Part shown: positions 1 through 64,000 of the stretch, piece after piece | Numbering within the stretch: position 1 is the stretch's first letter | How the letters are laid out: every line of letters begins with the position of its first letter | Source: a virus | Lineage: Duplodnaviria > Heunggongvirae > Uroviricota > Caudoviricetes | Virus record (IMG/VR): IMGVR_UViG_3300035520_000484 | Span: 98,993 to 162,992 of that record | Strand: one strand, 5' to 3' | Length of the DNA: 64,000 nucleotides | Program-made: the position numbers and the translations under genes | The notes under the pieces: model-generated | The model's database searches: none | What the model saw: only the letters and a program-made list of their open reading frames with translations | Told to the model about the DNA's origin: nothing

Positions 1-411
1 TAGTTAATATCATATTCTTTCATTGGTTTTTCTACATATTTATTAAATAAAGTTGCAGCATATCCAATGTTAACTCCAGAAATTCTATTCTCTCCAAAAT
101 CTTTAGAAAGACTTCCTCCTGTGTTAGATATATAATATCTTGTAGTTCTAGGAAGCGAAATTTCTTTAATTTCACCATTTTCAATATACTTAAATTTTGC
201 TTCTGATTTAGAATTAGTCTTTAATCGTAAACAAAAATCAAATATATCTTTATGATTAAGTATAGTATTTTTTATAGGTATATTATTAACGAAATACTCT
301 TTTAATGCAATTGGAACAATTCTCATTGAAGGATCCTTATGATATTCTTTATCAATTTCAAAACATCCTTTCAATTTAGTATTTCCGTCTTCATAAACAG
401 CAATATAATTA
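1..411 (-). CDS. Family B DNA polymerase, putative 3' exon / C-terminal part. Open frame with no start codon; runs past the window start.
   Basis: Minus-strand frame open from about 411 to 1 (...NNYIAVYEDGNTKLKGCFEIDKEYHKDPSMRIVPIALKEYF...ATLFNKYVEKPMKEYDIN...). It lies directly after the intervening GIY-YIG element that follows the polymerase ORF at 1359-2831. Confidence 0.4.
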
Positions 412-1358
412 TTTCAATTTGTCCAATTATTTCTAATTGGATTGGACTATATCTTTAATAGTCTTTCTAATAATTCTGTATTCTTTACAAAAAACATCAT
501 CAGATTTTTTTCTTGAAAATGAACTTAATACACTTGTTAGATTTAGTTCTTTTAACATAGTATAATCTCCATTTTCAGTAATTAAATTTCCATTAGGATC
601 ATAAATAATATATGAATATTTAGTTTTATTTTTTGACATAATTTTGCTTTGTTGCTTTTTTCTTTCATTATTATTTTTCCAATATTCTTTTAATTTATCA
701 GAATGGGTATCTCTTATACCTTCTTCCCATTCTTTTTTAAGTCTATTAGAAATTTTAATAGAAGTTTCTTTAGAACAAAAACATTTTCCCTGTGAATCAT
801 ATCTTAAATTATAACCTTTTTTTCGATCTAGAGAATTTAATTCAATCATCCAATATAGTTCTCTATCATATAAAAGTTTTTCTAAGATTTTAGGATCTTT
901 TTCGTCAAATTTTTCAACAATGTAATATTCAAAGTTATCTTCTCCGTATTTTTTGAAAGCATTTAATAAATGAACATTTTCATTATATTGTCTACTTTCA
1001 ATTCTAATATCTGTTAAATGTTGATGTAATCGTTTATAACAATTTTTTGATTTACCAACATAGATCTTTCCGTTTATAGAATTTTTAATTACATAAATTC
1101 CAGGAAAATTGCAATTTGATTTTTCGATTTTCATATTCAATATCTTTTTTACAAAGATATTAATTCTGAAATTCAAAACCAAATAATTGTTATATAATTA
1201 TTAGTAATAACTATTACCCTCCGTTTCCATCATAATTACATGATGTACTCTACTCAGTTCATACAAAAGTATGCTTTTCGATAGTCTCTGAACCTTCAAA
1301 ATCTATTACATAATAGATTAAGCTTGGCTGCTGATTGTCATACACTTAGTTTCTCAAC
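412..1358 (-). other. Putative group I intron interrupting the DNA polymerase gene. Contains a GIY-YIG homing endonuclease ORF.
   Basis: 176-nt non-coding stretch (1183-1358) plus the endonuclease ORF lie between the polymerase exon 1 stop and an ORF continuation that has no ATG. Two verified RNR introns in the same genome show the same architecture. Confidence 0.35.
433..1182 (-). CDS. GIY-YIG homing endonuclease. Terminates at TAG, then one codon, then TAA.
   Basis: N-terminal motif GIYVIKNSINGKIYVGKSKNCYKRLHQH is a canonical GIY-YIG module. About 249 aa, the typical endonuclease size. Confidence 0.8.
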   Translation of the reverse strand: MVLNFRINIFVKKILNMKIEKSNCNFPGIYVIKNSINGKIYVGKSKNCYKRLHQHLTDIRIESRQYNENVHLLNAFKKYGEDNFEYYIVEKFDEKDPKILEKLLYDRELYWMIELNSLDRKKGYNLRYDSQGKCFCSKETSIKISNRLKKEWEEGIRDTHSDKLKEYWKNNNERKKQQSKIMSKNKTKYSYIIYDPNGNLITENGDYTMLKELNLTSVLSSFSRKKSDDVFCKEYRIIRKTIKDIVQSN

Positions 1359-2831
1359 TTATGCTACAGATTTCCAGCAGTTAAAAGGGTTACGACGCAA
1401 ATAATTTACGTCTCTCAATATAAATTTTGAATATACATTATCTTCAATGTATAGACCTGTAAGTTCAGTCATTTCTTTACCTACTTGTTTAGCCTTATCA
1501 AAATCTTTACGTGGAAGTAAATAAGTAATACCATCTGTGTTATGCTGAATAAATTTAATTTCTGGAATAGCTTTTACTAACTTTTCAGTCCATAATGATA
1601 AAAACATTTGTCCAGATATCGTAGTTTTCATAGTATACAAAGGATCATAGAGAACGGAAGATTCTTCACCGGACTTACCATAGATCCCATTGGCAGCCAA
1701 CTTGAAACCTTCCATAATAACCATATCACGTTCTTTTTTAGGCTTCTTTTTCTCTGCTAATCGTACTGATACAATATCCTTATTATAAATTTCAAGAAAT
1801 GTTTTACCTAAATGTTCAGGATAAATACCTAATTGAATAGCTATACTAGGGTAGAGTGATCCGATGTCTTCGTCTAGTATAGTCCAATAATTATCAGCTT
1901 GATAAATACCTGGTTCAGCAGAACTATGTAGTCCTCCTGTCCCATAATCCATTTTTATTCCATGAAATATAACAGACTCTTCAAAAGATCCTTTAATACT
2001 TTTTATTTTAGTATTAATGAATTTATTTTTAATGTTATTAAATTCTTCTGTTTCAAAATTAGCCCATTTTGGAATACAATCAGCAAGGTTAATAACATCT
2101 CTGTAAGTTCCACCTCTAGCTTTTAATTGTCCAGGATAAGTATTAGTTTTTTCACAATACAAAGAAATAATTAATTGCTCTCCAATTTTAACATCAGGCC
2201 AATTTAAACATGGAATGTGGAATTTATGTTGAAGCTTTTGACGTAGATCTATTTTATTTTTACCTTTATAAACAGGATCATCAGTTTTGCCAAGAGCAAC
2301 TAATAAAAATTTATATGTAGAGAAGACGTCATTCTTGTTATATGCAAGCACTAATTCTTCATCTCCTTGCTTACACCAAGTTGTATGATGAATAGGCATT
2401 TCTTCTACGTTAGGAAGTCTCATTGCTATTTCTAGATCTTTTAATGAACAGGTTCTAGCTTTATTATTATAATGAAATATCCTATATAAATCAATTTGTT
2501 GTATATATTTATTTTTATCAGCAATTACACTAAATTCTTGATTTATAATTTCCTGAGATTTATTATATAAGCATATAGCAACTTCTTGTCCCGATTTATT
2601 TTTATACTTATCATAATGATTTAATATATGATGCTCTAATGGGTAGTCATAGCTCTCATCGTTAAACCCTACTTGAATAATTTTATCTCTAGTAAGATGT
2701 TTATAGAGAGAGTCTAATTCATTACGCCAATTACATATTACAAATTGATAATATTTATTTTCCTTTGGGCAATATCCTGTATATGTAAATAAATTCCTTA
2801 AACATTCTAAATCATATACTTCTAGAATCAT
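1359..2831 (-). CDS. Family B DNA polymerase (exonuclease plus polymerase core); exon 1 if the gene is intron-split.
   Basis: Exo I YDLE, Exo II GFNDESYDYP and Exo III YNKNDVFSTYKF are present. Pol motif A DEDIGSLYPSIAI matches the DxxSLYPS consensus. Motif B KLAANGIYGKSG matches KxxxNSxYG. Motif C reads HNTDGI. Confidence 0.8.
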   Translation of the reverse strand: MILEVYDLECLRNLFTYTGYCPKENKYYQFVICNWRNELDSLYKHLTRDKIIQVGFNDESYDYPLEHHILNHYDKYKNKSGQEVAICLYNKSQEIINQEFSVIADKNKYIQQIDLYRIFHYNNKARTCSLKDLEIAMRLPNVEEMPIHHTTWCKQGDEELVLAYNKNDVFSTYKFLLVALGKTDDPVYKGKNKIDLRQKLQHKFHIPCLNWPDVKIGEQLIISLYCEKTNTYPGQLKARGGTYRDVINLADCIPKWANFETEEFNNIKNKFINTKIKSIKGSFEESVIFHGIKMDYGTGGLHSSAEPGIYQADNYWTILDEDIGSLYPSIAIQLGIYPEHLGKTFLEIYNKDIVSVRLAEKKKPKKERDMVIMEGFKLAANGIYGKSGEESSVLYDPLYTMKTTISGQMFLSLWTEKLVKAIPEIKFIQHNTDGITYLLPRKDFDKAKQVGKEMTELTGLYIEDNVYSKFILRDVNYLRRNPFNCWKSVA

Positions 2832-2836
2832 ATTTA

Positions 2837-3691
2837 TTATAATAACTCTCTTAATTCGTCACCGTATTTAGATTTAATTTTAGCAAGTGCCTCACATTCT
2901 ATTTGTCTAGCTCGCTCATATCCTATTCCAAAACGACTTGCAATTTCTTTAAATTGCATAGAAACCATTCCTATACCAAAAGTCATTCTTAATATGTCTC
3001 GTTCTCTATCAGGTAAACTATCAATCATTATTTCTATTTCTTTAGAAACACTTGATTGAATAACATTTAAATCAGAGTTTTCAGCATTTTCATTAGGTAT
3101 AACATCAAGTAATGTTCCTGCTTCTTCATCTTTAAAAGGAGTATCAAATGAGACAGAGCGACTACCAGAAGATAATGTGGCACTAATTTTACTATTAGGT
3201 AAATCACTTAATTCTTCTATTTCTTCAACAGAAGGATTTCGTAATTCCTGTTGTTCAAACTTCTCAGAAACCTTATTAATCTTATTATATAATGAAATAT
3301 AATTCATTGGCAATCTAACAGTTCTACATTCTGAAGAAATAGATTGCATAATTGCTTGTCTAATCCACCAAACAGCATAAGATATAAATTTAAATCCCCT
3401 AGTTTCATCCCATAGATAAGCAGCTTTCATAGCTCCTTCAACGCCACTTTGAATTAAATCAACTAAAGGAATACCTTTATTCTGATATTGTTTAGCAACA
3501 GAAATTATAAATCGGAGATTCCCTTCTACTAACTTCTTAGCAGCAGAGGAATCTCCGTCTTTTATTTTATGAGACAATTCTATTTCTTCATTAATATCAA
3601 TCATTGGAATCTTAGATACTTCTCTAAACAAAGAAGCTAGAGAAGCATCTTGACGATCCGTTATAGATTGAGATATTTTTAAAGGTCTCAT
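2837..3691 (-). CDS. Sigma-70 family RNA polymerase sigma factor (phage-encoded).
   Basis: Region 2: NLRFIISVAKQY...LVDLIQSGVEGAMKAAYLWD...FKFISYAVWWIRQAIMQSI. Region 4 helix-turn-helix: LPDRERDILRMTFGI...KEIASRFGIGYERARQIECEALAKIK. Confidence 0.8.
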   Translation of the reverse strand: MRPLKISQSITDRQDASLASLFREVSKIPMIDINEEIELSHKIKDGDSSAAKKLVEGNLRFIISVAKQYQNKGIPLVDLIQSGVEGAMKAAYLWDETRGFKFISYAVWWIRQAIMQSISSECRTVRLPMNYISLYNKINKVSEKFEQQELRNPSVEEIEELSDLPNSKISATLSSGSRSVSFDTPFKDEEAGTLLDVIPNENAENSDLNVIQSSVSKEIEIMIDSLPDRERDILRMTFGIGMVSMQFKEIASRFGIGYERARQIECEALAKIKSKYGDELRELL

Positions 3692-4867
3692 TTAAAATGA
3701 TAAAATATTTTTTACTGAAAAAATATAATCAAGTGAACTAATGGATTTAATTGGTTTCTTTTTCATAATATGACTCAATTTCTTTATCAGACATTAGATT
3801 TACATTTATTCCATTTAAACAAAGAGTATCAGTAAACATATTATATTTTAATATAAGGTCTTTTTGACCAGTACTATAAACAATAAATGGTTCAGATTCT
3901 CTAAGTAAATATCCTACTGGCAATAAAGTATTCTCTTTTTCTTTAAGAGATTTTATTACTTCTTTATGTATTCTTTTAAATGCTTGAACTTCTTGAATAA
4001 AACCATTAACTATATTTAGTTTTGCAGTAATAGGATTTCTACACATCCATAAGGCTTTCTTAAAATACTCTGGTTTAAGAGTGTTTCCAAAAAGTCTTAT
4101 ATTACCTTCCCAAGTACCATACATATTAGTTCTTCCTTCAGGATAAGCAAATACATCAGTCTCAATAGTAAGTTTATCTACTTCATATTCATCCCAAAAT
4201 GGTTCATCTGGAATGTAATCCTGAGGTTTAATTAAATGAACGTCTAAAGTAATATACTCTTCATCATGATAAAGGTCTACATTAATTACTTCTCCGTTTA
4301 AATAACTATAATAAGATGGTCTAAAACCTGATTCTTTTAAAATAATCATCCAATCAGTTAAAGTCATATCTCATCTAAAGTCCAATTATTAGACAATACA
4401 GCATCTACATAAAAACTCTTTACTTTATAAGTAAGAAATTCTTTACCTGCAGGAGTGCAAATAATTTCTCCTTTTTCATTAAGTTTATAACTACGTGTAT
4501 GCCCATCTAATGTAAGTGAAACAGTTAATCCTGCTTCAATATATGAAAGTGCTTCTTGAAAATTAAATGTTTCCATCAAATTAAAGTTATTGATCAATAT
4601 ACTTAAGTGTTAACATCCATGTATGGCTTTCATTATCTGCAACTAAATCTAGAAGTTCACAATAATTTAAAGATTCAACAATTCTAGAAATTTGGTTTAA
4701 ATAGAAAACCCAATTAAAGTCTCCCATAATATCACCACCAGTAATAGTGATTATACAATTAGGATATCTATCACAATTAATACTCTGAACAAATACTCTA
4801 TATAAATCTAAGTCAGAGATAGTTTTTAATATTTCTTTTTTTATTACAAGAGGATTAGACATAATTT

Positions 4868-6070
4868 TTATTCTAAATCAAAGCGAAAAACTCTTAATTT
4901 TGGTTGGGTAGGTACTCCATCATCTGATAAGTTAAAGTAAGTACATTCTGCTTTATGTCCTTTGTATTTAGTCTCAAAGTTTTGAACATATTCTTCCTTA
5001 GTTTCTCTATCACCAACAGGCATAGCTTTAAAAGTACGTCCATCTTCTAATTCACATACAAAAGTCATATCCTCTGAACCACGTAAACCTAATTCATAAC
5101 CAATTACCATAAATTCAGAATCCTTATACTTCTTAATTTTAATCATATCATTGGTTCTACCATTAGGCTTATAAGGTTTATTAGGATTACGAATTACAAC
5201 TCCTTCAAATCCTTCTGATACATATTTATCATGTAATGCTTCAATATTTTTCCAACCAGATACTTCTACTTGTTTTAGTAGATAAATAGGATTGATGTGC
5301 ATTTCATCCGGTTCTGTTTCAACTACAAAGAAAGGAAAGTTTTCAGTTAAGAAATCTTGTCGTTCTTTAGCTGTCATTTCTGGATGTGCAGAATCATACA
5401 TATCATATACCCAATATTCTAGCCATTCAGTATCAGAATCCTTTTCCATTCTAGCAGCACCACTAATCTTTTGTAGACTAGTAAATCGTTTAAATAATTC
5501 ACCATCCAAAATTATAGTAGGATTGTTAGTTAGAAATTCTATTAAATACTCATTAGTACGAATATGTTCTGTAGAATAATCAAAATGCTCACCACCTCTG
5601 CTTGCTGTATGTACTTGTTTACCATCAAAATATATTAGACACCTTACACCATCTAATTTTCTTGAAGCTAGCCATACATTATCAAAGATTTTCTGATTGG
5701 TAACTTTTTCAAATTGTTTAGCAAGCATAGGTTTAATAACTCCTTGAGTATTAGTAACAGTATCACCAAAGAGCTGTTTTAATTCAGATTCTGAGTAATC
5801 ATTAGGATGTTGAGGAACTTCAATATATCCTTTATCTTTAAACTTTTTTACTTCCGAATAAAATTGAAGTTTATATTGTTCTTGCCAGGTTCTTTTTTGC
5901 TTAGTTCTATCTACTACAATAGCAGGAGATAAAGTAGTTTTACCATAGACTTGACCATAGCTACGTTGAATAACGTAGCCATGTCTTTCTTCATCCCATT
6001 CTTCAGTACATTCTACTACAGCAAATCTGAATTTACCTGTAGATGCTCGACTTAATAGATATACCCTCAT
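4868..6070 (-). CDS. ATP-dependent DNA (or RNA) ligase, nucleotidyltransferase superfamily.
   Basis: Motif I KLDGVRC (KxDG). Motif III ILDGELF. Motif IV EGVVIRN. Motif V IKIKK. Confidence 0.65.
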   Translation of the reverse strand: MRVYLLSRASTGKFRFAVVECTEEWDEERHGYVIQRSYGQVYGKTTLSPAIVVDRTKQKRTWQEQYKLQFYSEVKKFKDKGYIEVPQHPNDYSESELKQLFGDTVTNTQGVIKPMLAKQFEKVTNQKIFDNVWLASRKLDGVRCLIYFDGKQVHTASRGGEHFDYSTEHIRTNEYLIEFLTNNPTIILDGELFKRFTSLQKISGAARMEKDSDTEWLEYWVYDMYDSAHPEMTAKERQDFLTENFPFFVVETEPDEMHINPIYLLKQVEVSGWKNIEALHDKYVSEGFEGVVIRNPNKPYKPNGRTNDMIKIKKYKDSEFMVIGYELGLRGSEDMTFVCELEDGRTFKAMPVGDRETKEEYVQNFETKYKGHKAECTYFNLSDDGVPTQPKLRVFRFDLE

Positions 6071-7036
6071 TAGTCGTAATCTTCATAATCATAAACATAG
6101 TCTTTATTTACATCTGTACTAAACTTCTGAACTGCTATTTCAGGAAATGATTCTTGTTCAATAAACTTCCCAATTACATGTTCTTTATAAGCATTTGCTT
6201 TTTCTTCGTCTTTATAGATACGAATAATAGACCAATCATTATTAGACAATGGCCCTTTATAGGAAACTGCGTATAGTATCATTATTTTCTATATTTTTCA
6301 ATAAGATCGTAAAGCTCATCTAAAGAATTGACAGTTATTTGATTTCCATTTTCATCATAAGTAGTATGATTTTTATCAAAACGATACCAATCAATCCAAT
6401 CTACTCCTTCTTCTGTAAAATAAGAAGAAATAACTATATCAAACATTTTAAATCCCCAATCTATAATGTCCCATGCCCAAATATATAAACCCACTTTTTC
6501 TGCTGTATTGCATACTCTGTATTGTTTATTATATTCTTGCATAAGTTCTATAAACTCTTTCTTACCAATCATAGCTTTTAAAATTAGATGTTCGTTTTTC
6601 AAATTCTGAACTCATAATAATATTAAGTAAATCATCCATTGTATAAAGAGTATCATCTTTCATAAATATATCTAATACATATTTAAGACAATTTACTTTC
6701 TTACCTAAGTGATGGTATACTCGGTAATTCAATTCTGATAACAGTGGTTTAATTATGTTCTCTGACATATTTATAAGCTTCTTCCCAAGTATTACTGCTC
6801 TTTAGAGCATCTTTAATAAGTTTAAGATCATAACAATTAGTAGCATTAGCTACTTTACGAATATTTCCGATATTGTCTCGAATCATTAGATAAATTTAAA
6901 TTAATTCAACATAATTATTAGGATACATTCCATAAATCTCATCCCATGCTTCTTCTATACTATCTGCATAGACTTTTTCAGTGAAACGATCATTTCCAAC
7001 TGTAATAGCAAACATAAATACTTCCATATTATTCAA

Positions 7037-7579
7037 TTATTTTCCAGCTACATAATGTCCATTTTTATCATAATTAGAGTGTCCGAAGCCGCCTCCACGG
7101 TCTGTACCTGTAAGATCCGTAATACTTTTAACATTTACCCAATTAATATGTTCAATTTTATTCAATACAGCTTGACAAATACGTTCACCATCCTCAATCC
7201 ATACTGAATCTTGACCAAGATTAATTACAGGACAGCCCCATTCATTCTTATATGAACAGTCAATAGTACCAGGAGTATTAACTAAACTCAATCCTTTCTT
7301 AATAGCAAGACCGCTACGAGGACGAAGTTGTACTTCATAACCTTCAGGAATAGCTGTATAAATACCAGTAGGAATAATAGCACGAGTTCCAGGTTCAAGA
7401 CGAAGAAGAGTTTTTTCATGTCCTTCTCCTGAAAAGATTAATTCACCACCGCCATATAATTTAATAGGATTTTCAGGAGATACTCTACTAAAATCAGCAC
7501 GAATATCGGCTCCAGCATCAGTAGGATTAGTGTACTCAGGATTATTGTTATTAGAATTGTTAAAGATTTGTACGTCCAT
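7037..7579 (-). CDS. dUTPase / dCTP deaminase family protein.
   Basis: RPRSGLAIKKG and GTIDCSYKNEWG resemble dUTPase motifs II and III (RSG...K and GxIDxDYRG). Confidence 0.6.
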   Translation of the reverse strand: MDVQIFNNSNNNNPEYTNPTDAGADIRADFSRVSPENPIKLYGGGELIFSGEGHEKTLLRLEPGTRAIIPTGIYTAIPEGYEVQLRPRSGLAIKKGLSLVNTPGTIDCSYKNEWGCPVINLGQDSVWIEDGERICQAVLNKIEHINWVNVKSITDLTGTDRGGGFGHSNYDKNGHYVAGK

Positions 7580-7906
7580 GATTATAATTCTATTAGATAT
7601 TTATAGTTTTTATTATTCTTTGAATCTTCTTCAGTAATTGGAATTAAATCTCCAAAAAACATAAAAGATTGAATTAATTCTGTAAGATTGTTTGCATCTT
7701 TTACTTCATTAGAATACCAATCATTATAGAAAGCTGCTTGAGGATCAAAATATAAATTTAATGTACGTGAATAACAAATTAAGTGGTCAGAAAGTTCTTC
7801 AAGAAAATATTGAAAATCATGAATATCTTCATTACTAAATTCACGTACATTATACTCTTCAAAAGCTTTATTTTTTAATTCTCTAAATTTTTCATTTAAC
7901 TTTACG

Positions 7907-8701
7907 TCACTTATTGAGATCATGTGGAATAAATTTATTATCATTAATTTCCAAATATTGCCCGTTTTCAAGACAATCACATAACCAAATATCAGGCTTA
8001 TCTTGAATATTATGACAAGATCCAGATTCCATAAATAACTTTTTAATATTACTTATTTGCTTTACAGGAGTATGACCTACAACTTGTGTAATATTAAGTG
8101 GGCAATGCCAAAATAAGGAATTAGGTCTTATCCAAGTACATGGTTGAGTTGCCGACTCTCCATTATAATCACTAAATTTACAAGGAGTAAATCCAAATAA
8201 TTCACTAGGTTCTAACTCATTAATCTTTGATATAAGCCACATATTCTTTGTGGTTTCATCCCATTCTTTATCAGGAGAACCTATTACTTCTATTTCTACG
8301 CTTTTAAGAAATTCTTCCGAAATTCCAGCATGAGAACATACTATATTTGTATCTGGAATTATATATACCCATTGTGAAAGAGATAAAAACCAGTCTTTAA
8401 CATCTTTACTAGACATATATTGTTCAGAATATCTATCACGTGGATTACATTCTGCCCAATAATAGCCTAATGACGAGCAATCGTGGTTTCCACGTAATAG
8501 AATTACTTTATCAGGATTTTCTTCTTTAAAAGTAAGGATATCATATAATATTCCACAAACATCAGTTGGATCATCTAAAGTAACTTCTCTAGGAGTTAAA
8601 TAATCTCCTAGAAAAATAACTTTATCATAATCAGATTCTTTTGCAACTATATCTTTCCATGTAGTTCTACAGTGAATATCACCAATTACTAAATATTTCA
8701 T
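7907..8701 (-). CDS. Calcineurin-like metallophosphoesterase (Ser/Thr phosphatase-like).
   Basis: GDIHC, VIFLGDYL and GNHD motifs. Confidence 0.6.
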   Translation of the reverse strand: MKYLVIGDIHCRTTWKDIVAKESDYDKVIFLGDYLTPREVTLDDPTDVCGILYDILTFKEENPDKVILLRGNHDCSSLGYYWAECNPRDRYSEQYMSSKDVKDWFLSLSQWVYIIPDTNIVCSHAGISEEFLKSVEIEVIGSPDKEWDETTKNMWLISKINELEPSELFGFTPCKFSDYNGESATQPCTWIRPNSLFWHCPLNITQVVGHTPVKQISNIKKLFMESGSCHNIQDKPDIWLCDCLENGQYLEINDNKFIPHDLNK

Positions 8702-9563
8702 TCTTCGTATAAATCAATTTCAGTAATATTATAAACTTCATTACTATATAATCTATCTTCCCATTCAAGAGCTTTATCATAAAGTTCTGAATTTATTTTA
8801 TAACCTTTTTGATTAAGTAATTCAATAGCATATTGTTTAGATTGCTCCATTACAGAAGTACGATACTTTTCATATTCTTCAGGAGTTTCAAAATCATATC
8901 TATGCTTAACTAAATCATACTTTTCTTGAGAATCATAAATAGCATCTTCCCAATCATCTACAAAATCGTCAGTAATAAATTCAGGACGAGTATTCATTTC
9001 TTTTATATATTTCTCTGCAGACTCTTTTGTCGTATAAACTCGATCAAAATAATCATAATCATCAGTTGAGCTTTGAATTAGATATACTTTCTTCATTTAA
9101 ATATTGAATTAATTCATTAATAATATCATTTCCTGTTTCAGAATAAAAAGCTTTAATTGGAGTCTCTTTATTCAAACAAACTGCAAAAGGTGTCAGTCTT
9201 GCAGCATAATGAGATTTAACTGAATATGCTTGCTTTTTATTTTTTCTAGACCTTTCGTCTATAAAAGTAAAGAAAGGTGATACTTTTAAAGTATAAGTAC
9301 CACCAATCTTTTTAATTTGTTCATCGTCATTATATACGACAATTACATCTGTAATCATATAATAAAAATGATAAATAAGCTTAAAATTAGAGTTGATAAA
9401 ATATATAAATTAATTATCCAAAATGCTGCCAAAACATCATTTTGACTAAATCCATCATGAGATTTATTTAATAAATAATCAAATATAAACTGAATGTTTA
9501 AAAGTATAGATAATATATATATTATACTTAAAAATAGTGATATATAAGCAATTATAAGCATAG

Positions 9564-10361
9564 TTAATTACATTTAGAATAACCGTTATATTCTGCAACT
9601 TTACAGCACATCTCCTTAAAGTAATCATTTGAATAAGATTGTTTCATCATATTTATATCTTTGTGTACCCATTGCACATTTCCTTCAACATAACCAATAT
9701 CAGAATTAATTCTGTCCAAAGACCAATTTTGTTGAATAGCTGGTTTAGTTATATCTAATTCAAGAGATAATCCTGAAAGAGCACATTTATGATTTTGTTC
9801 TTCATAAAGTTTTTCAAGATATTCTGGAGTAATATTAAATTCTAATTGGCTAACTTTTTTACGCTTATTTACATTATTAATTATATGAGTGTAAAAACTA
9901 TTAATCATTCCATTAATACTAATTTCTCCATTTTCAGTTAAATAAGATTTATTACCACAGCTTTTACATTTAGTAGTGCTACCAGTTCGTAAAGCAGTTA
10001 ATGATTTCCAAGCAGTATTTCCACAACAACACTGACAAAGTTGATAAAGAGCACGATTACTGCCTACTTTTACTTGATCACTTATAATAGTCCATAATCC
10101 AAATTTTGTACCTACAGGATAAGTATTTCTGGTTTCTTGACGTCTTGATGCACTACGCATTTCAACACCGTGATCTTTTAAGTATTTATCAATGCTTGCA
10201 TGATTTACTCCAGTTAAATCTTCTATTTCTTTTGAAGTTTTATTTTCTTCTACATATAATTTAACCGCATCATAGGTATCTAATATTTCTTTTATTACTT
10301 TAGGAGATCTCCGAGTTCTTTTTACAGGTTGATTCAAATTTTCTTCTTTAACAGTGTCCAT
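9564..10361 (-). CDS. HNH endonuclease with an N-terminal Zn-finger/HTH region; free-standing beside the RNR gene.
   Basis: C-terminal HKCALSG...SLDRINSDIGYVEGNVQWVHKDINMMKQ is an HNH motif (His...Asn...His/Asn). A Cys cluster CQCCCGN...CKSCGN is also present. Confidence 0.6.
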   Translation of the reverse strand: MDTVKEENLNQPVKRTRRSPKVIKEILDTYDAVKLYVEENKTSKEIEDLTGVNHASIDKYLKDHGVEMRSASRRQETRNTYPVGTKFGLWTIISDQVKVGSNRALYQLCQCCCGNTAWKSLTALRTGSTTKCKSCGNKSYLTENGEISINGMINSFYTHIINNVNKRKKVSQLEFNITPEYLEKLYEEQNHKCALSGLSLELDITKPAIQQNWSLDRINSDIGYVEGNVQWVHKDINMMKQSYSNDYFKEMCCKVAEYNGYSKCN

Positions 10362-10446
10362 TTTATATTAATTATTAAATTTAATGTACTCAATTATAAT
10401 AATTTTCTATAAAAATGGCAACTGTTATAATGTTAAAATTTGTTAA

Positions 10447-12024
10447 TTATTCACAACGAGTATATGAACAATTAGTACATGAAACACATCCTCCTTGATG
10501 AATTAACGTTGGTTCATGACAATTCGGGCATTCCACTGCTGTAGTAAACTGAACATTACGTTTTTCTTTAGATTCATCATATGAGAGAGCTTTCTTTGGA
10601 AGTATTTCAGGACTTTGATTTAAACTTGAAGTTTCTTCTTCGTGATTACATTTACATACAATATCCTGCATTTCAGCAGCCATACTCTTTAACGCTTCTC
10701 CTACTGCTACAGGACAACAAGATCCTTTTGAAGTATCTTTTTTAGTAGCACTACGAACAGCATATGAAGGACATACACCACAAGATTTAAGCTGATCAAG
10801 AATATTTTCAATTTTAATACCACCTCTTGCAGCAAGACTAATCATACGAGAAAGAGAAATCATAAAGTTATTACATCCTCCTGTACTACCTTTAGAAAGA
10901 TAACATTCTCGTAATTCACCATTAGAAGGATCAAAGTAGGCTGTACAATGTAAACTGCCGCAACCAGTAATCAAGGTTCGCTTAAGACCTATACATTCAT
11001 TACCAGCTTTGATAATTTCTCCTCTTTTTAGTTCATGAGGATTATCTAACTGTAATTTAGCATTATCAGTATTAAGACTAACTTCTTGAGATATTTCTAC
11101 TTCTGGTTTTTCTTTAGATTCTTTCTTAGAATCTGTAGTAAGAATACCTTGTCGTTGACAATTATCTCTCCAAATAGTAACACCCTTTAATCCCTGCTTC
11201 CAAGCTTCTACATAAATATCAAATACTTCTTGTATAGTAGTAGATTCTGGAAGATTAATAGTAGAACTAATTGATGCATCAATATACTTTTGTAAAGCTG
11301 CTTGTACTGCAATTCTCTCAAATGGATTAATATCTTGAGAAGCAACAAAATACTCTGGAAGTTCAGTATTGCCAGTAATTTTTTTGTACTGTTTAACAAT
11401 CTCTGTATCAACCTTATATACAGTTTCTTCTTGATTCAAAGATACTGTACGGCGATTAAATGAGAAGGCAAAGTTAGGTTCTACTCCCGTACTAGCTCCA
11501 ACCATTGTTGCAATAGATCCTGTAGGTGCACAAGTTAGAAGCTGAGAGTTAAATAAACCATACTTTTTAATCTTTTCAAGAAGAGTTTCATCTTTTACAA
11601 TATTTTTAATAAAGCTAGAATTAACTAGTGCTTTATTATTACACATCGGATAACTTCCATGTTCTTTAGCAAGCTTTAATGATTGTTCAATAGCTGCATA
11701 TGCGATAATGCTAAAAACGTCTTTAATTACAGATAGACTTCTTGATGTTCCATAGGTTATTCCCATTTTAATCAACATATCTCCGAGACCAAATGTTCCT
11801 AATCCAATCTGTCGCCATAGGCGTACAGAGTCTCGTTGTATTTGTAATGGATGTAAAGGTAATCCTTCTGTCAAAACTTTATTGAGAGCTTTTACAGCAG
11901 TATAAGTAGCTTCTGTAAGCTCCATTAAATCTATATAAGATTTATCGGAGAATGGATACTTAACAAATTCTGAGAGATTAAGACTGCCCAATAGGCAGGA
12001 ACCTCCTGCTGGGAGCGGCTCTTC
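10447..12024 (-). CDS. Ribonucleotide reductase, exon 3 (C-terminal part). NrdJ-like with a C-terminal CxxC...CxxC zinc ribbon. The ORF track starts at a TTG; the true exon begins at 12024.
   Basis: Exon starts EEPLPAGGSCLLGSLNLSEF, matching the RNR consensus ...(G)E.PL....CNLGSINL.. Later motif TCAPTGSIA matches APTGS. C-terminus CPNCHEPTLIHQGGCVSCTNC. Confidence 0.8.
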   Translation of the reverse strand, partial: EEPLPAGGSCLLGSLNLSEFVKYPFSDKSYIDLMELTEATYTAVKALNKVLTEGLPLHPLQIQRDSVRLWRQIGLGTFGLGDMLIKMGITYGTSRSLSVIKDVFSIIAYAAIEQSLKLAKEHGSYPMCNNKALVNSSFIKNIVKDETLLEKIKKYGLFNSQLLTCAPTGSIATMVGASTGVEPNFAFSFNRRTVSLNQEETVYKVDTEIVKQYKKITGNTELPEYFVASQDINPFERIAVQAALQKYIDASISSTINLPESTTIQEVFDIYVEAWKQGLKGVTIWRDNCQRQGILTTDSKKESKEKPEVEISQEVSLNTDNAKLQLDNPHELKRGEIIKAGNECIGLKRTLITGCGSLHCTAYFDPSNGELRECYLSKGSTGGCNNFMISLSRMISLAARGGIKIENILDQLKSCGVCPSYAVRSATKKDTSKGSCCPVAVGEALKSMAAEMQDIVCKCNHEEETSSLNQSPEILPKKALSYDESKEKRNVQFTTAVECPNCHEPTLIHQGGCVSCTNCSYTRCE

Positions 12025-13162
12025 CTAAAATGTTATCATAAGAGCTTTTTATCTCTTATTTCCGGGAATTTCTTCCATTATACAGATTTATTCATCTGCC
12101 GGATCGGCATATATTTTTATTAATTCTTTTAATTTTATAATTATATCTCTTTTTCCAGATACTCCTAAAACTTTTCCTACAGTCCTAGTATCTTTTACAC
12201 CAATAAATTCTGCTAGATCGTTTAAAAAATTAAGTCTATTCATTTTACAATTTAATACAAGTTCTTTATTATCATGTAACCATTTAAGAATAAGATTATA
12301 TCTCTCATCTTTAAGTTTTGCATAATTTTCCATGTTTACTTGTGTTGCTAACTTAGCTTTTTCAATTACTTCTTCATGTCTAGCTTTTTGAGAACATTCT
12401 TGAGAACAGTAAGTACGATGTTTTGCTTCACAAGGTTTAAGTTTAATAACCTTATGACATACAGGACATTCGAAATCAACAAAATTTTCTAAAGCACGTT
12501 GTTTTATAGTTTCTGTACCTTTTCGGAGACCTTCTCTCATTTTGGCAGCACATTCTTCATTTTGCCATTTTAATTTAGTAGTTTCTCCAATTTTTGCTTT
12601 AGTTTCATCAGTACATTTTCCTCCATTATTTCCACCTGCTTTTAAATTATATCCTTTTTCCTTGTTTTGAGAATCGTATTCTTTAATATACTTAATCTCT
12701 AATTCGTTAAGTATGTTTAAATCATCACATTCTTCTAATATTTCCCAAGTAAAAGAATCAAATCCATATTTTTTTAAAGCATTATGAAAATAATTATCAT
12801 AATATTTAGTCCTGTTACAATCTCTCTGATGTTGACTTTTTCTATGTTCTAAAGAATTAATAGTCTATCCAATATAGACTTTCCCATTGATTTTGTTGGT
12901 TACTTTGTAAATTAACATAATTATAAAAATTTTTAAATTAACATTGGGTACTCGTGGTAACATTATATTTATTCAGTTACTATGCTCTACAGTGATAATT
13001 CGCCTTTTCGTAATCGAATTATTTACCACGGTATTATCAATGCAAATATACATATTCCTTGTAAATTAACAAAATCCACCTACGTTAATTTTTATAAAAT
13101 ATGTATTTTTTGTTTAGACTTCACCGTTTTTACCCAATTTTTAACGTGAGCCGAAGATACCC
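12025..13162 (-). other. Group I-type intron 2 within the RNR gene; carries a GIY-YIG homing endonuclease.
   Basis: Upstream exon ends ...GVNPCA on a U (gct). The intron ends ...ttttag on a G. The downstream exon resumes in frame at EEPLP. The joined protein reproduces the NPC(G/A)E catalytic-loop region. Confidence 0.75.
12088..12918 (-). CDS. GIY-YIG homing endonuclease encoded in RNR intron 2. Has one in-frame TAG codon (plus-strand CTA at 12865-12867) read as Gln.
   Basis: MLIYKVTNKINGKVYIG(TAG)TINSLEHRKSQH...KYGFDSFTWEILEECDD...ELEIKYIKEY...GYNLKAGG is a full GIY-YIG module. The TAG sits at the usual Q/S position after YIG. C-terminal Zn finger CPVCHK...C..EC. Confidence 0.7.
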
Positions 13163-13498
13163 AGCACACGGATTGACTCCTGCATAGCTAAAGTTAGAAT
13201 CCTTGTCTAGCATGTTATAGTTAGTTATATTATCCCAATATAACACTCCAGGTTCAGCCATTTCCCAATTTCGTTTAGCCAGTAACATGAAAATATCGCG
13301 AGCATTAACAGTTTTCTTAATACATTCATGTTCTGTATTAAACGTAAGATCCCAAGGACGGTTATTAATCACTGCATCCATAAAGTTATTACTTACTCGA
13401 ACTGAGATATTAGCCTTAGTACAGATATTTAGGTCAGATTTAAGATTAATAAATTCCTCTAAATCAGGATGAGTACAATCAATAGAAAGCATTGTTGC
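13163..13498 (-). CDS. Ribonucleotide reductase, exon 2 (catalytic-cysteine region).
   Basis: ATMLSIDCTHPDLEEFINLK...NISVRVSNNFMDAV...MAEPGVLYWDNIT...GVNPCA matches the RNR consensus A.M..L...HPDI..FI..K / N.SV.V.D.FM.AV / ..PG..F.D..N / NPC. Confidence 0.8.
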
Positions 13499-14354
13499 CC
13501 TACTTATTAAATATATAAGTAGCAGACTATCTCTTCATAAGGAACTGTGCTTCCTTATGCCATGCGCTTCCACTATAAGAGTTTCACTTATAGTGTACCC
13601 TACTCGGTTATTCACTAATAGCTGTATCAGTTATCCTTTCGGTAGTCGTTACACTTTCATTTGTAAATTCAAAAATATATCCTTTTAATTTTCCCTTAGT
13701 AGGAGTATAAGGACTAGATTTTGCAAGCCAATGTTGTAAGGTAGTAGAATTCTTATATCCATAATATCTAGAGGCATCACTCATATTTGGAAATATGATA
13801 ATATTTCCATTTAATTCAGTGACTTTTACTCTTTTAATATTAGAATATGCACAATTATCAAATCCATGTTGAGTATTATAACTTATACTACACCACTCTA
13901 GATTTTCGACATTATTATTCTTTTTGTCTAAATCTTTATGATTAACTACATTACAACCTTCGATTTCAGGAAGATATTTTAAAGCAACTAATCTATGAAC
14001 TCTAAATGGTTGTCTATTACCATTTGAATCATAAACTAGTGATACATCGTAATATCCGTCTTTATCTTCTCTAAATTTTAAATATCGGCTTGTGTATGGG
14101 CTATATACTTTCCCATCTTTTGAAATTTCATAATGTTCTAAGACATATTTTTCTTTTTCTGTCATAATTTGTAATTTTTATTTTAAAGTTTTTAATTTTT
14201 CGACATTACAAATTTAAACATTATGATTTGAATTTTCAAATGCTTAGCACGGTATTTTATAAAAATTTATTTATAATTCACCGTTAGCAACTTTATGTTA
14301 AAGTTACACCCTATATTTATAGGTTCACATGGTTACGAGGCACATTTTTGGCTT
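13499..14354 (-). other. Group I-type intron 1 within the RNR gene; carries an HNH homing endonuclease.
   Basis: Exon 1 ends ...EGRRG on a U (ggt). The intron ends on a G (agg). Exon 2 resumes ATMLSID. Joining the two reconstructs the conserved GRRGA.M..L...HPD block. Confidence 0.75.
13608..14165 (-). CDS. HNH homing endonuclease encoded in RNR intron 1.
   Basis: HRLVALKYLPEIEGCNVVNHKDLDKKNNNVENLEWCSISYNTQH is an HNH motif with surrounding phage endonuclease features. Confidence 0.7.
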   Translation of the reverse strand: MTEKEKYVLEHYEISKDGKVYSPYTSRYLKFREDKDGYYDVSLVYDSNGNRQPFRVHRLVALKYLPEIEGCNVVNHKDLDKKNNNVENLEWCSISYNTQHGFDNCAYSNIKRVKVTELNGNIIIFPNMSDASRYYGYKNSTTLQHWLAKSSPYTPTKGKLKGYIFEFTNESVTTTERITDTAISE

Positions 14355-14804
14355 ACCTCGACGACCTTCTTGTCCAATTAACCCAGTTACATAACTAAAT
14401 AAGTCCATAAAACTGGTAACACCAGAAGTAGTCTTAGCTGCATTATTAACTTTAGATCCTTTTGGACGTAATTTACTTACATCAACCCCACAGCCTCCAC
14501 CATAACTAAAAGTACGAGCTAATTGAGAGGCACAATTAAAAATAGATTCAAGATTATCATCTGGACTAGGAAGTACATAACAATTTGAGTAAGTTACTCT
14601 TTTACCGTATTTCTCTAATCCTCTATTAGCTAGAATACGACCTCCAAATAAGAACTTCTTATCTATAATTAACTGTCTAACTTTTTTATCACCTCCACTA
14701 ACTCTATCTAACCATTGTTCAAATGATTCATTTTGGTATCTATATTTATTATTCCAAATATCTAATGAAAGTTGATTATCACCAAGCCAGTCTTTTTCGG
14801 TCAT
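14355..14804 (-). CDS. Ribonucleotide reductase, exon 1 (N-terminal part).
   Basis: KYGKRVTYSNCYV...TFSYGGGCGVDVSKLRPKGSKV..TSGVTSFMDLFS...QEGRRG matches the RNR GGG.G...S.LRP.GS and ..G.RRG blocks. The downstream KPKMCLVTM-stop belongs to the intron. Confidence 0.8.
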
Positions 14805-16882
14805 ATATTACATCAATTAAAAATTTTCTTAGGGAATTAATCCCTAAGAAAATGTAGTTATTAAACATCAAGTATCTTAGATACTAAAAGTGTTTTCTCT
14901 GCTTTATTTATAATGTCCTTAGTATCATTAGTAATAACCTGAGTCCAAGCATTATAAATATTAAACATATTAGTAGTCTCTCCTTTCTTTACATAATAAG
15001 GAGATTCTTTCTTTTCATATAGCAACTTATAAGCATCAATAGCTGTAGAAGTTGCTATTTTCACTTTACTATAATCATTAGTAAGTGATTTATTCATAGA
15101 ATTACGAATCCACTCTCCTAAATTTTCATTAATGAGAGATTCGTTATAAGGTACTTCTGTATTGTTCAATCTTTCCAAGGTTGCTTTAATATCAGAAGTC
15201 TGTTCCAGAAGTGGTTTTATGCCTTTATAATCAATAATCATTTCTGGTTCTAAGTATTGTACATTTAGAAAGTTTGGATCAAATACACAAAGATTAGTAC
15301 AAGCACGATTTAGTTCTCCTCGATAAATCTTAACAAGAGGTTTACGAATATCAAGACCATAAACTAAACCAATTACTTCATCATGGTTTTCAAAACATAA
15401 TTCAGAAGGCATTACAGCTTGTATCCATATACGATTATAAACTGCATCTTCAAAATTAATATTATTTTCTTTGGTAAGACTAATTTGATTAGCCATTACT
15501 CCTTGAATACGAAAGTCATGTGTAAATTTAGACATTTTCTCTATAAAAGGAGTAATATAAGCTTCTGTACTTAAATATTCTTTACCCTTAATACTTGTAG
15601 CTTTGCCTTTTAAGGCTTGTTCCAATGTTAATTCCATTTATTAAAATTCATTATCAAACAATGTTGAATATGTAGCAATAGCTGCATTTTCAGCAGATTT
15701 CTTAACTTGGTTAAATCTATAAGAAAATTCTAGAAATTCGGATTCATTAAGATCTACTCTAAGTTCTTGAAGTCCAGGTCCATTCAAAGTTAGATAATAT
15801 TTTGAACTTTCTTGTATTACAAACATACGATAATAATCTTTATCCTTTTCAACTTTATAAAAGAGACTACTTGTTTTACAATTTACAGGTCTTTCGTCAT
15901 AAAAATACCCATAAGCTGAATATTTGATTGGATCTTCTTCAAGTTTAAATAAAATAGTACGTACAGTATTCAAAAGATTTTCCATTTTAGTATAAAATTT
16001 TTTATTAATTATTAGCATCATCTGCAAATTGACAATATTCTTCAAGAGCGATCTTTTTTGCTGTTTCCATAACTTCTTTGATTCTTGCCTTTAACCTTAA
16101 ATATTCTATTTCACTAATAACAAAACTATTATTAGGACGTTGATTACTATTTAAACAAAGATAATGCTCTGTTTTATATTTAGTGGTAGCACATGCAGAA
16201 AGGACATTTATAGTTTGACGAGTTTTATAGTAATTAAAAGTTAATCCACCCGTATAATCCATGCATATATTATACTTAAAAGGATCTTTCTCAAGCTTAT
16301 CTAAGATTCTAAAAGTTACGTCAACAATATTCTTTTCTTCCATTAGTAATTTGTAATTTTATTTGCAAGATTAGAAAAATCTTTTTCTATTTCTTTATTA
16401 ATTTTATTTTTAAGTTGCATCAATGCAAGAGTGATATTTAGATATTCTTCTTTATCCACAGTTGTTTTTAGTTCATTATTACTACCTTCATATCCATAAA
16501 ATACATAAGCTAACTGTTTATTTTTAGAGTATCTTATACGCATCCAATACGTTTTATCACTCATTCTAATCACTATTATGGTATGGTCATCACCTATATC
16601 ATGAGTCTCAACACGTATACCTGTCTTATAATTTTTATCTAAAGCATAGATAATATTTATAATATCATATGCCTTCATTTATTAATTATTTTTAAGATAT
16701 TCATTAAGTTCAGAAATGGTAATACCTTCAAGAACACAAGCTTGTGCTTTAGATTGATATTCAGTACCATTAACTACGCACTTTACAGAATTTTTGCTTG
16801 GGGTATATACATTAAGAGCATATTTAGCTTCTTCTTCATTCCAAGACTTGTACAGATTTTTGATTAATTTCTTCATAATTTA

Positions 16883-18400
16883 TTATTCTTTAATTAAACC
16901 AGTTGTATAATTACCATTAGATTCTACTTCCAAATAAGCACATCCCCATTTAGTATATCCGAAATTGGAAACAATATAAGTTGAACTTCCATAAATACTA
17001 GGGCAATTAATATAATCGAAAGTAGTACAATTATTAATTGAAAATTGATGTAAATCACCTTTAAGTACTACCTTACGCTTATTCAATTTAAGAGGAGTAT
17101 CATAAAAGAAGTTATTAAACCAATTCTCTGTTTTAATATCTAGATTAAGTGGGAATCCTTTGTATTGACTCTTATCTGCCGACGCTTTACCATGTAGGAA
17201 AATGAAGGATACTCCACTTACTTCAAATGTATCAATAGAATCATTACTTACATAAGTATCAATGTTATATTCTTTAAGATGCTGACTAAGAACGAGGTCA
17301 TTTAACCAACCAGCAGCTCCAGAATGATTACCATCACCAATAGAATAATATGCTACAGTATTAACATACTTCTTTAATTGAGTAAAGAAACGAAGCATAA
17401 CTCGTAAATACATCATAGCAATCTCTTTATCAGTCATAGTTCCAGGGAGAGTATGAGTCATACTTGTAGTAAGTTTCTGATAAGAATCAATATTATCACC
17501 AAGATTAAGTACGATTACTCTAGACCATCCCTTATTAGCAATAGACTTAATTACAAAATCAAGTCTGCGATTAACTTCTTCTTCAGTATATTCAGGAAGA
17601 GGAATATAGCCACCTGTTACATTAAATGCTCCGATATGTAAATCACTAAGACAAATAATACCAGTTTTATGATGAACAGAATTATCAATTACAGGAAGTC
17701 CAGTTACTTCAAATTTAGTATCAATAAGTTCCTTAGCAATATCTTTATAAGAAGTTAGCTTATTAATTTCAGAAGCCATCTTCTTAATTTGATTAGTAAA
17801 GTCACGTTCAGATTGTGCATCAGCATATTTAAATGCTGCACGTTCTTTAAGTGACATTCTGTATTGTGCTAACTGTTCTTCATCCATTTCTTCCATAAGA
17901 TGAGGAGGACACCAAATACTATCTTTAGTAATTCCAAAACAACGGAACATCATCTTAACTTCTGCAAGAGTATACATAGGAAATTCATTAGCCACATTAC
18001 GAGCTGTTGCATTTCCACCATAGTAAGTATAAAGTCCGTAAAGAGTTTCTACATCACGTCTTGTGAGAGTAGTATCAAAATCAATCTCATCTTTTCTAGG
18101 ATAATGTACATGATAAGAAGAAATAATACCATCATCATTTCTATCAAACCACATTCTCATTCCAAGTTCTTCATATCCAGAAACAAAAGATTTAACACCC
18201 GTTATTGAATCATATAATTCCAAGAAATCTAAACAATCTTCATTGCCATTTTCTGCTCCTTTTCTAATACCTTTAAGAAGTGCATAAAATGCGCTAGGTT
18301 TAGTTTTATGTTCTTTATAATATTGACCGACTGTAATACCACGTTTAATTATTTCATTCAAAATATTAGTATAACGAGCAATAGTTTCTGTTTTTACCAT
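16883..18400 (-). CDS. Mre11/SbcD-like metallophosphoesterase nuclease with a large N-terminal extension.
   Basis: Phosphoesterase motifs ICLSDLHIG (motif I), VIVLNLGDNIDSY (motif II, GD..D) and SIGDGNHSG (motif III, GNH). Confidence 0.45.
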   Translation of the reverse strand: MVKTETIARYTNILNEIIKRGITVGQYYKEHKTKPSAFYALLKGIRKGAENGNEDCLDFLELYDSITGVKSFVSGYEELGMRMWFDRNDDGIISSYHVHYPRKDEIDFDTTLTRRDVETLYGLYTYYGGNATARNVANEFPMYTLAEVKMMFRCFGITKDSIWCPPHLMEEMDEEQLAQYRMSLKERAAFKYADAQSERDFTNQIKKMASEINKLTSYKDIAKELIDTKFEVTGLPVIDNSVHHKTGIICLSDLHIGAFNVTGGYIPLPEYTEEEVNRRLDFVIKSIANKGWSRVIVLNLGDNIDSYQKLTTSMTHTLPGTMTDKEIAMMYLRVMLRFFTQLKKYVNTVAYYSIGDGNHSGAAGWLNDLVLSQHLKEYNIDTYVSNDSIDTFEVSGVSFIFLHGKASADKSQYKGFPLNLDIKTENWFNNFFYDTPLKLNKRKVVLKGDLHQFSINNCTTFDYINCPSIYGSSTYIVSNFGYTKWGCAYLEVESNGNYTTGLIKE

Positions 18401-18436
18401 AGATATTTTTAATTGTTTTATTCAATTTTTAAGTTA

Positions 18437-18480
18437 AAGTTGTTACACAGATAAAAAAAGGTGGCTATCTAAAAAAGATA
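18437..18480 (-). terminator. Rho-independent terminator after gene 18514-19065.
   Basis: Minus strand AGGTGACTATCT-TTTT-AGATAGCCACCT followed by TTTTTTTATC. Confidence 0.7.
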
Positions 18481-18513
18481 GTCACCTCTGATTTAGTTTT
18501 ATATGTCTAAATA

Positions 18514-19065
18514 TTAAGCGTTTTCGATACCAAATACAAGATAAGTACCAACACGAGAACTCTTAGAAGGAGTATACTTAGCAGTAGCAACTACAGCCTG
18601 GCCTTCAACACACTTCTTATCCATTACCAAGTGAGCATTGCCACGATAAGAACCTTCAGTATAAAGAGTCTTAATAGCTGCCTTTGCATCAGCCTTAGTT
18701 GAATCAGTTTCAGAAATAACCTTACCAGTTTCATCATCAACCCAACGATAAACAGTCTTATACTTACGAGCGCCCTGTTCATTCTTGAGGTCGCCAATTA
18801 CATAGGGACGTTCACGAGTGTCAGCAACAGCAGATTCAATAGTAATTGAGAAGCCAACGCCAGGAAGATTCTTAGATTTCTTAGCAAGATAATTCAGCAT
18901 AAATTCCTTAGTATCAGAATCAGTCCAAGCACCTGTATGTGCCTTACGAGCATTACGATATGCTTGAGTTGCATCACCCTGAATACCAAACGGTGCAGAT
19001 TCAAGAGCTTCTTCCTTAGTTGCACCAGTTACTTCCATACGCTTAAAATTCATAATTTTTTCCAT
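18514..19065 (-). CDS. Hypothetical protein. Compositionally distinct (GC-richer codons), with its own promoter and terminator; likely a highly expressed early protein.
   Basis: Intact 183-aa ORF. Flanked by 217 nt of upstream non-coding DNA carrying a Bacteroides-type promoter, and by a strong terminator. Confidence 0.5.
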   Translation of the reverse strand: MEKIMNFKRMEVTGATKEEALESAPFGIQGDATQAYRNARKAHTGAWTDSDTKEFMLNYLAKKSKNLPGVGFSITIESAVADTRERPYVIGDLKNEQGARKYKTVYRWVDDETGKVISETDSTKADAKAAIKTLYTEGSYRGNAHLVMDKKCVEGQAVVATAKYTPSKSSRVGTYLVFGIENA

Positions 19066-19124
19066 AATTCAATAAAATTTAAAAATAAAACATTAATTCA
19101 TATAACATCTTCATTAACCTCATT

Positions 19125-19157
19125 GCAAATATACCACTTTAACTAAGTATTTACAAG
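19125..19157 (-). promoter_or_regulatory. Bacteroidota-type promoter (TTG at -33, TATATTTG at -7) for gene 18514-19065.
   Basis: Minus strand cTTGtaaatacttagttaaagtggTATATTTGcaatg with 21-nt spacing. Lies about 60 nt upstream of the ATG. Confidence 0.45.
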
Positions 19158-20862
19158 TGACATATTGTTAACACATCTTAAATTTCTATTGAATCATCTC
19201 TAAATTCTTTTTCTAATTTGGTAATGCAAATATAGAAAAATTTTATAAGTAATGCTACTCTTTAAATGTTAAAAAGAGTTAATTAGAAAGGAATATATGA
19301 TTTTAGAATTTCCTTTATTTTATTTGGAATATCTTTAGTCTCTAGTCCAAAATTAGGAAATTCTCTACAACCATATGCCCAATCTTCGCATACTATAGCA
19401 AGACCTTTTATAAATTCTTCAGGGATTGAAACATCAGAAAGTTTACGAATAACTTGATAATAAGTTATATCAGGTTTCTTAGCTTTTAGTTGTTCTACTA
19501 AATAATCTATCAAACCTACTAATGCAGCTTTAGTTGTAAAATCTGTGTCAAGATATTTTAAACTAAAATTTTGGCGATAGATTTCCTGAAGTTCTTCAAA
19601 TTTTAGAGCCATATTGCAAAATCTTTATGATTAGTTGCTACTTCCTTAGCTACAAGAGTAAGAAGGTATTTAAATTCCTTAAATCCTTCTATAAACATCT
19701 TTTTAGTCATGGGAACTACTTTAGTATAATAATTTGGAATAGTAGAAACAACTAAATAATTACCTTTAATAACAGGATTATCTATATTATAATGTTTCTT
19801 AGCTATTAATGCCAATAAGTATGAATACATAGCTAACTCCCTATTGTAATGATACTTCTGAATATTAATATCCATTTCACTTACAATTCTTCCTAAAGTC
19901 TTAATATCATTACAAGTTACAATATTAGAAATAGGATCTATTGTAAAATTATCCACTTTCGATTTTAATTTTAGGATAAATGGAGAAGTATCAGGTAGTT
20001 CTATTTTAATATCCAATAAAATAGCTAATTCATTTTCTGAAATAATCCCTCCAAATTCTGAAGTTGGGTGGAGTAAATTTTGTATAGACTTACTATTTTC
20101 GATAGCTGAGATGCACGCATATGCAACAGAACGTGATTTATAATCAAGATATAAATCAGACCTTGGATCGTCTCCACGACTCTCTAAATAGTCTTTTTTG
20201 GCTTGCCAATAATATTCACATTTATACTTGACTTCCGCAATTCGTTTTGGACTCAACTCTCCTTTATAATAATCTATTTTCTTAGCTGCATTAATTATAT
20301 CCTCATCGGACATTTTCCCAGATTTCCAGCATTCAAATAATTCATCAGCCATAGCACCCATCTTTCCAGTAGGCTTATCAACTGAATCTACAATATTAAA
20401 AAGATCTTTTTGTAGTATTTTACTATGTACTGCTGTACCTATATCAAGAGAAGAACTATAGATAGGTTTAAATCCATTAAAAAAAGCTTCAGGAGAACCT
20501 CCTTGTTCAGGATTAATTAAACCTAATCTAGAATTAGAAATATAATTACTATATTTTTTACTAAAATAAGTAGCATCATCAATCTTCTCAAGATATAGAG
20601 TATCTAGCAAGGGAGTTATTTTAATATCATTCAAGACTTAATCTAGATTTAAAATTATTTAAAACTTCTAGAAGTTCTTCAGGTTCATTAATACTCCATC
20701 CTGCTTCTCCTGTATGAATTCTAATGAACTTTCCACCACCTCCATCATCAGTTTCAAGAATTAGTTTTTGTATACCTCCATCAGGTCTAAAATCACTTTC
20801 ATCCTGACAGCAATCTACTTCTTGAACATATTCACAAGTCATTTTCTCTAATTCTACATGTT

Positions 20863-21384
20863 CTAACATAATTTTTTAAAATAAGGAAATAAAGTATTTT
20901 TAAATAAATGATAAACATCTTCAATTTCTTCTTTATCCAAAGTATAAACACGACCTATTGGACCCCAGTCTTTATTATTAGGAGAATCTAATAGTAAGCA
21001 AGGTATTCCTTTTAAATTAAGGTCTTTAAATACTTGTAAAGAATCATCAACATGAACATCAGCTCCAGATCGTTTAAGTTGAGAATATTTACTAAGACTT
21101 ACCCCAAATACTTGATATATAGGTGCTTTAGGTAAATTATTAACAGCTAATTGTTCTTTAATCCAATTTTTACTAATTAATCGAGAAGTACAATAGCAAT
21201 GGGGCATAAAATTAGGCATATTAATAAGAGGTTGAGTCATCCAAAACTCTTTATCCTCTCTTAATATGCCTCGCACATTTTTAGTAATCTCTAAATCAGA
21301 TTTAGGATTACCAAATTTTTTAATATAATGTTGATAAAAGTCAACAATTGTTCCGTCAAGGTCCAATGACACATTTAGGATCAT
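20863..21384 (-). CDS. HAD-superfamily phosphatase, 5'(3')-deoxyribonucleotidase-like.
   Basis: N-terminal LDLDGTIVDF is HAD motif I (DxDGT). Confidence 0.45.
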   Translation of the reverse strand: MILNVSLDLDGTIVDFYQHYIKKFGNPKSDLEITKNVRGILREDKEFWMTQPLINMPNFMPHCYCTSRLISKNWIKEQLAVNNLPKAPIYQVFGVSLSKYSQLKRSGADVHVDDSLQVFKDLNLKGIPCLLLDSPNNKDWGPIGRVYTLDKEEIEDVYHLFKNTLFPYFKKLC

Positions 21385-21819
21385 AATTCTTCTACGTCAA
21401 TAATATCACTTAATAATACTTCAGCTTCTTCCCACAGATTCTTTTTTGTTTCTTGAAAGTTAAGACCTTCAGTAAAATCATAAGTAATACTAAGATAGTC
21501 TGTTATTTTATCCTCACAATCAGATAAGGATTTTGCACTAAAAGAAACAATAAAATTCTCTTCAGCAGGATAATCACAAATTGAAATTACATATTTATTC
21601 ATTTACTCAAATTTATAATTTCATTAGTACAGCCGACGTATTTAAGTTGTGACCAGTTTTCAAAGACTATATTAAAGTCACTAATTTCTGGAAATTCTAC
21701 ATATGGTGAAATTGTATCCAATACAATTCTATCAGCATCTTCCTCAGATTTTGCATTTACTGAGAAAGTTTTGCATTTATTTGTATCCAGATCTTCTAAT
21801 ACATATAAAAAAGTATTCA

Positions 21820-22377
21820 TTTTTTAGTTGCTTGTAAAAAATAATAAAGTAATTCTACTGGTATGATTGCTAAAGTTCCTTTACTTATAGAATTTTCTTC
21901 AGCAGTTTTTTTCCATATCATTATTAAATCTCTAGGATCTGAACAATTTTCTCTAATAGTATAATAATTAGGAAGGTTTTGAGTAGCTTTACATTGAATA
22001 GCGTAAGGAAGTTCATTATTAACATCAGCAATATCTATTTTATTATTATCTAATTTTTTGCTTTCAGCTGCAGAACGACATACTCCTGTATATCCAATTT
22101 CTTTAAGTTTATTTACTACTTCTGTTTCTAAAGCTCCTCCTTTATTTCTACTTTTTTTAGCTTGATAAGATCTAAAAGTAGTATCATTAATCCATCTACA
22201 ATGAATCTTATCTTTTTTATTTGCAGAACCATTTCGAGATTTATTACAACGAATCTTAATAGCAGCTTCAGATAATTCCGAAGCTAAAGATGCATCTTCT
22301 AAAGATACATATGTTTCTTTTCTACCATTAGGATAAGTTATTTCAACTGATGTGTCTAGATTTTTCTACTTAGCCAT
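21820..22377 (-). CDS. Hypothetical protein (possible PD-(D/E)XK nuclease) with an in-frame TAG at codon 4. Start overlaps the 3' end of the primase gene.
   Basis: Minus strand ATG GCT AAG TAG AAA AAT... gives MAK(TAG)KNLDTSVEITYPNGRKETYVSLEDASLASELSEAAIKIRC...DIADVNNELPYAIQCKAT... (185 codons, ends TGA). No alternative start codon downstream of the TAG. Confidence 0.45.
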
Positions 22378-23369
22378 AGTAAAAATTGTTTAATTAAATT
22401 AATTGTTTTAGTTTTATTATTTAATTTATAATAATCACTAATATCTTTAGCATTTAATTTTCTAGGAATCCAAGTATATATTAATTCAGGGTGTTTTTTC
22501 TTAATGCGATTCATGAAAGATATTCCAGTTAAATCATTATCAAATAATACAACAATATGCTTAAATCTCTTTTTAAGACTTTCTAAAACAGTTTCACTGA
22601 TAAATTGAGTTTCTGAATTAGGTGCACAAGCTGGAATCCCTAATGAGTATAAAACCATTGTGTCTTTCATAGATTTTGTTATTACCAATAAGTTACCTTT
22701 TTTAGGTAAATGTTCTATACCTTGAATTTTTTGGGTAGGCCAATTACCAATAAAACGATATTCTTTACGTTTAGGAAAATAACATCTCCACAATTCCTCT
22801 CCGTGATACTTATTTCCATAATATCCAAAAATAGGACAATGTTGCTGAGATGAGGCAATTACATTTCCATTTAAGAATACGTGTTTACATGAATATACAT
22901 TAAATTTTTTTAGAATTTCAGGAGTTATACCATATCTTGACCACCACTTTAATTCTAAAGATGTAAAATCTTGAATTTCAACTTGAATCTTAGAAAATTC
23001 TTTTTCTTCTACTTTTATATCTTTTGATATAATTTTACCTTTATTCCTAACTAAAGTATCATCTTTATAAATGTTAAAGTCATTAGCAATTATTCGTAAA
23101 GATTCGGAATATGTACAATGAAACAATTCACATACATATCCAAAACAATTTAAAGATTGTCCAGTAGCAAAATCCTTATAAATTAAAGTACCACGATTGT
23201 TTCTATATAAAGAACAAGTTGGGTTGTTATCACGCCGTAGTTTACTTCTGAAGAGTTTCTTAGACTTAAACTCATCACCTAAGTAAAAGCCAAAGATTTG
23301 CTCTTCAGAAATTTTAGATAAAATTAAATCCTTATTTAATTTGGGCTTACTTATTAAACTAAATTTCAT
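22356..23369 (-). CDS. Putative DNA primase (TOPRIM domain). Terminates at TAG, followed six codons later by TAA.
   Basis: C-terminal HIVVLFDNDLTGISFMNRIKKK is a TOPRIM DxD motif. Sits at the start of the replication module. Confidence 0.45.
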   Translation of the reverse strand: MKFSLISKPKLNKDLILSKISEEQIFGFYLGDEFKSKKLFRSKLRRDNNPTCSLYRNNRGTLIYKDFATGQSLNCFGYVCELFHCTYSESLRIIANDFNIYKDDTLVRNKGKIISKDIKVEEKEFSKIQVEIQDFTSLELKWWSRYGITPEILKKFNVYSCKHVFLNGNVIASSQQHCPIFGYYGNKYHGEELWRCYFPKRKEYRFIGNWPTQKIQGIEHLPKKGNLLVITKSMKDTMVLYSLGIPACAPNSETQFISETVLESLKKRFKHIVVLFDNDLTGISFMNRIKKKHPELIYTWIPRKLNAKDISDYYKLNNKTKTINLIKQFLLWLSRKI

Positions 23370-23423
23370 TGCAATATAGAATTTACTGCAAATATACTTA
23401 ATTTAGTTTAATTTGCAAATAGA

Positions 23424-24191
23424 TTAGAGTGTTGCCAAAAGGTCGTCAAAGTTCACATCTTCTGTATTAGAAGCAGGTGCATCAAAGTTATTGACTGCAT
23501 CTGTTTCAGCCTTAGAAGTACTTACAGGAGTAGGCTTAGCATTTTTCAAAGAATTAGCTTGTTTCTCTTCATATGCAGTAAATGCAAGTTTAGTTAAATC
23601 ATCGCTAAATGGAGAAACCATCCAAGTATACCATTCGCCTACTTCAACTTCATTACGAGCTGCTACTTCTTCACTATGAGCTTGTGCAATACCAGTACAA
23701 TTAGGCAATGTAGCATATACACGACCATCTGAATTACGACCTACAAGTTTCATGTTAGTTGTTACTTTATCCACAACACTATCAAGAATTTTCTTGAAAG
23801 TTAGTGCAATGTCATCAAATGATTTTGCTTTACTAGAAACTTGCTGCAATTTCTCAAATGCAGTAGGAGCGAAGGCAAAACCAATTGCAGCCATTGTATC
23901 ACGAGTACGTTCCCATTGGCTAGGAAGCTCACGCTTTCCACCATTAGCCATATCAGTAGTAGTACGTTCAAAATCTTTATCCGAAGTAATCCAGAAAATA
24001 CTATGGTTATAAATACCATTATCATTACCAAAAGTAATTACTAAACTCTTCCAAGGGTTACCGTTTGCAGAAGTGCCTTCCTTAATTTCAGTACCCTTAA
24101 TAGCTACATTTTGATGAATTTCATAAGGTTTAAGATAGCTAGATGAAGTTGAAGGTTTAGTTTTTGCGAGTGATCCAAAATTAAAAGCCAT
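23424..24191 (-). CDS. Putative single-stranded DNA-binding protein (acidic C-terminal tail).
   Basis: C-terminus ...NTEDVNFDDLLATL is acidic. Position in the replication module. Weak evidence. Confidence 0.25.
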   Translation of the reverse strand: MAFNFGSLAKTKPSTSSSYLKPYEIHQNVAIKGTEIKEGTSANGNPWKSLVITFGNDNGIYNHSIFWITSDKDFERTTTDMANGGKRELPSQWERTRDTMAAIGFAFAPTAFEKLQQVSSKAKSFDDIALTFKKILDSVVDKVTTNMKLVGRNSDGRVYATLPNCTGIAQAHSEEVAARNEVEVGEWYTWMVSPFSDDLTKLAFTAYEEKQANSLKNAKPTPVSTSKAETDAVNNFDAPASNTEDVNFDDLLATL

Positions 24192-24838
24192 TTTCGTATA
24201 AATTTAAATTAATTATTAAAGTTGAAACATAGAAGCAGTTACTTCTGTAATATCAGCATCTTTATCGTCTATTAAATCTTGTAAATCTACATCAATTGGA
24301 AGATCTAATTCTTCTTCTACAGAAGGAAGATCTTCTAATTCTACATCTTCTGTCTCTACAGCACTATTCTTATCCACAAGAATAAAAAGTCCAGGTTTTG
24401 TATTATGTGCAATAATCTTAAATTCTACACCAAATTTAGATAGCTCATCATGCTTACTCCCTCTGCAAGCAAGAGACATATTTTTATTTAATTTATTACC
24501 ATTATGTGTACCCCAGACTTCATCATCTCCAATTACAGGAATAGTGTTTTTTCCTTGTTTTTCATATTTAATATCCAGTTTACATCCTGGCTGTATTTCC
24601 ATTAAATCAAGAGCAGCTTTATTGAAAATACATTTATTCTCCTCTAATACTAAAGTAGGTTCAGAACTTTCTTCTTTTTTAACCTTAGAAGTTTTCTTAG
24701 AAGGTTTATCTTCACTAACTTCAAAGTTAGATTTATCTACTTTACGAGAAATACATGTAGTTTTCATCTCTCCAGTTTCAGGATCAACTGTTACCTTATA
24801 CTTAAGAGTAAGTGTGAATTCTTCAGTAATTAAGTCCA

Positions 24839-25531
24839 TTATTTGTCTTCAGAGTAAGCTTTAATACTTTTAATTACATAATCTAGATCATTATCAATTA
24901 ATAGATCTGAAAACAATCCCATAGGAGACTTTGCAGTGCATGTACCATTAGAATTAGTAATAAACTTATACTCTACTTCATTATTTGCATTAGTAGAAAC
25001 CTTTGTAAATAATACATATGTAAATAAACCCTCAAGGGTAATTACGGTATCCAACATTTTCCCAACCGTTTTTATCTTAAAATAAGGATTAATGTTGTCT
25101 CCAGTATTTTCACTATGTGTAAGTACACATATATATAAATCATCACGCATATCCATCCCGGACTTTAGTGCTTCATAAGCATGTTTAGCCATATCAGTAA
25201 ATTTTGCATATCCTTTCTCATCTGCACGAGACATTGCTTCAAAAGCTTGCAAATATTGAAAATCATCAATTATGAGAATTTTCACATTAGTTAATTTACT
25301 ATTGATAATTCCCATCATCTTTTTAATATTATCAATATTTGCAGTTGTGTAGAAGTTACCTGAAATTTTACCATTTTCTACCTTAAAATCTGGATATTTC
25401 TTTTTTGCTCCTTTAATACCTGGGCGCTTTCCAGTAGTTGAGATAATAAAAGTTTCAGAAGGGTTTAGGTTTCTAATAGAAGTTGTCTTTCCTGATCCAC
25501 TTTCGCCTACAATTGCTATGAGTTCTGACAT
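24839..25531 (-). CDS. P-loop NTPase (replication-associated ATPase).
   Basis: Walker A VGESGSGKTTS. Walker B-like ILIIDD. Confidence 0.5.
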   Translation of the reverse strand: MSELIAIVGESGSGKTTSIRNLNPSETFIISTTGKRPGIKGAKKKYPDFKVENGKISGNFYTTANIDNIKKMMGIINSKLTNVKILIIDDFQYLQAFEAMSRADEKGYAKFTDMAKHAYEALKSGMDMRDDLYICVLTHSENTGDNINPYFKIKTVGKMLDTVITLEGLFTYVLFTKVSTNANNEVEYKFITNSNGTCTAKSPMGLFSDLLIDNDLDYVIKSIKAYSEDK

Positions 25532-26619
25532 TATAAAGTAAATTTAAGATTATTTTTAGGTGTATCTTCTGTATATTCTATTCCTTTCATATTATCTATA
25601 TACCATTTTGGATTATCAAAAATACTATAATCATATATATCAGAAGCTCTAGGAAGTTCAGTCCATTTATTACATTTCCCATCATAATAAATGAAATCTT
25701 CTACATCTGCTTCACCATATCTTGATTTTAATACAATTATACTTCTAAATCTATCACCTAATTCTTTAATATCATACCCTCTATGTGAAGATAATTTCAA
25801 TCTATTAGGACTAAATATTGCTAATACAATCTCTGCGTCCTCAATTGTAGAATTAGAATCTTTATAGTCAGACGTCATTGGAATAACCATAGCTTCCTTT
25901 CGTCTATCCATAGATTGAATACCTCTATTTAATTGTTGAATTACAATTGGAGTAATTCCACATCTATTCTTTAGAGAATATAAATATTTAGACGTTAAAT
26001 CCATCTCTTGTTTTAATGTATTACCGCCAGATGGAAAAATTCTAGCTAAATGATCAATTACAACAAGATGAATTAAATCCGGATCATCAGGTGTATAGAT
26101 TTTACGTTTTTCTAGTTCGGTAAAGGTTCCTCGTGCCTCTAATTCTTTATTAAGACACGAATAAATCGAGTTGGCAGATGCATTCTTATCATATATTGTA
26201 AGAACTTCTTCTACTTTATGTAGCCAAGGAATACATTCTTTTACAATTTCATAATTCTTATCATCAAGAATAAATCCTCTTTGTGCAGATAATAATTGCT
26301 TTAAACTTAATCTTTTATTATATTTTTCAAATATATAAGTAGAAAGTAATTTAGCCATAATCATTTCTGCATTCATCTCAAGAGAGAACAAGCTAATTCT
26401 AAATTTTCCATCATCTAGATGATCCATTAATGGTCTGTAAATGAAAGAATAAAGCATAAAACTTGATTTACCTACTCCAGATTCTGCTCCGATCAAATAG
26501 TAAGCACCCTTACACACACCATCTATCACTTGTTCTAGTTTAGGTAATCCAATACTATAACCTTGTGCTTTACCTTGTCTACCTCTATCAATTGCTTCAA
26601 GTAGTGCTTCAGTAATCAT
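25531..26619 (-). CDS. DnaB-like replicative helicase (RecA-fold C-terminal domain).
   Basis: YYLIGAESGVGKSSFMLYSF (Walker A). LVVIDHLARI (Walker B). Gene size and neighbouring genes fit. Confidence 0.5.
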   Translation of the reverse strand: MITEALLEAIDRGRQGKAQGYSIGLPKLEQVIDGVCKGAYYLIGAESGVGKSSFMLYSFIYRPLMDHLDDGKFRISLFSLEMNAEMIMAKLLSTYIFEKYNKRLSLKQLLSAQRGFILDDKNYEIVKECIPWLHKVEEVLTIYDKNASANSIYSCLNKELEARGTFTELEKRKIYTPDDPDLIHLVVIDHLARIFPSGGNTLKQEMDLTSKYLYSLKNRCGITPIVIQQLNRGIQSMDRRKEAMVIPMTSDYKDSNSTIEDAEIVLAIFSPNRLKLSSHRGYDIKELGDRFRSIIVLKSRYGEADVEDFIYYDGKCNKWTELPRASDIYDYSIFDNPKWYIDNMKGIEYTEDTPKNNLKFTL

Positions 26620-27571
26620 AGTTCTCGAATAGCATTATAGTTAATATTATTGGTGCCTTCTTTCATTGCTTTAAGATCATGCCAAGCGTTGTTAATTATA
26701 AAACTACTAAGTGACTGGCATATTAAATTATTATCTTTAGCCCATTTAACTAAATTAATAATCTCAGAATGTAATTCTGGATTCCATTTAATATATTTAC
26801 CATACTTAGCATATGCATCTTCTAATGAATCAAAATGTTTACTTACTCCTCTAAGAGATACAACACTTCCATTACTTAATGTTGTAAATTGAGGATAAGT
26901 ATCAAATAGTTCCTTCCCTAACTCGAATGAGCATTTATAAATATTTTTAATAAAGTTTTTATTAATTGCTATCTCGTATGGATTAAATTCTTCACCATCA
27001 TTTGGAATTTTATATGACTTAAGAATAATTCCTTTAGTTTGAAGAGAATCCAATAAGTCACGTAATTTAATTCCTGCAGGTTTTAAAGTTGCAATATAAT
27101 CAGAAAATAACTGTTCATTATTTTCATCTTGTAATATAAGTAATACTCTAAGTAAAAACAGTTCAGATGATGTAAGTGAATATCTATTAAGAATAGCAAT
27201 TTCTTCTTCAAGTGTAAGTGTTAGTTTCAAAATCAGTTTAGAAATTATGTAAACAAAGTACATATCTAAACTGTAAAATTTTATACTGATTTCTCAGTTG
27301 TAGTAATTACATAGAAATATTCTTAAAGTTTATCTTTAGTATACTTTTCAATATAATCCTCTAAAAGTTCTTTTTGAAGTTCTGTTATTCTATTTTTTAG
27401 CTTTTTAAGATTTAGCACAATATCTTGGTCAAGATTATCTTTACATGAATTATTAGCAAACCAAAATTCACAATATGTAGGGCTGCCTTTTGCAGTATAT
27501 TGAGAATAAATATAATTATCTAATATAGATTCTAATGCTAAATACTCTAAATAATGTTCAACAGTCATATT

Positions 27572-28846
27572 TTAATATCTAAAAGTGAAATCCTTTACTT
27601 TTTTAGAATAAGGTTTAGGAGTTCTTCCTGCTAATACATCTTCTAAACCCTCTTCATCAATAGTAATAAAAGGAGAATTTTTATGAGATTTTTTAAGCCA
27701 TTCTAGCTCTACAGTATTATTAATAATAAGATTAAATATTTCTGCATGTTTTCCTTCCTTAAAACGAATAGCTCTACCTCTAGCTTGAGTAGCTCGGGTT
27801 TCTGAAGAATCAATTCCTAACATAATTGCAGTATCCAAACCTGCTATATCAGCTCCTTCAATAAGCTTTTTTACTGAATTAATAACTCCAGTACTTTGTA
27901 AATTAAATTCTTCAATATTAGCACGTGCTTTCTTCTTACTATCTTTACCTGTATAAACTTCTCCAATACCAATAGCTTCTGCCATTTTAATATTATTAGA
28001 GAAAGTAATAATTTTAGAGAAAGGACGCATTTCAATAATGTGACGAGCTATTTCTATCTTTTTAGGATGGTTATTTATAAAAGCTTTTCTTTTTTGTAAA
28101 GCTCTCATAAATCCAGTTGCATGATAAGTTATATTAGTAAATACTTTTTTACGTTCTTCTTCACTTCCATGTGGGCACATTTCATCACGAAGTTTAGCAC
28201 GTTCAATAAAACCTTTAGGACCAATACAAGCCATTACTTTTGACCAATCAAAAGAGAAAAATTCAAAATGCTGTATAAATTCCTTATTATATTTACTATA
28301 TTCACTAATATCATCAACATCAAGAAGAACTTGATATTCTGTATATTGAGATACCCAATTATTACATAAAGCTTCTTGTAATGTTATAATATCCACTACA
28401 GGACAATATTTTTCCATTACTTCTTTATGCAAATTATCAAGTCTTTCAAAAGTTGCAGTTAATCCTAACACATATTTATATTTAATAGTATTAAAGATAT
28501 CTCTAAATGTAGAAGAATTAACTCTATGACACTCATCAATTACTAATATATCAGTTTGATAATTATTCTTGATAGCAGTATTAACAATTACAACTTCTCC
28601 ATTTAAAGAAAATCCCCAAGCATCTATTTGTTGTTCCCACTGAATCTTTAAATTATCAGTTGGAACAACTACAATAAATCTTGTGGTAGGATATTTACTT
28701 ATAAAAACATTTAGAGCCTTTAATGCAGTTACAGTTTTACCTGTGCCGGTCGGTTGAACTAAGCTCCCGATACCTTTAGCTTGCAACCACTTCTTAACGC
28801 ATAGTTCTTGCCTAATATCTCTAGATGATTTATTAGTTTCAGACAT
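27572..28846 (-). CDS. Superfamily 2 (DEAD/DEAH-box, UvsW-like) helicase.
   Basis: Motif I QPTGTGKT. Motif II VIDECHR (DExH). Confidence 0.7.
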   Translation of the reverse strand: MSETNKSSRDIRQELCVKKWLQAKGIGSLVQPTGTGKTVTALKALNVFISKYPTTRFIVVVPTDNLKIQWEQQIDAWGFSLNGEVVIVNTAIKNNYQTDILVIDECHRVNSSTFRDIFNTIKYKYVLGLTATFERLDNLHKEVMEKYCPVVDIITLQEALCNNWVSQYTEYQVLLDVDDISEYSKYNKEFIQHFEFFSFDWSKVMACIGPKGFIERAKLRDEMCPHGSEEERKKVFTNITYHATGFMRALQKRKAFINNHPKKIEIARHIIEMRPFSKIITFSNNIKMAEAIGIGEVYTGKDSKKKARANIEEFNLQSTGVINSVKKLIEGADIAGLDTAIMLGIDSSETRATQARGRAIRFKEGKHAEIFNLIINNTVELEWLKKSHKNSPFITIDEEGLEDVLAGRTPKPYSKKVKDFTFRY

Positions 28847-31800
28847 TGCTTAAAACATAAATTAGAGCAGACCAATTATCTACTCCTAATATTATTAATT
28901 TATGACAATTTAGAACAATGTCACAAATTATCTTTAACATTGTTCTTCCAAAGTAACCCCTAAATACTTAGCTACCTTCTTAATTTGATCCATTCGTTCT
29001 TCCCAACTTTCAATATGATACATAACCTCATTTTCAAGTCGGAATAATACCTTATTGCGAAGAACTGTAAGTTGGTCTGTTGTAAGTTCAGAATATTTCT
29101 TAGGTTTCAAAGTTACCATTGCACGAAGCTCATTATAATTAAGTCCAGAAGGCTTAACAATAAGACGTACAGAAGGTTTAATTCCCAAACGTTCTTTTAC
29201 AACTTCAAGTTTACTACGAGTCTTACCCTCTTTATCCTTTTCATCAAATTCCTTAATTTCAGAAGGAGTTAGATAGATACCCATATTAAGAATAAAACTA
29301 AAAGTAATATGCTTTGTGTCAATACTACCAAGTTGGTCTAGACATCCATCCAATACATTTTCAATAGAGATGCGTTCAAATTCTCGAGGAAGCCCACCAG
29401 TACAAGCAGCAATAGAAATATTCTTAAGTTCCTTAGAAGGAAATTCTTCTTTATGAGCATTCATATATGTACGAATATCCTGTACATAAAGATGACGAGG
29501 ATAAGGTTTTGCGTCTGCACAAATTGCTCCTGATTCTAATTTACGAAGGAATAGTTCAGTATTACATTTACTACGTTGATCTTTAATAATATCAAGTAGA
29601 ACATATCTACCAGGATTTAGCCTATCATTACTATAAAGCATAGAATAACAATGATTATAAAATCTATTAAGTTGTTCAGGCGTGGCATCTACAAGTCGTA
29701 GTTCATCTTGTGAACCATCAGATTTACGTGCAAATTTCCATACAAAAGATTTTACATCATTGCTTTTTGCATTAATAGCTTCAGTAAGCTTTTCTTTCAT
29801 CATTGTCATAACTTATATTTTTCATAATTATAAAAATTTTAATCTACATTACATACTTTTGGTCTGTTTCTTCTGGCTTTTTAATAAACTTATTAAATTG
29901 TACTCCATCATATTGATAAGGAACCATTTTCTCGCCATCAAACCATTTATCTATTCCTGCTAAAATCTCTTTATAATCTAAATAACCTATTTCTCCAATT
30001 TCTAGATTTCTATGTTCCCAATTTGGATATCTTGTACACATGATATATTTAGAATAGCTAATAGCTTCCTTTTCTAAACATTGAAATACATATGTAGTAT
30101 ATCCTCCTAAACTAGTTTCTTTTACTAGAAGTTTTGCAAGTACGGTCATTGTACAAAATACATCCATATTTAGCCATATCACAACGACATTTTTCAATAC
30201 CCTCAAAACATGGATATTTTGCACATGATTTACAAGACCTTTCTGGATATTTTAGTTTTACTCCATCCTCATCTCTAATTACTTTACTCATTTTAACAAT
30301 AAAAATACTAACAGTCCAACACTGACAGTTAATCCACCTACTTGCCAGTATTTTAACGTATTACTTTTACTTGATAATTGTTGATTAAGATTTTCTATCT
30401 TATCAAGATATTCTTGATTTAATACTTTATATTCACCAAGTTGTACTTTTCTCAAAGAATCAACTTGAACTAACTGATTATTTACTTGAATATAGTTATT
30501 AAGTTGTTCATTAAGTAAATTATTCTCTGTTAGTAATTTTTTATGTTCTACAAAAATGAGATTAGCATATTTAATATCAGAAACTGTTACTGATACTGTC
30601 GAGTCGTTCTCTATTGGCTGTGATATATTCGAGGAAAAAGCTATAATCCTCGTTAACATCATTACTAATAATATGCTTAAAATCCTCTTCATATTGTTTA
30701 TTATTACTATCAATTTTCTTATAAACAGTATCTATTCTTTCAACTAAACTATCTCGGACAATATAAATACTGTCTATAGTTTGATCAGTTGTATCATTAA
30801 TATTAGTTTGTTTATAAGAAGATTTATATAAGAAATATGCCTGAACAATAAATAGAATACAAAGTATAGCTATAATTATATAATACTTTTTCATCTTTTC
30901 TTTTTTAGTAACTCAAATTCAGGTAAATTATTTTCTTTTATAAAACTTTTAGGTGCCCCTAATAAAGTAATAAAGCGGAATAAGCTAAAATTCTTAAACC
31001 GCTTTATTACTTTACATTCTTTCACATTAAGTAATTTTCCCGATGTATAATATCTACATACAATAGTATTTACTCGATTAGGTTCTACTCTTTCAATACT
31101 TACTTCATATAGAAATTTAGGAGTCTGCTCAATTTGAAGATCTTGGTATCTATACGTTATAGGTTTTACCATTATAACAGTATTTAGATACAAGTGACTT
31201 CACACCAGCTTTAGTTTTAATTGTATAATTTTCTAGAACATCATTTACCTTTGTGTTCAAAACATTCTTAGAGTATGTACTATGAGGAAACTTATTATTG
31301 TTTACTAGATAAACAATTAATTTAGCTTCATAAGTAGCTCTAGATTCAGGAATAGAATGAAAATGTCCATCACGTTCCTTATAACGTAGCTTTTCATTAC
31401 GTAGGATTCTTTTTTCATTCTTAGTCTTACTCCAAACTGAAGGATCACGAGGTGCTAATACTCCATATCGAATCAAACCATGTTGAAGCATTACCTTATC
31501 ATCATGAACATTAATCCAACGATTTTCTTTCTTTTCCATAATTAAATTTTTGATTTTTTAATAGACTTGAATTTATGAAGAACTTCATACATTTTAAAGA
31601 AGCTATTCAGTATTCTAGTAATTTTTATATTATGATGAATATTATATGTTTCATTCCAATCACCTGTTTTATAAATCCATCGAATCTGATCAGATGTTAC
31701 ATTTGGTAATGTATACTGATAATATTCTAGGAAGTGACCAGAACAATTTATAGTTCCAATATCGGCTATATGAAGATAATAATGATTAGCTGTATTTAAT

Positions 31801-32300
31801 CCACATACAGAATTAGAGTCTTCCCATTCATTTATTGTTTGTGATTGAACTTCCTCTCTAATAGCAGATTCATTCTTTTCTTCATCACTTGCAATACATA
31901 AATCAAACGGAACTTCTAATTGTTGTAAATGTTGTGCTATTTCAGCAGTTAACCAACAACAGCCTCCAAAATTAACATCATATTCCTCATTAAGCTCTTT
32001 ACATAATTTATTTAATTTCTTAATTAATCTTTTGAGGATAATTTTCCGCATAATAAATTATTAAATGATTCTTTCATCTTAGCTCGTTCTGCTGCCCAAT
32101 TATTGAAAGGAAGTTTATCATATTTACAATGTAAACGATAATTAACTATCCTATCAACAGCATTTTCTATAGTTAGCCCATATGCAACGCATTTGAACTC
32201 TTGACGAGGTTCTTTACCTCTAGGTTTAATAGTATAGAGTAGTTCCAAATCATAAAATGGACTGAACTCAGATACAGGAGTTAATCTAAAATCTTTTTCT

Positions 32301-32783
32301 TCAATTACCATGTTTTAATTGATTTACAATTCGCATTAGTTTGACATCATAATCTCTTGCTTCTGCGTAACGTATTCGCTTGAGAAAATGATAATAATTT
32401 TCTCCTTCTTTATATCTGTCTTGTATTTTAGTTTTATAAGCTAAAACACTTTCAGACCAATGATTGTATCTACAATACTTCCCATTCTTAGTTATTCCAA
32501 ATAAATTATGTCCTTTAATACATAATTTTGATTTGAAATTTCCAGTTTCAAGAATAGCTTGAGCATACACAATTTCCTTATGATGTATTTCATAATATTC
32601 AAGTGCTTCCCACAATCCTTCTTCAGGAGGTAAATATAGAAAACTAGGAGGAGCATGTGTAACTTCATACGTTTCTTGAGCTGCAGTGTAATGCCCTTTA
32701 CTATCATGTAAGAATATTAATATTGATGCACATATAGCAAAAGGAATTACAATTTTCAAAAAGTCAATAAATCTTTGTTTCAT
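32301..32783 (-). CDS. Peptidoglycan hydrolase (mannosyl-glycoprotein endo-beta-N-acetylglucosaminidase-like) with an N-terminal membrane anchor.
   Basis: AQAILETGNFKS...GHNLFGITKNG matches the glucosaminidase (FlgJ / GH73-like) signature. N-terminal hydrophobic segment IVIPFAICASILIFL. Confidence 0.55.
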   Translation of the reverse strand: MKQRFIDFLKIVIPFAICASILIFLHDSKGHYTAAQETYEVTHAPPSFLYLPPEEGLWEALEYYEIHHKEIVYAQAILETGNFKSKLCIKGHNLFGITKNGKYCRYNHWSESVLAYKTKIQDRYKEGENYYHFLKRIRYAEARDYDVKLMRIVNQLKHGN

Positions 32784-33688
32784 ATTAATTCCACCAATTT
32801 TTGAGCTTATATTTCATAATATTATGAAATAAGTTCCATAGTTTTTCACTATATAATTCAATTTTTACATTCGGATCATCGACATATTCTCGATAACGAA
32901 TAAATCTTGCATAATTTGATGAATTAACATAAGGCAAAGTATAAGTCCAATCTTCAATCGGGCCATCAGTTCCATTTAGAGTATACCAGTTTTCTTCTAG
33001 ATACATATCTAGAATTTTACAAGCTAGAGATAACCAATAAACATCTACCTCCCAATTTAAATAGTGATGATTAGTTTTAATATCATTTAAGAGACGTCTA
33101 AGTTGATGTAATTGAGCATAGAGAACTCCTGTATAATCAAAATCATACATTTTTTTAGTAGCTTTCCAATATGATAGAAATATTTTAACTCTATCTTTAA
33201 AACGCAACCAATTCTCTTCAATATTTAAATATTTATAATATAAATTCTGTAAGCTTAATTTAACCATAATTTTTATTTTACTAACTTAGATATATAATTT
33301 TCTATAAATTGATTAGCATTAAAATCAGAATCTATATTAATAAAAATAATTTCATCTTTTATACTCTTTAAGGAAGGAGGATCAGTGACAGTACATTCCT
33401 TGTCTTTAAGTTGTTCTAAAGTTGATGTTTGATTGAAATGATTCCAACAACAACTACCAGATAATTTCCTTATTTGTGTAGCTACCTTACCAAGTTGAGT
33501 TTCTAATTGATTTATTTGTTTCTCTATTTGATAAGTCTCTTGAATAAGATCCTTACATTTAAGATAATTCTCGCTAGGAGTATATGATTTTAAAAACTTT
33601 TCTTTCTTATCATTTAATATCTCCTTAAGTTTTGATTGAACCCTAGCAGCAAGTACATTTATCTCTTCTTTAGTTAACTTTCCCATTT

Positions 33689-34105
33689 TTATATCAATTG
33701 TGATGCTTTACGTGCTAAATTATCCACATATTCATTCCAATATGTACCTTGATGCCCTTTAACATGAGTAAATTGAATATTAGAACATAATTCATTTACT
33801 CTGTTAATCTGTTTATCATACTCTTGCCATAATTTCTTATTCTTCTTTTTAGACCAACCAAGAGTAGCACATCCAATTACATATTGAGAATCCGTATAAA
33901 TAGTAATACTATCATACTGTTCTTTAATCAAACGAAGAGCAATAATCACTGCTCCTAATTCCATTTGATTATTAGAAGTACGTTTGTACATATTTGAGTA
34001 TTCTAGTATTTTTTTATCGTCTTGTAATATAACTAAACCTACACCACCTTGATCTCTTAATGGTGAATAAGCTCCATCAGTCCATATTATCAGGTTCTTT
34101 TTCAT
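33689..34105 (-). CDS. Ribonuclease H (RNase HI-like).
   Basis: IWTDGAY...NQMELGAVIIAL...IYTDSQYVI...VKGHQGTYWNEYVDNLARKA carries the DEDD catalytic residues in RNase HI order. Confidence 0.75.
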   Translation of the reverse strand: MKKNLIIWTDGAYSPLRDQGGVGLVILQDDKKILEYSNMYKRTSNNQMELGAVIIALRLIKEQYDSITIYTDSQYVIGCATLGWSKKKNKKLWQEYDKQINRVNELCSNIQFTHVKGHQGTYWNEYVDNLARKASQLI

Positions 34106-45416: not shown

Positions 45417-45652
45417 ATTATTTAATTAAATATTAATTTAATACTTATTTAGAGTTTGAATTACTACCAGCTTTTTACGTAAGTTTCTAATGACATTCCC
45501 AATCTTTTAAAGCTTGTTTATTCATATATTTAATAAGAAGATTTTTAATCTCCTTATTTTGCTCTTTAATATTATCTAATTTTAATAATATATAAGCAAG
45601 TATTAATCCTAATAATATTCCAATTATTATCATTGTTATTTATTTTAATTAG

Positions 45653-45729
45653 CCTCGGATGATGGATTCGAACCACCGACCTCTAGTATCAAATCTAATA
45701 CTAGCGAGCTGACCTCTCTCCTATCCGAA
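45653..45729 (-). tRNA. Aberrant tRNA or tRNA-like gene (77 nt): good acceptor, D-arm and T-arm, but a 7-bp anticodon stem with an 8-nt loop TAGATTTG. Anticodon undetermined.
   Basis: Acceptor TTCGGAT / ATCCGAG (U1.G72). T-arm GGTGG-TTCGAAT-CCATC. Anticodon stem CTAGTAT / ATACTAG. Variable loop AGGTC. Discriminator G. Confidence 0.4.
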
Positions 45730-45990
45730 TTTAAGATTATCTCTCTTTTTCTGACTTTGATACACTTAAAAGCCCATCATTATAGAGAAATTCAGAATTT
45801 TAATCCAAACCAACAGTGTTTTTTCTAATTATAATAATTAGCGAAAGGACAAACCATTTGAGTGTTTCACTGTAGATAATCACCAATATTAACCCTTAAA
45901 AACTAGAACTCCTCGCCGGAGTTAAACCGGCACCACCTAAGGAGGTCCCAAATCGCTTGAGGAGTTAATTTTATAACCAACAAAAAACAG

Positions 45991-46063
45991 TGTTCTAGCT
46001 AGGGCTTGAACCTAGAACCTCCTGTGTATAAGACAGCTGCGCTAACCATTGCGCCACTAGAAC
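45991..46063 (-). tRNA. tRNA-Ile (anticodon UAU).
   Basis: Acceptor GTTCTAG / CTAGAAC. D-arm GCGC-AATGGTTA-GCGC. Anticodon stem GCTGT / ACAGG with loop CTTATAC. T-arm CTAGG-TTCAAGC-CCTAG. Confidence 0.75.
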
Positions 46064-46114
46064 AAATTTAGCTTTGTTTTAAAGTAGTAAAGCTATAAAA
46101 CTACTATCTTTAGA

Positions 46115-46282
46115 TTAGTCTAGACAAATTGTGTCAGTGACTACCTCAGTTACCGTATCAGAGGATACTGTATCAACCATTACAGAATCAGTAGTTTCTT
46201 CACTCGTTGCTGTTTCAGAAGGACGACAAGCAACAAAAGCTGTACTAAAGATAAGCGCACAAAACAAAATTAACTTTTTCAT
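46115..46282 (-). CDS. Small secreted or lipoprotein-like peptide (55 aa).
   Basis: MKKLILFCALIFSTAFVACRPSETATSEETTDS... has a signal peptide with lipobox-like AFVAC. Below the ORF-track size cutoff. Confidence 0.3.
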   Translation of the reverse strand: MKKLILFCALIFSTAFVACRPSETATSEETTDSVMVDTVSSDTVTEVVTDTICLD

Positions 46283-46316
46283 ATCCATTTAAATTTAAGT
46301 TAAACAATAAAGTTAG

Positions 46317-46388
46317 TTGTCTCATCAGGATTTGAACCTGAAATAGCAGAACCAAAATCTGCTGTGTTGCCGATTACACCATGAGACA
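46317..46388 (-). tRNA. tRNA-Gln (anticodon UUG).
   Basis: Acceptor TGTCTCA / TGAGACA. D-arm GTGT-AATCGGCA-ACAC. Anticodon stem GCAGA / TCTGC with loop TTTTGGT. T-arm TCAGG-TTCAAAT-CCTGA. Confidence 0.75.
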
Positions 46389-49300
46389 AAAATGATAAGC
46401 TATATATAATAAATATTCATTACAAACAATAACTAAAACTAAATCAAAAACCTTCTCATCCGTCAAAAACTAAAACACTCTCCAGTTATCAGCCTTCTCC
46501 GAGTCATTGAAATGTGGATTTGAAGCAAGTTTTTTCTATACCAAGAAAAAATTATATAAATTCAGATGTTATTTCAGTATAAGAATATTTATTATATATA
46601 CTCATCTTAGTTTTGGTACAATAACCTCAGTCTAAGATTTACTTATCCTTACCCAAACTGTTGATTTGGGTGTAAATGTTCTTTAGATCATCAGGAATTA
46701 CAATCTTAAGTGATTGAATATATTCTTTACGACCTTGAACATATGAATTATAGCTACAGTTAATCTCGTTAACCTTCGCTCTAAATTCTTCATTGTACTT
46801 AGAGTTGTTAGCAAGAGCTTTTGCTCTCACATCTTGAATAGCTTTCTCACACTCAAACTTCATGACATTAAGTTGAGCTTGATACTCGCGATGCTTTTTC
46901 TGCAATTCAAAATATTGCTTTTCAACATCATCAATAGATACAGAAGGAACATAATGATATACTAGTGTATCACGTCCATTCTCCTGTACCTTACAAGGAG
47001 TAATTACTGCATCTTGCAGTTCTTCACGAGCTTCAGCATATTTACCATCAGGATGAATATACTGACCAAGAACAGCAGCTTGAGTCTGAAGATAGTAATA
47101 CTTGTTTCTATCTTTAATAGATAGAGAATCAAAATATTCTTCTTCTGTAAGAAGAGACTCATCCAACTTAGGTTCAGGATATTCTAAGCCAACTTGCTTA
47201 CAATATTCTTTAACAGTCAGACGATCTAAGTCTTGAACCATCTTATTACGATACTTAATTGCTTCTCGCAACCAAGCAATCAACGACTTAGCTTCTGCGA
47301 TGTCAGCAATAATTTTAGGTATCTTATCAAGAGAATTGACACCTTTATTAATTACTGTTTCATCAGAACTACCAATCAAAGAGATTGTAGTTGTGACAAA
47401 ATTTAGTTTATCAAGAGCAGCCATACGATTACGTACATACTCTTTTGCAAGGTCAGCAATATGATTAGCTGATGTTGAGGTGAGGCCTTTCTCACCAAAG
47501 AAATTTGGATTCATTGAATTACGTTTTTAATTGTTAAACCTACACCTAAAAATGGTGCAGTTGTTTCTATCTCATTTAATAACTCTTTAGTTACAGAATT
47601 AAATAGAAGAGCATTTTCTATTCTGTTTGTAAAGCTGACAAACTCTTCATCATTCCTTGAAAGGAATAATCCGAATTTATTTTGTATTACTAGCATTTCT
47701 GATTAACGTATTGCAAATATACATATTCTAACATCTAAGTCAAAAGAAATAAATGTTAAAATATGTATATTTTATTAGAAAGGAGATTAATTTACTCTCT
47801 TGTAATAGTTAGCGTAAATCCGCTCCAAACCTTCAGGTTTCATCCATTCAGTAAATGGAGCGAATTTCCAAGTTGACCTAGATGTTCTTACAATCCAAGT
47901 TGACTTTCTGAACTCTGCCAGAAAATGATTGTTAGTTGGAAGACCACAGCATCTTAGAATATACTGTAATTCTTCCTTATCTAGATTGTCATCCTTATAG
48001 AATAACTTGAAGTTATTCAAGGATTTGATATGCTTTGTGGCTTGAAACCTATAAGGTTTCTTCACATTCTTGAAATTATAGACTTGCGTCAACATCTCGT
48101 TTTATGGCATTTAGATTACTAATAAGATGATTTCGATATTGTTCTATGATACAGGGTTCTACACCATTCTTCTCCCATGTAGGAATATTAAATGTCCAAA
48201 GACCGTTAATATTTCCAAGATACACTTCTTCAGGTTTCATATGAAGTATATCTTTAGTACGGAACATTCCATACTCATTAGGTCCAATGTTAGCATTACG
48301 AATCCCTGTAGCCCATATATCAAGATGAGCTTTATAAATACCTCTTAAAGTCTTTAACTCTTTTAAGGTATTTATATAGTTATCAATCTTATTAATAAGG
48401 TAATACTTACGATTTACCTTAAGAGCTGCTTCACGTTTTTGGTCTATAAAAGCACCAACTCCCATTACTATCATTACGAGTAATAACAGGATACAAATGA
48501 TTTCCATTGTCATTTATTCAAATGTATGCCATTTACCATCTCTATACCAATAACACCTTTCTGTAGTAAGGATTCCTCCAAACTTATTTACAGTAATAGA
48601 TATACTTGGTGGTAGATCTGGAAATTGATTTTTAAGTTGAGTAAGTAGTTCATCTTTATGTGATTCCACATAAGATGCTAACCCTTTGTAAGCATCACAA
48701 AGGCGAGATTGAAGAAGTTCAACTTCTTCTTTATTTACTTTGTTTAACATGTTTACGACTTCTTAGTTCATGTTCAAACAATCGAAGATATTCAGGCCTC
48801 CAAGTACCATTAGATTTATAGATTTTATGAATACAGTTTTTAATGTAATCAGTATCCATATCTTTAATGGCATGAAGATTACCTTCTATATCTTCCCACA
48901 GACAATTTTCTAACTGGAATTGGTAGGATTCTTCAGCATCAAGTGCTAAATCTTCCATACCAAACCAGTCTTGTTCTTCAGCCCAACTCATTCAAAGACA
49001 TATCTAACGTTAGCTGTATCAACGAGTCGGAATATGTAATTACTATGTGTATCTTCTTCAATACGAAGTTCACACATTGTGCTGAACTTAATTGCAGTAC
49101 GGAATGCATCCATATATGCAAAGAAACGTTCAATACTATTACGCTTGAAGGATTCATATTTAAAACCATTGCCTATTGTTGCGAGAATTTCGTCAACTAA
49201 GGCAATTCCAATTAAGCCAGGATTCTCTGCTAAATCCTGCATTGGAACTTTCCAGCTTTCTATTTCAGCTGGGATTTTCTTTAGATTTTTCATTTTTATA

Positions 49301-50812
49301 AGGGTTTTATAATGCTAAAATTGCAACAAATGCAAATGCTATGTATAAAGCAAAGCATATCTTAGCAGATTTAACTTTCAGTTCTTGATTATCACCTACT
49401 AAATCTTCGATGATAGAATCAATGACGGAATGTATTGTACTTACTATTAAACCAAGAAATAGTAAGACAATACACACCTTCATTATATAGAATATTACCA
49501 CAGCCATAATAATGTGAAGAACATCACTCCTGCCAATATAGCAGGAGCAATGTAATATACATTACGAGATTTCCAATGTTTCATTTCAGTTGAGAATTTA
49601 CATAATCTGCATACGCTTTAAGAAATTCATCAATTCCTAGATAATATGCAACACCATACTTCTTAGCACGTTGTACAAAACATTTCCATGTTAAGTACTC
49701 GCCGATAATCGCTTCCTTGTTTTCAGGACAAGCGAAGTAACGGGAAAAGTTACAGTGCAACTGATCCCAGAGAGATGAGTGAATACCAAAGGCTTCACAT
49801 AAACCTTCATATTCTCTATGTAGTATTTCTTTATTCATAATTAATTTGGGTTTGTGTTTTACACCTAAAACTCTCATGCACATCGGCAAAGTTAGTAATA
49901 TCATGAATACTTTATCACTAACATGAGAGAAACTGGTGCCCTCAACATCTTGGGAAGTTATTGAGTTTTTTAATTTGCTCGTCTTTCCGAGCTGCTAACT
50001 ATCACATTGTATCATTAATACAGGAAAACCTATTCACATACGGTTTATTACTAAGGAATGTGGTACCCCAACCTGTTTTAAACACTAATGACCCCAATAC
50101 GCAGAAATAGTATAGCCAGTTCTTACTACTGCGAGAGTGGTATTGAGACCTTAGATTGATTTAACTTGGATTTCAAAAATATACCAATCATCTCCACCTT
50201 TATGAAAAGCTATATGTTCTTTAGCTTCTTCAAGAGTATTGTAAATACGAACGAGGTTGTCATTGTGGCATACCATATATCCAGATTTGAGTTCTGATGT
50301 TTTCATTGTTTTGTTGTTTTTTGGGTTATACTTCTGTTTCGTCGCAATTTTCAGCGACTCATCAGGTGTCTAATGACACGACAGAACTTAACTACTTTCA
50401 CAAGCAATTAAGTGTATAATTATTCCAAATCATGACCTCCTTAATAAAGGAGGTTTCGTCCTAGTCTCATCAGATGATATTTTAAGGTCTCCTAGGCTGA
50501 CCATAGAAATTTTCTATAATAAGAAAATTTTTAACTTATACGAATAAGTGAATAAATGTGCATACCTATATAGTCCTCGAATGACTGAGGAATTTTATAG
50601 AATGTACATTTGGGAATTAAAGGTGGGTGGTGGGTATAGACCCCCTTAATCGAAGATCCAGCCTATCACCAACCACCTTTTACCAACAATACGAAGCAAC
50701 CAATACCCAACTTTGCCTAACCAGCTATCAGGCAATACTTGAGTATGGTAAAGATTCCCATCATCATCACGAAGAAGGGAATCTTTAATCATAGTTGCTC
50801 TACAACACCGCA

Positions 50813-51340
50813 TTAGCGGCGTCTGTTATTACTCGGAGTCTCCTCTACAATATCCAAAGTGAGAATATTGTAGACTTTTGTCTCATCGACCTTACCAAAG
50901 GCAAAACCTTTGACAGGTGTCACCCTGGACACCTTGATAGTCTTACCCTTAAGACGGCTCATACCCTTCTCAACGGTACCTTCCTTACGGAACTCCTCAG
51001 TGGCTGAACCAGAGGTAACCACACGATTACCTGTAAGCTCCAACAGACCATTAACTTCACGAACCTCAGATGTAGACTTCGTGAAAGTTGACGGGAAGAA
51101 CTTCTTCACAGCTCCAAGAGAGGTGTTGACGAAGATGTATTCTGCCGAGTTTACTCGATCTCCAGACTTGATGTGCGTCTCATACACATCATACTCAGAC
51201 GGGATCTCGAAGGTCTCACCTTCAACGAAGCCAGGATTGTCGAGACTACGAATGGCCTTAGAGAAGCCAGCTACCTTGGTATCACCACCTTTGGTTGCAC
51301 GTTCTACTTCGATTGCCATAGCTGTTGCCATTTCCGACAT
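50813..51340 (-). CDS. Hypothetical protein (GC-rich island).
   Basis: 175-aa ORF. Its protein-like composition is favoured over the S/T/P/R-rich antisense ORF 50910-51356. Confidence 0.45.
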   Translation of the reverse strand: MSEMATAMAIEVERATKGGDTKVAGFSKAIRSLDNPGFVEGETFEIPSEYDVYETHIKSGDRVNSAEYIFVNTSLGAVKKFFPSTFTKSTSEVREVNGLLELTGNRVVTSGSATEEFRKEGTVEKGMSRLKGKTIKVSRVTPVKGFAFGKVDETKVYNILTLDIVEETPSNNRRR

Positions 51341-51585
51341 GATATTGTACGGTTAACCTATACACCATAAGGTTGTAAAATGAGTGCTATACACTCAACA
51401 ATAATCCGCGAAATTAACTAATATGTATACCTCGCTCGCGGAAATACGAAGTATACATATGGAGAATCTGAACATATGTCAGACCACCATTCGAATCTAT
51501 GGCTATACACATGGCTGGGTTTACTCCCGAAGGGAGTTTTTAATATTTGTTAACGTTCCGTTAACATTCAATTCCTATAGCCACA

Positions 51586-51632
51586 CAAAAAAAATATCCA
51601 ATTATCGCAACTTGGAATTACGATAATTGGAT
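51586..51632 (-). terminator. Strong rho-independent terminator after gene 51642-51929.
   Basis: 12-bp perfect stem ATCCAATTATCG / CGATAATTGGAT followed on the minus strand by TTTTTTTT. Confidence 0.75.
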
Positions 51633-51641
51633 AGATTTGTT

Positions 51642-51929
51642 TTATTGAGGGTAAATAGCGTTACCTTCTCCGTCTGTCATAAATGGAGAAAACACGTTTG
51701 AAGTTTCTTCGGGGTGAAGTGCTAACTTACTAATGAAGTCCCACGTTTTACGCAAGACTTCATCAGTTACTTTCTGTCGGTCAAAATAACCGACACTCTT
51801 TCCGTTTTTGTAGGTGAGTAGTTTCTCGATTGGCTTTAATAGCTCGTTGGTGAGTGCTATGCGGTCGATTGTAGAAAGTTCTACATTTAAGCCACAAATA
51901 GCTTCGCGGGTGATTTCGGTTGCTTTCAT
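51642..51929 (-). CDS. Hypothetical protein (GC-rich island).
   Basis: 95-aa ORF with an 8-bp inverted repeat (cccacgat...atcgtggg) upstream and a terminator downstream. Confidence 0.45.
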   Translation of the reverse strand: MKATEITREAICGLNVELSTIDRIALTNELLKPIEKLLTYKNGKSVGYFDRQKVTDEVLRKTWDFISKLALHPEETSNVFSPFMTDGEGNAIYPQ

Positions 51930-52116
51930 TTCTGTTTTGTTTTGTTGGGGTTAATGGATACGAGAAAAACTGCTCCCACGATATTAAATAATAAATCGTG
52001 GGGCAGTGGTGGGGTGCTAACTACTTAGAAAGTACCCAATCTTGAAATTGTTCAACGGTTAACACTGTACCGTTGATTTCTATTAATTCTTTCATAATAG
52101 ATTATTTAAGGGTGAA

Positions 52117-52167
52117 ACATTTAGTTTTTTAAAAACGCTAACAACACAATATAATAAATATAAAGTG
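52117..52167 (-). terminator. Rho-independent terminator after gene 52186-52887.
   Basis: 9-bp stem ACGCTAACA / TGTTAGCGT followed by a T-run on the minus strand. Confidence 0.6.
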
Positions 52168-52185
52168 CTGTTAGCGTATTTCCTA

Positions 52186-52887
52186 TTAGATTAATTCATA
52201 ATCTGAATAGGTAGACGGGTAGAACGTTAATCCCTTTGTGTCGGTGTCGTACTTTGTGCTTAGACAAGAGTGCGTTACCACCTTGATAGTCCTACACTCG
52301 CTGTAGAGCTTTTCAAACAATTTGTCAAGCTCGAATTGCTTAACAAATTCGTTTTTTCCGTTGATGCATTCTGCTGCAAGTTCGCGTACTTTGGCAACAA
52401 AACTGCCTTCTAACTGGGTAGTCTTGCTTTCGCTGAGCCATATGCGCTTTGTAACAAGTGATTTAAGGCTCATTGAATGTATGCTCCCGTTGGCACGTTG
52501 CCAATGTATGGCAATGTATTCGTGCCCTTTGTAGGAGTCATGGCGTTCGTTTGACGGCTTTTCAACGATTGTAAGTATTTCACCGTCGTTTAAACCTTGA
52601 TTACCGCTAAAAGCGTTGGCGCGAAGATTAGTATCGCGGTCGTTTGCGGCGTTGGTTACAGTTGCACTTTCGGCAACATTAGCCGTTTTTGTGGGTTCGG
52701 CTTTAACCCTGTTGTTTCTGGAATTTCCCATAAAGCAAAAAGATTTGGAATAATGCCTAAAATCCGTAGGCGCGGTATCGGAAATAAGCGGAGCCGATGC
52801 GCAACTACACCCAACAGGGTACAGTCGATAGACTGTATCACTCTTGCCTTGGCTGAGTTTACCTTTAAGACCCCAGGGGGGTCGCAA
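52186..52887 (-). CDS. Hypothetical protein (GC-rich island). The true start may be the internal Met (MGNSRNN...).
   Basis: 233-aa ORF with GC-rich codons. Confidence 0.4.
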   Translation of the reverse strand: MRPPWGLKGKLSQGKSDTVYRLYPVGCSCASAPLISDTAPTDFRHYSKSFCFMGNSRNNRVKAEPTKTANVAESATVTNAANDRDTNLRANAFSGNQGLNDGEILTIVEKPSNERHDSYKGHEYIAIHWQRANGSIHSMSLKSLVTKRIWLSESKTTQLEGSFVAKVRELAAECINGKNEFVKQFELDKLFEKLYSECRTIKVVTHSCLSTKYDTDTKGLTFYPSTYSDYELI

Positions 52888-53049
52888 AAGGTACCTGTAC
52901 CCTCCCCCTCCTAACTCACAAAATTTTTTTCATCTAGAAAATTTTTCAATTTGAAATTGATTTCCAATTACTATGGGGAGGGGGTTAATTATATTAGATA
53001 GGAATTTACTATAACTCCTTGAAAATCAGACACTTATAAAGATTTTTAT

Positions 53050-53115
53050 TTTCTACAGCGCAATAATATTTTCTGTAGGACAATAATATTTTTTGTAGAG
53101 CAATACTATTTTGCT
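53050..53115 (+). repeat. Three tandem roughly 22-bp iterons upstream of the RepL-like gene (putative replication origin).
   Basis: ttctacagcgcaataatatttt / ctgtaggacaataatatttttt / gtagagcaatactattttgc. Followed by an AT-rich 12-bp inverted repeat (aaatattttattt...aaataaaatatt). Confidence 0.6.
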
Positions 53116-53130
53116 CCAGAAATATTTTAT

Positions 53131-53161
53131 TTTGAATATTGGAAATAAAATATTATATTTG
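53131..53161 (+). promoter_or_regulatory. Bacteroidota-type promoter (TTTG at -33, TATATTTG at -7) for the RepL-like gene.
   Basis: TTTGaatattggaaataaaatatTATATTTG with 19-nt spacing, about 20 nt upstream of ATG 53181. Confidence 0.5.
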
Positions 53162-53180
53162 ATAAAAATTAATAAATACT

Positions 53181-53618
53181 ATGTATCAGCAAACTAATAC
53201 TCGTGAAATTGTAGATTGTGAAACAGGTGAAGTTAAAATAGTTGAGACTTCTAAAGTATTCACTGCAAAAGTAAGTTCAGATTCCTTTTATATGACATTT
53301 GTAGATTATCTAAGTCCTATCTTTCAATTGAAATCGGATGCTGCTAAAACTTTATTAGTATGGTTATGCAAACACGCTGACTTTAATACTGGAGTTGTAT
53401 CTATTTCTCCTGCCGATAGAAAACAGATATGCATAGAATTGAATATTACTAATTCAACTATCAGTAACAACTTAAAAAAGCTGGTAGAATTAAAACTCAT
53501 TTCCGGAAATGGAGGAAGATATTTAATTAATCCCCAAGTCTTCTGGAAGGGGGATCTTAAAGAAAGAACTAAACTACTTAAAGATAAAGAGATTCAAATA
53601 ACATTCTCTATAGATTAA
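53181..53618 (+). CDS. repL: RepL-like plasmid/phage replication initiation protein.
   Basis: Architecture and motifs resemble firmicute RepL: VDCETGEVKIVE..., central LLVWLCKHADFNTGVVSIS, wHTH ICIELNITNSTISNNLKKLVELKLISG, and the ending GGRYLINPQVFWKGD. Iterons lie immediately upstream. Confidence 0.6.
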   Translation: MYQQTNTREIVDCETGEVKIVETSKVFTAKVSSDSFYMTFVDYLSPIFQLKSDAAKTLLVWLCKHADFNTGVVSISPADRKQICIELNITNSTISNNLKKLVELKLISGNGGRYLINPQVFWKGDLKERTKLLKDKEIQITFSID

Positions 53619-53699
53619 TAACACTTTTTAACACATATCTTATTGCATATTCAACTTAGAGATAGTATATTTGCAATGTAATTAAAAATTAAATTTAAA

Positions 53700-54089
53700 A
53701 TGAATATTGAAAGACTTTTTGAACTTGCGCTAAAAAATCCTGAACATATAGAAATTGAATATTCTAATGTAAATGGTAAAGAGAAACTAATAGTAAATGG
53801 TGAAGATGTGACTGAAGGTGAAGTATTCGATGATACTAAAACTAAAGAACTTGTAAAAACATATAAAGATAATATTGAAGAACTTGATGATGATACTTTT
53901 GTAGAAGCAGTTGAAAAAATGGATGAACACATGAATATGTATGATTTTGACCAACTTCTTAATAAAGAATCATATACCTTTTATGAAGATGTTCAAATTA
54001 CAGAAATGATTGATGTTGCTAATAGTATTATTAAGCGAGTTATTTCTGATAAAATAAATGATCTTTTTAACCTTAGAGCCAGATTCTAA
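53700..54089 (+). CDS. Acidic hypothetical protein.
   Basis: Intact 129-aa ORF in the plus-strand module. Confidence 0.4.
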   Translation: MNIERLFELALKNPEHIEIEYSNVNGKEKLIVNGEDVTEGEVFDDTKTKELVKTYKDNIEELDDDTFVEAVEKMDEHMNMYDFDQLLNKESYTFYEDVQITEMIDVANSIIKRVISDKINDLFNLRARF

Positions 54090-54117
54090 ACATAGTGGGA
54101 ATCTTTCCCACTAATAC

Positions 54118-54191
54118 TGCCCAATAGTATAAAGGTTTAATTACGACGCACTCTAAATGCGAAAATAACAGTTCGAGTCTGTTTTGGGCGA
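54118..54191 (+). tRNA. Amber suppressor tRNA (anticodon CUA), reading UAG.
   Basis: Acceptor TGCCCAA / TTGGGCG. D-arm GTA-TAAAGGTTTAAT-TAC. Anticodon stem ACGCA / TGCGA with loop CTCTAAA (C32 U33 C34 U35 A36 A37 A38). T-arm AACAG-TTCGAGT-CTGTT. Discriminator A. Preceded by the hairpin AGTGGGA-atct-TTCCCACT. Confidence 0.8.
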
Positions 54192-54193
54192 CT

Positions 54194-54475
54194 ATGAACA
54201 TATCTTTTATTTATAATAGAAAACTTTATCAACCTAAGAATCCAGAAAAGAAATTAAAGCAATTAGGAATTACTTGGGATGATGTAAAAATTATTAATAA
54301 CAAATCTAATGAAATTAAAGAAGAATATGAAGATCCAAACAGATTATACTATTTTATAAATCCGAAAACTGGATGGTCTATAACTTCTATAAATCCAGTA
54401 TGTAAATATGATGATTATGAACAATGTACTAAAGAAACTTTAGAAACTTACTGGTCTCAAAACAGGAAAGTTTGA
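54194..54475 (+). CDS. Hypothetical protein.
   Basis: Intact 93-aa ORF immediately after the suppressor tRNA. Confidence 0.35.
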   Translation: MNISFIYNRKLYQPKNPEKKLKQLGITWDDVKIINNKSNEIKEEYEDPNRLYYFINPKTGWSITSINPVCKYDDYEQCTKETLETYWSQNRKV

Positions 54476-54649
54476 TAATGATAAGAATAGAGTTTATAAT
54501 ATGTGTCAAATGTCTATTCTAATGTTAGAAGGAATCTGGAATGAAATAGAAGAGCTAGGACTTAAAGATGAACAAATGGTACTCGATTGGCTTGACCATA
54601 TAAATGAAATATCTGTAAGAAATTAAATTTTTATTATGTTATATAGCAA

Positions 54650-54690
54650 GAAACCCGACATGGAAATGATTCCGTGCCGGGTTTTATTAT
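54650..54690. terminator. Bidirectional hairpin terminator at the convergence of the plus-strand module and the minus-strand late operon.
   Basis: aaaCCCGaCAtggaaatgattccgTGcCGGGtttt. T-runs on both strands. Confidence 0.55.
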
Positions 54691-55449
54691 TTAATAATGT
54701 TTAGCAGGTACTGGAGCACCTTGATATTGAGTAAACTAAAATCTTGAAGGACCATATGAAAGATTACCAGTGTCTGATAAAGGAGCTAAAGTAGCAGCTG
54801 CCGCATCAGAAGCTCTTTCATCAATACTCTTACTTAAACTACTAGCTTGAGAAGTAGCGTAGCTAAAAGGTGCAGTAGGAAATCCTGCATATCTCTAATA
54901 AGCTCCAAATGTAGGACTAGTTGAATATCCGTAATGTCCTGAAAGACTAGGAGTTTGAATAGTTCTATATGAACTAAGACTAGGTGTAGTTATTTCAGGA
55001 AGTGTTGAATTATCAAAAGCAGGTTCAGAAACATCTGAAGTTGTTACTTCATTAGGAGTAGATGATTTAACAGTAGATGACGTAACAGATTTACTAGTAG
55101 AGATACGCTATCTAGGCTTTAATCTAGTATTAGCAGTAACATCATGAGTTTTTAAATATGTGTCATTTGCAATTTTATTATCTAGTTCTTCATCTGCTGC
55201 TGTATATGTATAATCATCAAACTATTCATCACCTTTAATAACATCTCCTGCTTTAGGAGTTCCTTTAAATAATTTAGTACTTTTAGGAGTTACCCATTCA
55301 TCAGGAACTTCAATTACTTGTCCTATTTTTAATTTAACACTAGGTGTATGGTTAAGCTCTACTAATTTATTGTATTGCCCCCCCCTACCTGTTAATGCTT
55401 TGGCAATACCCCAATAGGTATCGCCTTTTTTAATTATGTACTTTGCCAT
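54691..55449 (-). CDS. LysM-domain protein with a Ser/Thr-rich C-terminal region. Four in-frame TAG codons.
   Basis: N-terminal AKYIIKKGDTYWGIAKAL...YNKLVELN...LKIGQVIEVP is a LysM domain. Reading continues through TAG at 55222 to TAA at 54691. Confidence 0.6.
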
Positions 55450-55562
55450 TTTGTTTTAATTTATTTTAATTTATTTAATTTATTTTACCACCATATTTCT
55501 TCATGTGTATAAAAGGACATAGCCTAATTGTTAATCCTCTTATTTTATTTGTTCTTAAAGTT

Positions 55563-55935
55563 TCAATAGCCTAAAGTATATCTTATATTAGGTATTCTTT
55601 CGGTTATTGGTTCAATGTTAAAATAATCCACAATAGAAGTTCCGTTCTCAGGAGATTCAAATATCATATGAGACGCATCTCTACCATATGCATGAGGCAC
55701 CTTAAGTTTTTCAAGATAGCTATTAGTATTAAATAAAGACACGGAGTTTAAATTTTTAAACATGCCGTCATTCCCTGTATGCATGCCATTAGCATTTATT
55801 GTAATATTTGACGAAAATCTAGGAAATCTCTAACTCCACCATGTTTCTATAGGGCCTTTAGGATTTATGGTCTTGGGAGTATACAAAGCGGTTTTGTTTC
55901 CATACTTCTTAGACCATATTGGATTAAATACAACA
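55563..55935 (-). CDS. Hypothetical late protein (one in-frame TAG). Start overlaps the upstream stop (ATGA).
   Basis: Open with TAG as sense: MNVGNPDVVFNPIWSKKYGNKTALYTPK...W(TAG)RFPRF...MHTGNDGMFKNLNS.... Ends TGA. Confidence 0.5.
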
Positions 55936-57016
55936 TCTGGATTACCTACATTCATATAATACATTCCGTTTTTCCTTCGAAAGTTTTTCCTTGGATAACA
56001 GAAAACGCATTTATTAAATCTTCTTTTGATATATTATTGGGAAGGTTCATCCTTCTTAAGAATGTGTTAGATTGTTTCATTAAGTCTTTAACATAATCTT
56101 CAAGATTTATTATATTCCCATTTCTATAATCATTTGCTATTTGCTGTAAGTACTACGGGGATTCTTTAGCTATATTATACAATACTTTATTATCTTTAAT
56201 AGTCTAAAGGTCTTGAAGATATTGATCGGATGCATTTCTACCCTATTCTAATCCGTCTTTTATATTTTGTAAAGTTGATTCGTCATTAAAATAAAAATCT
56301 CCTTTAGGAGTAATTCTATACTCATTTTCTAAAGCCTATAATTGAGGATTAAGTTCTCTTATTTGGTTTAATGATATATTAACAGGTTCTCCATTTCTAT
56401 TATATTTTTGAGAAAATTGGCGCACTAAAGAAGGATCTTTTATATATTTAAGAAACCTGCCTCTAATATAAGGATTTCTTAATCCTCTCCTTCCTTGTTT
56501 GTTCATATTTTTAGCTAACCACCATACATCTTTAAAATTACGAGAAGTTCTAGCAAGAGCACTTACTCCTTTACCTAAATACTACATACCTTTAGTTGTA
56601 ACATAATCTTCTAAACCTGTGTATGGGGCAACTAAATAGAATAAATCATTACTCTATTCTAAAGGAGCCTCTGATAAGAACGCTCTTTTTCTTGTATTAT
56701 TACCCCATATATCTGTATAGTTAAATCCATTAGCATCCTAAGTAAGTAATGTAGGTAATTGCCAAGGAACAGTGTTAGGATTAACTCCTGTTGTTACTGT
56801 TCCTGCATTTCTTGATTCTGGCTAAGTAATATGAACTATATTTCCATTTACATCTGTATAAATCTCATAATCAGGATTACTATCAAGAACTTCCTATACT
56901 GTTTTTACATTACCATTTGTATCTACAATTTCAGTTATATTTCCCCAATCAGATATATCTTTGACTTTTCTTCTAAAAAGACCGACATTTTTAGTATCAG
57001 CATTATCAAGTGTCAT
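55932..57016 (-). CDS. Hypothetical late/structural protein (about 12 in-frame TAG codons).
   Basis: Open with TAG as sense for about 361 codons: MTLDNADTKNVGLFRRKVKDISDWGN...ECII-stop. Start overlaps the end of the upstream gene. Confidence 0.55.
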
Positions 57017-57758
57017 ATTGTCTAGAATTTTTAAATCGTTGTATTACAGAACCTTGTTTCGCCATAGGAAGAATGTCAGAGGAATCATTCTAAGCTACTT
57101 CATTAAACAATTTTATTAAATCTTTATCTTCAAACATATCTAATTTAAATAGGTTGATTGCATCTCTATGAGAATCTAGAAATTTCTAATCAACAATTTG
57201 TTCTGGTTTCATTTTAGTTGCGTACCTAAATTCCATCATTCGAGAATATATTTCATTAGGATCTAACAAATATTCTGCATTATCACTACTCCATCCATCT
57301 TTTGCTTTAGCTGTCTATTCGATTTCACCAATAGCATATATTTGAGGATTAGCTCTCATAGCATGGGTATATTCATGAAGTTCTGGATACGTATACTTCT
57401 CTTCTTTAAATATAGGAGGTCTTATATGAACTTCATGCTTACTAGGACTGTAATATCCTAAAGCTAATCCACCATCCCAATCGTGGAGTGTATCATTATA
57501 AAGTTTAGCAGATGCAGCATTTTCTATTTGACTATAGAAATTCTTATTTACATAAGTTCTTCTATTAAAAGAATTTGCTCTAGCCCATTCTTTCTACGGA
57601 ATGTTATAAGTATCACGAGAAGTAAAATGAAATATTCCTCCTAAATTGTTATATAACTAAGCTCTTCTGTGATTTAACCAATTAGCTAGCCATTCAATAG
57701 TTTGACTATCACTTTTAGGAGGTTTATAATTAGAAATAGGTGTAGTATAATCTGACAT
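57006..57758 (-). CDS. Putative zincin-like metallopeptidase (HExxH), late gene with six in-frame TAG codons.
   Basis: MSDYTTPISNYKPP...YTYPELHEYTHAMRANPQ... contains HEYTH. Ends TGA. Start overlaps the TAA of the upstream gene (TAATG). Confidence 0.5.
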
Positions 57759-59274
57759 TATTGTTTTTGTTGATTATTTAATAAATACATTCCTCCTGAA
57801 AATATTCCTACTTTCATCATAGCTTCTTTTGCTTTAGAAACTATTTCATTTAATTTAGGATACTTTTTAGCTAACTCTGTTAATTCTTCAGAAGATGCGA
57901 ATAATAAGTTATCAGTATCTATTCCTGTAATATTAGAAATTTCTTTAATTATAGATGAAGTATAAGGCTAGTCTATTTCCATTTTTAAAATTTCTCCTGA
58001 AGGAGTATTTTTGATAACTTCATCTAGTTCTTTTCCAAAAATCAGATTTAGGGATTCCTGCTTTTCCGCTTCAGTAAGATTAGAAGGTCTTTGATAGAAA
58101 GAATAGTTAGCTTTAGGAGTATTAGATACTACTCTTCTAAATCCATAATTAGGTTCCCATATATAAGCAGAAGTATTTTCAAGATTTAGCTAATCTTCAG
58201 AGAATGGGATCCTTCTTCCTGACATATCTCTCTTAGCTACCCGTGCATTTTTTGTAGCAAATTGTAAAGGTTCTCTAGTTACTAAAAGTCCTGGATGACT
58301 AGCATCAATTCCATTAACTATATCACCATCATACCATAAACCTCCCTATTTAAACATTGGATTGTCAAAGGTTTTACCAAAATCGAAAGTTCCAACATTC
58401 GTTTCTACTAAATTAACATTTTCAGTATTAGGATAATCTACTCTAACCTTCCTAGAATTTAAAAAATCTTTAACTATATTTGTAGAACCCTATCTATAAT
58501 TTAAATTCGGGTCATTTATTTCCACATCACCTGAACGATATCTCATCTTAGGAGCTAAGTCTGGAGTTTCTACCTCTCCTAATGGCATTCTACTAAGTTT
58601 ATATCCAAGTATAGATGGCTTGACAGCATTGTAAGAAATCTGTCCAACTCTATTTAGAAATGGAAGACTACTACCTCCAACTACAGAACCTATAAGCTAT
58701 CCTAAATATGGAGAATCATACTATTCCCCAATGTATCTACCACCTTCTCCTCCAATCCATGATCCTATTAATGGTTTTACTCCAATATTTCCAAATAACC
58801 CCAGCAGTCCAAGATCAATAACACCAGATATAGCAGCATTATTAAGTACCTACTAATATCCAGGTATATTATAAGCTCTCATTAATTGCCCCTGTCCACC
58901 TCTAAATAAACTACCAATGAAAGGTACATAGTCTGTAGAATGTGACATAATTTTATCTCCATTTTCTATATTATTTTTTATCTATTCCTTTTCTCTCATA
59001 TATTCTCCAGCCTATTCTTGAGATTGCTTCTAAGCATCTGTTCTATTATCCTAAATTACTTTTCCAGTAGACTACAACTATTTTTTAGGAACCTCTACAT
59101 ATCCATTTTCATATGGAACTCGAGTTACAGATGCATTATGTTTAGCTTCTGATTCTTTAGCTATGTTATATGCAAGTAATCTCTACTCAATATTTATAGG
59201 AGCGGTAGTATTATCAGATAATTCTTTTTGTACGAAAGAGTTTTTAATAATTGGTTTTCCCATATATATTATTT
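57758..59274 (-). CDS. Hypothetical late/structural protein, about 505 aa, Gly-rich hydrophobic segment. About 17 in-frame TAG codons.
   Basis: Open with TAG as sense: MGKPIIKNSFVQKELSDNT...GVIDLGLLGLFGNIGVKPLIGSWIGGEGGRYIG...LLNNQQKQ-stop. The ORF track shows only tiny fragments here. Confidence 0.55.
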
Positions 59275-59279
59275 GCTAT

Positions 59280-60045
59280 ATCTTTTTCTAAAATTTTCAA
59301 TAACATTAATTATTCTACCGCCATATTTATAAGACATATTATTTGCGTACTGATGGATAGTTTCTACATATCCTTTTTCTCCAGAATTAATTTGATTTAA
59401 AGGGATTTTGAACATGTTGATAAGAATATCTTCATCTATATTAGTATCCCATTTATTATAATCAGATTGATGCTTTTTATATTGATATTTAGCATCTTCT
59501 GTTACCCTATCAACATCCCATCCAGATTTTTCCCAACCTTTTAATAATGCAATATAAGGACTATCATCAAAGTATCTCCAATTACTGGTTATAAGAGAAG
59601 GCCCGATACTATCTGGCGAATCCGCATAAATCCAATGGCGAGGAGTACTCTTTCCTAAATAATATCTATTAGATCTGCCAGGATCTGTAGCTCCCGAAGA
59701 CTCTTTAATAGCTATAGCTAATCCCTATTTAGGAGATATTCCAGTAGCTTGTGAAGCCTGTACAATTTTATCAAATACCTCTATAGGTATGTTATAAGTT
59801 CCTCTGCCTTTAACAGTAACAGGTTTAGTTTTACCAGAAAGTTGAATAAGCTGTTTTTCTTCATTATTTATTCTATGAACATATGTAGTAACCGCTTTAT
59901 CAAAAGTTTTTTTAAATTCTGGAGAAGATTTATATTTCTAATATGTGGAAAATTTTATAAAAGGAAATAAAATATACTTTTTTAATCCACCTCCTGAAAG
60001 CCATATTTCATCATTTGATTCATTATGAATATATACTTGTTCCAT
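59280..60045 (-). CDS. Late protein, possibly lysozyme-like (ES motif). One in-frame TAG.
   Basis: MEQVYIHNESNDEIWLSGG...IVQASQATGISPK(TAG)GLAIAIKESSGATDPGRSNRYYLG... Start overlaps the upstream TAA (TAATG). Confidence 0.45.
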
Positions 60046-62030
60046 TATTTAAGTTTTCCTCCTAATTTAAATATTTTTTCAGAGCTTGCGTATCTTTCAG
60101 GAACGTTTACTTCATACCAAGTATTACCCTTTGGATCAGTTACTATAGAAGGTTCTGTTCCAAATAATTTCTTAAACTATTTAGGAAAATCACTATACTT
60201 TTTCAATATAGTTTTGTGAGCATCAGTATAATCTTCTATTTTTGGAACTTCATCCATCATTTGTCGACTACGCATTGTATAGTGATCAAAGATATTCTCC
60301 ATAACATCAGCAGTTCTTTGATCTCTTACATAATTTAGCATGTACTTATCTAAGAGTGTTGTTAAGTCCCCGTCAGTATATGGATCTTTTAATAACGATC
60401 TATAATAATTAACTCGATCTTTGTTTGTAGGATTAGTCTATAAAAATTCTATAAATTTTGTTATCCTAGGATCATTTGCGTATTTAGGATTCTCTTTGAC
60501 TAGATTTAATAAATCAGAAAGGTATCCATGATTATTTACCACATCTTTAAATTTACTTGCTCTCTCATTTAAAAATTCGTACTATTTTTTCTATCCAGGT
60601 GCCCATTGTGGAATTTCCTGAGGTTCATATCCTTCTACAGTAATAGCAGTTTCACGAGTAGGGTAGCGCATTGTTTTATACCCACGTGTGGAAGCGAAAT
60701 CAAGATTTTCTTGTAAGTGTCTGTCCAAATAATTTTTAGCCATATACTCACTAATAATATTTTTTTCTTGATCTTTAGGAGTATTTTTATTAAACCATTG
60801 TGCCCAATCACTTTGTGTTTCTGGAACATATAATACACCAGGCTCATCATATGTAGTAAAGAATCTAGAATGACCAATAGGAGCGCTGTTAAAATGATTA
60901 GTACTACCTCCAACAGAGGGATTATTAAAAGTAAGACTGTATATTTCTTTTACACTTGGATCAGTAGGAAGTTTACCATTTTTTGATGCATCATACCCTC
61001 CTCCATATCGTGTTTTGTGAATTATTTCTTGTCGTGATGGTGCCTTATATCCTAATTCTTTCATTCCATATGCAGCCCATGTATCTTCAAGACCAATATC
61101 TTCATACGAAGGAATTAATTCTGATACTTCCTTTCGTAAATCATTATAATCTATAAACTTATCAGCAGTATGATTTGCTAAAACTTGAGAAATCAATTCT
61201 TTATCTACTTTTGAAACTTCTGGCTTATTTAAATACTATTGTAACTATTTAATAGAAATAGTCCCTTGTTTAGATAATTGTTTTTCTAACTAAGATCCTC
61301 TTGCTAATGATTTAGGCATATAAGCTCCAGGAATTTCCTATATTTTATAAGGTTCTGGAGTAAAATACGGATTAGTTTGACCTTTTGTAAATAATGTTGT
61401 GGGTGTAAAACCATTTGCAACATATTCACCAGTCAAAGGAGTATTATGTAAAACATTACCCATATAACCATAGCCAGTATATTTACCTCCTGATACTCCA
61501 CGTAATGCTTTAGCAAACCAATTAGTATAGTCACTACTTGAACGTGTCATAGGAATTGCTGATAACGCAGTCATTACACCATTATACAAAGAGGGATCTT
61601 TTACAAACTCTTTACCATTATCATATAAGAAATATCCAGAAGTTCCAAGATTAGCAGTTGTGCCTAACCAAGCAGGGGCACCTATCAAATCTAAATAAGT
61701 AGAAGGAGTCATTAATGCTCCGACATAAGGAGCTGTAACAGCACCTAATCCAGCAGCAGCTGCACCTAATGCTTGAGTACCAAAGAAGTTCATCCAACTG
61801 TTTTGATTAAACTAGTTATGCACTCTTTCATCAGCTGCGGCTTTCTCTGTTATTCTAGCGTCAGATTTTTCTAATTGATTGGAAGAGTTTGGAGTAACAT
61901 CAGAACTCGCATATTCTATTCCTCCTGTCTATTCACCAGTATTAGGATTGTGTAAAACATAAGGCTCAACAGGCCTACCTGACAATTTTCCAACAAAAGA
62001 GCCAAGTCCTACTTTTTCTTCTTCACCCAT
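60045..62030 (-). CDS. Large late protein (about 660 aa, 9 in-frame TAG codons). N-terminal Gly/Ala-rich hydrophobic domain paralogous to gene 36613-38577.
   Basis: Continuous frame from ATG 62030 through track ORFs 61338-61793 and 60591-61196 once TAG is read as sense. [64 protein letters not shown] aligns to the paralogue. Confidence 0.7.
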
Positions 62031-62230
62031 TATTCAGTCTTTATATTTTTAAATATACCAGTAACAGAATCTATTCCAAGTAATAAACAGATTGCATAAA
62101 TAAAAGTGTCAATCATTTCAGGAGCTTGTATTCCATTAATGGTACAAAAGATTAATACACCAATAATTACTAAAAATCCAATGACACCACACACTCTTTT
62201 AGAAGATATTCCTGAGTGTGAGGTGACCAT
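62030..62230 (-). CDS. Small membrane protein (2 TM), holin-like.
   Basis: 66 aa: GVIGFLVIIGVLIFCTINGI and FIYAICLLLGIDSVTGIF. Its TAA overlaps the ATG of the downstream gene. Confidence 0.45.
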   Translation of the reverse strand: MVTSHSGISSKRVCGVIGFLVIIGVLIFCTINGIQAPEMIDTFIYAICLLLGIDSVTGIFKNIKTE

Positions 62231-62247
62231 TTTCTTTATAAATTCAA

Positions 62248-62805
62248 TTAATTTCTACATTGTATAAAATCTAACAATAATAGTTCTTTATCAGTAGTTG
62301 CTTCAGAATTATGTTTCTTAGCAAACCACCAAGGCCAAAAACAATATTTAGAGTTCATAGATGAAATATACTAATCATAAAAAGATTCATCATAAGGAGA
62401 TTCATATAATCTTTTCCAATCAAACTTTCTAGTAAATTGCCAGAAAGTAATATTAGGAAAGGTTTCAATTATATATTTAATAAAATCAACAAATAAATTT
62501 TCTTGTCGACTATCTTCTTTAGATGTTTCTAGAATTAATCTAATAGTACATCCACCCATATCATTTAAATATTTAAAATAATCAACTACATTACCTTTAT
62601 ATTTAGCTATCCCATGACAGAAATAAGGATTCATATGTTTATCAAATCTGATTCTAAAATCAAAATCCCTAATTCCATATTGTTCATATTGTTGTGCTAT
62701 AGTTTTAGATTGACATTTAGCTATCCAATTAAATGGATAAATCCACCAATTTTTTAAAGGTAGATATGTAGCTGAATTATGAGTTCCTATTCTCATTAGA
62801 TACAA
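62248..62805 (-). CDS. PLC-like phosphodiesterase (PI-PLC X-domain-like). One in-frame TAG.
   Basis: MRIGTHNSATY resembles the PI-PLC active-site motif PGTHDS. A second His sits in FCHGIAKY. Reading continues through TAG at 62371 to TAA at 62248. Confidence 0.4.
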
Positions 62806-63053
62806 AGAGCTGACCAGCCAACTTGAGAACCAACTAAAGCTAAAACTGCATCAACTAATAGCATCTTCCATGTAGGAACTGAATCAAAATCTGAGGATTT
62901 AACTTTATGGAAATATCCTACTAACATAGAAAGAATAAATCCAACTATCATAGCAACTGCTACTACTCCTGTATTAGCAAGAATACCTGCTGAAACAAGT
63001 GCTGTTGCTAATGTAAAAATCATATTATTCTGTACTTTTGTATTTTTAAACAT
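62796..63053 (-). CDS. Small membrane protein (2-3 TM), holin candidate.
   Basis: 85 aa, hydrophobic segments IFTLATALVSAGILANTGVVAVAMIVGFILSMLVGYF and LLVDAVLALVGSQVGW. Sits between muralytic and phosphodiesterase genes. Confidence 0.45.
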   Translation of the reverse strand: MFKNTKVQNNMIFTLATALVSAGILANTGVVAVAMIVGFILSMLVGYFHKVKSSDFDSVPTWKMLLVDAVLALVGSQVGWSALCI

Positions 63054-63059
63054 AGTTTT

Positions 63060-64000
63060 TTATTTATTATAATTTAAAGAATTTTGTAAAATCTTTGCTC
63101 TTTTTGATACATTCATAACTCTATCATAATACCCATTTGCATTATTCCATCCTGATACTGCTTTTTGTATATTCATACCTCTATCTAGATAATTTCTAGA
63201 TAATATAAACATAGTAGCAATTGCAGCTTTTACAGGATCAAATAAAGAGTCTTTAGTAATCCCATATCTTCTAAATAATTCTTTAGTGGTTTTGTCTAGG
63301 TTAGATAATCTAATTTGTGTTAAACCTATAGAATTATTATCTCCATTAATTCCATATGTTTTATATTTAGAATATACATCAGGAGAACTTGCACTTCCCA
63401 TTCCAAAAACTTTGTGCGCTACTTTATTTCCAAACCTTGCTAAATTATCAATAGCAGTATGTTGTTTACCATAATTAGACTCAACGCCTAATATACCTAA
63501 GGCTGCCTAAGCTAATTGAATATAGGTATCATTATTAATACCTAATTCTTTCTAAATCATAGTTTTATATCTAATTAATCCTTTAGAAAAATCAGTATAT
63601 ACTTTCTTTTGATGATCATCAAGTCCTTTTGTACTAAAATGAATAGTTTTAATAGGAGTGTAATCTTTTTCATGATGACTTGGAGTTAAATTAAGATCAT
63701 GAGATTTAAAAGAAAGTTTTCCATTTCTAACAGCAAATTTATTATCTGAATTTACAGGTAGAATATATGTAGGCACATTCTCGTATCCTTTCAATAAATT
63801 ATTTAGTGTTTGTAGATCTTCTTTTGATAACCCTGTGCATCCATTAGTATTAGCACCTACAACACCAACATCACCAACATCACGTGCATGTATAGAAGAA
63901 GGTATACCTTTTGGATTATTTTTGTCTACCATAGCTTGAGTCCTTCTTATAAATGAAGGTGCCCCGCCATAAGAACCACTACGAGTAGTAAAATAAACAC
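63060..64000 (-). CDS. Muralytic protein with a C-terminal soluble lytic transglycosylase (SLT)-like domain. Partial; continues past the window end. Three or more in-frame TAG codons.
   Basis: ...LGVESNYGKQHTA...GSASSPDVYSKYKTYGINGDNNSIGLTQIRLSN... has the ES catalytic motif and GLTQI (compare GLMQI). The frame is open upstream to position 64000. Confidence 0.55.

What the first reader, a model, noticed from the sequence alone, without database searches (positions are those of the whole stretch)
1..2831. Family B DNA polymerase appears interrupted by a GIY-YIG endonuclease (probable intron); its C-terminal part lies in a start-codon-less ORF at the window edge.
The polymerase ORF (1359-2831) contains Exo I-III and polymerase motifs A, B and C but ends about 70 residues after motif C. 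A 176-nt non-coding segment and the GIY-YIG ORF follow. Then a frame with no ATG opens at about 411 and runs past position 1. The verified RNR introns in this genome have the same layout.
Basis: inference. Interest (0 to 1): 0.55.

Follow-up and report, generated by a model that had tools for sequence, protein, structure and literature searches.

The report
Self-splicing intron inside phage DNA polymerase
The phage's family B DNA polymerase gene is interrupted by a 993-base self-splicing group I intron that carries its own GIY-YIG homing endonuclease gene; this is a well-known kind of selfish element in phage replication genes, here in a new place.

Summary
On the minus strand, polymerase exon 1 runs 2831→1408 and a 993-nt group I intron runs 1407→415. 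Exon 2 runs 414→1 and continues off the window, with about 26 codons missing.

Joining exon 1 to exon 2 gives ...FILRDV|NNYIAVYEDG.... This matches more than 60 uninterrupted 633-647-aa homologues (60-78% identity) with no gap. One PHROG polymerase profile is covered 56-501 by exon 1 and 501-602 by exon 2.

The intron has the expected parts:
- P1 with a U·G pair at the 5' splice site
- a 7-bp P10
- P3 to P9, plus P7.1 and P7.2 (subgroup IA)
- a terminal G

Rfam's group I model hits the window's two intron halves (39.9 and 23.9 bits). It also hits an ORF-less copy at the same site in a relative (78.4 bits, E 1.5e-20). Across nine introns at this site, 96.9% of proposed pairs form and 25 of 58 show compensatory changes.

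The 233-aa I-TevI-like GIY-YIG gene sits in the P8 loop, and its 3' end overlaps P8', P7' and P9. Relatives carry intron-less, ORF-less and decayed-endonuclease alleles, as the homing cycle predicts.

It is a new member of a known kind. Splicing and cleavage are inferred, not shown.

The parts
1408..2831 (-). Polymerase exon 1: ATG at 2831 to U1408, residues 1-474 plus the first two bases of the Val475 codon. It holds Exo I-III and polymerase motifs A, B and C.
   Evidence: ORF. PHROG phrog_1252 profile 56-501, E 1e-95. Alignment A1. The junction is set by P1 and by intron-less alleles.
415..1407 (-). Group I intron, 993 nt, subgroup IA type. It has P7.1 and P7.2, has no P2, and ends in the terminal G at 415.
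   Evidence: RF00028 split hits 1391->1216 (39.9 bits, E 1.7e-8) and 503->423 (23.9 bits, E 1.1e-3). Orthologous ORF-less intron in L003 at 78.4 bits. Covariation. Helix coordinates.
1394..1412 (-). P1 hairpin with the internal guide sequence. Exon GACGU (1412-1408) pairs with GCGUC (1398-1394), with U1408·G1398 at the 5' splice site. AUUAUUU (1405-1399) is the P10 strand.
   Evidence: Read from the sequence. Folds on its own (z -3.2). Pair 4 covaries G-C to A-U with the exon in 4 of 9 introns.
408..414 (-). First 7 nt of exon 2 (AAAUAAU), which pair with the guide sequence 1405-1399 to form P10.
   Evidence: The first pair covaries U-A to G-C in the distant polymerase clade.
1217..1389 (-). 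Upstream half of the catalytic core:
- P3 1389-1383 with 1223-1217
- P4 1379-1374 with 1334-1329
- P5 1370-1369 with 1339-1338
- P6 1328-1326 with 1294-1292
- P7 5' strand 1286-1282
- P7.1 1273-1270 with 1263-1260
- P7.2 1245-1240 with 1233-1228
433..1134 (-). GIY-YIG homing endonuclease gene, 233 aa, I-TevI-like, in the loop of P8. The stop TAG (435-433) lies inside P9.
   Evidence: Pfam PF01541 4.4e-10. TIGR01453 65.8 bits against cutoff 56.05. I-TevI catalytic domain 1MK0/1LN0 at E 3e-9, aligned across the GIY...YVG, KR and GYN positions, plus RE in wild-type 1LN0. Homologous ORFs sit at the same place in L035, L040, L005, L021 and L022.
423..460 (-). Downstream half of the core, overlapping the 3' end of the endonuclease ORF: P8 3' strand 460-456 (partner 1216-1212), J8/7 plus P7 3' strand (GAUAUAGUCC 453-444, P7' 449-445), and P9 hairpin 440-434 with 429-423 closed by a GAAA loop.
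1135..1211 (-). 5' part of the P8 loop upstream of the endonuclease ATG. It contains an 11-nt copy of the start of exon 2 (AAUAAUUAUAU) and an 11-bp hairpin that ends just before the AUG.
   Evidence: longest-match test, 18 of 2000 shuffles as good. (fold, z -3.6). Function is inferred only.
1..414 (-). Polymerase exon 2, from the third base of the Val475 codon onwards, 137 residues in the window. It runs off the window edge, and about 26 residues plus the stop codon are missing.
   Evidence: PHROG phrog_1252 profile 501-602 and phrog_18505 140-238. Alignment A1 shows homologues continuing ..YNFYIAEAxKIxNAVxDGQLxLF.

Best explanation
The essential family B DNA polymerase gene of this roughly 160-kb phage is interrupted by a mobile group I intron of subgroup IA. 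The insertion lies inside the Val475 codon of the conserved RDV|NNY segment, which in the model of a close homologue is the turn of a beta-hairpin just after motif C.

**Splicing (inferred).** The gene is transcribed as one pre-mRNA. The intron RNA folds into the P3-P9 core and pairs its guide sequence with the end of exon 1 (P1, with a U·G pair at the cut site). A free guanosine attacks after U1408. The start of exon 2 then pairs with the same guide sequence (P10), and the exon 1 3'-OH attacks after the terminal G415. This ligates ...AGAGACGU|AAAUAAUUAU... and restores an open reading frame of about 638 codons.

**Mobility (inferred).** The P8 loop carries a 233-aa I-TevI-like GIY-YIG endonuclease gene. 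By analogy with I-TevI, the enzyme cuts intron-less polymerase alleles of co-infecting relatives near the insertion site. Repair using the intron-bearing copy then spreads the intron (homing).

**Shown here:** exon continuity, intron structure with covariation, the endonuclease family, and presence/absence polymorphism among relatives.

**Not shown here:** splicing activity, endonuclease activity and its target.
For: **Exon continuity**
- PHROG polymerase profile positions 56-501 (exon 1) and 501-602 (exon 2) abut exactly.
- The spliced protein aligns without a gap to more than 60 uninterrupted homologues at 60-78% identity. D474 and V475 are invariant and N476, N477 and Y478 nearly so.
- More than 400 phage polymerases give single-piece tblastn alignments.
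- Intron-less alleles read AGAGATGTAAATAACTAT (L200) and AGGGATGTAAATAATTAT (L199), against AGAGACGT|AAATAATTAT in the window.

**Intron identity**
- RF00028 hits both halves in the window, the ORF-less orthologue in L003 at 78.4 bits, E 1.5e-20, over the full model, and relatives that share the core.

**Structure across nine same-site introns**
- 96.9% of cells pair, against 30-46% when the partners are slid.
- 25 of 58 pairs show compensatory changes, and 0 of 500 shuffles reach this.
- P1 and P10 change together with the exon sequence in the distant clade.
- All same-site introns examined (12 loci) end in G, and their 5' exons end in U opposite a G.

**Endonuclease**
- Searches place it in the I-TevI-like GIY-YIG family.
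- Homologous ORFs occupy the same loop in five other lineages.

**Homing-cycle polymorphism**
- Intron-less alleles are the majority of homologues.
- L002 and L003 carry ORF-less introns of 301 and 274 nt.
- L035 has a truncated 191-aa endonuclease ORF.

**Polymerase family**
- The model of homologue P0001 (pLDDT 89.7) matches only family B polymerases in the PDB, at E about 1e-13.
Against: - There is no experimental evidence of splicing or of endonuclease activity.
- Rfam finds nothing with its default filters, either over the whole window or over 1-3000. The hits appear only when short stretches are searched, each window half is below the 50-bit gathering score on its own, and the weaker hit's printed alignment forces unrelated ORF sequence onto the model's 5' end.
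- The intron has no P2, and one P3 pair in the window copy is a U-C mismatch.
- The nine compared introns represent only about six or seven independent lineages.
- The end of exon 2 lies outside the window, and the source contig could not be retrieved. Completeness of the gene is therefore inferred from homologues.
Confidence: 0.93

Rival explanations
1. The polymerase is a genuinely split gene. A free-standing homing endonuclease gene has cut it in two, and the two halves are translated separately and assemble into an active enzyme, as I recall for gene 43 of some T4-related phages.
For: Exon 1 has its own in-frame stop 15 codons past the junction. The endonuclease ORF lies between the two halves. 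An internal ATG (..SMRIVP..) exists in the downstream frame.
Against: - The interval is a full group I ribozyme with P1 and P10 tailored to the two exon ends, and with covariation.
- ORF-less 274-301-nt versions of the same element interrupt the gene at the same base in relatives. A free-standing endonuclease cannot explain that.
- Exon 2 has no start codon for its first 30 codons, which are conserved polymerase sequence.
Confidence: 0.03
2. The intron is real but no longer splices, so the polymerase gene here is a pseudogene, or the contig comes from a defective genome.
For: The window copy has a U-C mismatch at the inner end of P3 and lacks P2. No expression data exist.
Against: - All catalytic polymerase residues are intact, and both exons are under clear conservation.
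- All core helices, the U·G pair and the terminal G are intact.
- The endonuclease ORF is also intact.
- From general knowledge, phage genomes rarely keep a dead copy of their only replicative polymerase. I did not check the window for a second polymerase gene.
Confidence: 0.03
3. The insertion is an intein or another protein-level element, or it is an assembly chimera.
For: From recall, polymerase genes are frequent intein hosts.
Against: - The insert is not in frame with the exons. There are stops at 1361-1359 and 416-414.
- There is no Hint domain.
- The same architecture recurs in independent samples and collections.
Confidence: 0.005

Closest known systems
Phage T4 td intron with I-TevI (subgroup IA2 group I intron carrying a GIY-YIG homing endonuclease)
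   Same: - A self-splicing group I intron with extra helices P7.1 and P7.2.
- It sits in a nucleotide or DNA metabolism gene of a large lytic phage.
- The endonuclease catalytic domain aligns to I-TevI at E 3e-9 across the GIY...YVG, Arg, Glu and Asn positions.
- The ORF is looped out of a peripheral helix.
- There is a hairpin next to the endonuclease start codon. From recall, I-TevI translation is controlled in a similar way.
   Different: - The host gene is a family B polymerase, not thymidylate synthase.
- The ORF is in the P8 loop, not P6a (from recall), and overlaps P8', J8/7, P7' and P9.
- There is no P2.
- The C-terminal 120 residues have no detectable match to the I-TevI DNA-binding modules.
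Group I introns in phage DNA polymerase genes: Bacillus phage SPO1/SP82 (I-HmuI/II), T7-like phages, cyanophage Pf-WMP3 (I-PfoP3I; PMC3428280), Bastillevirinae (PMC11878797), Staphylococcus phages K and Twort
   Same: - A group I intron with a homing endonuclease interrupts a conserved catalytic region of the phage's replicative polymerase.
- The ORF is in a peripheral loop. From recall, it is the P8 loop in SPO1.
- The element is patchily distributed among relatives.
   Different: - Most of those host genes are, to my recollection, family A polymerases, and most of their endonucleases are HNH nickases.
- Here the polymerase is a divergent family B enzyme and the endonuclease is GIY-YIG.
- Two full-text searches turned up no description of this intron site, but they were not exhaustive.
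Rfam RF00028 Intron_gpI
   Same: The ORF-less orthologue matches the whole model at 78.4 bits. The window's own halves match model positions 48-158 and the 3' end.
   Different: The 750-nt P8 insertion and the AT-rich composition (28% G+C; the L003 hit carries a 23.9-bit bias term) make the standard Rfam pipeline miss it entirely.

Membership tests
Group I intron (RF00028) | Conserved core: P4-P6 and P3-P7-P8-P9 helices with the P, Q, R and S sequence elements | tested here: met
   RF00028 hits in the window (39.9 and 23.9 bits) and in the ORF-less orthologue (78.4 bits, full model). The Q, R and S elements were located in the window, and the helices were mapped to coordinates.
Group I intron (RF00028) | P1 formed by the 5' exon end and an internal guide sequence, with a U·G pair at the 5' splice site | tested here: met
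   GACGU pairs with GCGUC, with U1408·G1398. This holds in 9 of 9 introns, and pair 4 covaries G-C to A-U with the exon.
Group I intron (RF00028) | Terminal guanosine at the 3' splice site, and P10 pairing of the 3' exon with the guide sequence | tested here: met
   G415. All 12 same-site introns end in G. P10 is 6-7 bp, and its first pair covaries U-A to G-C.
Group I intron (RF00028) | Helices supported by compensatory base changes | tested here: met
   96.9% of cells pair against 30-46% when slid. 25 of 58 pairs have changes on both sides, and 0 of 500 shuffles are as high. P4 and P7 are invariant, so they are uninformative.
Group I intron (RF00028) | Excision restores the reading frame of a conserved host gene | tested here: met
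   Gap-free alignment across the junction, abutting PHROG profile coordinates and intron-less alleles.
Group I intron (RF00028) | Guanosine-dependent self-splicing | not testable with these tools
   Needs in vitro transcription and splicing, or RT-PCR.
Subgroup IA group I introns | Extra helices P7.1 and P7.2 between P7 and P3' | tested here: met
   P7.1 is 1273-1270 with 1263-1260 (3 of 4 pairs compensatory). P7.2 is 1245-1240 with 1233-1228 (5 of 6 compensatory). I did not try to assign IA1, IA2 or IA3. P2 is absent.
GIY-YIG homing endonucleases (I-TevI-like) | N-terminal GIY-YIG catalytic domain with the conserved Tyr, Arg, Glu and Asn residues | tested here: met
   PF01541 4.4e-10. TIGR01453 65.8 bits against cutoff 56.05. 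1MK0/1LN0 at E 3e-9 with GIY, YVG, KR, RE and GYN aligned.
GIY-YIG homing endonucleases (I-TevI-like) | C-terminal sequence-tolerant DNA-binding domain joined by a linker | tested here: inconclusive
   Residues about 115-233 are present and conserved among the intron ORFs. They match no Pfam DNA-binding module and no solved structure.
GIY-YIG homing endonucleases (I-TevI-like) | Cleaves the intron-less allele and promotes homing | not testable with these tools
   Support is indirect only: intron-less, ORF-less and decayed-ORF alleles coexist among relatives.
Family B DNA polymerase | Exo I-III and polymerase motifs A (DxxSLYPS), B (KxxxNxxYG) and C (xTDx) | tested here: met
   Read from the sequence. 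The motif residues are invariant, or nearly so, in A1 and A3.
Family B DNA polymerase | Family B fold | tested here: met
   The AlphaFold model of the 78%-identical uninterrupted homologue P0001 (pLDDT 89.7) has as its top 50 listed Foldseek PDB hits only archaeal family B polymerases and engineered variants, at E 4e-14 to 1e-11 and TM about 0.5.
Family B DNA polymerase | Match to the curated sequence models (Pfam DNA_pol_B, NCBIfam) | tested here: not met
   No Pfam hit at E<=10 for the spliced protein. The homologue has only a sub-threshold DNA_pol_B_exo2 match (20 bits against 24). There is no NCBIfam hit and no PDB sequence hit. It is a divergent clade, phrog_1252.

The most novel reading that the evidence does not exclude
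The P8 loop just upstream of the endonuclease start carries a 9-11-nt copy of the first bases of exon 2, which form the exon-2 side of the presumed homing site. The copy sits at a conserved position and tracks exon differences between lineages: ..TATAT in the window and L005, ..TATTT in L021, ..TAC in L040. It could be an operator through which the endonuclease represses its own expression, as I recall was reported for I-TevI. An 11-bp hairpin abutting the start codon would add translational control. If so, homing-site mimicry would be a recurring design feature of GIY-YIG intron endonucleases rather than a T4 peculiarity.
Probability: 0.15. Interest if true: 0.4.

Novelty: new member of a known kind. 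Interest (0 to 1): 0.27.

Why it matters
**Annotation.** The polymerase of this phage clade is deposited as a 490-aa 'hypothetical protein' (P0002). The correct product is a spliced enzyme of about 638 aa.

**Detection.** Standard Rfam scanning misses the intron completely. ORF-bearing group I introns in AT-rich phage genomes are therefore likely under-counted.

**Biology.** The same codon of a conserved palm hairpin is invaded in at least two divergent polymerase clades, and the guide sequence is re-tuned to each exon. All stages of the homing cycle are present among relatives. This is a clean natural dataset for intron and endonuclease turnover, but it changes no concept.

Tried and rejected
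- **Rfam with default filters.** Searches over 1-3000, the whole window and whole loci L002/L003 found no group I hit. This was a filter and composition artefact, not absence. Searching short stretches recovered the hits.
- **Source genome.** Megablast of 1-3000 against GenBank phages found nothing, so the genome is not a deposited isolate.
- **Source contig.** I tried to retrieve the JGI contig (162,992 bp) to complete exon 2. Exact-protein look-ups of P0002 and of the endonuclease found nothing. The sigma factor look-up returned only a 2.8-kb contig. The metagenome scan for the 17-nt guide sequence did not return the source contig. It gave 46 stretches, of which only 3 (L035, L040, L058) carried the intron's R element; the other 43 appear to be chance matches.
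- **Sequence classification of the polymerase.** Pfam, NCBIfam and PDB profile searches all failed. Structure prediction plus Foldseek was needed.
- **Rivals rejected.** I considered and rejected the split-gene, pseudogene, intein and chimera readings (see the rival explanations).
- **Covariance model.** I did not build my own, because Rfam plus the curated alignment settled the question.
Full report
**What is in the sequence.**
All features lie on the minus strand.
- A 490-codon ORF runs 2831->1359.
- The mechanical ORF list then shows a 249-codon ORF from TTG 1182. Its likely start is ATG 1134, giving 233 aa with stop TAG at 435-433.
- After TGA at 416-414, a frame with no start codon opens at 413 and runs to position 1.

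The first ORF carries Exo I-III and polymerase motifs A, B and C. The second is a GIY-YIG protein (Pfam PF01541, 4.4e-10).

Three details need correcting.
- The polymerase ORF ends 56 residues after motif C, not about 70.
- Its last 15 codons are intron read-through.
- The '176-nt non-coding segment' is the ribozyme core, not a spacer.

**Is the downstream frame the rest of the polymerase?**
Yes.
- PHROG family phrog_1252 (DNA polymerase, 663 positions) is matched at positions 56-501 by the first ORF and 501-602 by the startless frame. A second family, phrog_18505, is matched at 7-142 and 140-238.
- I joined the two frames at the only point that satisfies group I rules: after U1408 and after G415. 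The resulting 612-aa protein was searched against the large protein collection.
- The exact 490-aa ORF is on record as a JGI 'hypothetical protein' from a 162,992-bp contig.
- More than 60 relatives at 60-78% identity are uninterrupted proteins of 633-647 aa that cover 100% of the spliced query.
- In the alignment the junction reads FILRDV|NNYIAVYEDG against a consensus FVxRDVNNYLAVYEDG. There is no gap. D474 and V475 are invariant, and N476, N477 and Y478 nearly so.
- tblastn against GenBank phages gives single-piece alignments over residues 5-579 in more than 400 records.
- At nucleotide level, intron-less alleles read AGAGATGTAAATAACTAT (L200) and AGGGATGTAAATAATTAT (L199). The window reads AGAGACGT|AAATAATTAT.
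- Homologues continue about 26 residues beyond the window edge, so the gene is cut by the window and not truncated.

**Is the interval a group I intron?**
By eye, the P, Q, R and S elements are present: aacugcuggaaauc, aaucagcagcc, gguucagagacua and aagauauagucc.

Rfam gave nothing with default filters. This was the main point to resolve, and four results resolved it.
- Two relatives whose polymerase ORF also stops right after RDV (P0084 in L002, P0086 in L003) carry ORF-less versions of the same element at the same base, 301 and 274 nt long.
- When only the L003 element is searched, RF00028 matches its full length at 78.4 bits, E 1.5e-20. The helix assignments are the same as mine. The earlier miss was due to filters and AT bias.
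- When only window 405-1420 is searched, RF00028 hits 1391->1216 (model 48-158, covering P3 to P3', 39.9 bits, E 1.7e-8) and 503->423 (23.9 bits, E 1.1e-3, where the scoring part is J8/7, P7' and P9). These are the two halves on either side of the ORF.
- Other phage introns that share the core are ordinary RF00028 members at 62-101 bits.

**Structure and covariation.**
Scans for the core and for the guide sequence recovered more introns at this same polymerase site.
- L035 and L040 lie in polymerases of the same clade.
- L005, L008, L013, L029 and L032, and separately L021 and L022, lie in a more distant clade whose exons read ...AGAGACAU|CAAUAAUUAU... (RDI|NNY).

I cut out the P8 loop, aligned nine distinct sequences and wrote the structure by hand. 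The results were as follows.
- 96.9% of the 522 cells form standard pairs, against 30-46% when partners are slid by 1-3 columns.
- 25 of 58 pairs have changes on both sides.
- 0 of 500 shuffles reach the observed pairing, the number of compensatory pairs or the covariation score.
- P3, P5, P6, P7.1, P7.2, P8 and P9 all show compensatory changes. P4 and P7 are invariant.
- The guide sequence follows the exons. P1 is GACGU/GCGUC here and GACAU/GUGUC in the distant clade. The first P10 pair is A-U here and C-G there.
- Every same-site intron examined (12 loci) has U·G at the 5' splice site and ends in G.

Coding continuity alone leaves a 4-nt ambiguity, because AAAU is repeated at both borders. 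Only the U1408/G415 choice satisfies both group I rules.

P7.1 and P7.2 place the intron in subgroup IA. There is no P2.

**The endonuclease.**
- The 233-aa ORF occupies intron nt 274-975, in the loop of P8.
- Its last codons (..TIKDIVQSN*) are also P8', J8/7, P7' and the 5' strand of P9. Its stop codon lies in P9.
- It matches TIGR01453 'group I intron endonuclease' above the curated cutoff (65.8 against 56.05 bits).
- It matches the solved I-TevI catalytic domain (1MK0/1LN0, E 3e-9), with the GIY, YVG, Arg, Glu and Asn positions aligned.
- The C-terminal half matches nothing known.
- Homologous ORFs sit in the same loop in L040, L005, L021 and L022. In L035 the ORF is cut short (191 aa, with 173 nt left before the splice site). 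L002 and L003 have none.

Together with the intron-less majority, this is the full invasion, decay and loss cycle expected of a homing element.

**Polymerase family.**
- Sequence libraries do not classify this enzyme.
- An AlphaFold model of the uninterrupted homologue P0001 (42-sequence alignment, pLDDT 89.7) has as its top 50 listed Foldseek hits in the PDB only family B polymerases and engineered variants (9°N, KOD, Pfu, Tgo), at E about 1e-13.
- In the model, RDV|NNY is the turn of the beta-hairpin 462-482. This hairpin follows the motif C hairpin and one helix. The intron therefore sits in a conserved part of the catalytic domain, as homing elements usually do.

**Mechanism, with status of each step.**
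- Shown: exon continuity, ribozyme architecture with covariation, endonuclease family, and allele polymorphism.
- Inferred from established group I and I-TevI biology: guanosine-initiated two-step splicing that yields a polymerase of about 638 aa, and cleavage of intron-less alleles followed by homing during co-infection.

**Rivals.**
- A split gene with a free-standing endonuclease is contradicted by the ribozyme, by the ORF-less introns at the same base, and by the 30 startless conserved codons at the head of exon 2.
- A dead intron or pseudogene is unlikely given intact catalytic residues, helices and ORFs.
- Intein and chimera readings are excluded by the reading frames and by recurrence in independent samples.

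**Novelty.**
Group I introns with homing endonucleases in phage polymerase genes are a textbook kind. Examples are SPO1, T7-like phages, Pf-WMP3, K and Twort, and the Bastillevirinae (papers listed). I found no description of this site or of a family B host gene in two full-text searches, which were not exhaustive. I rate it a new member of a known kind, of modest interest. Its main value is correcting an annotation and showing a blind spot of default Rfam scans.

Noticed in passing
window 10450-14804 (-): The ribonucleotide reductase gene is in three pieces: 14804-14325, 13492-13130 and 12024-10450. The last piece matches Pfam Ribonuc_red_lgC at 2.5e-57 and also TSCPD. The pieces are separated by an HNH-like ORF (14165-13608) and a GIY-YIG-like ORF (12864-12091; phmmer 1.6e-9 to the polymerase-intron endonuclease). 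Their RNA structure was not examined, and the core motifs of the polymerase intron are not found there.
   Followed up: partly
window 50331-50503 (-): Two adjacent hammerhead ribozymes: RAGATH-1 hammerhead (50429-50503, 76.7 bits) and type III hammerhead (50331-50387, 49.8 bits). Both are above their gathering scores.
   Followed up: no
window 54118-54192 (+): A tRNA with anticodon CTA, which reads the TAG stop codon (ARAGORN; Rfam tRNA 52.8 bits). It hints at TAG recoding in part of this phage genome. The endonuclease ORF ends in TAG, and read-through would add only two residues before TAA. A cluster of five more tRNA genes lies at 40404-46388 (-).
   Followed up: no
window 1135-1211 (-), and the same place in L003, L035, L040, L005 and L021: The 5' part of the P8 loop holds a 9-11-nt copy of the first bases of exon 2 (AAUAAUUAUAU in the window, 57 nt before the endonuclease ATG). 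The copy follows exon differences between lineages. In the better cases 18-36 of 2000 mononucleotide shuffles do as well, but it is weaker in L002, L003 and L035 and absent in L022. It may be a homing-site mimic or operator.
   Followed up: partly
window 1125-1180 (-): An 11-bp hairpin (UUAAUAUCUUU/AAAGAUAUUGA) ends 3 nt before the endonuclease start codon, and a flanking outer stem pairs the G of the AUG and the four bases after it. The fold z-score is -3.6 for the 92-nt segment. It may control endonuclease translation.
   Followed up: partly
L199 2171-5518: In a relative (118-kb contig) the RDV|NNY site is uninterrupted, but the polymerase is split at another site near residue 136. The pieces are a 153-aa exon, a 358-aa GIY-YIG/NUMOD endonuclease ORF, and a 505-aa exon. 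Homologues P0064, P0079, P0101 and P0117 start at the same point. This polymerase gene therefore has at least two insertion sites.
   Followed up: partly
L035, intron nt 275-850: The endonuclease ORF in this same-site intron is truncated (191 aa, with 173 nt of non-coding sequence before the 3' splice site). It appears to be a decaying copy.
   Followed up: no
window 2837-3691 (-) and 4868-6070 (-): A sigma-70-like factor with regions 1.2, 2, 3 and 4 sits immediately upstream of the polymerase, and this arrangement is kept in relatives. An ATP-dependent DNA ligase gene lies nearby.
   Followed up: no
L092 9094-9363: In an unrelated 183-kb viral contig, a group I intron of the same core type (101 bits) overlaps a tRNA match. 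It appears to be a phage tRNA gene interrupted by a group I intron.
   Followed up: no

What the first reader, a model, noticed from the sequence alone, without database searches (positions are those of the whole stretch)
10447..14804. Ribonucleotide reductase gene split into three exons by two group I-type introns, each carrying a different homing endonuclease (HNH and GIY-YIG).
The three RNR ORF pieces (14355-14804, 13163-13498, 10447-12024) each carry consecutive conserved RNR blocks. Joining them at U|...G| boundaries reconstructs GRRG|ATMLSIDCTHPD and NPCA|EEPLPAGGSCLLGSLNL, the catalytic-Cys loop. The intervening 856- and 1138-nt segments are non-coding apart from endonuclease ORFs. A doubly intron-invaded RNR with endonucleases from two families is a notable case of selfish-element accumulation. 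The C-terminal CxxC...CxxC Zn ribbon suggests an NrdJ-like (class II) enzyme.
Basis: partly seen in the sequence, partly recalled or inferred. Interest (0 to 1): 0.7.

Follow-up and report, generated by a model that had tools for sequence, protein, structure and literature searches.

The report
Phage reductase gene with two introns
A phage gene for the B12-dependent enzyme that makes DNA building blocks is interrupted by two self-splicing group I introns, each carrying its own homing-endonuclease gene; the reading is correct but this is a well-known kind of selfish-element invasion, with the small twist that one endonuclease gene needs the phage's own stop-codon-suppressor tRNA to be translated.

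Summary
Minus-strand pieces 14804-14355, 13498-13163 and 12024-10447 join in frame into a 787-aa protein. It passes the curated NrdJ (class II, B12-dependent) model and aligns without gaps across both junctions to hundreds of uninterrupted homologues. Both intervening segments have the features of group I introns: U·G at the 5' splice site in a P1 helix, terminal G, P3/P7 pseudoknot core and P4-P6, P8 and P9 helices. Intron 1 aligns with the T4 td intron core. Intron 2 has five same-site relatives in other phages, with compensatory changes in 28 of 52 base pairs. Rfam's Intron_gpI model finds neither, but it also misses the T4 td intron, so that negative is uninformative. Intron 1 carries an HNH gene and intron 2 a GIY-YIG gene. 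The GIY-YIG gene has one in-frame TAG where relatives have Gln. The window also holds a tRNA with anticodon CUA and late-type genes full of in-frame TAG, so the phage reads TAG as sense. Related phages carry introns at about seven positions of this gene, plus inteins at the catalytic Cys. Two introns in a phage RNR gene (Twort nrdE) and recoded intron endonucleases are already published. This is a new member of a known kind.

The parts
14355..14804 (-). nrdJ exon 1 (M1-G150), ending ...CGA GGU
13499..14354 (-). Intron 1, 856 nt, group IA2-like (T4 td type). It ends in G, and its HNH ORF sits in the P6 loop.
14336..14341 (-). Intron 1 internal guide sequence GCCUCG. It pairs with exon CGAGGU (14355-14360) to form P1, with U·G at the splice site.
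14326..14332 (-). Intron 1 P3 5' strand CCAUGUG. Its partner is CGCAUGG at 13560-13566. The pair covaries in the phiAGATE polA intron and the Fusobacterium phage nrdD intron.
14237..14287 (-). Intron 1 P4-P5-P6 5' domain (CUAACGGUGAA...AAUACCGUGCUAAGCAUUUG), alignable with T4 td
13608..14165 (-). HNH homing-endonuclease ORF (185 aa). Its last ~17 codons overlap P6', P7 and P7.1.
13500..13663 (-). Intron 1 3' core: P6' CAAAUGA, P7 GACUA (13643-13647), P7.1 CCGAAAGG, AGUAGGGUA, P7.2 (13571-13595), GAAG, P3' (13560-13566), P8 (13536-13559), J8/7-P7' AAGAGAUAGUC (13525-13535), P9 (13500-13522). The terminal G is 13499.
13163..13498 (-). nrdJ exon 2 (A151-A262), ending ...CCG UGU GCU
12025..13162 (-). 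Intron 2, 1138 nt, a group I intron with an IA-like P7.1. It ends in G, and its GIY-YIG ORF sits in P8.
13145..13157 (-). Intron 2 guide region. UCUUC (13153-13157) can pair with 3' exon GAAGA to form P10. GGCUCACG (13145-13152) pairs with 5' exon CGUGUGCU to form P1 with U·G.
12944..13137 (-). Intron 2 5' core: P3 UUGGGUA (13131-13137) with UACCCAA (12944-12950); P4 ACGGU (13123-13127) with ACCGU (13028-13032); P6 (12997-13020); P7 5' strand GCAUA (12981-12985); P7.1 hairpin (12957-12980); CACGAG
12088..12918 (-). GIY-YIG homing-endonuclease ORF (276 codons plus TAA) with one in-frame TAG. Its last codons overlap P7' and the first helices after it.
12865..12867 (-). In-frame TAG directly after the YIG motif (YIG-TAG-T). 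The same codon is TAG in L022 and CAA (Gln) in L033 and L034.
12026..12111 (-). Intron 2 3' domain: P7 3' strand UAUGC (12107-12111); hairpins here called P9a (12083-12098), P9b with a GAAA loop (12065-12076) and P9c (12040-12057); then GAUAACAUUUUA. The terminal G is 12025.
10447..12024 (-). nrdJ exon 3 (E263-E787 plus stop), including the TSCPD domain and the C-terminal Cys cluster
54118..54192 (+). tRNA with anticodon CUA (amber suppressor), needed to translate the GIY-YIG ORF through its TAG

Best explanation
This is a phage nrdJ gene (class II, adenosylcobalamin-dependent ribonucleotide reductase) transcribed as one pre-mRNA. The transcript carries two mobile group I introns at the most conserved spots of the enzyme. 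One lies between G150 and A151 of the GRRGA motif. The other lies between A262 and E263, inside the N-P-C-x-E active-site loop. Each intron is inferred to fold into a group I ribozyme. Its guide sequence pairs with the end of the upstream exon (P1, with a U·G wobble at the cleavage site), a free guanosine attacks there, and the freed exon end then attacks after the intron's terminal G. The ligated mRNA encodes an intact 787-aa enzyme. The introns persist because each carries a homing endonuclease: HNH in the P6 loop of intron 1, GIY-YIG in P8 of intron 2. In mixed infections the endonuclease would cut intron-less alleles of related phages so that repair copies the intron in. The GIY-YIG gene has an in-frame TAG and can be made full-length only when the phage's tRNA(CUA) reads TAG as sense (most likely Gln). 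This probably restricts its synthesis to the phase of infection when recoding is active. Shown here: gene structure, protein families, RNA helices and covariation, the TAG/Gln correspondence, and TAG recoding in the genome. Inferred: splicing, homing activity, and the timing of endonuclease synthesis.
For: Exon joining and collinearity. NrdJ identity. Splice-site rules (U before the 5' site, G at the intron end).

Intron 1:
- P1 is CGAGGU/GCCUCG with a U·G wobble.
- The core strings CUAACGGUGAA...AAUACCGUGCUAA and UAACGACUA...AGUA...GAAG...GAGAUAGUCU are shared with the experimentally self-splicing T4 td intron, which was fetched and aligned.
- P3 covaries across three introns: CCAUGUG/CGCAUGG, CGUGGUG/CGCCACG, CUAUGUG/UGCAUAG.
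- P7.2 and P8 covary across 7-8 introns.
- BLAST relatives of the core lie in the gaps of split genes in other phages: phiAGATE DNA polymerase and Fusobacterium phage nrdD.

Intron 2:
- Five introns sit at exactly the same codon boundary in other viral contigs. Two of them are ORF-less, at 316 and 336 nt.
- The guide sequence tracks synonymous changes in the exon: CCG/CCA/CCU/CCC and UGU/UGC.
- On the helix alignment, 99% of cells are paired and 28 of 52 pairs change on both sides. The slid controls give 2-7 pairs, and 0 of 500 shuffles reach the observed values.
- MFE and centroid folds of the ORF-less L026 intron recover P4, P5, P6, P8 and three P9 hairpins, and the MFE fold also an approximate P1. 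The z-score is -2.1.
- Core relatives lie in a split helicase gene of a crAss-like phage and a split terminase gene of a Staphylococcus phage.

Mobility: the window and L022 introns are 83% identical while the flanking exons are 68-73%. Relatives differ in intron presence, absence and position.

Endonucleases.

TAG read-through:
- tRNA(CUA) is present.
- Long frames at 54.7-64 kb and 36.6-38.6 kb hold 2-17 in-frame TAG each.
- The TAG in the window and L022 corresponds to Gln in L033 and L034. L022's two internal stops are both TAG, and its frame ends at TAA after 276 codons, the same length as the window's.
Against: No experiment or transcript data show splicing. Rfam Intron_gpI gives no hit at gathering score or at E<=10 for either intron, nor for the ORF-less relatives. 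This is weakened by the same failure on T4 td. The helix strands for both families were chosen by eye and then checked, so the pair counts are biased upward. P7 of intron 2 (GCAUA/UAUGC) is invariant and therefore unsupported by covariation, and it differs from the usual GACUA/UAGUC. P5 of intron 2 could not be resolved. In intron 1 the P3 5' strand is separated from P4 by two hairpins, which is not the textbook order. No relative with intron 1 at exactly this position was found: the nearest introns sit 3 nt upstream and are of another type. Both endonuclease ORFs overlap core helices, so translation could interfere with folding. The amino acid inserted at TAG is inferred from one aligned position.
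Confidence: 0.9

Rival explanations
1. The gene is a fragmented RNR whose three pieces are translated separately and assemble as subunits, as in Aeromonas phage Aeh1 NrdA. The inserts are endonuclease genes without any splicing.
For: Fragmented, functional phage RNRs exist (PMC3045599 and PMC3653736). Exon 2 has an ATG at its third codon. Rfam detects no intron.
Against: The breaks fall inside the GRRGA motif and inside the NPCxE active-site loop, not between domains. Exon 3 has no start codon at its beginning: the first is a TTG 11 codons in. Both inserts carry conserved, covarying RNA helices around the endonuclease ORFs, with U·G and terminal-G splice-site signatures. ORF-less versions of intron 2 exist at the same site, which an endonuclease-only insertion cannot explain.
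Confidence: 0.04
2. The introns or their endonucleases are decayed relics. The ribozymes may still splice, but the GIY-YIG gene is a pseudogene killed by a stop codon, and homing no longer happens.
For: There is an in-frame TAG in the GIY-YIG ORF. Defunct intron endonucleases are known, such as T4 I-TevIII (PMC2790892). The ORF-less relatives L026 and L032 show that the endonuclease can be lost.
Against: The only internal stops are TAG, in both the window (one) and L022 (two). Both frames stay open for the same 276 codons and show no internal TAA or TGA. The TAG aligns with Gln in L033 and L034. The genome encodes tRNA(CUA) and uses TAG as sense in many other genes. The intron is more conserved than the host exons between the window and L022.
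Confidence: 0.12
3. The interruptions are inteins or group II introns rather than group I introns.
For: Related phages do carry inteins at the same active-site Cys (L025, L030, L031: NP|C...HN|CAEEPLP).
Against: In the window the inserts have stops in the exon frame within 10 codons and are not in frame with the exons. No reverse-transcriptase ORF is present and no group II family was hit in Rfam. The boundaries and helices fit group I.
Confidence: 0.01

Closest known systems
[quoted passage not shown] 2002, listed in PMC3984707)
   Same: A phage RNR catalytic-subunit gene carries two group I introns at conserved sites. The introns are of IA2 type with P7.1/P7.2.
   Different: Twort's gene is class Ib nrdE while this one is class II nrdJ. 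The insertion sites differ. Here each intron carries an endonuclease of a different family, and one is written with a recoded stop codon.
Phage T4 td, nrdB and nrdD introns (I-TevI GIY-YIG, I-TevIII HNH, I-TevII)
   Same: Intron 1 shares the td core strings and helix order. The endonuclease ORF sits in a peripheral loop and runs into the core. These are nucleotide-metabolism genes hit at catalytic motifs.
   Different: In T4 the introns sit in three different genes. The intron 1 subfamily has two extra hairpins between the P3 5' strand and P4. No sequence similarity was detected outside the core.
Zeta-group crAss-like phages (Yutin et al. 2021, PMC7886860)
   Same: Genomes are 145-192 kb with a high density of group I introns and inteins in core genes, suppressor tRNAs for UAG or UGA, and recoding mostly in late genes. 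Intron ORFs containing recoded stops were reported there. The window's source contig is about 163 kb and shows all these traits.
   Different: Membership of the window's phage in that group was not tested. The paper's examples are MCP, TerL and PolB, not nrdJ.
Recoded group I intron endonuclease in 'Agate' phages (Borges et al. 2021, bioRxiv 10.1101/2021.08.26.457843)
   Same: An intron-encoded homing endonuclease inside an early gene carries in-frame recoded stops, proposed to delay its synthesis until late infection.
   Different: There the recoded codon is TGA, read as Trp. Here it is TAG, apparently read as Gln, with a single codon placed right after the YIG motif.
Split NrdA of Aeromonas phage Aeh1 (mobE insertion; PMC3045599)
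   Same: An RNR large-subunit gene is broken by a homing-endonuclease gene.
   Different: Aeh1 has no intron and makes two polypeptides. Here ribozyme cores flank the endonuclease genes.

Membership tests
Group I intron | 5' splice site follows a U that forms a U·G wobble with the internal guide sequence in P1 | tested here: met
   Intron 1: CGAGGU/GCCUCG. Intron 2: CGUGUGCU/GGCUCACG. In the five same-site relatives of intron 2 the guide covaries with synonymous exon changes.
Group I intron | Intron ends with a guanosine (omega G) | tested here: met
   G at 13499 and G at 12025. All five relatives of intron 2 also end in G.
Group I intron | Conserved core with P3-P8 and P4-P6 domains and the P3/P7 pseudoknot | tested here: met
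   Helices were located in both introns. Intron 2 covaries in P1, P3, P4, P6, P7.1 and the P9 helices. Intron 1 covaries in P3, P7.2 and P8. Caveats: strands were picked by hand, P7 of intron 2 is invariant, and P5 of intron 2 is unresolved.
Group I intron | Match to the curated covariance model Rfam RF00028 Intron_gpI | tested here: inconclusive
   No hit at gathering score or at E<=10. The positive control, the T4 td intron, also gives no hit, so the model does not cover this subgroup or ORF-bearing introns.
Group I intron, subgroup IA2 (td/Twort type), intron 1 only | P7.1 and P7.2 between P7 and P3', and the J8/7-P7' string GAUAUAGUC | tested here: met
   Order found: GACUA, then CCGAAAGG, then AGUAGGGUA plus a 9-bp hairpin, then GAAG, P3', P8 and AAGAGAUAGUC. 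This aligns with T4 td.
Group I intron | Self-splicing with guanosine cofactor | not testable with these tools
   Needs in vitro transcription and splicing, or RNA-seq.
Class II ribonucleotide reductase (NrdJ) | Score above the curated cut-off of the NrdJ equivalog model | tested here: met
   TIGR02504 NrdJ_Z scores 447 bits against a cut-off of 399.95. The best PDB relative is T. maritima B12-dependent RNR. A TSCPD domain is present.
Class II ribonucleotide reductase (NrdJ) | Active-site Asn-x-Cys-x-Glu loop intact after splicing | tested here: met
   N259, C261 and E263 are invariant in the 15-sequence alignment.
HNH homing endonuclease | HNH_3 domain above the Pfam cut-off, located inside an intron | tested here: met
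   39.4 bits against a cut-off of 24.8. PHROG 59, E 4.5e-34. The ORF lies within intron 1.
GIY-YIG homing endonuclease | GIY-YIG catalytic domain above the Pfam cut-off | tested here: met
   34.4 bits against a cut-off of 22.6 with TAG read as Gln. PHROG 314, E 2.8e-34.
Stop-codon-recoded phage (TAG as sense) | Phage-encoded suppressor tRNA plus many in-frame TAG in long conserved frames | tested here: met
   A tRNA with anticodon CUA is present. Allowing TAG raises frames of >=200 aa from 28 to 37, and single frames hold up to 17 TAG.
Intein | Insert in frame with the host protein, with Cys/Ser at the start and His-Asn at the end | tested here: not met
   The exon frame hits stops shortly after both 5' junctions. 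Relatives L025 and L030 do have inteins.

The most novel reading that the evidence does not exclude
The single TAG placed directly after the YIG catalytic motif, kept at the same codon in two phages whose nrdJ exons are only ~70% identical, may be a selected timing switch. The intron splices early, so RNR is made. The homing endonuclease would be translated only once the phage's tRNA(CUA) is active, which keeps a DNA-cutting enzyme away from replicating genomes until late. A second possibility is that this nrdJ clade, with about seven intron positions and an intein site within 190 codons, is an unusually rich natural system for studying competition between homing elements for overlapping target sites.
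Probability: 0.35. Interest if true: 0.5.

Novelty: new member of a known kind. Interest (0 to 1): 0.33.

Why it matters
For annotation, gene callers split this essential gene into three "RNR" fragments plus truncated endonucleases. The source's own call covers only 492 residues of exon 3. Standard tools miss both the introns (Rfam) and the recoded endonuclease. For biology, it adds a class II RNR example to the classic pattern of homing elements targeting catalytic motifs of nucleotide-metabolism genes. It also gives a TAG-coded counterpart to the proposed late-gated intron endonuclease of TGA-recoded phages. Finally, a single gene family is shown to collect introns at many neighbouring positions as well as inteins. 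None of this changes current understanding.

Tried and rejected
- Rfam was run at gathering score on the whole window and at E<=10 on 11900-14500. It found no Intron_gpI. The same held for ten related loci, including the ORF-less introns, and for six more loci. The T4 td control also failed, so this test was dropped as non-diagnostic.
- Megablast of the region against 50,697 phage records found no match.
- A look-up of the source contig through protein P0082 found nothing on record.
- A MAFFT alignment of hand-shortened intron 2 sequences (A2) misaligned P1, P6 and the P9 region. It was replaced by a helix-only alignment (A3).
- My first guess for P7 of intron 1 (CAGCUAU) was abandoned once alignment with td, phiAGATE and the Fusobacterium introns showed the real strand, AACGACUA, 20 nt upstream.
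- P5 of intron 2 could not be placed consistently in L032, L033 and L034 and was left out.
- I expected L023, L033 and L032 to share intron 1. They have a different intron one codon upstream.
- PHROGs gave no hits for the three largest TAG-rich ORFs, so their function stays unknown.

Full report
**1. Observation**

On the minus strand, ORF fragments 14804-14355, 13498-13163 and 12024-10447 carry consecutive RNR sequence. Pfam Ribonuc_red_lgC covers residues 73-546 in a single stretch over profile positions 1-522 of 523 (E 3.8e-101), followed by TSCPD.

A search of 5.8 billion proteins returned hundreds of uninterrupted proteins of about 730-870 aa with 58-71% identity over 99-100% of the query. 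It also returned one 492-aa JGI protein, 100% identical to exon 3, from a 162,992-bp contig, evidently the source. In a 15-sequence alignment there is no gap at either junction, and the residues on both sides are invariant: G147-A151, and N259, P260, C261, E263-L266.

**2. Identity of the enzyme**

NCBIfam TIGR02504 (NrdJ_Z, adenosylcobalamin-dependent ribonucleoside-diphosphate reductase) scores 447 bits against a curated cut-off of 399.95. The best solved relative is the Thermotoga maritima B12-dependent RNR (1xje, E 2.8e-62). The second junction lies inside the N-P-C-x-E active-site loop.

**3. The Rfam test is negative and uninformative**

Intron_gpI gives no hit in the window at gathering score or at E<=10 on 11900-14500. 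It gives no hit on natural ORF-less relatives of intron 2 or on other split phage genes. As a positive control I fetched the T4 td intron, annotated in the record as the group IA intron encoding I-TevI. Rfam misses it too at E<=10.

**4. Intron 1 (13499-14354)**

- The exon end CGAGGU pairs with intron GCCUCG (14336-14341), giving P1 with U·G at the splice site. The intron ends in G.
- The 5' part contains CUAACGGUGAA...AAUACCGUGCUAAG. This aligns with td CUAAACGGGGAA...AAUCCCGUGCUAAA, which is P4, J4/5, P5, P4' and P6.
- The 3' part, in order, is: UAACGACUA (P7), CCGAAAGG (P7.1 with a GAAA loop), AGUAGGGUA, a 9-bp hairpin (P7.2), GAAG, CGCAUGG (P3'), a 9-bp hairpin (P8), AAGAGAUAGUC (J8/7 and P7'), an 8-bp hairpin (P9), then G. 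This order and these strings are shared with td and with introns in other loci.
- P3 (CCAUGUG/CGCAUGG) changes on both sides in the phiAGATE DNA-polymerase intron (CGUGGUG/CGCCACG) and a Fusobacterium phage nrdD intron (CUAUGUG/UGCAUAG). P7.2 and P8 differ in sequence but stay paired in 7-8 introns.
- BLAST relatives of this core lie in unannotated gaps of split genes: phiAGATE polymerase A.1/A.2 and phiKSUM nrdD in three pieces.
- The HNH ORF (13608-14165) fills the P6 loop. Its last codons run through P6', P7 and P7.1.
- One oddity: in this subfamily two hairpins lie between the P3 5' strand and P4.

**5. Intron 2 (12025-13162)**

tblastn of the spliced protein against 38 related viral loci showed many interrupted copies. 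Five have an insert at exactly the A262|E263 boundary. L022, L033 and L034 carry a GIY-YIG ORF. L026 (with its duplicate L027) and L032 are ORF-less at 316 and 336 nt.

All share the same plan:
- a guide sequence pairing with the exon end (window: CGUGUGCU/GGCUCACG, U·G at the site), preceded in most by a UCUU(C) stretch that can pair with the 3' exon GAAGA (P10);
- P3, then AAA, then P4 (A/UCGGU), GAA, P5, AAU, P4', and P6;
- UGUAAC-GCAUA (P7 5' strand), a hairpin (P7.1), and CACGAG;
- P3' and P8, which is where the ORF sits. The ORF-less forms have a plain hairpin here;
- UAUGC (P7'), a three-hairpin 3' domain including a GAAA tetraloop, and GAUAAYA...G.

The guide sequence follows synonymous third-position changes of the Pro and Cys codons. 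On an alignment of the helix strands joined by fixed linkers (A3), 99% of cells pair. Of 52 pairs, 28 change on both sides, against 2-7 when partners are slid by 1-3 columns, and 0 of 500 shuffles reach the observed values.

Caveats apply. I chose the strands by eye. P7 never varies. P5 was left out. An unconstrained fold of L026 recovers P4, P5, P6, P8 and three 3' hairpins in both the MFE and centroid structures, and an approximate P1 in the MFE structure only (z = -2.1). Core relatives occur in the gap of a split helicase gene of crAss-like phage cr118_1 and of a split terminase gene of a Staphylococcus phage.

**6. The endonucleases and the TAG**

Both endonuclease families are confirmed. 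The GIY-YIG frame reads ...GKVYIG-TAG-TINSLEH... (TAG at 12865-12867). L022 has TAG at the same codon and a second TAG at codon 212, and ends at TAA. L033 and L034 have Gln (YIGQT) at that codon. The window and L022 proteins are both 276 aa, with no frameshift or other stop.

The window encodes a tRNA with anticodon CUA (54118-54192). Long minus-strand frames at 54.7-64 kb and 36.6-38.6 kb hold 2-17 in-frame TAG each. So the phage reads TAG as sense, and the endonuclease gene is most likely intact but dependent on the suppressor. The RNR exons contain no TAG.

**7. Mobility**

The window and L022 introns are 83% identical, while the flanking exons are 68-73%. Across relatives, nrdJ is interrupted at the following places:
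- near residue 74 (L006, L014; type of insert not checked);
- near residues 101-103 (L016, L024; td-type core);
- between R149 and G150 (L023, L032, L033);
- within the Cys261 codon (L021);
- at A262|E263 (six cases);
- 10 nt further on (L037);
- by inteins at Cys261 (L025, L030, L031).

L032 and L033 carry two introns each, one near each of the window's two sites.

**8. Comparison with what is known**

RNR is reported as the most frequently intron-split phage gene (PMC3653736). [quoted passage not shown] Zeta-group crAss-like phages of 145-192 kb combine dense group I introns, inteins and UAG/UGA suppressor tRNAs, including recoded stops in intron ORFs (PMC7886860). A recoded intron endonuclease in an early gene, proposed to be held back until late infection, was described for TGA-recoded phages (bioRxiv 10.1101/2021.08.26.457843). 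The nearest cultured relative of the enzyme is Bacteroides phage BS-TP1 (63%, uninterrupted).

**9. Verdict**

The finding is a well-formed new example of a known phenomenon. Its modest points of interest are the TAG-dependent endonuclease, the crowding of homing elements in this gene family, and the blindness of standard tools to all of it. Interest 0.33.

Noticed in passing
window 54694-64000 and 36616-38586 (minus strand); tRNA at 54118-54192 (+): The phage reads TAG as a sense codon. Long frames hold 2-17 in-frame TAG each (for example 57761-59296 with 17 and 36616-38586 with 15), and a tRNA with anticodon CUA is encoded next to them. The replication-gene region around nrdJ is almost free of TAG.
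   Followed up: partly
window 415-1407 (minus strand); ORF 433-1182: A third group I intron (993 nt) splits the DNA polymerase gene. The exons join in frame as ...FILRDV|NNYIAVYEDG.... The intron has AACUGCUGGAAA...CAGCAGCCAAG...GGUUCAGAGACUA and AAGAUAUAGUC core strings and carries a second, TAG-free GIY-YIG ORF. Rfam misses it as well.
   Followed up: partly
window 50331-50387 and 50429-50503 (minus strand): Two hammerhead ribozymes lie about 40 nt apart: type III (49.8 bits) and RAGATH-1 hammerhead (76.7 bits). Both are above Rfam gathering scores. Their role is not examined.
   Followed up: no
window 9564-10361 (minus strand): A free-standing endonuclease VII/HNH-type ORF (265 aa; PHROG 1035, E 8.9e-21) lies 86 nt downstream of the nrdJ stop. 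This recalls the free-standing mobE endonuclease next to the T4 nrd genes.
   Followed up: partly
L025 6745-7770; L030 and L031 6745-7495: Related phages carry inteins at the catalytic Cys261 of nrdJ (NP|C...HN|CAEEPLP). An intein and three different intron positions therefore target the same 15-nt stretch in this gene family.
   Followed up: partly
L032 and L033 (also L023) around R149|G150: These relatives have an intron one codon upstream of the window's intron 1. It is of a different type (UGUAGAGACUA...AAGAGAUAGUC). L032 and L033 also have the A262|E263 intron, so doubly interrupted nrdJ genes recur.
   Followed up: partly
window 14289-14323 (minus strand), and L039, L042: In the intron 1 subfamily two hairpins lie between the 5' strand of P3 and P4, where textbook group I introns have only a 3-4-nt joiner. 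P3 itself is supported by compensatory changes in three introns.
   Followed up: partly
window 36616-38586 and 60048-62033 (minus strand): Two large TAG-rich ORFs share a similar N-terminal segment (motif GNQLEK...ADERVH.QF.QNSW...GTQA.GAAAAG...[19 protein letters not shown]), followed by unrelated C-terminal parts. Neither has a PHROG match.
   Followed up: no
L026 10699-10913; L016 12760-12993: Related contigs hold a HEARO RNA (102.5 bits) and one intron that Rfam does recognise as Intron_gpI (95 bits), outside nrdJ.
   Followed up: no
L039 (Bacillus phage phiAGATE 47885-52984); L042 (Fusobacterium phage phiKSUM 10268-15378): Public records annotate intron-split genes as separate or 'truncated' proteins (DNA polymerase A.1/A.2; nrdD in three CDS). 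No intron feature is listed for either stretch, although td-type intron cores lie in the gaps.
   Followed up: partly

What the first reader, a model, noticed from the sequence alone, without database searches (positions are those of the whole stretch)
12088..12918. Intron-encoded GIY-YIG homing endonuclease contains an in-frame TAG exactly at the conserved YIG-(Q/S) position.
Reading through TAG gives MLIYKVTNKINGKVYIG(TAG)TINSLEHRKSQH..., a canonical GIY-YIG module. Without read-through the ORF track sees only the C-terminal 150 aa (12088-12540). So a selfish element in the standard-code early region is itself recoded. Its expression would depend on the suppressor tRNA, which may restrict endonuclease activity to late infection.
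Basis: seen in the sequence. Interest (0 to 1): 0.6.

Follow-up and report, generated by a model that had tools for sequence, protein, structure and literature searches.

The report
Amber-recoded intron homing endonuclease gene
A selfish DNA-cutting enzyme gene sits inside a self-splicing intron of a phage's ribonucleotide reductase gene, and it can only be made in full when the phage's own suppressor tRNA reads a TAG stop codon as glutamine; this is real, but the same arrangement has already been described in other recoded phages.

Summary
On the minus strand, 12918-12088 is a 276-codon GIY-YIG endonuclease ORF with one in-frame TAG at codon 18 (12867-12865), the family's invariant Gln in Y-I-G-Q-T. 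Only the read-through protein passes Pfam GIY-YIG.

It is not a pseudogene. Six distinct relatives (70-94% nt identity) all keep TAG-18 and an intact ORF. dN/dS is 0.05 downstream of the TAG, and upstream there are 8 synonymous and 0 nonsynonymous changes.

The window has a tRNA-CUA (54118-54192) and TAG-rich genes. All other non-TAG-rich genes use TAG only as a stop.

The ORF lies in a real group I intron (13162-12025). Eight helices are 99% paired and 30 of 47 pairs are compensatory. An intron-less allele exists in Bacteroides phage BS-TP1. The ORF's last ~13 codons supply the ribozyme core strands P8', J8/7 and P7'.

The concept is published: Borges et al. reported a preferentially recoded group I intron endonuclease in an early gene of TGA-recoded Agate phages and proposed delayed expression. 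I also found about 77 distinct GIY-YIG ORFs in IMG/VR with TAG at this Gln. The position is not specially enriched.

Verdict: a new member of a known kind. Late timing is inferred, not shown.

The parts
14355..14804 (-). Ribonucleotide reductase (class II-like, Ribonuc_red_lgC + TSCPD) exon 1
   Evidence: ORF. The junction GRRG|A.MLSIDC is inferred from the uninterrupted homolog in L002 and the DNA. The spliced protein gives one continuous Pfam match, 1-522/523. Boundary is approximate, within a few nt.
13499..14354 (-). First intervening sequence (intron 1), carrying an HNH_3 endonuclease ORF (14165-13608) with no in-frame TAG
   Evidence: Pfam HNH_3 39.4 bits. No TAG. Absent from the L002 homolog. 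An S-like element AAGAGATAGTCTG lies downstream of the ORF stop. Its structure was not analysed.
13163..13498 (-). Reductase exon 2, ending ...GVNPCA. Its last 7 nt (13169-13163, GTGTGCT) form the exon strand of P1
   Evidence: P1 pairs 93.7% with an invariant U.G at the splice site and 2 compensatory pairs.
12025..13162 (-). Group I intron 2 (1138 nt) hosting the GIY-YIG ORF in the P8 loop. Helices: IGS 13152-13146; P3 13137-13132/12949-12944; P4 13127-13122/13033-13028; P6 13022-13015/13002-12995; P7 12985-12981/12111-12107; P7.1 12980-12976/12961-12957; P9.1 12076-12065; P9.2 12058-12039. It ends in G at 12025.
   Evidence: Alignment A2 of 9 ORF-deleted introns: 99.1% of cells paired against 30-43% for slid controls, and 30/47 pairs compensatory. 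Coordinates. All nine introns end in G. The same insertion site NPC[A/G]|E[E/Q]PLP is used in all relatives. The intron-less allele in BS-TP1 reads NPCAEEPLP. Rfam RF00028 does not detect it.
12088..12918 (-). GIY-YIG homing endonuclease ORF, 276 codons plus TAA: N-terminal catalytic domain, a Cys4 zinc-finger-like linker (C151, C154, C171, C175) and a C-terminal DNA-binding region
   Evidence: Aligns to the I-TevI catalytic domain 1MK0/1LN0. Family-invariant residues Y4, Y15, G17, Q18, R26, H30, E74, N91. dN/dS 0.05-0.17 against L001.
12865..12867 (-). In-frame TAG, codon 18, read as Gln (the Q of Y-I-G-Q-T)
   Evidence: TAG is at the same codon in L001-L004, L262, L085 and L109. Standard-code homologs have CAA/CAG.
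12107..12111 (-). 3' strand of P7 (TATGC), the guanosine-binding core helix, lying inside the ORF (codons Y270-A271). The probable P8 3' strand (AATTAATA) and J8/7 lie just upstream, also inside the ORF.
   Evidence: Compensatory GCATA/TATGC <-> GCGTA/TACGC in L103 and L006. P8, which is less certain because the sequence is AT-rich.
12083..12098 (-). P9-like hairpin CAGAT-GAATAA-ATCTG, with the endonuclease stop codon (12090-12088) in its loop
   Evidence: The relatives have a hairpin of different sequence (GTCTG-AATTRA-CAGAC) at the same place. It was not included in the pair count.
10447..12024 (-). Reductase exon 3, starting EEPLPAGGSCLLGSLNL; no in-frame TAG
54118..54192 (+). Phage-encoded amber suppressor tRNA (anticodon CUA), needed to translate the endonuclease past codon 18
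   Evidence: ARAGORN, Rfam tRNA 52.8 bits, cloverleaf fold. It has U1 in a weak 1:72 pair and A73, like the window's tRNA-Gln(UUG). It lies in a small plus-strand cluster behind a RepL-like wHTH gene.

Best explanation
The ORF at 12918-12088 is a functional GIY-YIG homing endonuclease gene in the P8 loop of a mobile group I intron. The intron interrupts the phage's class II-type ribonucleotide reductase gene at the active-site motif NPCA|EEPLP. Codon 18 is TAG and is decoded as the invariant catalytic-motif glutamine by the phage's own tRNA-CUA. Shown: the ORF evolves as one protein across the TAG, and the phage uses TAG as Gln in its TAG-rich genes. Consequence (inferred): while suppressor activity is low, ribosomes stop after 17 codons and no nuclease is made. 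The ribosomes also never reach the ORF's last ~13 codons, which double as ribozyme core strands P8', J8/7 and P7', so the reductase pre-mRNA can fold and splice. Once suppression is active, full-length endonuclease is made and can cut intron-less alleles in co-infecting phages. Whether the TAG is kept for this gating or merely tolerated, because a selfish gene need not be expressed early, is not resolved. My estimates are about 0.85 that translation is suppressor-dependent, about 0.5 that this delays expression in practice, and about 0.3 that the gate is selected to protect splicing. The confidence given below refers to the core claim: a functional, suppressor-dependent, intron-encoded endonuclease.
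For: The TAG is in frame at the invariant Gln. GIY-YIG is recognised only with read-through, and the catalytic residues align with I-TevI. Six distinct relatives keep TAG-18 and an open frame. Against L001, Sd=8 and Nd=0 upstream, and dN/dS is 0.051 for codons 19-126 and 0.165 for codons 127-276. A tRNA-CUA is present. TAG makes up 40-55% of Gln codons in the TAG-rich genes, yet it is never internal in about 80 other genes, 7 of which end in TAG. The host reductase exons have 0 TAG here and in L002-L004 and L115. The intron structure has strong covariation, and P7' lies inside the ORF. The spliced reductase is intact, and an intron-less allele exists. The same family carries in-frame TGA at W58/W118/W213 in TGA-recoded phages. 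About 77 distinct GIY-YIG ORFs carry TAG at this Gln.
Against: Nothing in the sequence shows when the tRNA-CUA is expressed, and 'early' and 'late' are inferred from gene content only; most TAG-rich proteins have no annotation. Conservation of TAG-18 is not statistically distinguishable from codon inertia: the other conserved Gln codons are equally static, and 39% of conserved-residue columns keep a single codon. Across GIY-YIG genes the motif Gln is TAG about as often (~0.3) as other Gln codons (0.37), and TAG is not significantly enriched near N-termini. Standard-code relatives with the same ORF/P7' overlap manage without any recoded codon (L006, L103, L017). The other endonuclease genes in the window have no TAG.
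Confidence: 0.8

Rival explanations
1. The TAG is just a synonymous Gln codon with no timing consequence. The suppressor is active early enough, or suppression is efficient enough, that the endonuclease is made whenever its mRNA is present. The TAG arose by a C->T change from CAG under AT pressure and drifts neutrally.
For: The motif position is not enriched for TAG relative to other Gln codons. Conservation of TAG-18 is within codon inertia. The window is 30% GC. The tRNA-CUA sits in a small separate plus-strand cluster with a DNA-binding protein, which could be an early unit.
Against: About 80 non-TAG-rich genes with several hundred CAA/CAG codons have no internal TAG, and 7 of them use TAG as their stop. 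That pattern implies TAG is not freely readable when those genes are expressed. Endonuclease genes carry more TAG than their neighbours in 59 of 71 loci (with an ascertainment caveat).
Confidence: 0.2
2. The TAG is a real nonsense mutation, and the endonuclease gene is a decaying remnant of a fixed intron (the late stage of the homing cycle).
For: Endonuclease genes in fixed introns are expected to decay. Some family members are clearly broken (L018-L020 and L116/L117 have frameshifts and multiple stops). L002 has a second TAG at the near-invariant Trp213.
Against: Six diverged sequences have no other stop or frameshift. Strong purifying selection acts on both sides of the TAG. All catalytic residues are retained. 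The phage demonstrably reads TAG as sense and encodes a tRNA-CUA. P(open frame by chance) is about 2e-10.
Confidence: 0.04
3. The product that matters is the C-terminal 150-aa DNA-binding part, started at the invariant Met127 (ATG at 12540). It would act without the nuclease domain, for example as a repressor or site-protecting factor, when TAG is not suppressed.
For: M127 is invariant in the family, and it is the first possible in-frame start after the TAG. I-TevI is known, from my own knowledge, to double as a DNA-binding autorepressor.
Against: Codons 1-17 and 19-126 are under purifying selection, so the N-terminal domain is translated. There is no evidence for an internal ribosome-binding site. 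M127 invariance is equally explained by protein function.
Confidence: 0.03

Closest known systems
Recoded group I intron endonuclease of TGA-recoded Agate phages (Borges et al., bioRxiv 10.1101/2021.08.26.457843; published in Nat Microbiol 2022 to my knowledge)
   Same: A homing endonuclease inside a self-splicing intron in an early, standard-code gene of a stop-codon-recoded gut phage carries in-frame recoded stops. The authors propose that this prevents endonuclease production until late in infection.
   Different: There the codon is TGA (Trp) and the result is statistical enrichment across a gene family. Here it is a single TAG (Gln) on the invariant YIG-Q residue, in a phage lineage with no close relative among annotated phage genomes. 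The overlap of the ORF with the ribozyme core was not discussed in the passages I read.
I-TevI in the td group I intron of phage T4
   Same: A GIY-YIG catalytic domain with the same catalytic residues. It is an intron-encoded ORF in a nucleotide-metabolism gene, and its 3' end contributes nucleotides to P7 of the ribozyme. Premature translation impairs splicing, so translation is delayed to late infection (citing Gibb & Edgell 2010).
   Different: I-TevI sits in the P6 loop and is held back by an RNA hairpin that hides its ribosome-binding site, plus late promoters. Here the ORF sits in the P8 loop and the candidate brake is a stop codon that needs a suppressor tRNA. Sequence similarity is weak (E=0.004), and I-TevI has Ser at the position equivalent to Q18.
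TAG-to-Gln recoding of late genes in crAss-like, Lak and other gut phages (Yutin et al. 2020/21; Borges et al.)
   Same: Low-GC genome, phage tRNA-CUA, TAG-rich putative structural/lysis genes, and TAG-free replication and nucleotide-metabolism genes.
   Different: In this case the recoded gene is a selfish element embedded in the TAG-free block, not a structural or lysis gene. TAG is still used as a true stop by 7 genes in the window.

Membership tests
GIY-YIG endonuclease (Pfam PF01541) | Profile match above the curated threshold | tested here: met
   34.4 bits against a cut-off of 22.6, residues 2-86, only when TAG is read as Gln. The post-TAG fragment gives no hit.
GIY-YIG endonuclease (Pfam PF01541) | Catalytic residues: Tyr of GIY, Tyr of YIG, Arg, His, Glu, Asn | tested here: met
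   Y4, Y15, R26, H30, E74 and N91 are invariant in the 50-sequence alignment and align with the I-TevI catalytic domain, query residues 3-92 to chain residues 5-91 of 1MK0/1LN0; their equivalence to I-TevI Y6, Y17, R27, H31, E75 and N90 is my reading of that alignment.
GIY-YIG endonuclease (Pfam PF01541) | Site-specific DNA cleavage | not testable with these tools
   Needs the expressed Q18 protein and an intron-less NPCA|EEPLP substrate such as the BS-TP1 allele.
Group I self-splicing intron | P1 formed by the exon end and an internal guide sequence, with U.G at the 5' splice site and a terminal G | tested here: met
   U.G in 9/9, two compensatory P1 pairs, and all nine introns end in G.
Group I self-splicing intron | Conserved core P3-P4-P6-P7 with a P3/P7 pseudoknot, supported by covariation | tested here: met
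   47 pairs, 99.1% paired, 30 with compensatory changes, slid controls 30-43%. R-like GTAGAGCATAG and S-like AAAAUAUAUGCC elements are present.
Group I self-splicing intron | Match to Rfam Intron_gpI (RF00028) | tested here: not met
   No hit at the gathering score or at E<=10, nor in the relatives. The 831-nt ORF splits the core and the model did find a different intron in L004, so this looks like a limit of the model rather than evidence against the structure.
Group I self-splicing intron | Precise excision restores the host reading frame; autocatalytic splicing | tested here: inconclusive
   In silico excision gives an intact reductase domain, 1-522/523, identical at the junction to an intron-less allele. 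Self-splicing itself is not testable here.
Mobile (homing) intron | Same insertion site across hosts, with presence/absence polymorphism | tested here: met
   The site NPC[A/G]|E[E/Q]PLP is used in all 10 loci whose upstream junction could be read. The site is uninterrupted in Bacteroides phage BS-TP1.
Stop-codon-recoded phage (TAG->Gln, 'code 15'-like) | In-frame TAG in conserved genes at Gln positions | tested here: met
   TAG falls on the invariant Gln18 here and in about 77 distinct GIY-YIG ORFs. L004's TAG177 falls on a family Gln. The window has 15-17 TAGs per TAG-rich gene.
Stop-codon-recoded phage (TAG->Gln, 'code 15'-like) | Phage-encoded suppressor tRNA with anticodon CUA | tested here: met
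   54118-54192. Charging with Gln is inferred from homology at TAG positions and from the literature, not shown.
Stop-codon-recoded phage (TAG->Gln, 'code 15'-like) | Temporal switch: suppression active only late | not testable with these tools
   Only indirect evidence: TAG is absent from the interior of about 80 genes and terminates 7 of them.

The most novel reading that the evidence does not exclude
The amber codon is a selected 'genetic-code gate' that does for this intron what the ribosome-binding-site hairpin does for I-TevI. The endonuclease ORF supplies the P8', J8/7 and P7' strands of the ribozyme. Stopping ribosomes at codon 18 until the suppressor tRNA appears would keep them off the catalytic core, so the essential reductase mRNA can splice early. 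The code switch would then release the nuclease. Stop-codon recoding would thereby be a general way for mobile introns and recoded phages to coexist.
Probability: 0.3. Interest if true: 0.55.

Novelty: new member of a known kind. Interest (0 to 1): 0.3.

Why it matters
It gives a clean, sequence-level example of a mobile-intron endonuclease whose synthesis is tied to the phage's genetic-code switch, now for TAG/Gln as well as the published TGA/Trp case. It shows the pattern is widespread, with dozens of GIY-YIG genes carrying TAG on the invariant Gln. For annotation, standard-code gene callers truncate these genes to a C-terminal fragment and miss the nuclease domain, while database proteins called under code 15 hide the TAG behind a 'Q'. 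For mechanism, the overlap of the ORF with the ribozyme core provides a testable link between code switching and splicing.

Tried and rejected
- **Rfam group I model.** It found nothing for this intron at the gathering score, at E<=10, or in the relatives. I replaced it with a manual structure and pair counting.
- **Is TAG-18 specifically selected?** No support. The other conserved Gln codons are just as static. The second-gene test gives p(TAG at motif) of about 0.29 against 0.37 elsewhere. The N-terminal TAG share is 44% against about 35-37% further along, which is not convincing.
- **Placing the phage.** There is no DNA relative among annotated phages. A TAG-rich 661-aa protein has no tblastn hit. 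An exonuclease-like protein finds only an uncultured gut phage and Cellulophaga phages. So the lineage is unnamed, and the host is probably Bacteroidota.
- **Annotating the TAG-rich genes as 'late'.** PHROGs recognises only a LysM/endolysin-like N-terminus in 54691-55449, so 'late' remains an inference.
- **A regulatory RNA or code-change module next to the tRNA-CUA.** Nothing was found beyond a RepL-like wHTH gene.
- **Database 'Q18'.** The proteins checked at the DNA level (P0004, P0005) had been called with TAG=Gln, so their Q18 is not independent evidence; I went to the DNA instead.
- **Not used.** Structure prediction and fold search would not have changed the verdict.

Full report
**1. 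The observation**

On the minus strand an ATG at 12918 opens a frame that runs to a TAA at 12090-12088. It has 276 codons and one internal stop, a TAG at codon 18 (12867-12865). The translation is MLIYKVTNKINGKVYIG-TAG-TINSLEHRKSQH.... Under the standard code the ORF list shows only 12088-12540, 150 aa from Met127. No ATG, GTG or TTG lies in frame between codons 19 and 126, so no downstream start could yield the catalytic domain. With TAG read as Gln the protein matches Pfam GIY-YIG (34.4 bits, cut-off 22.6, residues 2-86). The post-TAG part alone matches nothing. Given the window's composition, an open frame of 258 codons after the TAG has a chance probability of about 2e-10.

**2. Is the TAG translated?**

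A protein search found 358 relatives, and nearly all read Y-[IV]-G-Q-[ST] at this position. In a 50-sequence alignment Q18 is invariant, along with Y4, Y15, G17, R26, H30, E74 and N91. The protein aligns with the I-TevI catalytic domain over residues 3-92, and these invariant residues match I-TevI's catalytic set (1MK0/1LN0).

There is a trap here. At least some database proteins had been called with TAG=Gln, so their 'Q' can itself be a TAG; this was true of both proteins I checked. I therefore went to the DNA.
- Six distinct sequences of the closest clade all carry TAG at codon 18: window, L001, L002 (=L269), L003, L004 and L262, at 70-94% nucleotide identity. So do the more distant L085 (51% aa identity) and L109 (41%).
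- Standard-code members carry CAA (38 loci) or CAG (5).
- Against L001, codons 1-17 show 8 synonymous and 0 nonsynonymous differences. dN/dS is 0.051 for codons 19-126 and 0.165 for codons 127-276. Both sides of the TAG therefore evolve as one protein.
- L004 has a second TAG at codon 177, also a family Gln.

A pseudogene or an assembly error is excluded for practical purposes.

**3. The code of this phage**

The window is 30% GC and encodes a tRNA with anticodon CUA at 54118-54192.
- Genes at 36613-38577 and 54691-63932 are full of in-frame TAG. There are up to 15-17 per gene, and TAG makes up 40-55% of their Gln codons.
- The remaining ~80 ORFs carry several hundred CAA/CAG codons but no internal TAG. 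Their TAGs lie at the extreme 3' end or before the true start.
- Among those genes, stop use is TAA 54, TGA 20 and TAG 7. Each TAG is followed 2-27 codons later by an in-frame TAA or TGA.

The endonuclease is thus the only gene in the TAG-as-stop part of the window with a genuine internal TAG. The other endonuclease genes have none: HNH at 14165-13608, HNH-like at 10361-9564, and HNH at 40286-39306. The host reductase exons have no TAG here or in L002-L004 and L115, whereas the embedded endonucleases have 1-6.

The labels 'early' and 'late' are inferences from gene content. PHROGs recognises only a LysM/endolysin-like N-terminus among the TAG-rich proteins.

**4. Is it intron-encoded?**

Rfam's group I model finds nothing, but the evidence for an intron is strong.
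- The flanking ORFs are pieces of a ribonucleotide reductase. Joining ...GVNPCA (ending at 13163) to EEPLPAGGSC... (starting at 12024), and removing a second insert at about 14354-13499, gives one continuous Ribonuc_red_lgC match (profile 1-522/523, 339 bits) plus TSCPD.
- Every family member whose flanks could be read is inserted at the same site, NPC[A/G]|E[E/Q]PLP.
- Bacteroides phage BS-TP1 has the uninterrupted allele ...GVNPCAEEPLPAGGSC....
- I aligned nine ORF-deleted introns and wrote out P1, P3, P4, P6, P7, P7.1, P9.1 and P9.2. Of 423 cells, 99.1% are paired, against 30-43% when the partners are slid. 30 of 47 pairs show compensatory changes. The U.G at the 5' splice site is invariant. 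All nine introns end in G.
- A 90-nt core segment (12950-13039) is about 80% identical to sequences beside endonuclease genes in unrelated phages.

**5. An anatomical point that bears on mechanism**

The 3' strand of P7 (TATGC, 12111-12107) lies inside the ORF, at codons Y270-A271. It shows a compensatory change: GCATA/TATGC becomes GCGTA/TACGC in L103 and L006. A probable P8 closes the ORF, with TGTTAATT just after P3' pairing to AATTAATA about 6 nt before P7'. Its covariation is clear in L115, L007 and L017, but the AT-rich sequence makes it less secure. The stop codon sits in the loop of the next hairpin (12098-12083).

So the last ~13 codons double as P8', J8/7, P7' and the 5' strand of P9. 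A ribosome finishing this ORF must unwind the catalytic core. This is the situation documented for I-TevI in the T4 td intron, where premature translation impairs splicing and translation is delayed to late infection.

**6. How general is it, and is the position special?**

In a group of TGA-recoded gut phages (L007 type, about 25 loci) the same family carries in-frame TGA at all three conserved Trp residues, W58, W118 and W213. There the reductase itself also has some TGA-Trp codons.

A scan of IMG/VR for N-x-K-[VI]-Y-[IV]-G-TAG-[ST] returned 109 hits. Almost all are intact GIY-YIG ORFs of many subfamilies, 77 of them distinct and at least 150 codons long.
- In these ORFs, 37% of the other Gln codons are TAG.
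- They exceed their neighbours' TAG share in 59 of 71 loci, and the neighbours average 17%. The loci were selected for a TAG in the endonuclease, so this comparison is not unbiased.
- The motif position itself is not favoured. From contig segments with two GIY-YIG genes (1 TAG/TAG, 5 TAG/CAR), p(TAG at motif) is about 0.29.
- Within the clade, TAG-18 is no more conserved than the CAA codons at other Gln positions, and 39% of conserved-residue columns keep a single codon.

The TAG's location on the catalytic-motif Gln is therefore most simply explained by that residue always being Gln.

**7. Comparison with what is known**

Borges et al. reported that in TGA-recoded Agate phages a group I intron endonuclease inserted in an early gene is one of three families that preferentially use the recoded codon. 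They proposed that the in-frame stops prevent endonuclease production until late. Yutin et al. describe introns and alternative coding in crAss-like phages but do not link the two.

What is added here:
- the TAG/Gln counterpart, in a lineage with no annotated relatives;
- direct evolutionary evidence for translation across the stop;
- evidence that the pattern is common among GIY-YIG genes;
- the ORF/ribozyme-core overlap, which suggests why a translational brake could matter.

**8. Verdict**

Shown:
- a recoded, intact, intron-encoded GIY-YIG gene;
- dependence on TAG read-through for any catalytic domain;
- a tRNA-CUA in the same genome;
- a genuine mobile group I intron.

Inferred:
- Gln charging of the suppressor;
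- late timing;
- protection of splicing.

Noticed in passing
window 50331-50503 (- strand): Two adjacent hammerhead ribozymes: RAGATH-1 hammerhead (50429-50503, 76.7 bits) and a type III hammerhead (50331-50387, 49.8 bits), both above Rfam gathering scores, about 3.6 kb from the suppressor tRNA.
   Followed up: no
window ~13499-14354 (- strand): A second intervening sequence in the same reductase gene carries an HNH_3 endonuclease ORF (14165-13608) with no in-frame TAG. Its S-like element (AAGAGATAGTCTG) lies downstream of the ORF stop, so this ORF may not overlap the core. The homolog in L002 lacks this insert.
   Followed up: partly
window 433-1134, 20863-21384, 22356-23369, 29844-30167, 31150-31539, 34857-35147, 41321-41587 (- strand): Seven genes in the TAG-free part of the genome end in TAG, each with an in-frame TAA/TGA 2-27 codons later. 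TAG therefore has two meanings in one genome, and these proteins would be slightly extended once suppression is on.
   Followed up: partly
window 36613-38577 and 60045-62030 (- strand): Two heavily TAG-recoded proteins (654 and 661 aa; 15 and 10 TAGs) share a similar N-terminal region (...TPNS.NQLEK.DA...ADERVH.QF.QNSW..F.GTQA.GAAAAG...). One of them sits alone among TAG-free genes. Neither has a PHROG match, and a tblastn search of the 661-aa protein found nothing.
   Followed up: partly
L007-L011, L087-L102, L110 (about 50% identical endonucleases on 66-222 kb human-gut contigs): In TGA-recoded phages the same endonuclease family has in-frame TGA at all three conserved Trp residues (W58, W118, W213). 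In L007 the host reductase also has TGA at three Trp positions in its first part but none in exon 3.
   Followed up: partly
L002 / L269, endonuclease codon 213: A second in-frame TAG falls on the near-invariant Trp213 (TGG->TAG). Read as Gln, this would be a W->Q change at a conserved site, which may be an early sign of decay in that copy.
   Followed up: no
window 12918-12088 compared with L002-L004 and L007: The window and L001 endonucleases look mosaic. Residues ~29-105 (QHQRDCNRTKYYDNYFHNAL...NNGGKC) resemble the L007/P0038-type proteins more than their own clade, while residues 1-28 and 106-276 match the clade. This inflates dN/dS for codons 19-126 between subclades (0.45-0.50).
   Followed up: no
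L004 11368-11454: A different group I intron (Rfam Intron_gpI, 36.1 bits, E=1.3e-5) splits a dUTPase gene next to an HNH_3 ORF in a relative of this phage.
   Followed up: no
window 52753-54475 (+ strand): The suppressor tRNA lies in a small plus-strand cluster between the two minus-strand blocks, downstream of a RepL-like winged-helix gene (53181-53618) and an unknown ORF. No release factor, synthetase or ribozyme was detected beside it.
   Followed up: partly
window 9564-10361 and 39306-40286 (- strand): Two further HNH-type endonuclease genes (the second matches PHROG HNH families, E=2e-45), both free of TAG. The window carries at least four endonuclease genes.
   Followed up: partly

What the first reader, a model, noticed from the sequence alone, without database searches (positions are those of the whole stretch)
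21820..22377. Early-module gene with a TAG at codon 4, overlapping the 3' end of the primase gene.
The sequence ATG GCT AAG TAG AAA AAT CTA GAC... opens a 185-codon frame (possible PD-(D/E)XK nuclease, DIADV...ELPYAIQCK) with no alternative start after the TAG. The track misses it entirely. A single early TAG could act as a translational gate that delays expression until the suppressor tRNA accumulates.
Basis: seen in the sequence. Interest (0 to 1): 0.55.

Follow-up and report, generated by a model that had tools for sequence, protein, structure and literature searches.

The report
Amber-codon gate on phage resolvase gene
A real gene of a crAss-like phage, encoding a DNA-junction-cutting nuclease, has a TAG 'stop' at codon 4 that nearly all its relatives keep near their own starts, so the enzyme can probably be made only once the phage's suppressor tRNA reads TAG as glutamine.

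Summary
On the minus strand, ATG (22377) GCT AAG TAG opens a 186-codon frame that ends at TGA (21819-21817). It overlaps the primase gene's 3' end by 22 nt, and the next in-frame ATG/GTG/TTG is codon 153.

The window is a TAG-recoded crAss-like phage. It has a tRNA-CUA at 54118-54192, and 42% of Gln-type codons in its late genes are TAG.

The protein has an N-terminal homing-endonuclease-type DNA-binding domain and a C-terminal Hjc/Hje-like PD-(D/E)XK nuclease domain (E84, D115, Q128, K130). It sits in a recombination/replication module.

The decisive result is comparative:
- In 157 related loci (117 distinct genes, 8 clades below 60% identity), 114 carry an in-frame TAG at codon 3-7.
- None has CAA/CAG at that position.
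- The rest of the gene has 591 CAA/CAG codons and only 3 TAG.
- About 860 neighbouring genes are essentially TAG-free, apart from TAG-rich homing-endonuclease-like inserts.

An unrelated resolvase family (DUF1064) sits next to the primase in Suoliviridae crAss phages. It shows the same N-terminal TAG in 44 of 73 distinct genes.

So TAG itself, not glutamine, is under selection. The best reading is a single-codon translational gate that ties resolvase synthesis to the suppressor tRNA. The timing is inferred, not shown.

The parts
21817..22377 (-). Complete gene: ATG 22377-22375, 186 sense-position codons including the TAG at codon 4, and stop TGA 21819-21817. It encodes a two-domain nuclease.
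   Evidence: An identical protein (P0001) is in the public collection. 324 homologues were found, plus 157 related loci.
22366..22377 (-). Leader: ATG GCT AAG TAG (Met-Ala-Lys-amber). The gate codon TAG is at 22368-22366.
   Evidence: TAG is at codon 3-7 in 114/117 distinct homologous genes, the -1 codon varies (16 kinds), and CAA/CAG never occurs there. In the model this part is a disordered tail (pLDDT below 50 for residues 1-3; first strand at residue 11).
22162..22356 (-). N-terminal domain (about residues 8-72): a beta-beta-alpha-alpha DNA-binding module of the kind found in homing endonucleases.
21820..22155 (-). C-terminal Hjc/Hje-like PD-(D/E)XK nuclease domain (residues 75-186). Catalytic codons are E84 (22128-22126), D115 (22035-22033), Q128 (21996-21994) and K130 (21990-21988).
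22356..23369 (-). DNA primase gene. Its last 22 nt overlap the start of the nuclease gene in another frame. It ends at TAG 22358-22356, with a back-up TAA at 22340-22338.
54118..54192 (+). Suppressor tRNA with anticodon CUA. This is the decoder the gate depends on. It lies in a small plus-strand operon (53181-54475).
   Evidence: ARAGORN and Rfam tRNA at 52.8 bits. TAG = Gln is supported by the GIY-YIG 'YIG#T' motif at 12972-12088 and by published proteomics (PMC9523058 abstract; summarised in PMC10136315).
21599..21820 (-). Next gene downstream (73 aa). Its ATG (21820-21818) overlaps the nuclease stop codon (ATGA), so the nuclease gene sits inside a tightly packed co-directional array.

Best explanation
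Window 22377-21817 (minus strand) is a genuine gene of a TAG-recoded crAss-like phage. It encodes a two-domain structure-specific nuclease that is most likely the phage's Holliday-junction/branch resolvase. The N-terminal domain is a homing-endonuclease-type DNA-binding module. The C-terminal domain is an Hjc/Hje-like PD-(D/E)XK domain with an E-D-QxK active site.

Translation starts at the ATG. After three codons the ribosome meets UAG. With host release factor alone, it releases a tripeptide and no nuclease is made. Once the phage tRNA-CUA (54118-54192) is available, UAG is read as glutamine and the full protein is produced.

Selection keeps a stop-type codon at this spot, not the amino acid. 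The TAG therefore works as a one-codon translational gate. It uncouples the nuclease from the primase and recombination genes with which it is packed and overlapped, and couples it to the code switch that also licenses the TAG-rich virion and lysis genes.

A plausible biological reason is that a junction-cutting enzyme made early would cut replication and recombination intermediates, while late in infection it is needed to debranch DNA for packaging.

Shown here: the gene, its start, the TAG, its conservation and specificity, the suppressor tRNA, TAG = Gln, and the nuclease fold. Inferred: the resolvase activity, and above all the timing (late versus early).
For: 1. Anatomy. The frame opens ATG-GCT-AAG-TAG, and there is no other start until codon 153.

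2. The recoded-code context:
- tRNA-CUA is present.
- Genes at 54691-63998 and 36613-38586 carry up to 17 in-frame TAGs each.
- Late genes use TAG 65, CAA 81 and CAG 10 times.
- TAG falls on the Gln of a GIY-YIG 'YIGQT' motif.

3. Position-specific conservation:
- There are 157 loci, 117 distinct genes and 8 clades below 60% identity.
- 114 genes have TAG at codon 3-7, and 0 have CAA/CAG there.
- Flanking leader codons vary freely.
- Elsewhere in the gene there are 3 TAG and 591 CAA/CAG codons. Invariant Q128 is CAA 103, CAG 14, TAG 0.

4. Specificity. In the same loci, 765 neighbouring ORFs have no internal TAG. 87 have two or more TAGs; the ones translated are homing-endonuclease-like inserts. 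Of the 12 with a single TAG, only one repeats across loci, an HNH endonuclease-like ORF in five near-identical loci that has an internal ATG after the TAG.

5. TAG-less members keep the same ATG and leader, so the protein does start upstream. In L014 a GIY-YIG gene inserted right behind the original 'MGKT#V' leader.

6. Convergence. The DUF1064-type 'Holliday junction resolvase' of Suoliviridae crAss phages also sits in the replication module just after the primase, directly adjacent in cr56_1. hhalign finds no detectable homology to this family (probability 0.2%).
- In cr56_1 it starts ATG ACG TAG.
- In 73 distinct IMG/VR genes, 44 have an N-terminal TAG, 24 have a single later TAG and 5 have none. 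Only 39 of 340 neighbouring ORFs have any TAG.
- The standard-code relative cr118_1 has no TAG.

7. Function:
- AlphaFold mean pLDDT is 82.6.
- Neighbours are a Sak4-like annealase, the primase and an exonuclease VIII-like nuclease.

8. In cr56_1 and cr130_1 the tRNA-CUA lies upstream of, and co-directional with, the TerL/portal block, immediately so in cr56_1. This fits late expression of the decoder.

9. Precedent for the logic. T4 keeps late-acting genes silent when they lie on early polycistronic mRNAs, by a different device. Examples are I-TevI, segB and mobE, and the review's cited sources include the gene 49 endonuclease VII paper (PMC2988022).
Against: - No expression data exist, so timing is not shown.
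- In this window the tRNA-CUA is in a separate plus-strand operon whose timing is unknown.
- The gate is not obligatory. The TAG-recoded cr130_1 has no TAG in its resolvase.
- Several more distant two-domain relatives lack it (P0126/L257 has CAT; also P0134, P0142, P0144, P0150).
- Resolvase activity is inferred from fold similarity only. The Pfam Hjc score (15.6 bits) is below the curated cut-off of 21.1.
- The third catalytic position is Gln, not Glu.
- Related loci are phylogenetically non-independent, so the raw counts overstate the number of independent observations. Eight clades, 16 different -1 codons, and a second family are the fairer measure.
Confidence: 0.65

Rival explanations
1. 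The TAG acts as a dose limiter or fail-safe, not a timer. It is conserved because it keeps a potentially toxic nuclease at low level throughout infection through incomplete suppression. Alternatively it keeps the gene silent wherever the phage's suppressor is absent, for example in a carrier state, an abortive infection, or DNA taken up by other cells.
For: The same conservation data fit any model in which 'stop-ness' matters. Nucleases are typical toxic genes. Timing of the tRNA-CUA operon in this window is unknown.
Against: Late genes carry up to 17 TAGs in 513 codons, so suppression must be near-complete when it is on. A single TAG would then reduce yield very little. In cr56_1 and cr130_1 the suppressor lies upstream of the late TerL/portal block, which points to a temporal switch.
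Confidence: 0.2
2. The start is miscalled. The protein begins downstream of the TAG at a non-canonical or reinitiation start. The upstream ATG-xx-TAG is then a chance extension or a tiny upstream ORF. This is how single N-terminal stops in integrases were dismissed in earlier work (Borges et al. preprint).
For: 30 of 114 homologues have GTG/TTG/ATG within three codons after the TAG. Standard-code gene callers start 34 of the 120 listed database proteins there.
Against: The window gene has no ATG/GTG/TTG before codon 153, and 83 of 114 homologues have none within 10 codons. The Leu codon that is sometimes TTG is CTA, CTG, TTA or CTT in others. An ATG 2-6 codons upstream of the TAG is present in every gene. 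TAG-less members use that same ATG and leader. A phage suppressor tRNA and abundant TAG read-through elsewhere make read-through the simpler explanation.
Confidence: 0.05
3. The TAG is a neutral synonym. It is just one of three Gln codons in a code-15 phage and happens to sit at a Gln position.
For: TAG makes up 42% of Gln-type codons in the late genes of this window.
Against: CAA/CAG never replaces TAG at this site in 117 distinct genes, yet CAA and CAG interchange freely at true Gln positions (Q72, Q128, Q133), which never become TAG. Surrounding leader residues are not conserved. When the TAG was lost it was deleted or replaced by Lys or His codons, not Gln.
Confidence: 0.02
4. There is a primase-nuclease fusion by -1 frameshifting on the A-run (AGA AAA ATC) at the overlap, so the ATG and TAG are irrelevant.
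For: The nuclease frame is -1 relative to the primase frame, and an A5 run lies in the overlap.
Against: The frame relation and the overlap are not conserved. In L002 the primase ends about 80 codons upstream in the same frame, with stops in between. In L006 and L037 the overlap is 4 nt (ATGA). In L028 and L031 there is a gap. There is no X XXY YYZ heptamer and no stimulatory RNA structure (z-score -0.97). The ATG plus TAG is conserved regardless.
Confidence: 0.01
5. The gene is a decaying pseudogene or the remnant of a selfish homing endonuclease, inactivated by a nonsense mutation.
For: The N-terminal domain resembles homing-endonuclease DNA-binding modules. Homing endonuclease genes are common in these loci.
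Against: There is one stop only and no frameshifts. Catalytic residues are invariant across 56 aligned database homologues, and the protein stays alignable down to about 40% identity across the 117 distinct genes. The position after the primase is fixed in about 150 loci. The 'nonsense' codon is itself the most conserved codon of the leader.
Confidence: 0.01

Closest known systems
Stop-codon recoding (genetic code 15, TAG to Gln) in crAss-like, Lak and other gut phages, proposed as a regulator of late and lysis genes (Yutin et al. 2021, PMC7886860; Borges et al. preprint 10.1101/2021.08.26.457843; Peters et al. 2022, PMC9523058)
   Same: A phage-encoded tRNA-CUA is present. Replication genes are compatible with the standard code, and structural and lysis genes are rich in TAG. 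The underlying idea is the same: in-frame stops block translation until the code switch. Borges et al. even suggest this for an intron homing endonuclease inserted in an early gene.
   Different: In the published cases many TAGs are scattered at ordinary Gln positions of late-module genes, and the argument rests on codon-usage bias. Here there is a single codon at a fixed place (codons 3-7). It lies in a non-conserved leader of a core gene inside the replication module, is kept across deep divergence, and never interchanges with CAA/CAG. Earlier work treated single N-terminal stops as start-codon errors. In the papers I searched and read, I found no report of this feature.
T4 translational control of late-acting genes carried on early polycistronic mRNAs (I-TevI/II/III, segB, mobE; also soc, e, 25/26, with the paper on gene 49 endonuclease VII among the cited sources) by an RNA hairpin that hides the ribosome-binding site (review PMC2988022)
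   Same: The regulatory problem and logic are the same. A nuclease gene is embedded among early genes and co-transcribed with them, and is kept untranslated until late. T4's Holliday-junction resolvase (gene 49) is among the sources cited for this mechanism. The details of gene 49 regulation come from my recollection of Barth et al. 1988, which I could not open.
   Different: The device differs completely. T4 uses a start-site-occluding hairpin plus a late promoter. Here there is an in-frame amber codon plus a suppressor tRNA. No stable RNA structure surrounds this start.
Archaeal Hjc/Hje Holliday-junction resolvases (Pfam PF01870; PDB 1ob8, 1hh1, 1gef, 2wcw)
   Different: The third acidic residue is Gln (QxK), invariant in this family and in more than 100 stand-alone relatives. 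There is an extra 70-residue N-terminal DNA-binding domain. The sequence score is below Pfam's threshold. Activity is untested.
DUF1064-type 'Holliday junction resolvase' of Suoliviridae crAss phages (for example cr56_1 gp33, YP_010112291.1)
   Same: The genomic place is similar: in the replication module just after the primase, directly adjacent in cr56_1. It has the same predicted role and the same N-terminal basic leader followed by TAG (MT#, MKK#, MKQKKK#, MRRKK# and others).
   Different: It is an unrelated sequence family (hhalign probability 0.2%) with a single domain. Its gate is less strict: a whole clade carries its only TAG at about codon 33 instead, and some recoded phages have none.
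Conditional amber mutants and engineered amber-codon switches (expression that depends on a suppressor tRNA)
   Same: The principle is identical: one early UAG makes a gene's expression strictly dependent on a suppressor tRNA. This comparison rests on general knowledge.
   Different: Those are laboratory constructs or mutants. Here the arrangement is natural, is maintained by selection, and the phage supplies the suppressor itself.

Membership tests
Code-15 (TAG to Gln) recoded phage with its own suppressor | A phage-encoded tRNA with anticodon CUA | tested here: met
   ARAGORN finds a tRNA(cta) at 54118-54192. Rfam scores it as a tRNA at 52.8 bits.
Code-15 (TAG to Gln) recoded phage with its own suppressor | Multiple in-frame TAGs inside long, otherwise intact genes, mainly virion and lysis genes | tested here: met
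   Genes at 54691-63998 and 36613-38586 carry 2-17 in-frame TAGs each, while the replication region is almost free of them.
Code-15 (TAG to Gln) recoded phage with its own suppressor | TAG aligns with glutamine in homologues | tested here: met
   The GIY-YIG gene at 12972-12088 has 'KVYIG#T' where L014 has 'KCYIGQT'. cr52_1 has 'VVHT#KQVDE' where cr56_1 has 'VVHTQKQVDE'. Published proteomics agree (PMC9523058 abstract; summarised in PMC10136315).
Recoded-stop translational gate (Borges-type temporal regulation) | The in-frame recoded stop is maintained by selection and is not a neutral synonym | tested here: met
   TAG is present in 114/117 genes against 0 CAA/CAG at the site. The gene body has 3 TAG against 591 CAA/CAG codons. 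A second, unrelated family shows the same feature.
Recoded-stop translational gate (Borges-type temporal regulation) | The protein is absent before, and present after, the suppressor tRNA is expressed | not testable with these tools
   This needs time-resolved proteomics, ribosome profiling or reporter assays. The only indirect hint is that the tRNA-CUA lies upstream of the late TerL/portal block in cr56_1 and cr130_1.
Hjc/Hje Holliday-junction resolvase (PF01870) | PD-(D/E)XK alpha/beta fold of the Hjc type | tested here: met
Hjc/Hje Holliday-junction resolvase (PF01870) | Sequence score above the family's curated threshold | tested here: not met
   The Pfam Hjc score is 15.6 bits against a cut-off of 21.1. 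Profile-to-PDB Hjc hits have E 0.01-0.02. The protein is therefore a distant relative, not a member by Pfam's rule.
Hjc/Hje Holliday-junction resolvase (PF01870) | Catalytic tetrad E ... D ... E-x-K | tested here: inconclusive
   E84, D115 and K130 are invariant, but the third acidic residue is an invariant Gln (Q128). The same QxK signature is found in more than 100 stand-alone relatives.
Hjc/Hje Holliday-junction resolvase (PF01870) | Dimeric enzyme that cleaves four-way junctions | not testable with these tools
   This needs biochemistry. The only context support is the neighbouring genes: a Sak4-like annealase, the primase and an exonuclease VIII-like gene.
Free-standing homing endonuclease | Sporadic presence or absence among close relatives, with variable insertion sites | tested here: not met
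   In 20 loci mapped in detail, spanning all clades, the gene sits in the same place after the primase, occasionally with one inserted gene between them. True homing-endonuclease-like inserts in the same loci are sporadic and TAG-rich. Only the N-terminal DNA-binding module resembles homing endonucleases.
Programmed -1 ribosomal frameshift fusion with the upstream gene | A conserved slippery heptamer and a conserved frame relation to the upstream ORF | tested here: not met
   The frame relation and the overlap vary or are absent among homologues. There is no heptamer and no significant RNA structure.

The most novel reading that the evidence does not exclude
Crassvirales have evolved a dedicated single-codon 'amber timer'. 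One UAG sits in the first 3-8 codons of the resolvase gene. It is kept for its stop character, and it arose independently in two unrelated nuclease families that occupy the same slot after the primase. This would mean the phage's code switch is used as a gene-specific regulatory channel inside the early replication module, not only as a block-wise property of late modules. It would also be the cleanest comparative proof so far that recoding is regulatory. A corollary worth testing follows: in phages reported to carry a tRNA-CUA with 'no signs of amber suppression' (Zeta crAss-like phages, PMC12386605), a gate codon like this one, which gene callers hide as a start-site artefact, may be the suppressor's only client.
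Probability: 0.5. Interest if true: 0.8.

Novelty: new variant of a known kind. Interest (0 to 1): 0.68.

Why it matters
Why some phages reassign a stop codon is still an open question. The leading idea, temporal control of late genes, rests mostly on codon-usage bias across whole modules.

This gene offers a much sharper case. It has a single amber codon at a fixed place, and selection demonstrably maintains it as a stop-type codon. It sits in a gene with an obvious reason to be held back (a junction-cutting nuclease among replication genes), and it recurs in an unrelated nuclease family.

That makes the hypothesis directly testable with a one-codon change (TAG to CAG) or a small reporter.

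There is also a practical consequence. Standard and even code-aware gene callers miss or truncate these genes. For example, the cr52_1 resolvase is unannotated, and 34 of the 120 listed database homologues start at a downstream GTG/TTG/ATG. As a result, a core recombination function is systematically under-annotated in crAss-like phages.

Tried and rejected
1. Control on a late gene. I tried search for related loci with the 501-aa product of the TAG-rich late gene 57758-59296 to compare TAG turnover. It returned nothing, because a single-protein query with Q at TAG positions gives poor patterns. I used internal controls instead: Gln columns of the same gene, and neighbouring genes.

2. Other early TAGs in the window.
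- 12048-10447 ('MITF#EEPLPAGG...') is the downstream part of a split ribonucleotide-reductase-like gene, not a gate.
- 12972-12088 is a GIY-YIG endonuclease with TAG at a true Gln.
- 50033-49581 and 52101-51781 look non-coding after the TAG.

3. RNA structure around the start gave z = -0.97, so there is nothing there. Rfam around the suppressor tRNA found only the tRNA.

4. Homology between the two resolvase families was not detectable.

5. TGA-gate test. If the gate is functional, TGA-recoded relatives should carry TGA instead of TAG. I found no TGA-recoded member of either family in the material I could reach, and no 'W' leaders among database proteins, so this test could not be done.

6. 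Code status of the TAG-less phages (L030/L073, L254, L257) could not be settled from flanks of 3-10 kb. These flanks show no in-frame TAGs and at most one TAG terminator (in L073).

7. I considered and dropped a minigene or peptidyl-tRNA drop-off ('bar'-like) role for the Met-Ala-Lys mini-ORF. Nothing supports it.

8. The +4 base after the gate TAG is a purine in 102 of 114 genes, against about 61% for late-gene TAGs in the window. This is suggestive of a suppression-friendly context, but it is confounded by shared ancestry and by the Lys/Glu-rich sequence, so I did not use it.
Full report
**1. The observation**

The feature lies on the minus strand. Read 5' to 3', the sequence is ATG(22377-22375) GCT AAG TAG(22368-22366) AAA AAT CTA GAC and onward. 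The frame stays open for 186 codon positions to TGA (21819-21817), which overlaps the ATG of the next gene.

The upstream ORF 23369-22356 is a DNA primase (PHROG 12622 E 3.6e-51; Toprim_2). It ends at another TAG (22358-22356) in a different frame, so the two genes overlap by 22 nt.

After the TAG, the first in-frame ATG/GTG/TTG is codon 153.

**2. The genome context**

The window has 30% G+C. It carries six tRNA genes, including a tRNA with anticodon CUA at 54118-54192 (Rfam confirms a tRNA).

If only TAA and TGA are treated as stops, long genes appear at 54691-63998 and 36613-38586 with 2-17 in-frame TAGs each. The region from about 1 to 36000, which holds the replication genes, is almost free of them. 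In the late genes, TAG accounts for 65 of 156 Gln-type codons.

A GIY-YIG endonuclease gene at 12972-12088 has TAG exactly where a related gene has the Gln of 'YIGQT'.

The primase is most similar to primases of Suoliviridae crAss-like phages (35-39% identity). The contigs that hold relatives of the nuclease gene are 95-190 kb long.

This is therefore a crAss-like phage using TAG = Gln. That situation is described in general terms by Yutin et al. 2021 (PMC7886860), Borges et al. (preprint) and Peters et al. 2022 (abstract; summarised in PMC10136315).

**3. What the gene encodes**

The sequence-family hits are weak but consistent:
- PHROG 244 ('RusA-like Holliday junction resolvase'), E 1.2e-6, on residues 67-134.
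- Pfam Hjc (15.6 bits, below the 21.1 cut-off) and PDDEXK_15.
- A profile of 56 homologues hits the archaeal resolvases Hjc and ST1444 in the PDB at E 0.01-0.02, aligning E84, D115 and the xK motif.

E84, D115, Q128 and K130 are invariant. The Gln replaces the usual third acidic residue.

A library-wide profile search finds 606 representatives. More than 100 of them are stand-alone 105-140-residue nucleases with the same E...D...QxK signature.

The neighbours are a Sak4-like annealing protein (24839-25531), the primase, a deoxyribonucleotidase-like gene (20863-21384) and an exonuclease VIII-like nuclease (19603-20634). A structure-specific nuclease, probably the phage's junction resolvase, is the best reading. 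The activity itself is inferred.

**4. The decisive evidence is comparative**

I searched IMG/VR with alignments that excluded the N-terminal leader, so the search could not favour the TAG. With two GenBank records and the window, this gave 157 loci and 117 distinct coding sequences. They fall into eight clades at less than 60% identity.

- In 114 of the 117, an ATG is followed after 2-6 codons by an in-frame TAG. Its position is codon 3 in 5 genes, 4 in 39, 5 in 46, 6 in 23 and 7 in 1. The conserved '(K)(D/E)LNTS' start of the first domain follows.
- The codons between ATG and TAG differ in number and identity. There are 16 different codons at the -1 position.
- No gene has CAA or CAG at the TAG position.
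- The rest of the gene holds 591 CAA/CAG codons and only 3 TAGs.
- At real Gln columns the two ordinary codons interchange freely and TAG never appears: Q128 is CAA 103 and CAG 14; Q72 is 62 and 19; Q133 is 37 and 42.
- 83 of the 114 have no ATG/GTG/TTG within ten codons after the TAG.

The exceptions are informative.
- In L014 a GIY-YIG endonuclease gene has been inserted directly behind an 'MGKT#V' leader that matches the nuclease leader of its relatives. The nuclease has a new ATG.
- L030 and L073 (sister sequences), L254 and L256 have the TAG deleted or replaced by a Lys codon behind the same ATG.
- More distant two-domain relatives lack the TAG (P0126/L257 has CAT; also P0134, P0142, P0144, P0150).

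So the gate characterises a large sub-clade, not the whole family.

In the public protein collection, all but 4 of about 73 full-length calls show Q in the leader. 34 of the 120 listed homologues were called from a downstream start.

**5. Specificity**

In 20 loci mapped in detail, spanning all clades, the gene follows the primase, occasionally with one inserted gene between them.

Among the other plus-strand ORFs of 120 or more codons in these loci, 765 have no internal TAG. 87 have two or more TAGs; the ones I translated are homing-endonuclease-like inserts, which also shows that these phages are TAG-recoded. Only 12 have one TAG, and none of those forms a conserved family with the TAG behind the only start.

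In the window's own late genes, the first TAG lies at codon 27 or later. A TAG at codons 3-7 is therefore peculiar to this gene.

**6. An independent second case**

In crAssphage cr56_1 (Suoliviridae), the gene right after the primase is annotated 'Holliday junction resolvase' (DUF1064 type). It starts ATG ACG TAG AGG. It is not detectably related to the window's protein (hhalign probability 0.2%).

cr56_1 is TAG-recoded. It has a tRNA-CUA, with 15 TAGs in TerL and 12 in the portal gene.

Findings in named relatives:

| Phage | Code status | Resolvase N-terminus |
|---|---|---|
| cr52_1 | not checked separately; gene carries three in-frame TAGs | MKQKKK# |
| MT835560 | not checked separately | MGQKKK# |
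| cr125_1 | not checked separately | MKPKNKKK# |
| cr118_1 | standard code | no TAG |
| Three Steigviridae phages (PhiCrAssBcn19, DAC15, cr126_1) | not checked here; cultured members use the standard code, from memory | no TAG |
| cr130_1 | TAG-recoded | no TAG |

In 80 IMG/VR loci of this family there are 73 distinct genes. 44 have a TAG within the first nine codons. 24 have a single later TAG, mostly one clade at about codon 33. 5 have none. Only 39 of 340 neighbouring ORFs have any TAG.

Two unrelated nucleases in the same genomic slot thus carry the same device, though less strictly in the second family.

**7. Interpretation**

The TAG is kept for what it is, not for the amino acid it encodes. 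It lies in a disordered, otherwise unconstrained tail (pLDDT below 50 for residues 1-3; first strand at residue 11).

The simplest mechanism runs as follows. With release factor alone, the ribosome stops after Met-Ala-Lys. With the phage tRNA-CUA, it reads through and makes the nuclease.

The gene is wedged between overlapping neighbours in a co-directional array, so translation is the only level at which it can be regulated separately. Placing the stop at the very start avoids making truncated, possibly harmful fragments.

Late genes with up to 17 TAGs require near-complete suppression when the switch is on. This argues for an on/off (temporal or conditional) gate over a mild attenuator.

In cr56_1 and cr130_1 the tRNA-CUA lies upstream of, and co-directional with, the TerL/portal block, immediately so in cr56_1. 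In the window it lies in a small plus-strand operon of unknown timing.

T4 offers a precedent for the logic. Late-acting genes that lie on early polycistronic transcripts, including homing endonucleases, are kept untranslated until late by a hairpin over the ribosome-binding site, and the review's cited sources include the gene 49 resolvase paper (PMC2988022). Here no significant RNA structure surrounds the start. An amber codon does the job instead.

**8. Rivals**

- A start-codon miscall is contradicted by the absence of downstream starts, the universal upstream ATG, and the TAG-less members that use the same ATG.
- A neutral Gln codon is contradicted by the codon tables.
- A -1 frameshift fusion with the primase is contradicted by the non-conserved frame relation and overlap.
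- A pseudogene is contradicted by conservation.
- A dose-limiting or fail-safe role cannot be excluded without expression data. It shares the core claim that the stop character is functional.

**9. Novelty**

The general idea that recoded stops time late genes is published. It has even been suggested for an intron endonuclease inside an early gene.

I did not find any of the following in the papers I could search and read:
- a position-specific, deeply conserved single amber codon at the start of a core replication-module gene;
- its recurrence in two unrelated resolvase families;
- the demonstration that it never exchanges with CAA/CAG.

Earlier work explicitly treated single N-terminal stops as annotation errors. 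I rate this as a new variant of a known kind.

**10. Limits**

- There are no expression data.
- The resolvase function is inferred from fold and context.
- The related loci are not independent samples.
- The gate is absent from some recoded relatives.
- The prediction that opal-recoded relatives would carry TGA could not be tested with the material in reach.

Noticed in passing
window 12972-12088 (-) and 12048-10447 (-): A GIY-YIG homing endonuclease gene (MLIYKVTNKINGKVYIG#T...) has TAG at the Gln of the 'YIGQT' motif. It sits directly upstream of a frame that opens '...F#EEPLPAGGSCLLGSLNLSEFV', which looks like the downstream part of a ribonucleotide reductase. The reductase gene is probably split by an intron that carries the endonuclease.
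   Followed up: partly
window 22356-22358 and 22338-22340; also the 3' ends of ORFs at 427-1197, 20839-21396, 29781-30251, 31129-31557, 34776-35171 and 41306-41638: The primase and several other replication-region genes end at TAG under the standard code, with a TAA/TGA 2-27 codons further on. After the code switch they would gain short C-terminal extensions. In related loci TAG ends only 41 of 1270 long ORFs, against 349 for TGA.
   Followed up: partly
window 53040-53125 (+): Three tandem copies of a motif of about 22 nt (ttttctRYAG.GCAATAATATTTT) lie just upstream of the small plus-strand operon (53181-54475) that contains the suppressor tRNA. This may be an operator or promoter region controlling the code switch. 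A G+C-rich hairpin at about 54655-54690 looks like a bidirectional terminator.
   Followed up: no
L014:2334-3002 (IMGVR_UViG_3300028797_000900): A GIY-YIG endonuclease gene is inserted between the primase and the nuclease. It begins with 'MGKT#V', the same leader plus TAG that the nuclease has in close relatives (L015, L029). It therefore appears to have captured the gate, and the nuclease has a new TAG-less start.
   Followed up: partly
NC_055890.1 24420-24812 (cr56_1 gp33); NC_055888.1 63627-63983 (cr52_1): The annotated 'Holliday junction resolvase' of cr56_1 begins ATG ACG TAG. The homologous gene in cr52_1 (MKQKKK#..., plus two internal TAGs) is not annotated in the GenBank record, which shows only a short 'hypothetical protein' upstream.
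   Followed up: yes
window 36613-38586 (-) and 60045-62033 (-): Two large TAG-rich proteins share a near-identical N-terminal segment (TPNS.NQLEK.DA...ADERVH.QF.QNSW..F.GTQA.GAAAAG). The first one sits alone, about 16 kb away from the main TAG-rich block, among TAG-free genes.
   Followed up: no
L005:2056-2955, L018:3533-4333, L082:479-1099: Sporadic insert genes in the replication module of related phages carry repeated CxxC motifs and a C-terminal '(I/V)DFY(L/I)...IEYNG' nuclease-like motif. Each has 7-10 in-frame TAGs. They look like homing-endonuclease-like genes that would also be translatable only after the code switch.
   Followed up: no
L153-L157:3512-4003: An HNH/NUMOD-type endonuclease gene just downstream of the nuclease begins 'MSY#KCARMEEWKV...'. 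The TAG is at codon 4, but an internal ATG lies at codon 8, so it is unclear whether this is another gate or a start miscall.
   Followed up: no
literature (PMC12386605) and related Zeta crAss-like genomes: Some Zeta crAss-like phages are reported to encode a tRNA-CUA with 'no signs of amber suppression'. A leader TAG like the one described here would be invisible to that kind of survey and could be the missing client of the suppressor.
   Followed up: no
NC_055901.1 82000-82390 (cr130_1): The GenBank record of this TAG-recoded crAss phage annotates a phage-encoded tmRNA (SsrA). This is notable for a phage that manipulates translation termination.
   Followed up: no

What the first reader, a model, noticed from the sequence alone, without database searches (positions are those of the whole stretch)
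49905..52915. 3 kb GC-rich island (about 45% GC in a 28% GC genome) encoding three unknown proteins, each with its own strong terminator.
Abrupt compositional shift, different codon usage and long antisense ORFs. Genes 50813-51340, 51642-51929 and 52186-52887 have no recognisable motifs. Each is followed by a canonical hairpin plus U-run (51586-51632 and 52117-52167 are the clearest). The region sits between the late operon / RepL module and the middle genes. It is likely a recent acquisition from the host or another element. It could be a moron, anti-defence or host-modulation cassette.
Basis: seen in the sequence. Interest (0 to 1): 0.6.

Follow-up and report, generated by a model that had tools for sequence, protein, structure and literature searches.

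The report
Codon-biased early genes beside phage ribozymes
The "GC-rich island" is mostly a conserved module of a large crAss-like gut phage, not a recently imported cassette: small genes whose unusual codon usage is shared by distant relatives, followed by hammerhead ribozymes and a conserved RNA absent from Rfam.

Summary
Observation partly confirmed. The region is 40.5% GC against 29.9%, but as two peaks (50600-51420 and 52186-52920, about 45%), not one 3 kb block.

The excess is mainly at third codon positions: GC3 is 0.41-0.48 against 0.158±0.039 in 54 background ORFs.

The 175-aa gene is real. It belongs to an unannotated family ("A", 156 cluster representatives). In all five relatives with context, it or its tandem paralogue is also GC-elevated in an AT-rich genome.

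The 181-aa (not 233-aa) and 95-aa genes are ORFans with a different, C-ending codon dialect. The 181-aa gene sits where relatives carry an A paralogue, so replacement or acquisition stays open for those two.

Two of the three genes have strong terminators. The 175-aa gene runs instead into two Rfam-significant hammerhead ribozymes (50503-50331).

A pseudoknotted RNA (49971-49853) occurs once per contig in at least 119 crAss-like contigs, has covariation support, and matches no Rfam family.

Protein function is unproven. Weak fold matches point to OB-fold nucleic-acid binders.

The parts
53047..53106 (.). Three tandem 20-nt iteron-like repeats in the divergent intergenic region between the 181-aa gene (-) and RepL (+, 53181-53618)
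   Evidence: the repeat finder family D1, spacing 20/20, 75-100% identity; RepL Pfam PF05732, E 3e-7
52732..52925 (-). GC-rich (49%) untranslated leader of the 181-aa gene. It contains the hairpin GACCCC-CCU-GGGGUC (52883-52869) and AACTCAGCCA (52859-52850).
   Evidence: GC 0.49; fold z -2.5; gene callers start at ATG 52731. The covariance model of the relatives' B leader does not match it. No homologues, so structure is unverified.
52186..52731 (-). 181-aa ORFan gene in the first slot next to RepL; GC3 0.467, C-ending codon dialect
   Evidence: Only itself among 5.8 billion proteins; no Pfam, PHROG or phage tblastn hit; not similar to family A or B; codon data
52130..52177 (-). Intrinsic terminator after the 181-aa gene: 13-bp outer stem (GCUAACAGCAC...) plus U5
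   Evidence: Fold -24.9 kcal/mol, z -5.66, 0 of 200 shuffles as stable
52021..52095 (-). 24-codon mini-ORF (MKELIEINGTVLTVEQFQDWVLSK); coding status unverified
   Evidence: Read from the sequence; no comparative data
51964..52007 (-). Terminator-like hairpin (CUGCCCCACGAU...AUCGUGGGAGCAG) plus U5
   Evidence: Fold -21 kcal/mol, z -6.18
51642..51929 (-). 95-aa ORFan gene; GC3 0.406, same C-ending dialect as the 181-aa gene
   Evidence: No Pfam hit; weak PHROG 7929 hit, E 0.005; no phage or IMG/VR relatives; codon data
51587..51633 (-). Intrinsic terminator after the 95-aa gene: 18-bp stem plus U8
   Evidence: Terminator scan; fold z -7.40
51341..51510 (-). 170-nt conserved leader of the 175-aa gene. 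It holds three of the window's four GTGTATAG copies and is preceded by the hairpin ACUCCC-UUC-GGGAGU (51537-51523) and AACCCAGCCA (51521-51512).
   Evidence: About 96% identical to L007, while the CDS differs at 19% of sites and 33% of third positions; homology starts exactly at GTGTATAGCC. Motif count. Fold z -5.2 including the upstream terminator. No compensatory pairs available.
50813..51340 (-). 175-aa gene, member of unannotated family A. GC3 0.483. Avoids codons read by the phage's own tRNAs. The true start may be the second ATG at 51331.
   Evidence: Differences from L007 by codon position 27/15/54; 10 synonymous and 0 non-synonymous changes against L006; 156 family representatives; codon data; M4 nearly invariant in the family alignment
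50646..50792 (-). Conserved small ORF (48 aa; 55 aa from the upstream ATG that overlaps the 175-aa gene's stop)
   Evidence: 35-37% identity to the ORF directly after the A gene in L012, L014 and L015; invariant D4 S5 L7 G12 P21 D22 G29 W31
50429..50503 (-). RAGATH-1-type hammerhead ribozyme (type I); predicted cleavage after GUC at about 50434/50433
   Evidence: Rfam RF03152, 76.7 bits against gathering 56.3, E 3e-11, full length, intact CUGAUGA...GAAA core
50331..50387 (-). Type III hammerhead ribozyme; predicted cleavage after GUC at about 50380/50379
   Evidence: Rfam RF00008, 49.8 bits against gathering 48.5, E 6e-8, full length. L014 has a homologous core with compensatory stem II changes at the syntenic place.
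50151..50306 (-). 51-aa ORF between the hammerheads and the two-block RNA; ordinary composition (GC3 0.23)
   Evidence: ORF list; called by JGI; GC by codon position
49853..49971 (-). Two-block pseudoknotted RNA. Block 1 is A6-CUCAAUAACUUCCCAAGAUGUUGAGGGCACCAGUUUCU, block 2 is AGUUUUAGGUGUAAAACACA, and a variable hairpin lies between them. It sits in the 5' UTR of the next gene (probable ATG at 49835).
   Evidence: Exact 26-mer in at least 119 IMG/VR contigs, once per contig; 93 unique copies with inserts of 16-205 nt; covariation in four helices; no Rfam match at E<=10

Best explanation
The region is not one imported cassette. It is the start of a conserved leftward (minus-strand) gene-and-RNA module, divergent from the RepL/iteron replication junction, in a large TAG-recoding crAss-like phage (source contig about 163 kb). 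It runs from about 52925 to 49853.

LAYOUT. A string of small genes, each with a long leader. The first two end in strong intrinsic terminators. The third unit (175-aa gene plus a conserved 48-aa ORF) has no terminator. It runs into two hammerhead ribozymes that should cut the read-through transcript, releasing its 3' end from the downstream 51-aa ORF and a conserved pseudoknotted RNA.

WHY IT IS GC-RICH. The signal is synonymous codon usage. For the 175-aa gene (family A) and its paralogues this is a long-standing, selected property shared by distant relatives, not a mark of recent transfer.

MOST LIKELY CAUSE (inferred). These genes are translated at high level from the host tRNA pool, independently of the phage's own A/U-decoding tRNAs, so they keep G/C- and T-ending preferred codons in a genome that is otherwise extremely AT-rich at third positions.

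MOST LIKELY FUNCTION OF FAMILIES A AND B (weakly inferred, about 0.3). An abundant OB-fold-like nucleic-acid-binding protein of the replication or early programme. The 170-nt conserved leader would then be a candidate operator for translational control, as in T4 gp32.

THE OTHER TWO GENES. The 181-aa and 95-aa genes are lineage-specific occupants of variable slots. The 181-aa gene replaces, or is an unrecognisably diverged form of, the A paralogue that relatives carry there.

SHOWN: composition, coding status, family membership, synteny, conserved GC3, terminators, ribozyme matches, RNA covariation. INFERRED: expression level and timing, nucleic-acid binding, autoregulation, ribozyme processing in vivo.
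For: COMPOSITION AND CODON POSITIONS.

CODING AND SELECTION. Codon-position differences from L007 are 27/15/54. Against L006 there are 10 synonymous and 0 non-synonymous changes.

FAMILY A. 156 representatives at E<=1e-3 and 74 at E<=1e-10.

RELATIVES. Five phage contigs carry the homologue. In L012-L015 it is GC-elevated; in L135 the elevation is carried mainly by its paralogue.

TANDEM PARALOGUE IN EVERY RELATIVE. hhalign of B against A gives probability 68%, E 4.7e-5. The L135 201-aa protein against A gives 97.6%, E 2.7e-12. Paralogue GC3 is 0.46-0.62.

SHARED LAYOUT. The same Rep-HTH, GC-rich leader, paralogues, then tRNAs arrangement appears in the relatives. The downstream small ORF is conserved. 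The order A, small ORF, hammerhead, small gene, two-block RNA is conserved in L014.

AVOIDANCE OF PHAGE-tRNA CODONS IN THE A GENE. TTA 0/8, ATA 0/8 and AGA 1/11, against background fractions of 0.46, 0.27 and 0.45.

LEADER CONSERVATION. About 96% against 81% for the CDS. The relatives' B leader is a structured RNA with 10 of 41 pairs compensatory.

TERMINATORS. HAMMERHEADS.

Against: - No expression data. High or early expression is inferred from codon usage and position only.
- Host codon preferences were not measured, because no host genome was available.
- The 181-aa gene avoids the phage-tRNA codons less clearly (TTA 4/14, ATA 4/9) and uses a different dialect. One explanation may not cover all three genes.
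- The A-gene leader has no covariation support.
- Contig ends do not coincide exactly with the predicted hammerhead cleavage sites.
- In L135 the A homologue has GC3 of only 0.27, so the elevation is not uniform across the family.
Confidence: 0.55

Rival explanations
1. Partial horizontal acquisition. The 181-aa and 95-aa genes, with their leader and terminators, are a recently acquired or swapped-in unit (moron, anti-defence or host-takeover cargo) that displaced the family-A paralogue normally found next to the Rep gene. The 175-aa unit is ancestral.
For: Both genes are ORFans: the 181-aa protein matches only itself among 5.8 billion proteins, and neither has a phage or IMG/VR relative. They share a codon dialect and a CpG o/e of 1.3, distinct from the 175-aa gene (0.8) and the genome (0.57). 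Each has its own strong terminator. The slot holds a different, homologous gene and leader in all five relatives.
Against: No donor was found. GC3, size, position and the GC-rich leader mimic the paralogue it would replace, which also fits extreme divergence in place. hhalign aligns the same motif region (GE.l.I...EYI), though at only 2.7% probability. All contigs carrying them are about 100% identical, so their age cannot be judged.
Confidence: 0.3
2. The whole 3 kb region is a single recent acquisition from the host or another element.
For: The compositional shift is abrupt at both ends. GC of 44-47% resembles typical Bacteroidales genomes (my own knowledge, not tested).
Against: There are two separate peaks with different codon dialects and opposite GC skew. 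The 175-aa gene, its small downstream ORF, a hammerhead and the two-block RNA are syntenic in relatives at 36-44% protein identity, and the gene is GC-elevated there. No bacterial or plasmid-like gene is present.
Confidence: 0.05
3. Same conserved module, different protein function. Families A and B are early host-takeover, anti-defence or transcription-cofactor proteins rather than SSB-like binders, and the codon bias reflects a need for immediate translation on entry.
For: Their position is next to the divergent junction at the head of a leftward unit. crAss001 early genes include conserved proteins of unknown function (PMC10136315, read). No significant match to any SSB family exists. crAss-like phages usually encode a canonical SSB elsewhere (my own knowledge, not checked in this genome).
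Against: The only recurring theme in three independent fold searches is OB-fold nucleic-acid binders. I did not scan these proteins against a defence or anti-defence library, so that reading is untested.
Confidence: 0.25
4. The GC-rich patches are structured non-coding RNAs and the ORFs are artefacts of composition.
For: GC-rich islands in AT-rich genomes often mark structured RNAs. Long ORFs appear on both strands. The neighbourhood is rich in ribozymes.
Against: Substitutions in the 175-aa ORF follow codon positions (27/15/54, and 10 synonymous to 0 non-synonymous). A protein family of 156 clusters aligns full-length. The antisense ORFs are explained by the absence of TTA and CTA codons. Rfam finds nothing in the patches at E<=5. 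This rival is untested only for the 181-aa and 95-aa ORFs, which lack comparative data.
Confidence: 0.03

Closest known systems
Autoregulated abundant phage ssDNA-binding proteins (T4 gp32; filamentous-phage gene V / Pf3 SSB; phi29 p5; PRD1 P12; plasmid pCF10 PrgE)
   Same: Small proteins near the replication genes. The best, though weak, structural matches are to this group. A long, highly conserved leader precedes the gene, as with the gp32 translational operator (my own knowledge).
   Different: No sequence similarity. All structural scores are below significance and come from a model with pLDDT 56. There is no acidic C-terminal tail. Binding and autoregulation are untested. Two tandem paralogues per genome is unusual for SSBs.
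Ribozyme/RAGATH neighbourhoods of gut phages (hammerhead, hatchet, RAGATH-1/-7/-14; Weinberg et al. 2015, 2017, cited from my own knowledge; hatchet largely confined to Crassvirales per 10.64898/2026.03.07.710320)
   Same: Two Rfam-significant hammerheads lie here, one of the RAGATH-1 type. The corresponding region of Suoliviridae genomes cr53_1, cr60_1 and cr6_1 holds Hatchet, RAGATH-7 and RAGATH-14 on the same strand, next to the same two-block RNA.
   Different: The ribozyme class differs between lineages: hammerheads here and in L014, hatchets in Suoliviridae. The associated family A/B genes and the two-block RNA are not described in any source I could search.
Phage morons / horizontally acquired islands
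   Same: Compositional contrast with the genome, and autonomous units with their own terminators.
   Different: For the 175-aa unit, the gene, its neighbours and its composition are conserved across distant relatives. That is the opposite of a recent insertion. Only the 181-aa and 95-aa genes remain candidates.
Pseudoknotted self-cleaving ribozymes (twister, pistol, HDV-like) and pseudoknotted cis-regulatory leaders
   Same: The two-block RNA has near-invariant nucleotides, a hairpin loop pairing with adjacent 3' sequence, a long-range helix, and sites that tolerate inserts of 10-200 nt. It lies among known ribozymes. Its loop UCCCAAG...GAGGG recalls twister (from memory only).
   Different: No Rfam ribozyme or riboswitch model matches, even at E<=10 on 181 nt. 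The order of its helices fits none of the known classes as I recall them. Cleavage is untested.

Membership tests
Hammerhead ribozyme, type III (Rfam RF00008) | Covariance-model score at or above the curated gathering threshold over the full model | tested here: met
   50331-50387(-): 49.8 bits against 48.5, E 6e-8, model positions 1-54 of 54. The margin is narrow.
Hammerhead ribozyme, type III (Rfam RF00008) | Catalytic core CUGAUGA...GAAA with three flanking helices and an NUH cleavage triplet | tested here: met
   The alignment shows CUGAUGAG...CGAAAC, stems I-III and GUC before stem I
Hammerhead ribozyme, type III (Rfam RF00008) | Self-cleavage | not testable with these tools
   Needs in vitro transcription or 5'/3'-end mapping
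RAGATH-1 hammerhead (Rfam RF03152) | Covariance-model score above gathering, including the extra 5' hairpin | tested here: met
   50429-50503(-): 76.7 bits against 56.3, E 3e-11, model positions 1-77 of 77
Unannotated protein family A (this work) | Full-length HMM match to the family profile | tested here: met
   A profile of the 175-aa protein and P0002 recovers 156 representatives, mostly 150-180 aa and end to end. Motifs GD.FTIP, YI.V, FPSTFTK and GKK.KV are shared.
Family A/B superfamily: membership of the 181-aa protein | Detectable sequence or profile similarity to A or B | tested here: not met
   hhalign probability 2.7% against A and 0.65% against B; BLASTP against the L135 paralogue E 0.1. 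Its leader is not matched by the B-leader covariance model. It shares only position, size and GC3.
OB-fold ssDNA-binding proteins | Sequence match to an SSB family model | tested here: not met
   No Pfam, NCBIfam, PHROG or PDB-sequence hit for the protein or for any of 78 family members
OB-fold ssDNA-binding proteins | Significant structural similarity to an OB-fold SSB | tested here: inconclusive
OB-fold ssDNA-binding proteins | Cooperative ssDNA binding | not testable with these tools
   Needs purified protein
Recently acquired genomic island / moron | Absent from, or compositionally different in, related genomes | tested here: not met
   For the 175-aa gene, five relatives carry a homologue in the same layout. 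It is GC-elevated in L012-L015, and in L135 the tandem paralogue is. For the 181-aa and 95-aa genes no relative carries them, so the feature is met, but only in the weak sense of having no homologues.
Recently acquired genomic island / moron | Identifiable donor or donor-like composition | not tested
   The bacterial genome collection could not be scanned with the alignment, and no host genome was at hand
Intrinsic (Rho-independent) terminators | Stable GC-containing hairpin directly followed by a U-run on the transcribed strand | tested here: met
   52177-52130, 52007-51964 and 51633-51587, with z -5.7, -6.2 and -7.4. Not met after the 175-aa gene and small ORF (50555-50645).
Any Rfam family, for the two-block RNA | Covariance-model match | tested here: not met
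   Nothing at E<=5 on 3.9 kb; only noise (E 3-8) on 181 nt

The most novel reading that the evidence does not exclude
The low-coordinate edge of the 'island' carries an RNA class I could not find described. It is pseudoknotted and near-invariant. It occurs once per contig in at least 119 crAss-like contigs, always on the gene strand, next to hammerhead, hatchet or RAGATH RNAs. It may be a new self-cleaving ribozyme or a universal Crassvirales control element for RNA processing or translation. Together with the family A/B proteins and their conserved structured leaders, it would define a conserved RNA-centred early module in one of the most abundant groups of human gut viruses.
Probability: 0.25. 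Interest if true: 0.8.

Novelty: new variant of a known kind. Interest (0 to 1): 0.55.

Why it matters
A local GC spike in an AT-rich phage need not mean horizontal transfer. Here it marks genes whose synonymous codon usage has been held apart from the rest of the genome across deep divergence.

The finding identifies three things in crAss-like phages, among the most abundant human gut viruses, none of which matches an annotated family:
- A widespread protein superfamily (A/B) with no annotation.
- Two conserved leader elements. One is supported by covariation (the relatives' B leader). The other is supported only by sequence conservation.
- A single-copy pseudoknotted RNA that is missing from Rfam.

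It also gives a testable role for phage hammerhead ribozymes: defining the 3' end of an mRNA that has no terminator. If the codon bias reflects translation from host tRNAs independently of the phage's own tRNAs and amber suppressor, it ties codon dialect to the temporal programme of a recoding phage.

Tried and rejected
HOMOLOGY SEARCHES THAT FOUND NOTHING USEFUL
- Pfam and PHROG scans of the three proteins and their neighbours found only RepL.
- tblastn of all three proteins against 50,697 GenBank phages found no match.
- Pfam, NCBIfam, PHROGs and PDB on the 78-member family gave only scattered noise. The family-B profile against PDB found nothing.
- IMG/VR scans with RepL and with the 95-aa protein found no relatives.
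Bacterial genomes were therefore never searched.

IDEAS TESTED AND REJECTED
- The two GC-rich proteins as paralogues of each other: BLASTP is not significant.
- The syntenic ~200-aa Suoliviridae proteins (alignment A2) as homologues of the window's proteins: hhalign probability 0.2% or less.
- The 181-aa protein as a family-B member: rejected at sequence level and at leader level.
- AACCTAGCCA as a general promoter motif in this window: not enriched, 43 matches against 38 expected.
- The second GC bump (18514-19065) as a further paralogue: unrelated.
- Short contigs (L001-L006) as evidence of a separate replicon or of transcripts: all are collinear with the window. Their ends sit at AT-rich or repeat sequence and not exactly at cleavage sites. 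GC-biased, low-coverage assembly is the simpler reading.

LIMITED BY THE TOOLS
- The single-sequence structure of the 181-aa protein is unusable (pLDDT 41).
- The afdb50 fold library was unavailable.
- Covariation in the A-gene leader could not be tested: too few substitutions, and my L006 range covered only half of it.
- Literature searches on crAss-like ribozymes and structured RNAs turned up nothing on this module.

Full report
CONTEXT. The window comes from a crAss-like gut phage.
- The only DNA matches in GenBank phages are to Crassvirales.
- The proteins of this region occur on a 162,992-nt contig.
- An amber-suppressor tRNA (anticodon CTA) lies at 54118-54192. It is followed by 6 kb with no ORF of 90 aa or more in the standard code, so the late genes are probably TAG-recoded.
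- RepL (53181-53618, + strand; Pfam E 3e-7) diverges from the region in question, which is read on the minus strand.
- Three tandem 20-nt repeats lie between them.

THE OBSERVATION. The window is 29.9% GC, and the stated span is 40.5%. The profile shows two peaks of about 45% (50600-51420 and 52186-52920), separated by a stretch of 37%. The first 700 nt of the stated span are barely elevated.

The excess is mostly synonymous. GC3 is 0.483, 0.467 and 0.406 in the three genes, against 0.158±0.039 (maximum 0.289) in 54 background ORFs. The long antisense ORFs follow from this: the 175-aa gene has no TTA or CTA codons, which read as stops on the other strand.

Terminators are real after the 181-aa and 95-aa genes, and after a 24-codon mini-ORF. 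There is none after the 175-aa gene. The GC-richest stretch of all (52732-52925, 49%) is therefore an untranslated leader.

THE 175-AA GENE IS ANCIENT, NOT IMPORTED.
- It is coding. Against an 82%-identical relative (L007), differences fall 27/15/54 by codon position. Against a 98%-identical contig (L006), all 10 differences are synonymous third-position changes.
- A word-indexed search found only one relative. An exhaustive profile search found 156 cluster representatives of similar length. None has any annotation. I call this family A.
- Five phage contigs with flanking sequence carry a homologue at 27-44% identity.
- In L012-L015 the homologue is GC-elevated (0.40-0.48 against locus means of 0.29-0.36; GC3 0.31-0.48). 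In L135 it is only mildly raised (GC3 0.27).
- In all five, a second GC-rich gene of similar size lies upstream. It is a distant paralogue: family B against A gives hhalign probability 68%, E 4.7e-5, and the L135 201-aa protein against A gives 97.6%, E 2.7e-12. Its GC3 is 0.46-0.62.
- In L012 and L135 a divergent Rep-like helix-turn-helix gene of ordinary composition lies on the other side, as RepL does here.
- A small ORF directly after the A gene is conserved.

WHAT THE CODON BIAS SUGGESTS. The phage encodes tRNAs for TTA, AGA, ATA, CAA and TCT, and these codons dominate the background genes. The 175-aa gene almost completely avoids the first three (TTA 0/8, AGA 1/11, ATA 0/8). It prefers GGT, CGT, AAG, GAG and TTC.

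I infer selection for efficient translation from the host tRNA pool, that is, high and probably early expression. This is an inference. I have no expression data and no host codon table.

THE 181-AA AND 95-AA GENES DIFFER. They share a C-ending dialect (GCC, CGC, AGC, AAC, GAC; G3 0.12-0.14; CpG o/e 1.3, against 0.8 for the 175-aa gene and 0.57 for the window). They have no homologues in the collections searched.

The 181-aa gene sits in the slot that holds the A paralogue in relatives. It matches that paralogue in size, GC3 and in having a GC-rich leader. Yet neither the protein nor the leader is detectably related. Replacement by an acquired gene and extreme divergence in place both remain possible, and I rate acquisition at about 0.3.

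LEADERS. The 170 nt upstream of the 175-aa gene are about 96% identical to L007, while third codon positions differ at 33%. Homology begins exactly at GTGTATAGCC, just after an unrelated upstream gene in L007. The leader therefore travels with the gene and is under strong constraint. It holds three of the window's four GTGTATAG copies. Its fold cannot be tested, because there are too few substitutions.

The relatives' B leader is a separate element of about 170 nt, with 10 of 41 predicted pairs showing compensatory changes among four sequences.

RIBOZYMES. Two hammerheads follow the small ORF on the gene strand. One is of the RAGATH-1 type (76.7 bits against 56.3). The other is type III (49.8 against 48.5, a narrow margin). 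Both have intact cores.

L014 has a sub-threshold hammerhead at the syntenic position, with compensatory changes in stem II. No terminator precedes the window's hammerheads. They are therefore the likely means of forming the 3' end of this transcript and separating it from what follows. This is inferred, not shown.

THE TWO-BLOCK RNA. The only part of the region with DNA similarity to other phages is a short stretch at about 49919-49977. It proved to be one half of a bipartite element.
- In 93 unique copies a second invariant block follows after an insert of 16-205 nt.
- Covariation supports four helices. A long-range helix is 100% paired (27-82 as CG or TA; 28-81 as AT, GC or GT). A loop-to-3' pair is CG in 72 and TA in 16 of the 88 unique cores. 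The stem closing the insert is 84% paired, against about 40% in slid controls, with up to six pair types per position.
- The fourth helix gains two compensatory pairs from the diverged L014 copy (CACC/GGTG to CGGC/GCCG).
- G·U pairs occur only in the gene-strand orientation, which points to RNA rather than DNA.
- No Rfam model matches.
- In Suoliviridae genomes it lies in long unannotated gaps, together with Hatchet, RAGATH-7 and RAGATH-14.
- It sits about 25-45 nt upstream of the next start codon.
- Caveats: my search pattern fixed most of block 1, so only the partner positions are unbiased, and the copies are phylogenetically related.

FUNCTION OF FAMILY A. The AlphaFold model built from two sequences is weak (pLDDT 56).
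- BFVD gives two uncharacterised proteins of a single virus (E 1.6e-8 and 7.6e-4), which mirrors the A/B pair, and then a tail of phage SSBs.
- Foldseek against PDB gives PrgE first (E 0.015), then ribosomal OB-fold proteins.

The theme is consistent, but no single match to a characterised protein is significant. I put 'abundant OB-fold-like nucleic-acid binder, possibly autoregulated through its leader' at about 0.3.

VERDICT. The compositional anomaly is real but was misdescribed, and its main interpretation is wrong for the best-characterised gene. The region is a conserved, codon-biased early or replication-proximal module interleaved with ribozymes and conserved RNA elements that match no Rfam family. 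Two lineage-specific genes in it may be later arrivals.

Noticed in passing
window 54118-54192 (+) and 54475-60591: An amber-suppressor tRNA (anticodon CTA) is followed by about 6 kb with no ORF of 90 aa or more in the standard code. This fits TAG-recoded late genes, as known for some Crassvirales.
   Followed up: partly
window 18514-19065 (-): The only other spot in the window above 40% GC is again a single isolated small gene (183 aa). It has no Pfam or PHROG hit and is unrelated to family A, so isolated GC-elevated genes of about 180 aa recur in this genome.
   Followed up: partly
window 53047-53106: Three tandem 20-nt repeats (TATTTTCTACAGCGCAATAA-like) lie between RepL and the 181-aa gene. 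They could be iterons or an operator.
   Followed up: partly
L012 4325-4512, L013 4818-4990, L014 90-264, L015 4376-4552: A conserved structured leader RNA of about 170 nt lies upstream of family-B genes. It has 10 compensatory pairs of 41 and a probable pseudoknot (GCGUCC / GGACGU). It is not in Rfam and is absent from the window.
   Followed up: partly
window 52883-52869 and 51537-51523; L012, L014 and L015 B leaders: GC hairpins with a 3-nt loop (GACCCC-CCU-GGGGUC; ACUCCC-UUC-GGGAGU) lie just upstream of an AACYYAGCCA motif before the 181-aa and 175-aa genes. The relatives have equivalents (GAUCCC-CCU-GGGAUC, GACCC-CCU-GGGUC). They recall hairpin-form promoters of N4 virion RNA polymerase (my own knowledge, untested).
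   Followed up: no
L008 1191-2109, L010 454-582 and 2056-2269, L011 280-398: Hatchet ribozymes (four), RAGATH-14 and RAGATH-7 lie in unannotated gaps of Suoliviridae genomes cr53_1, cr60_1 and cr6_1, downstream of the two-block RNA on the same strand.
   Followed up: partly
L008 3105-3758, L009 2847-3443, L010 3204-3776, L011 3023-3712: In the Suoliviridae genomes the gene next to the divergent junction is a different family of about 200 aa (MLCYLQS..., with an acidic C-terminal tail). It is also mildly GC-elevated (0.34-0.41).
   Followed up: partly
L014 3525-3577 and 3843-4048: A sub-threshold type I hammerhead (E 0.11), and a diverged two-block RNA with an 83-nt insertion inside the P1 loop.
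   Followed up: partly
L001-L006 against the window (contig ends 53020/53007/52989 and 50339-50619): Independent metagenome contigs that carry the 175-aa gene are short (1.1-3.3 kb) and end near the edges of the GC-rich region. This is probably GC-biased coverage or repeat-induced assembly breaks, but transcript-derived assemblies cannot be excluded.
   Followed up: partly
L012 3970-4290 and 1762-2997: An 18-nt tandem repeat array lies next to a Rep-like gene. A GC-rich (0.41-0.50) 411-aa predicted lipoprotein gene lies beside it, and it is a better moron candidate than anything in the window.
   Followed up: no
L007 about 1240-1270: The Logan contig ends in Illumina adapter sequence (AGATCGGAAGAGCACGTCTGAACTCCAG), so its last 30 nt or so are not biological.
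   Followed up: yes
window 49980-50150 (-): A 170-nt stretch between the 51-aa ORF and the two-block RNA has no ORF and no Rfam match. It was not examined further.
   Followed up: no
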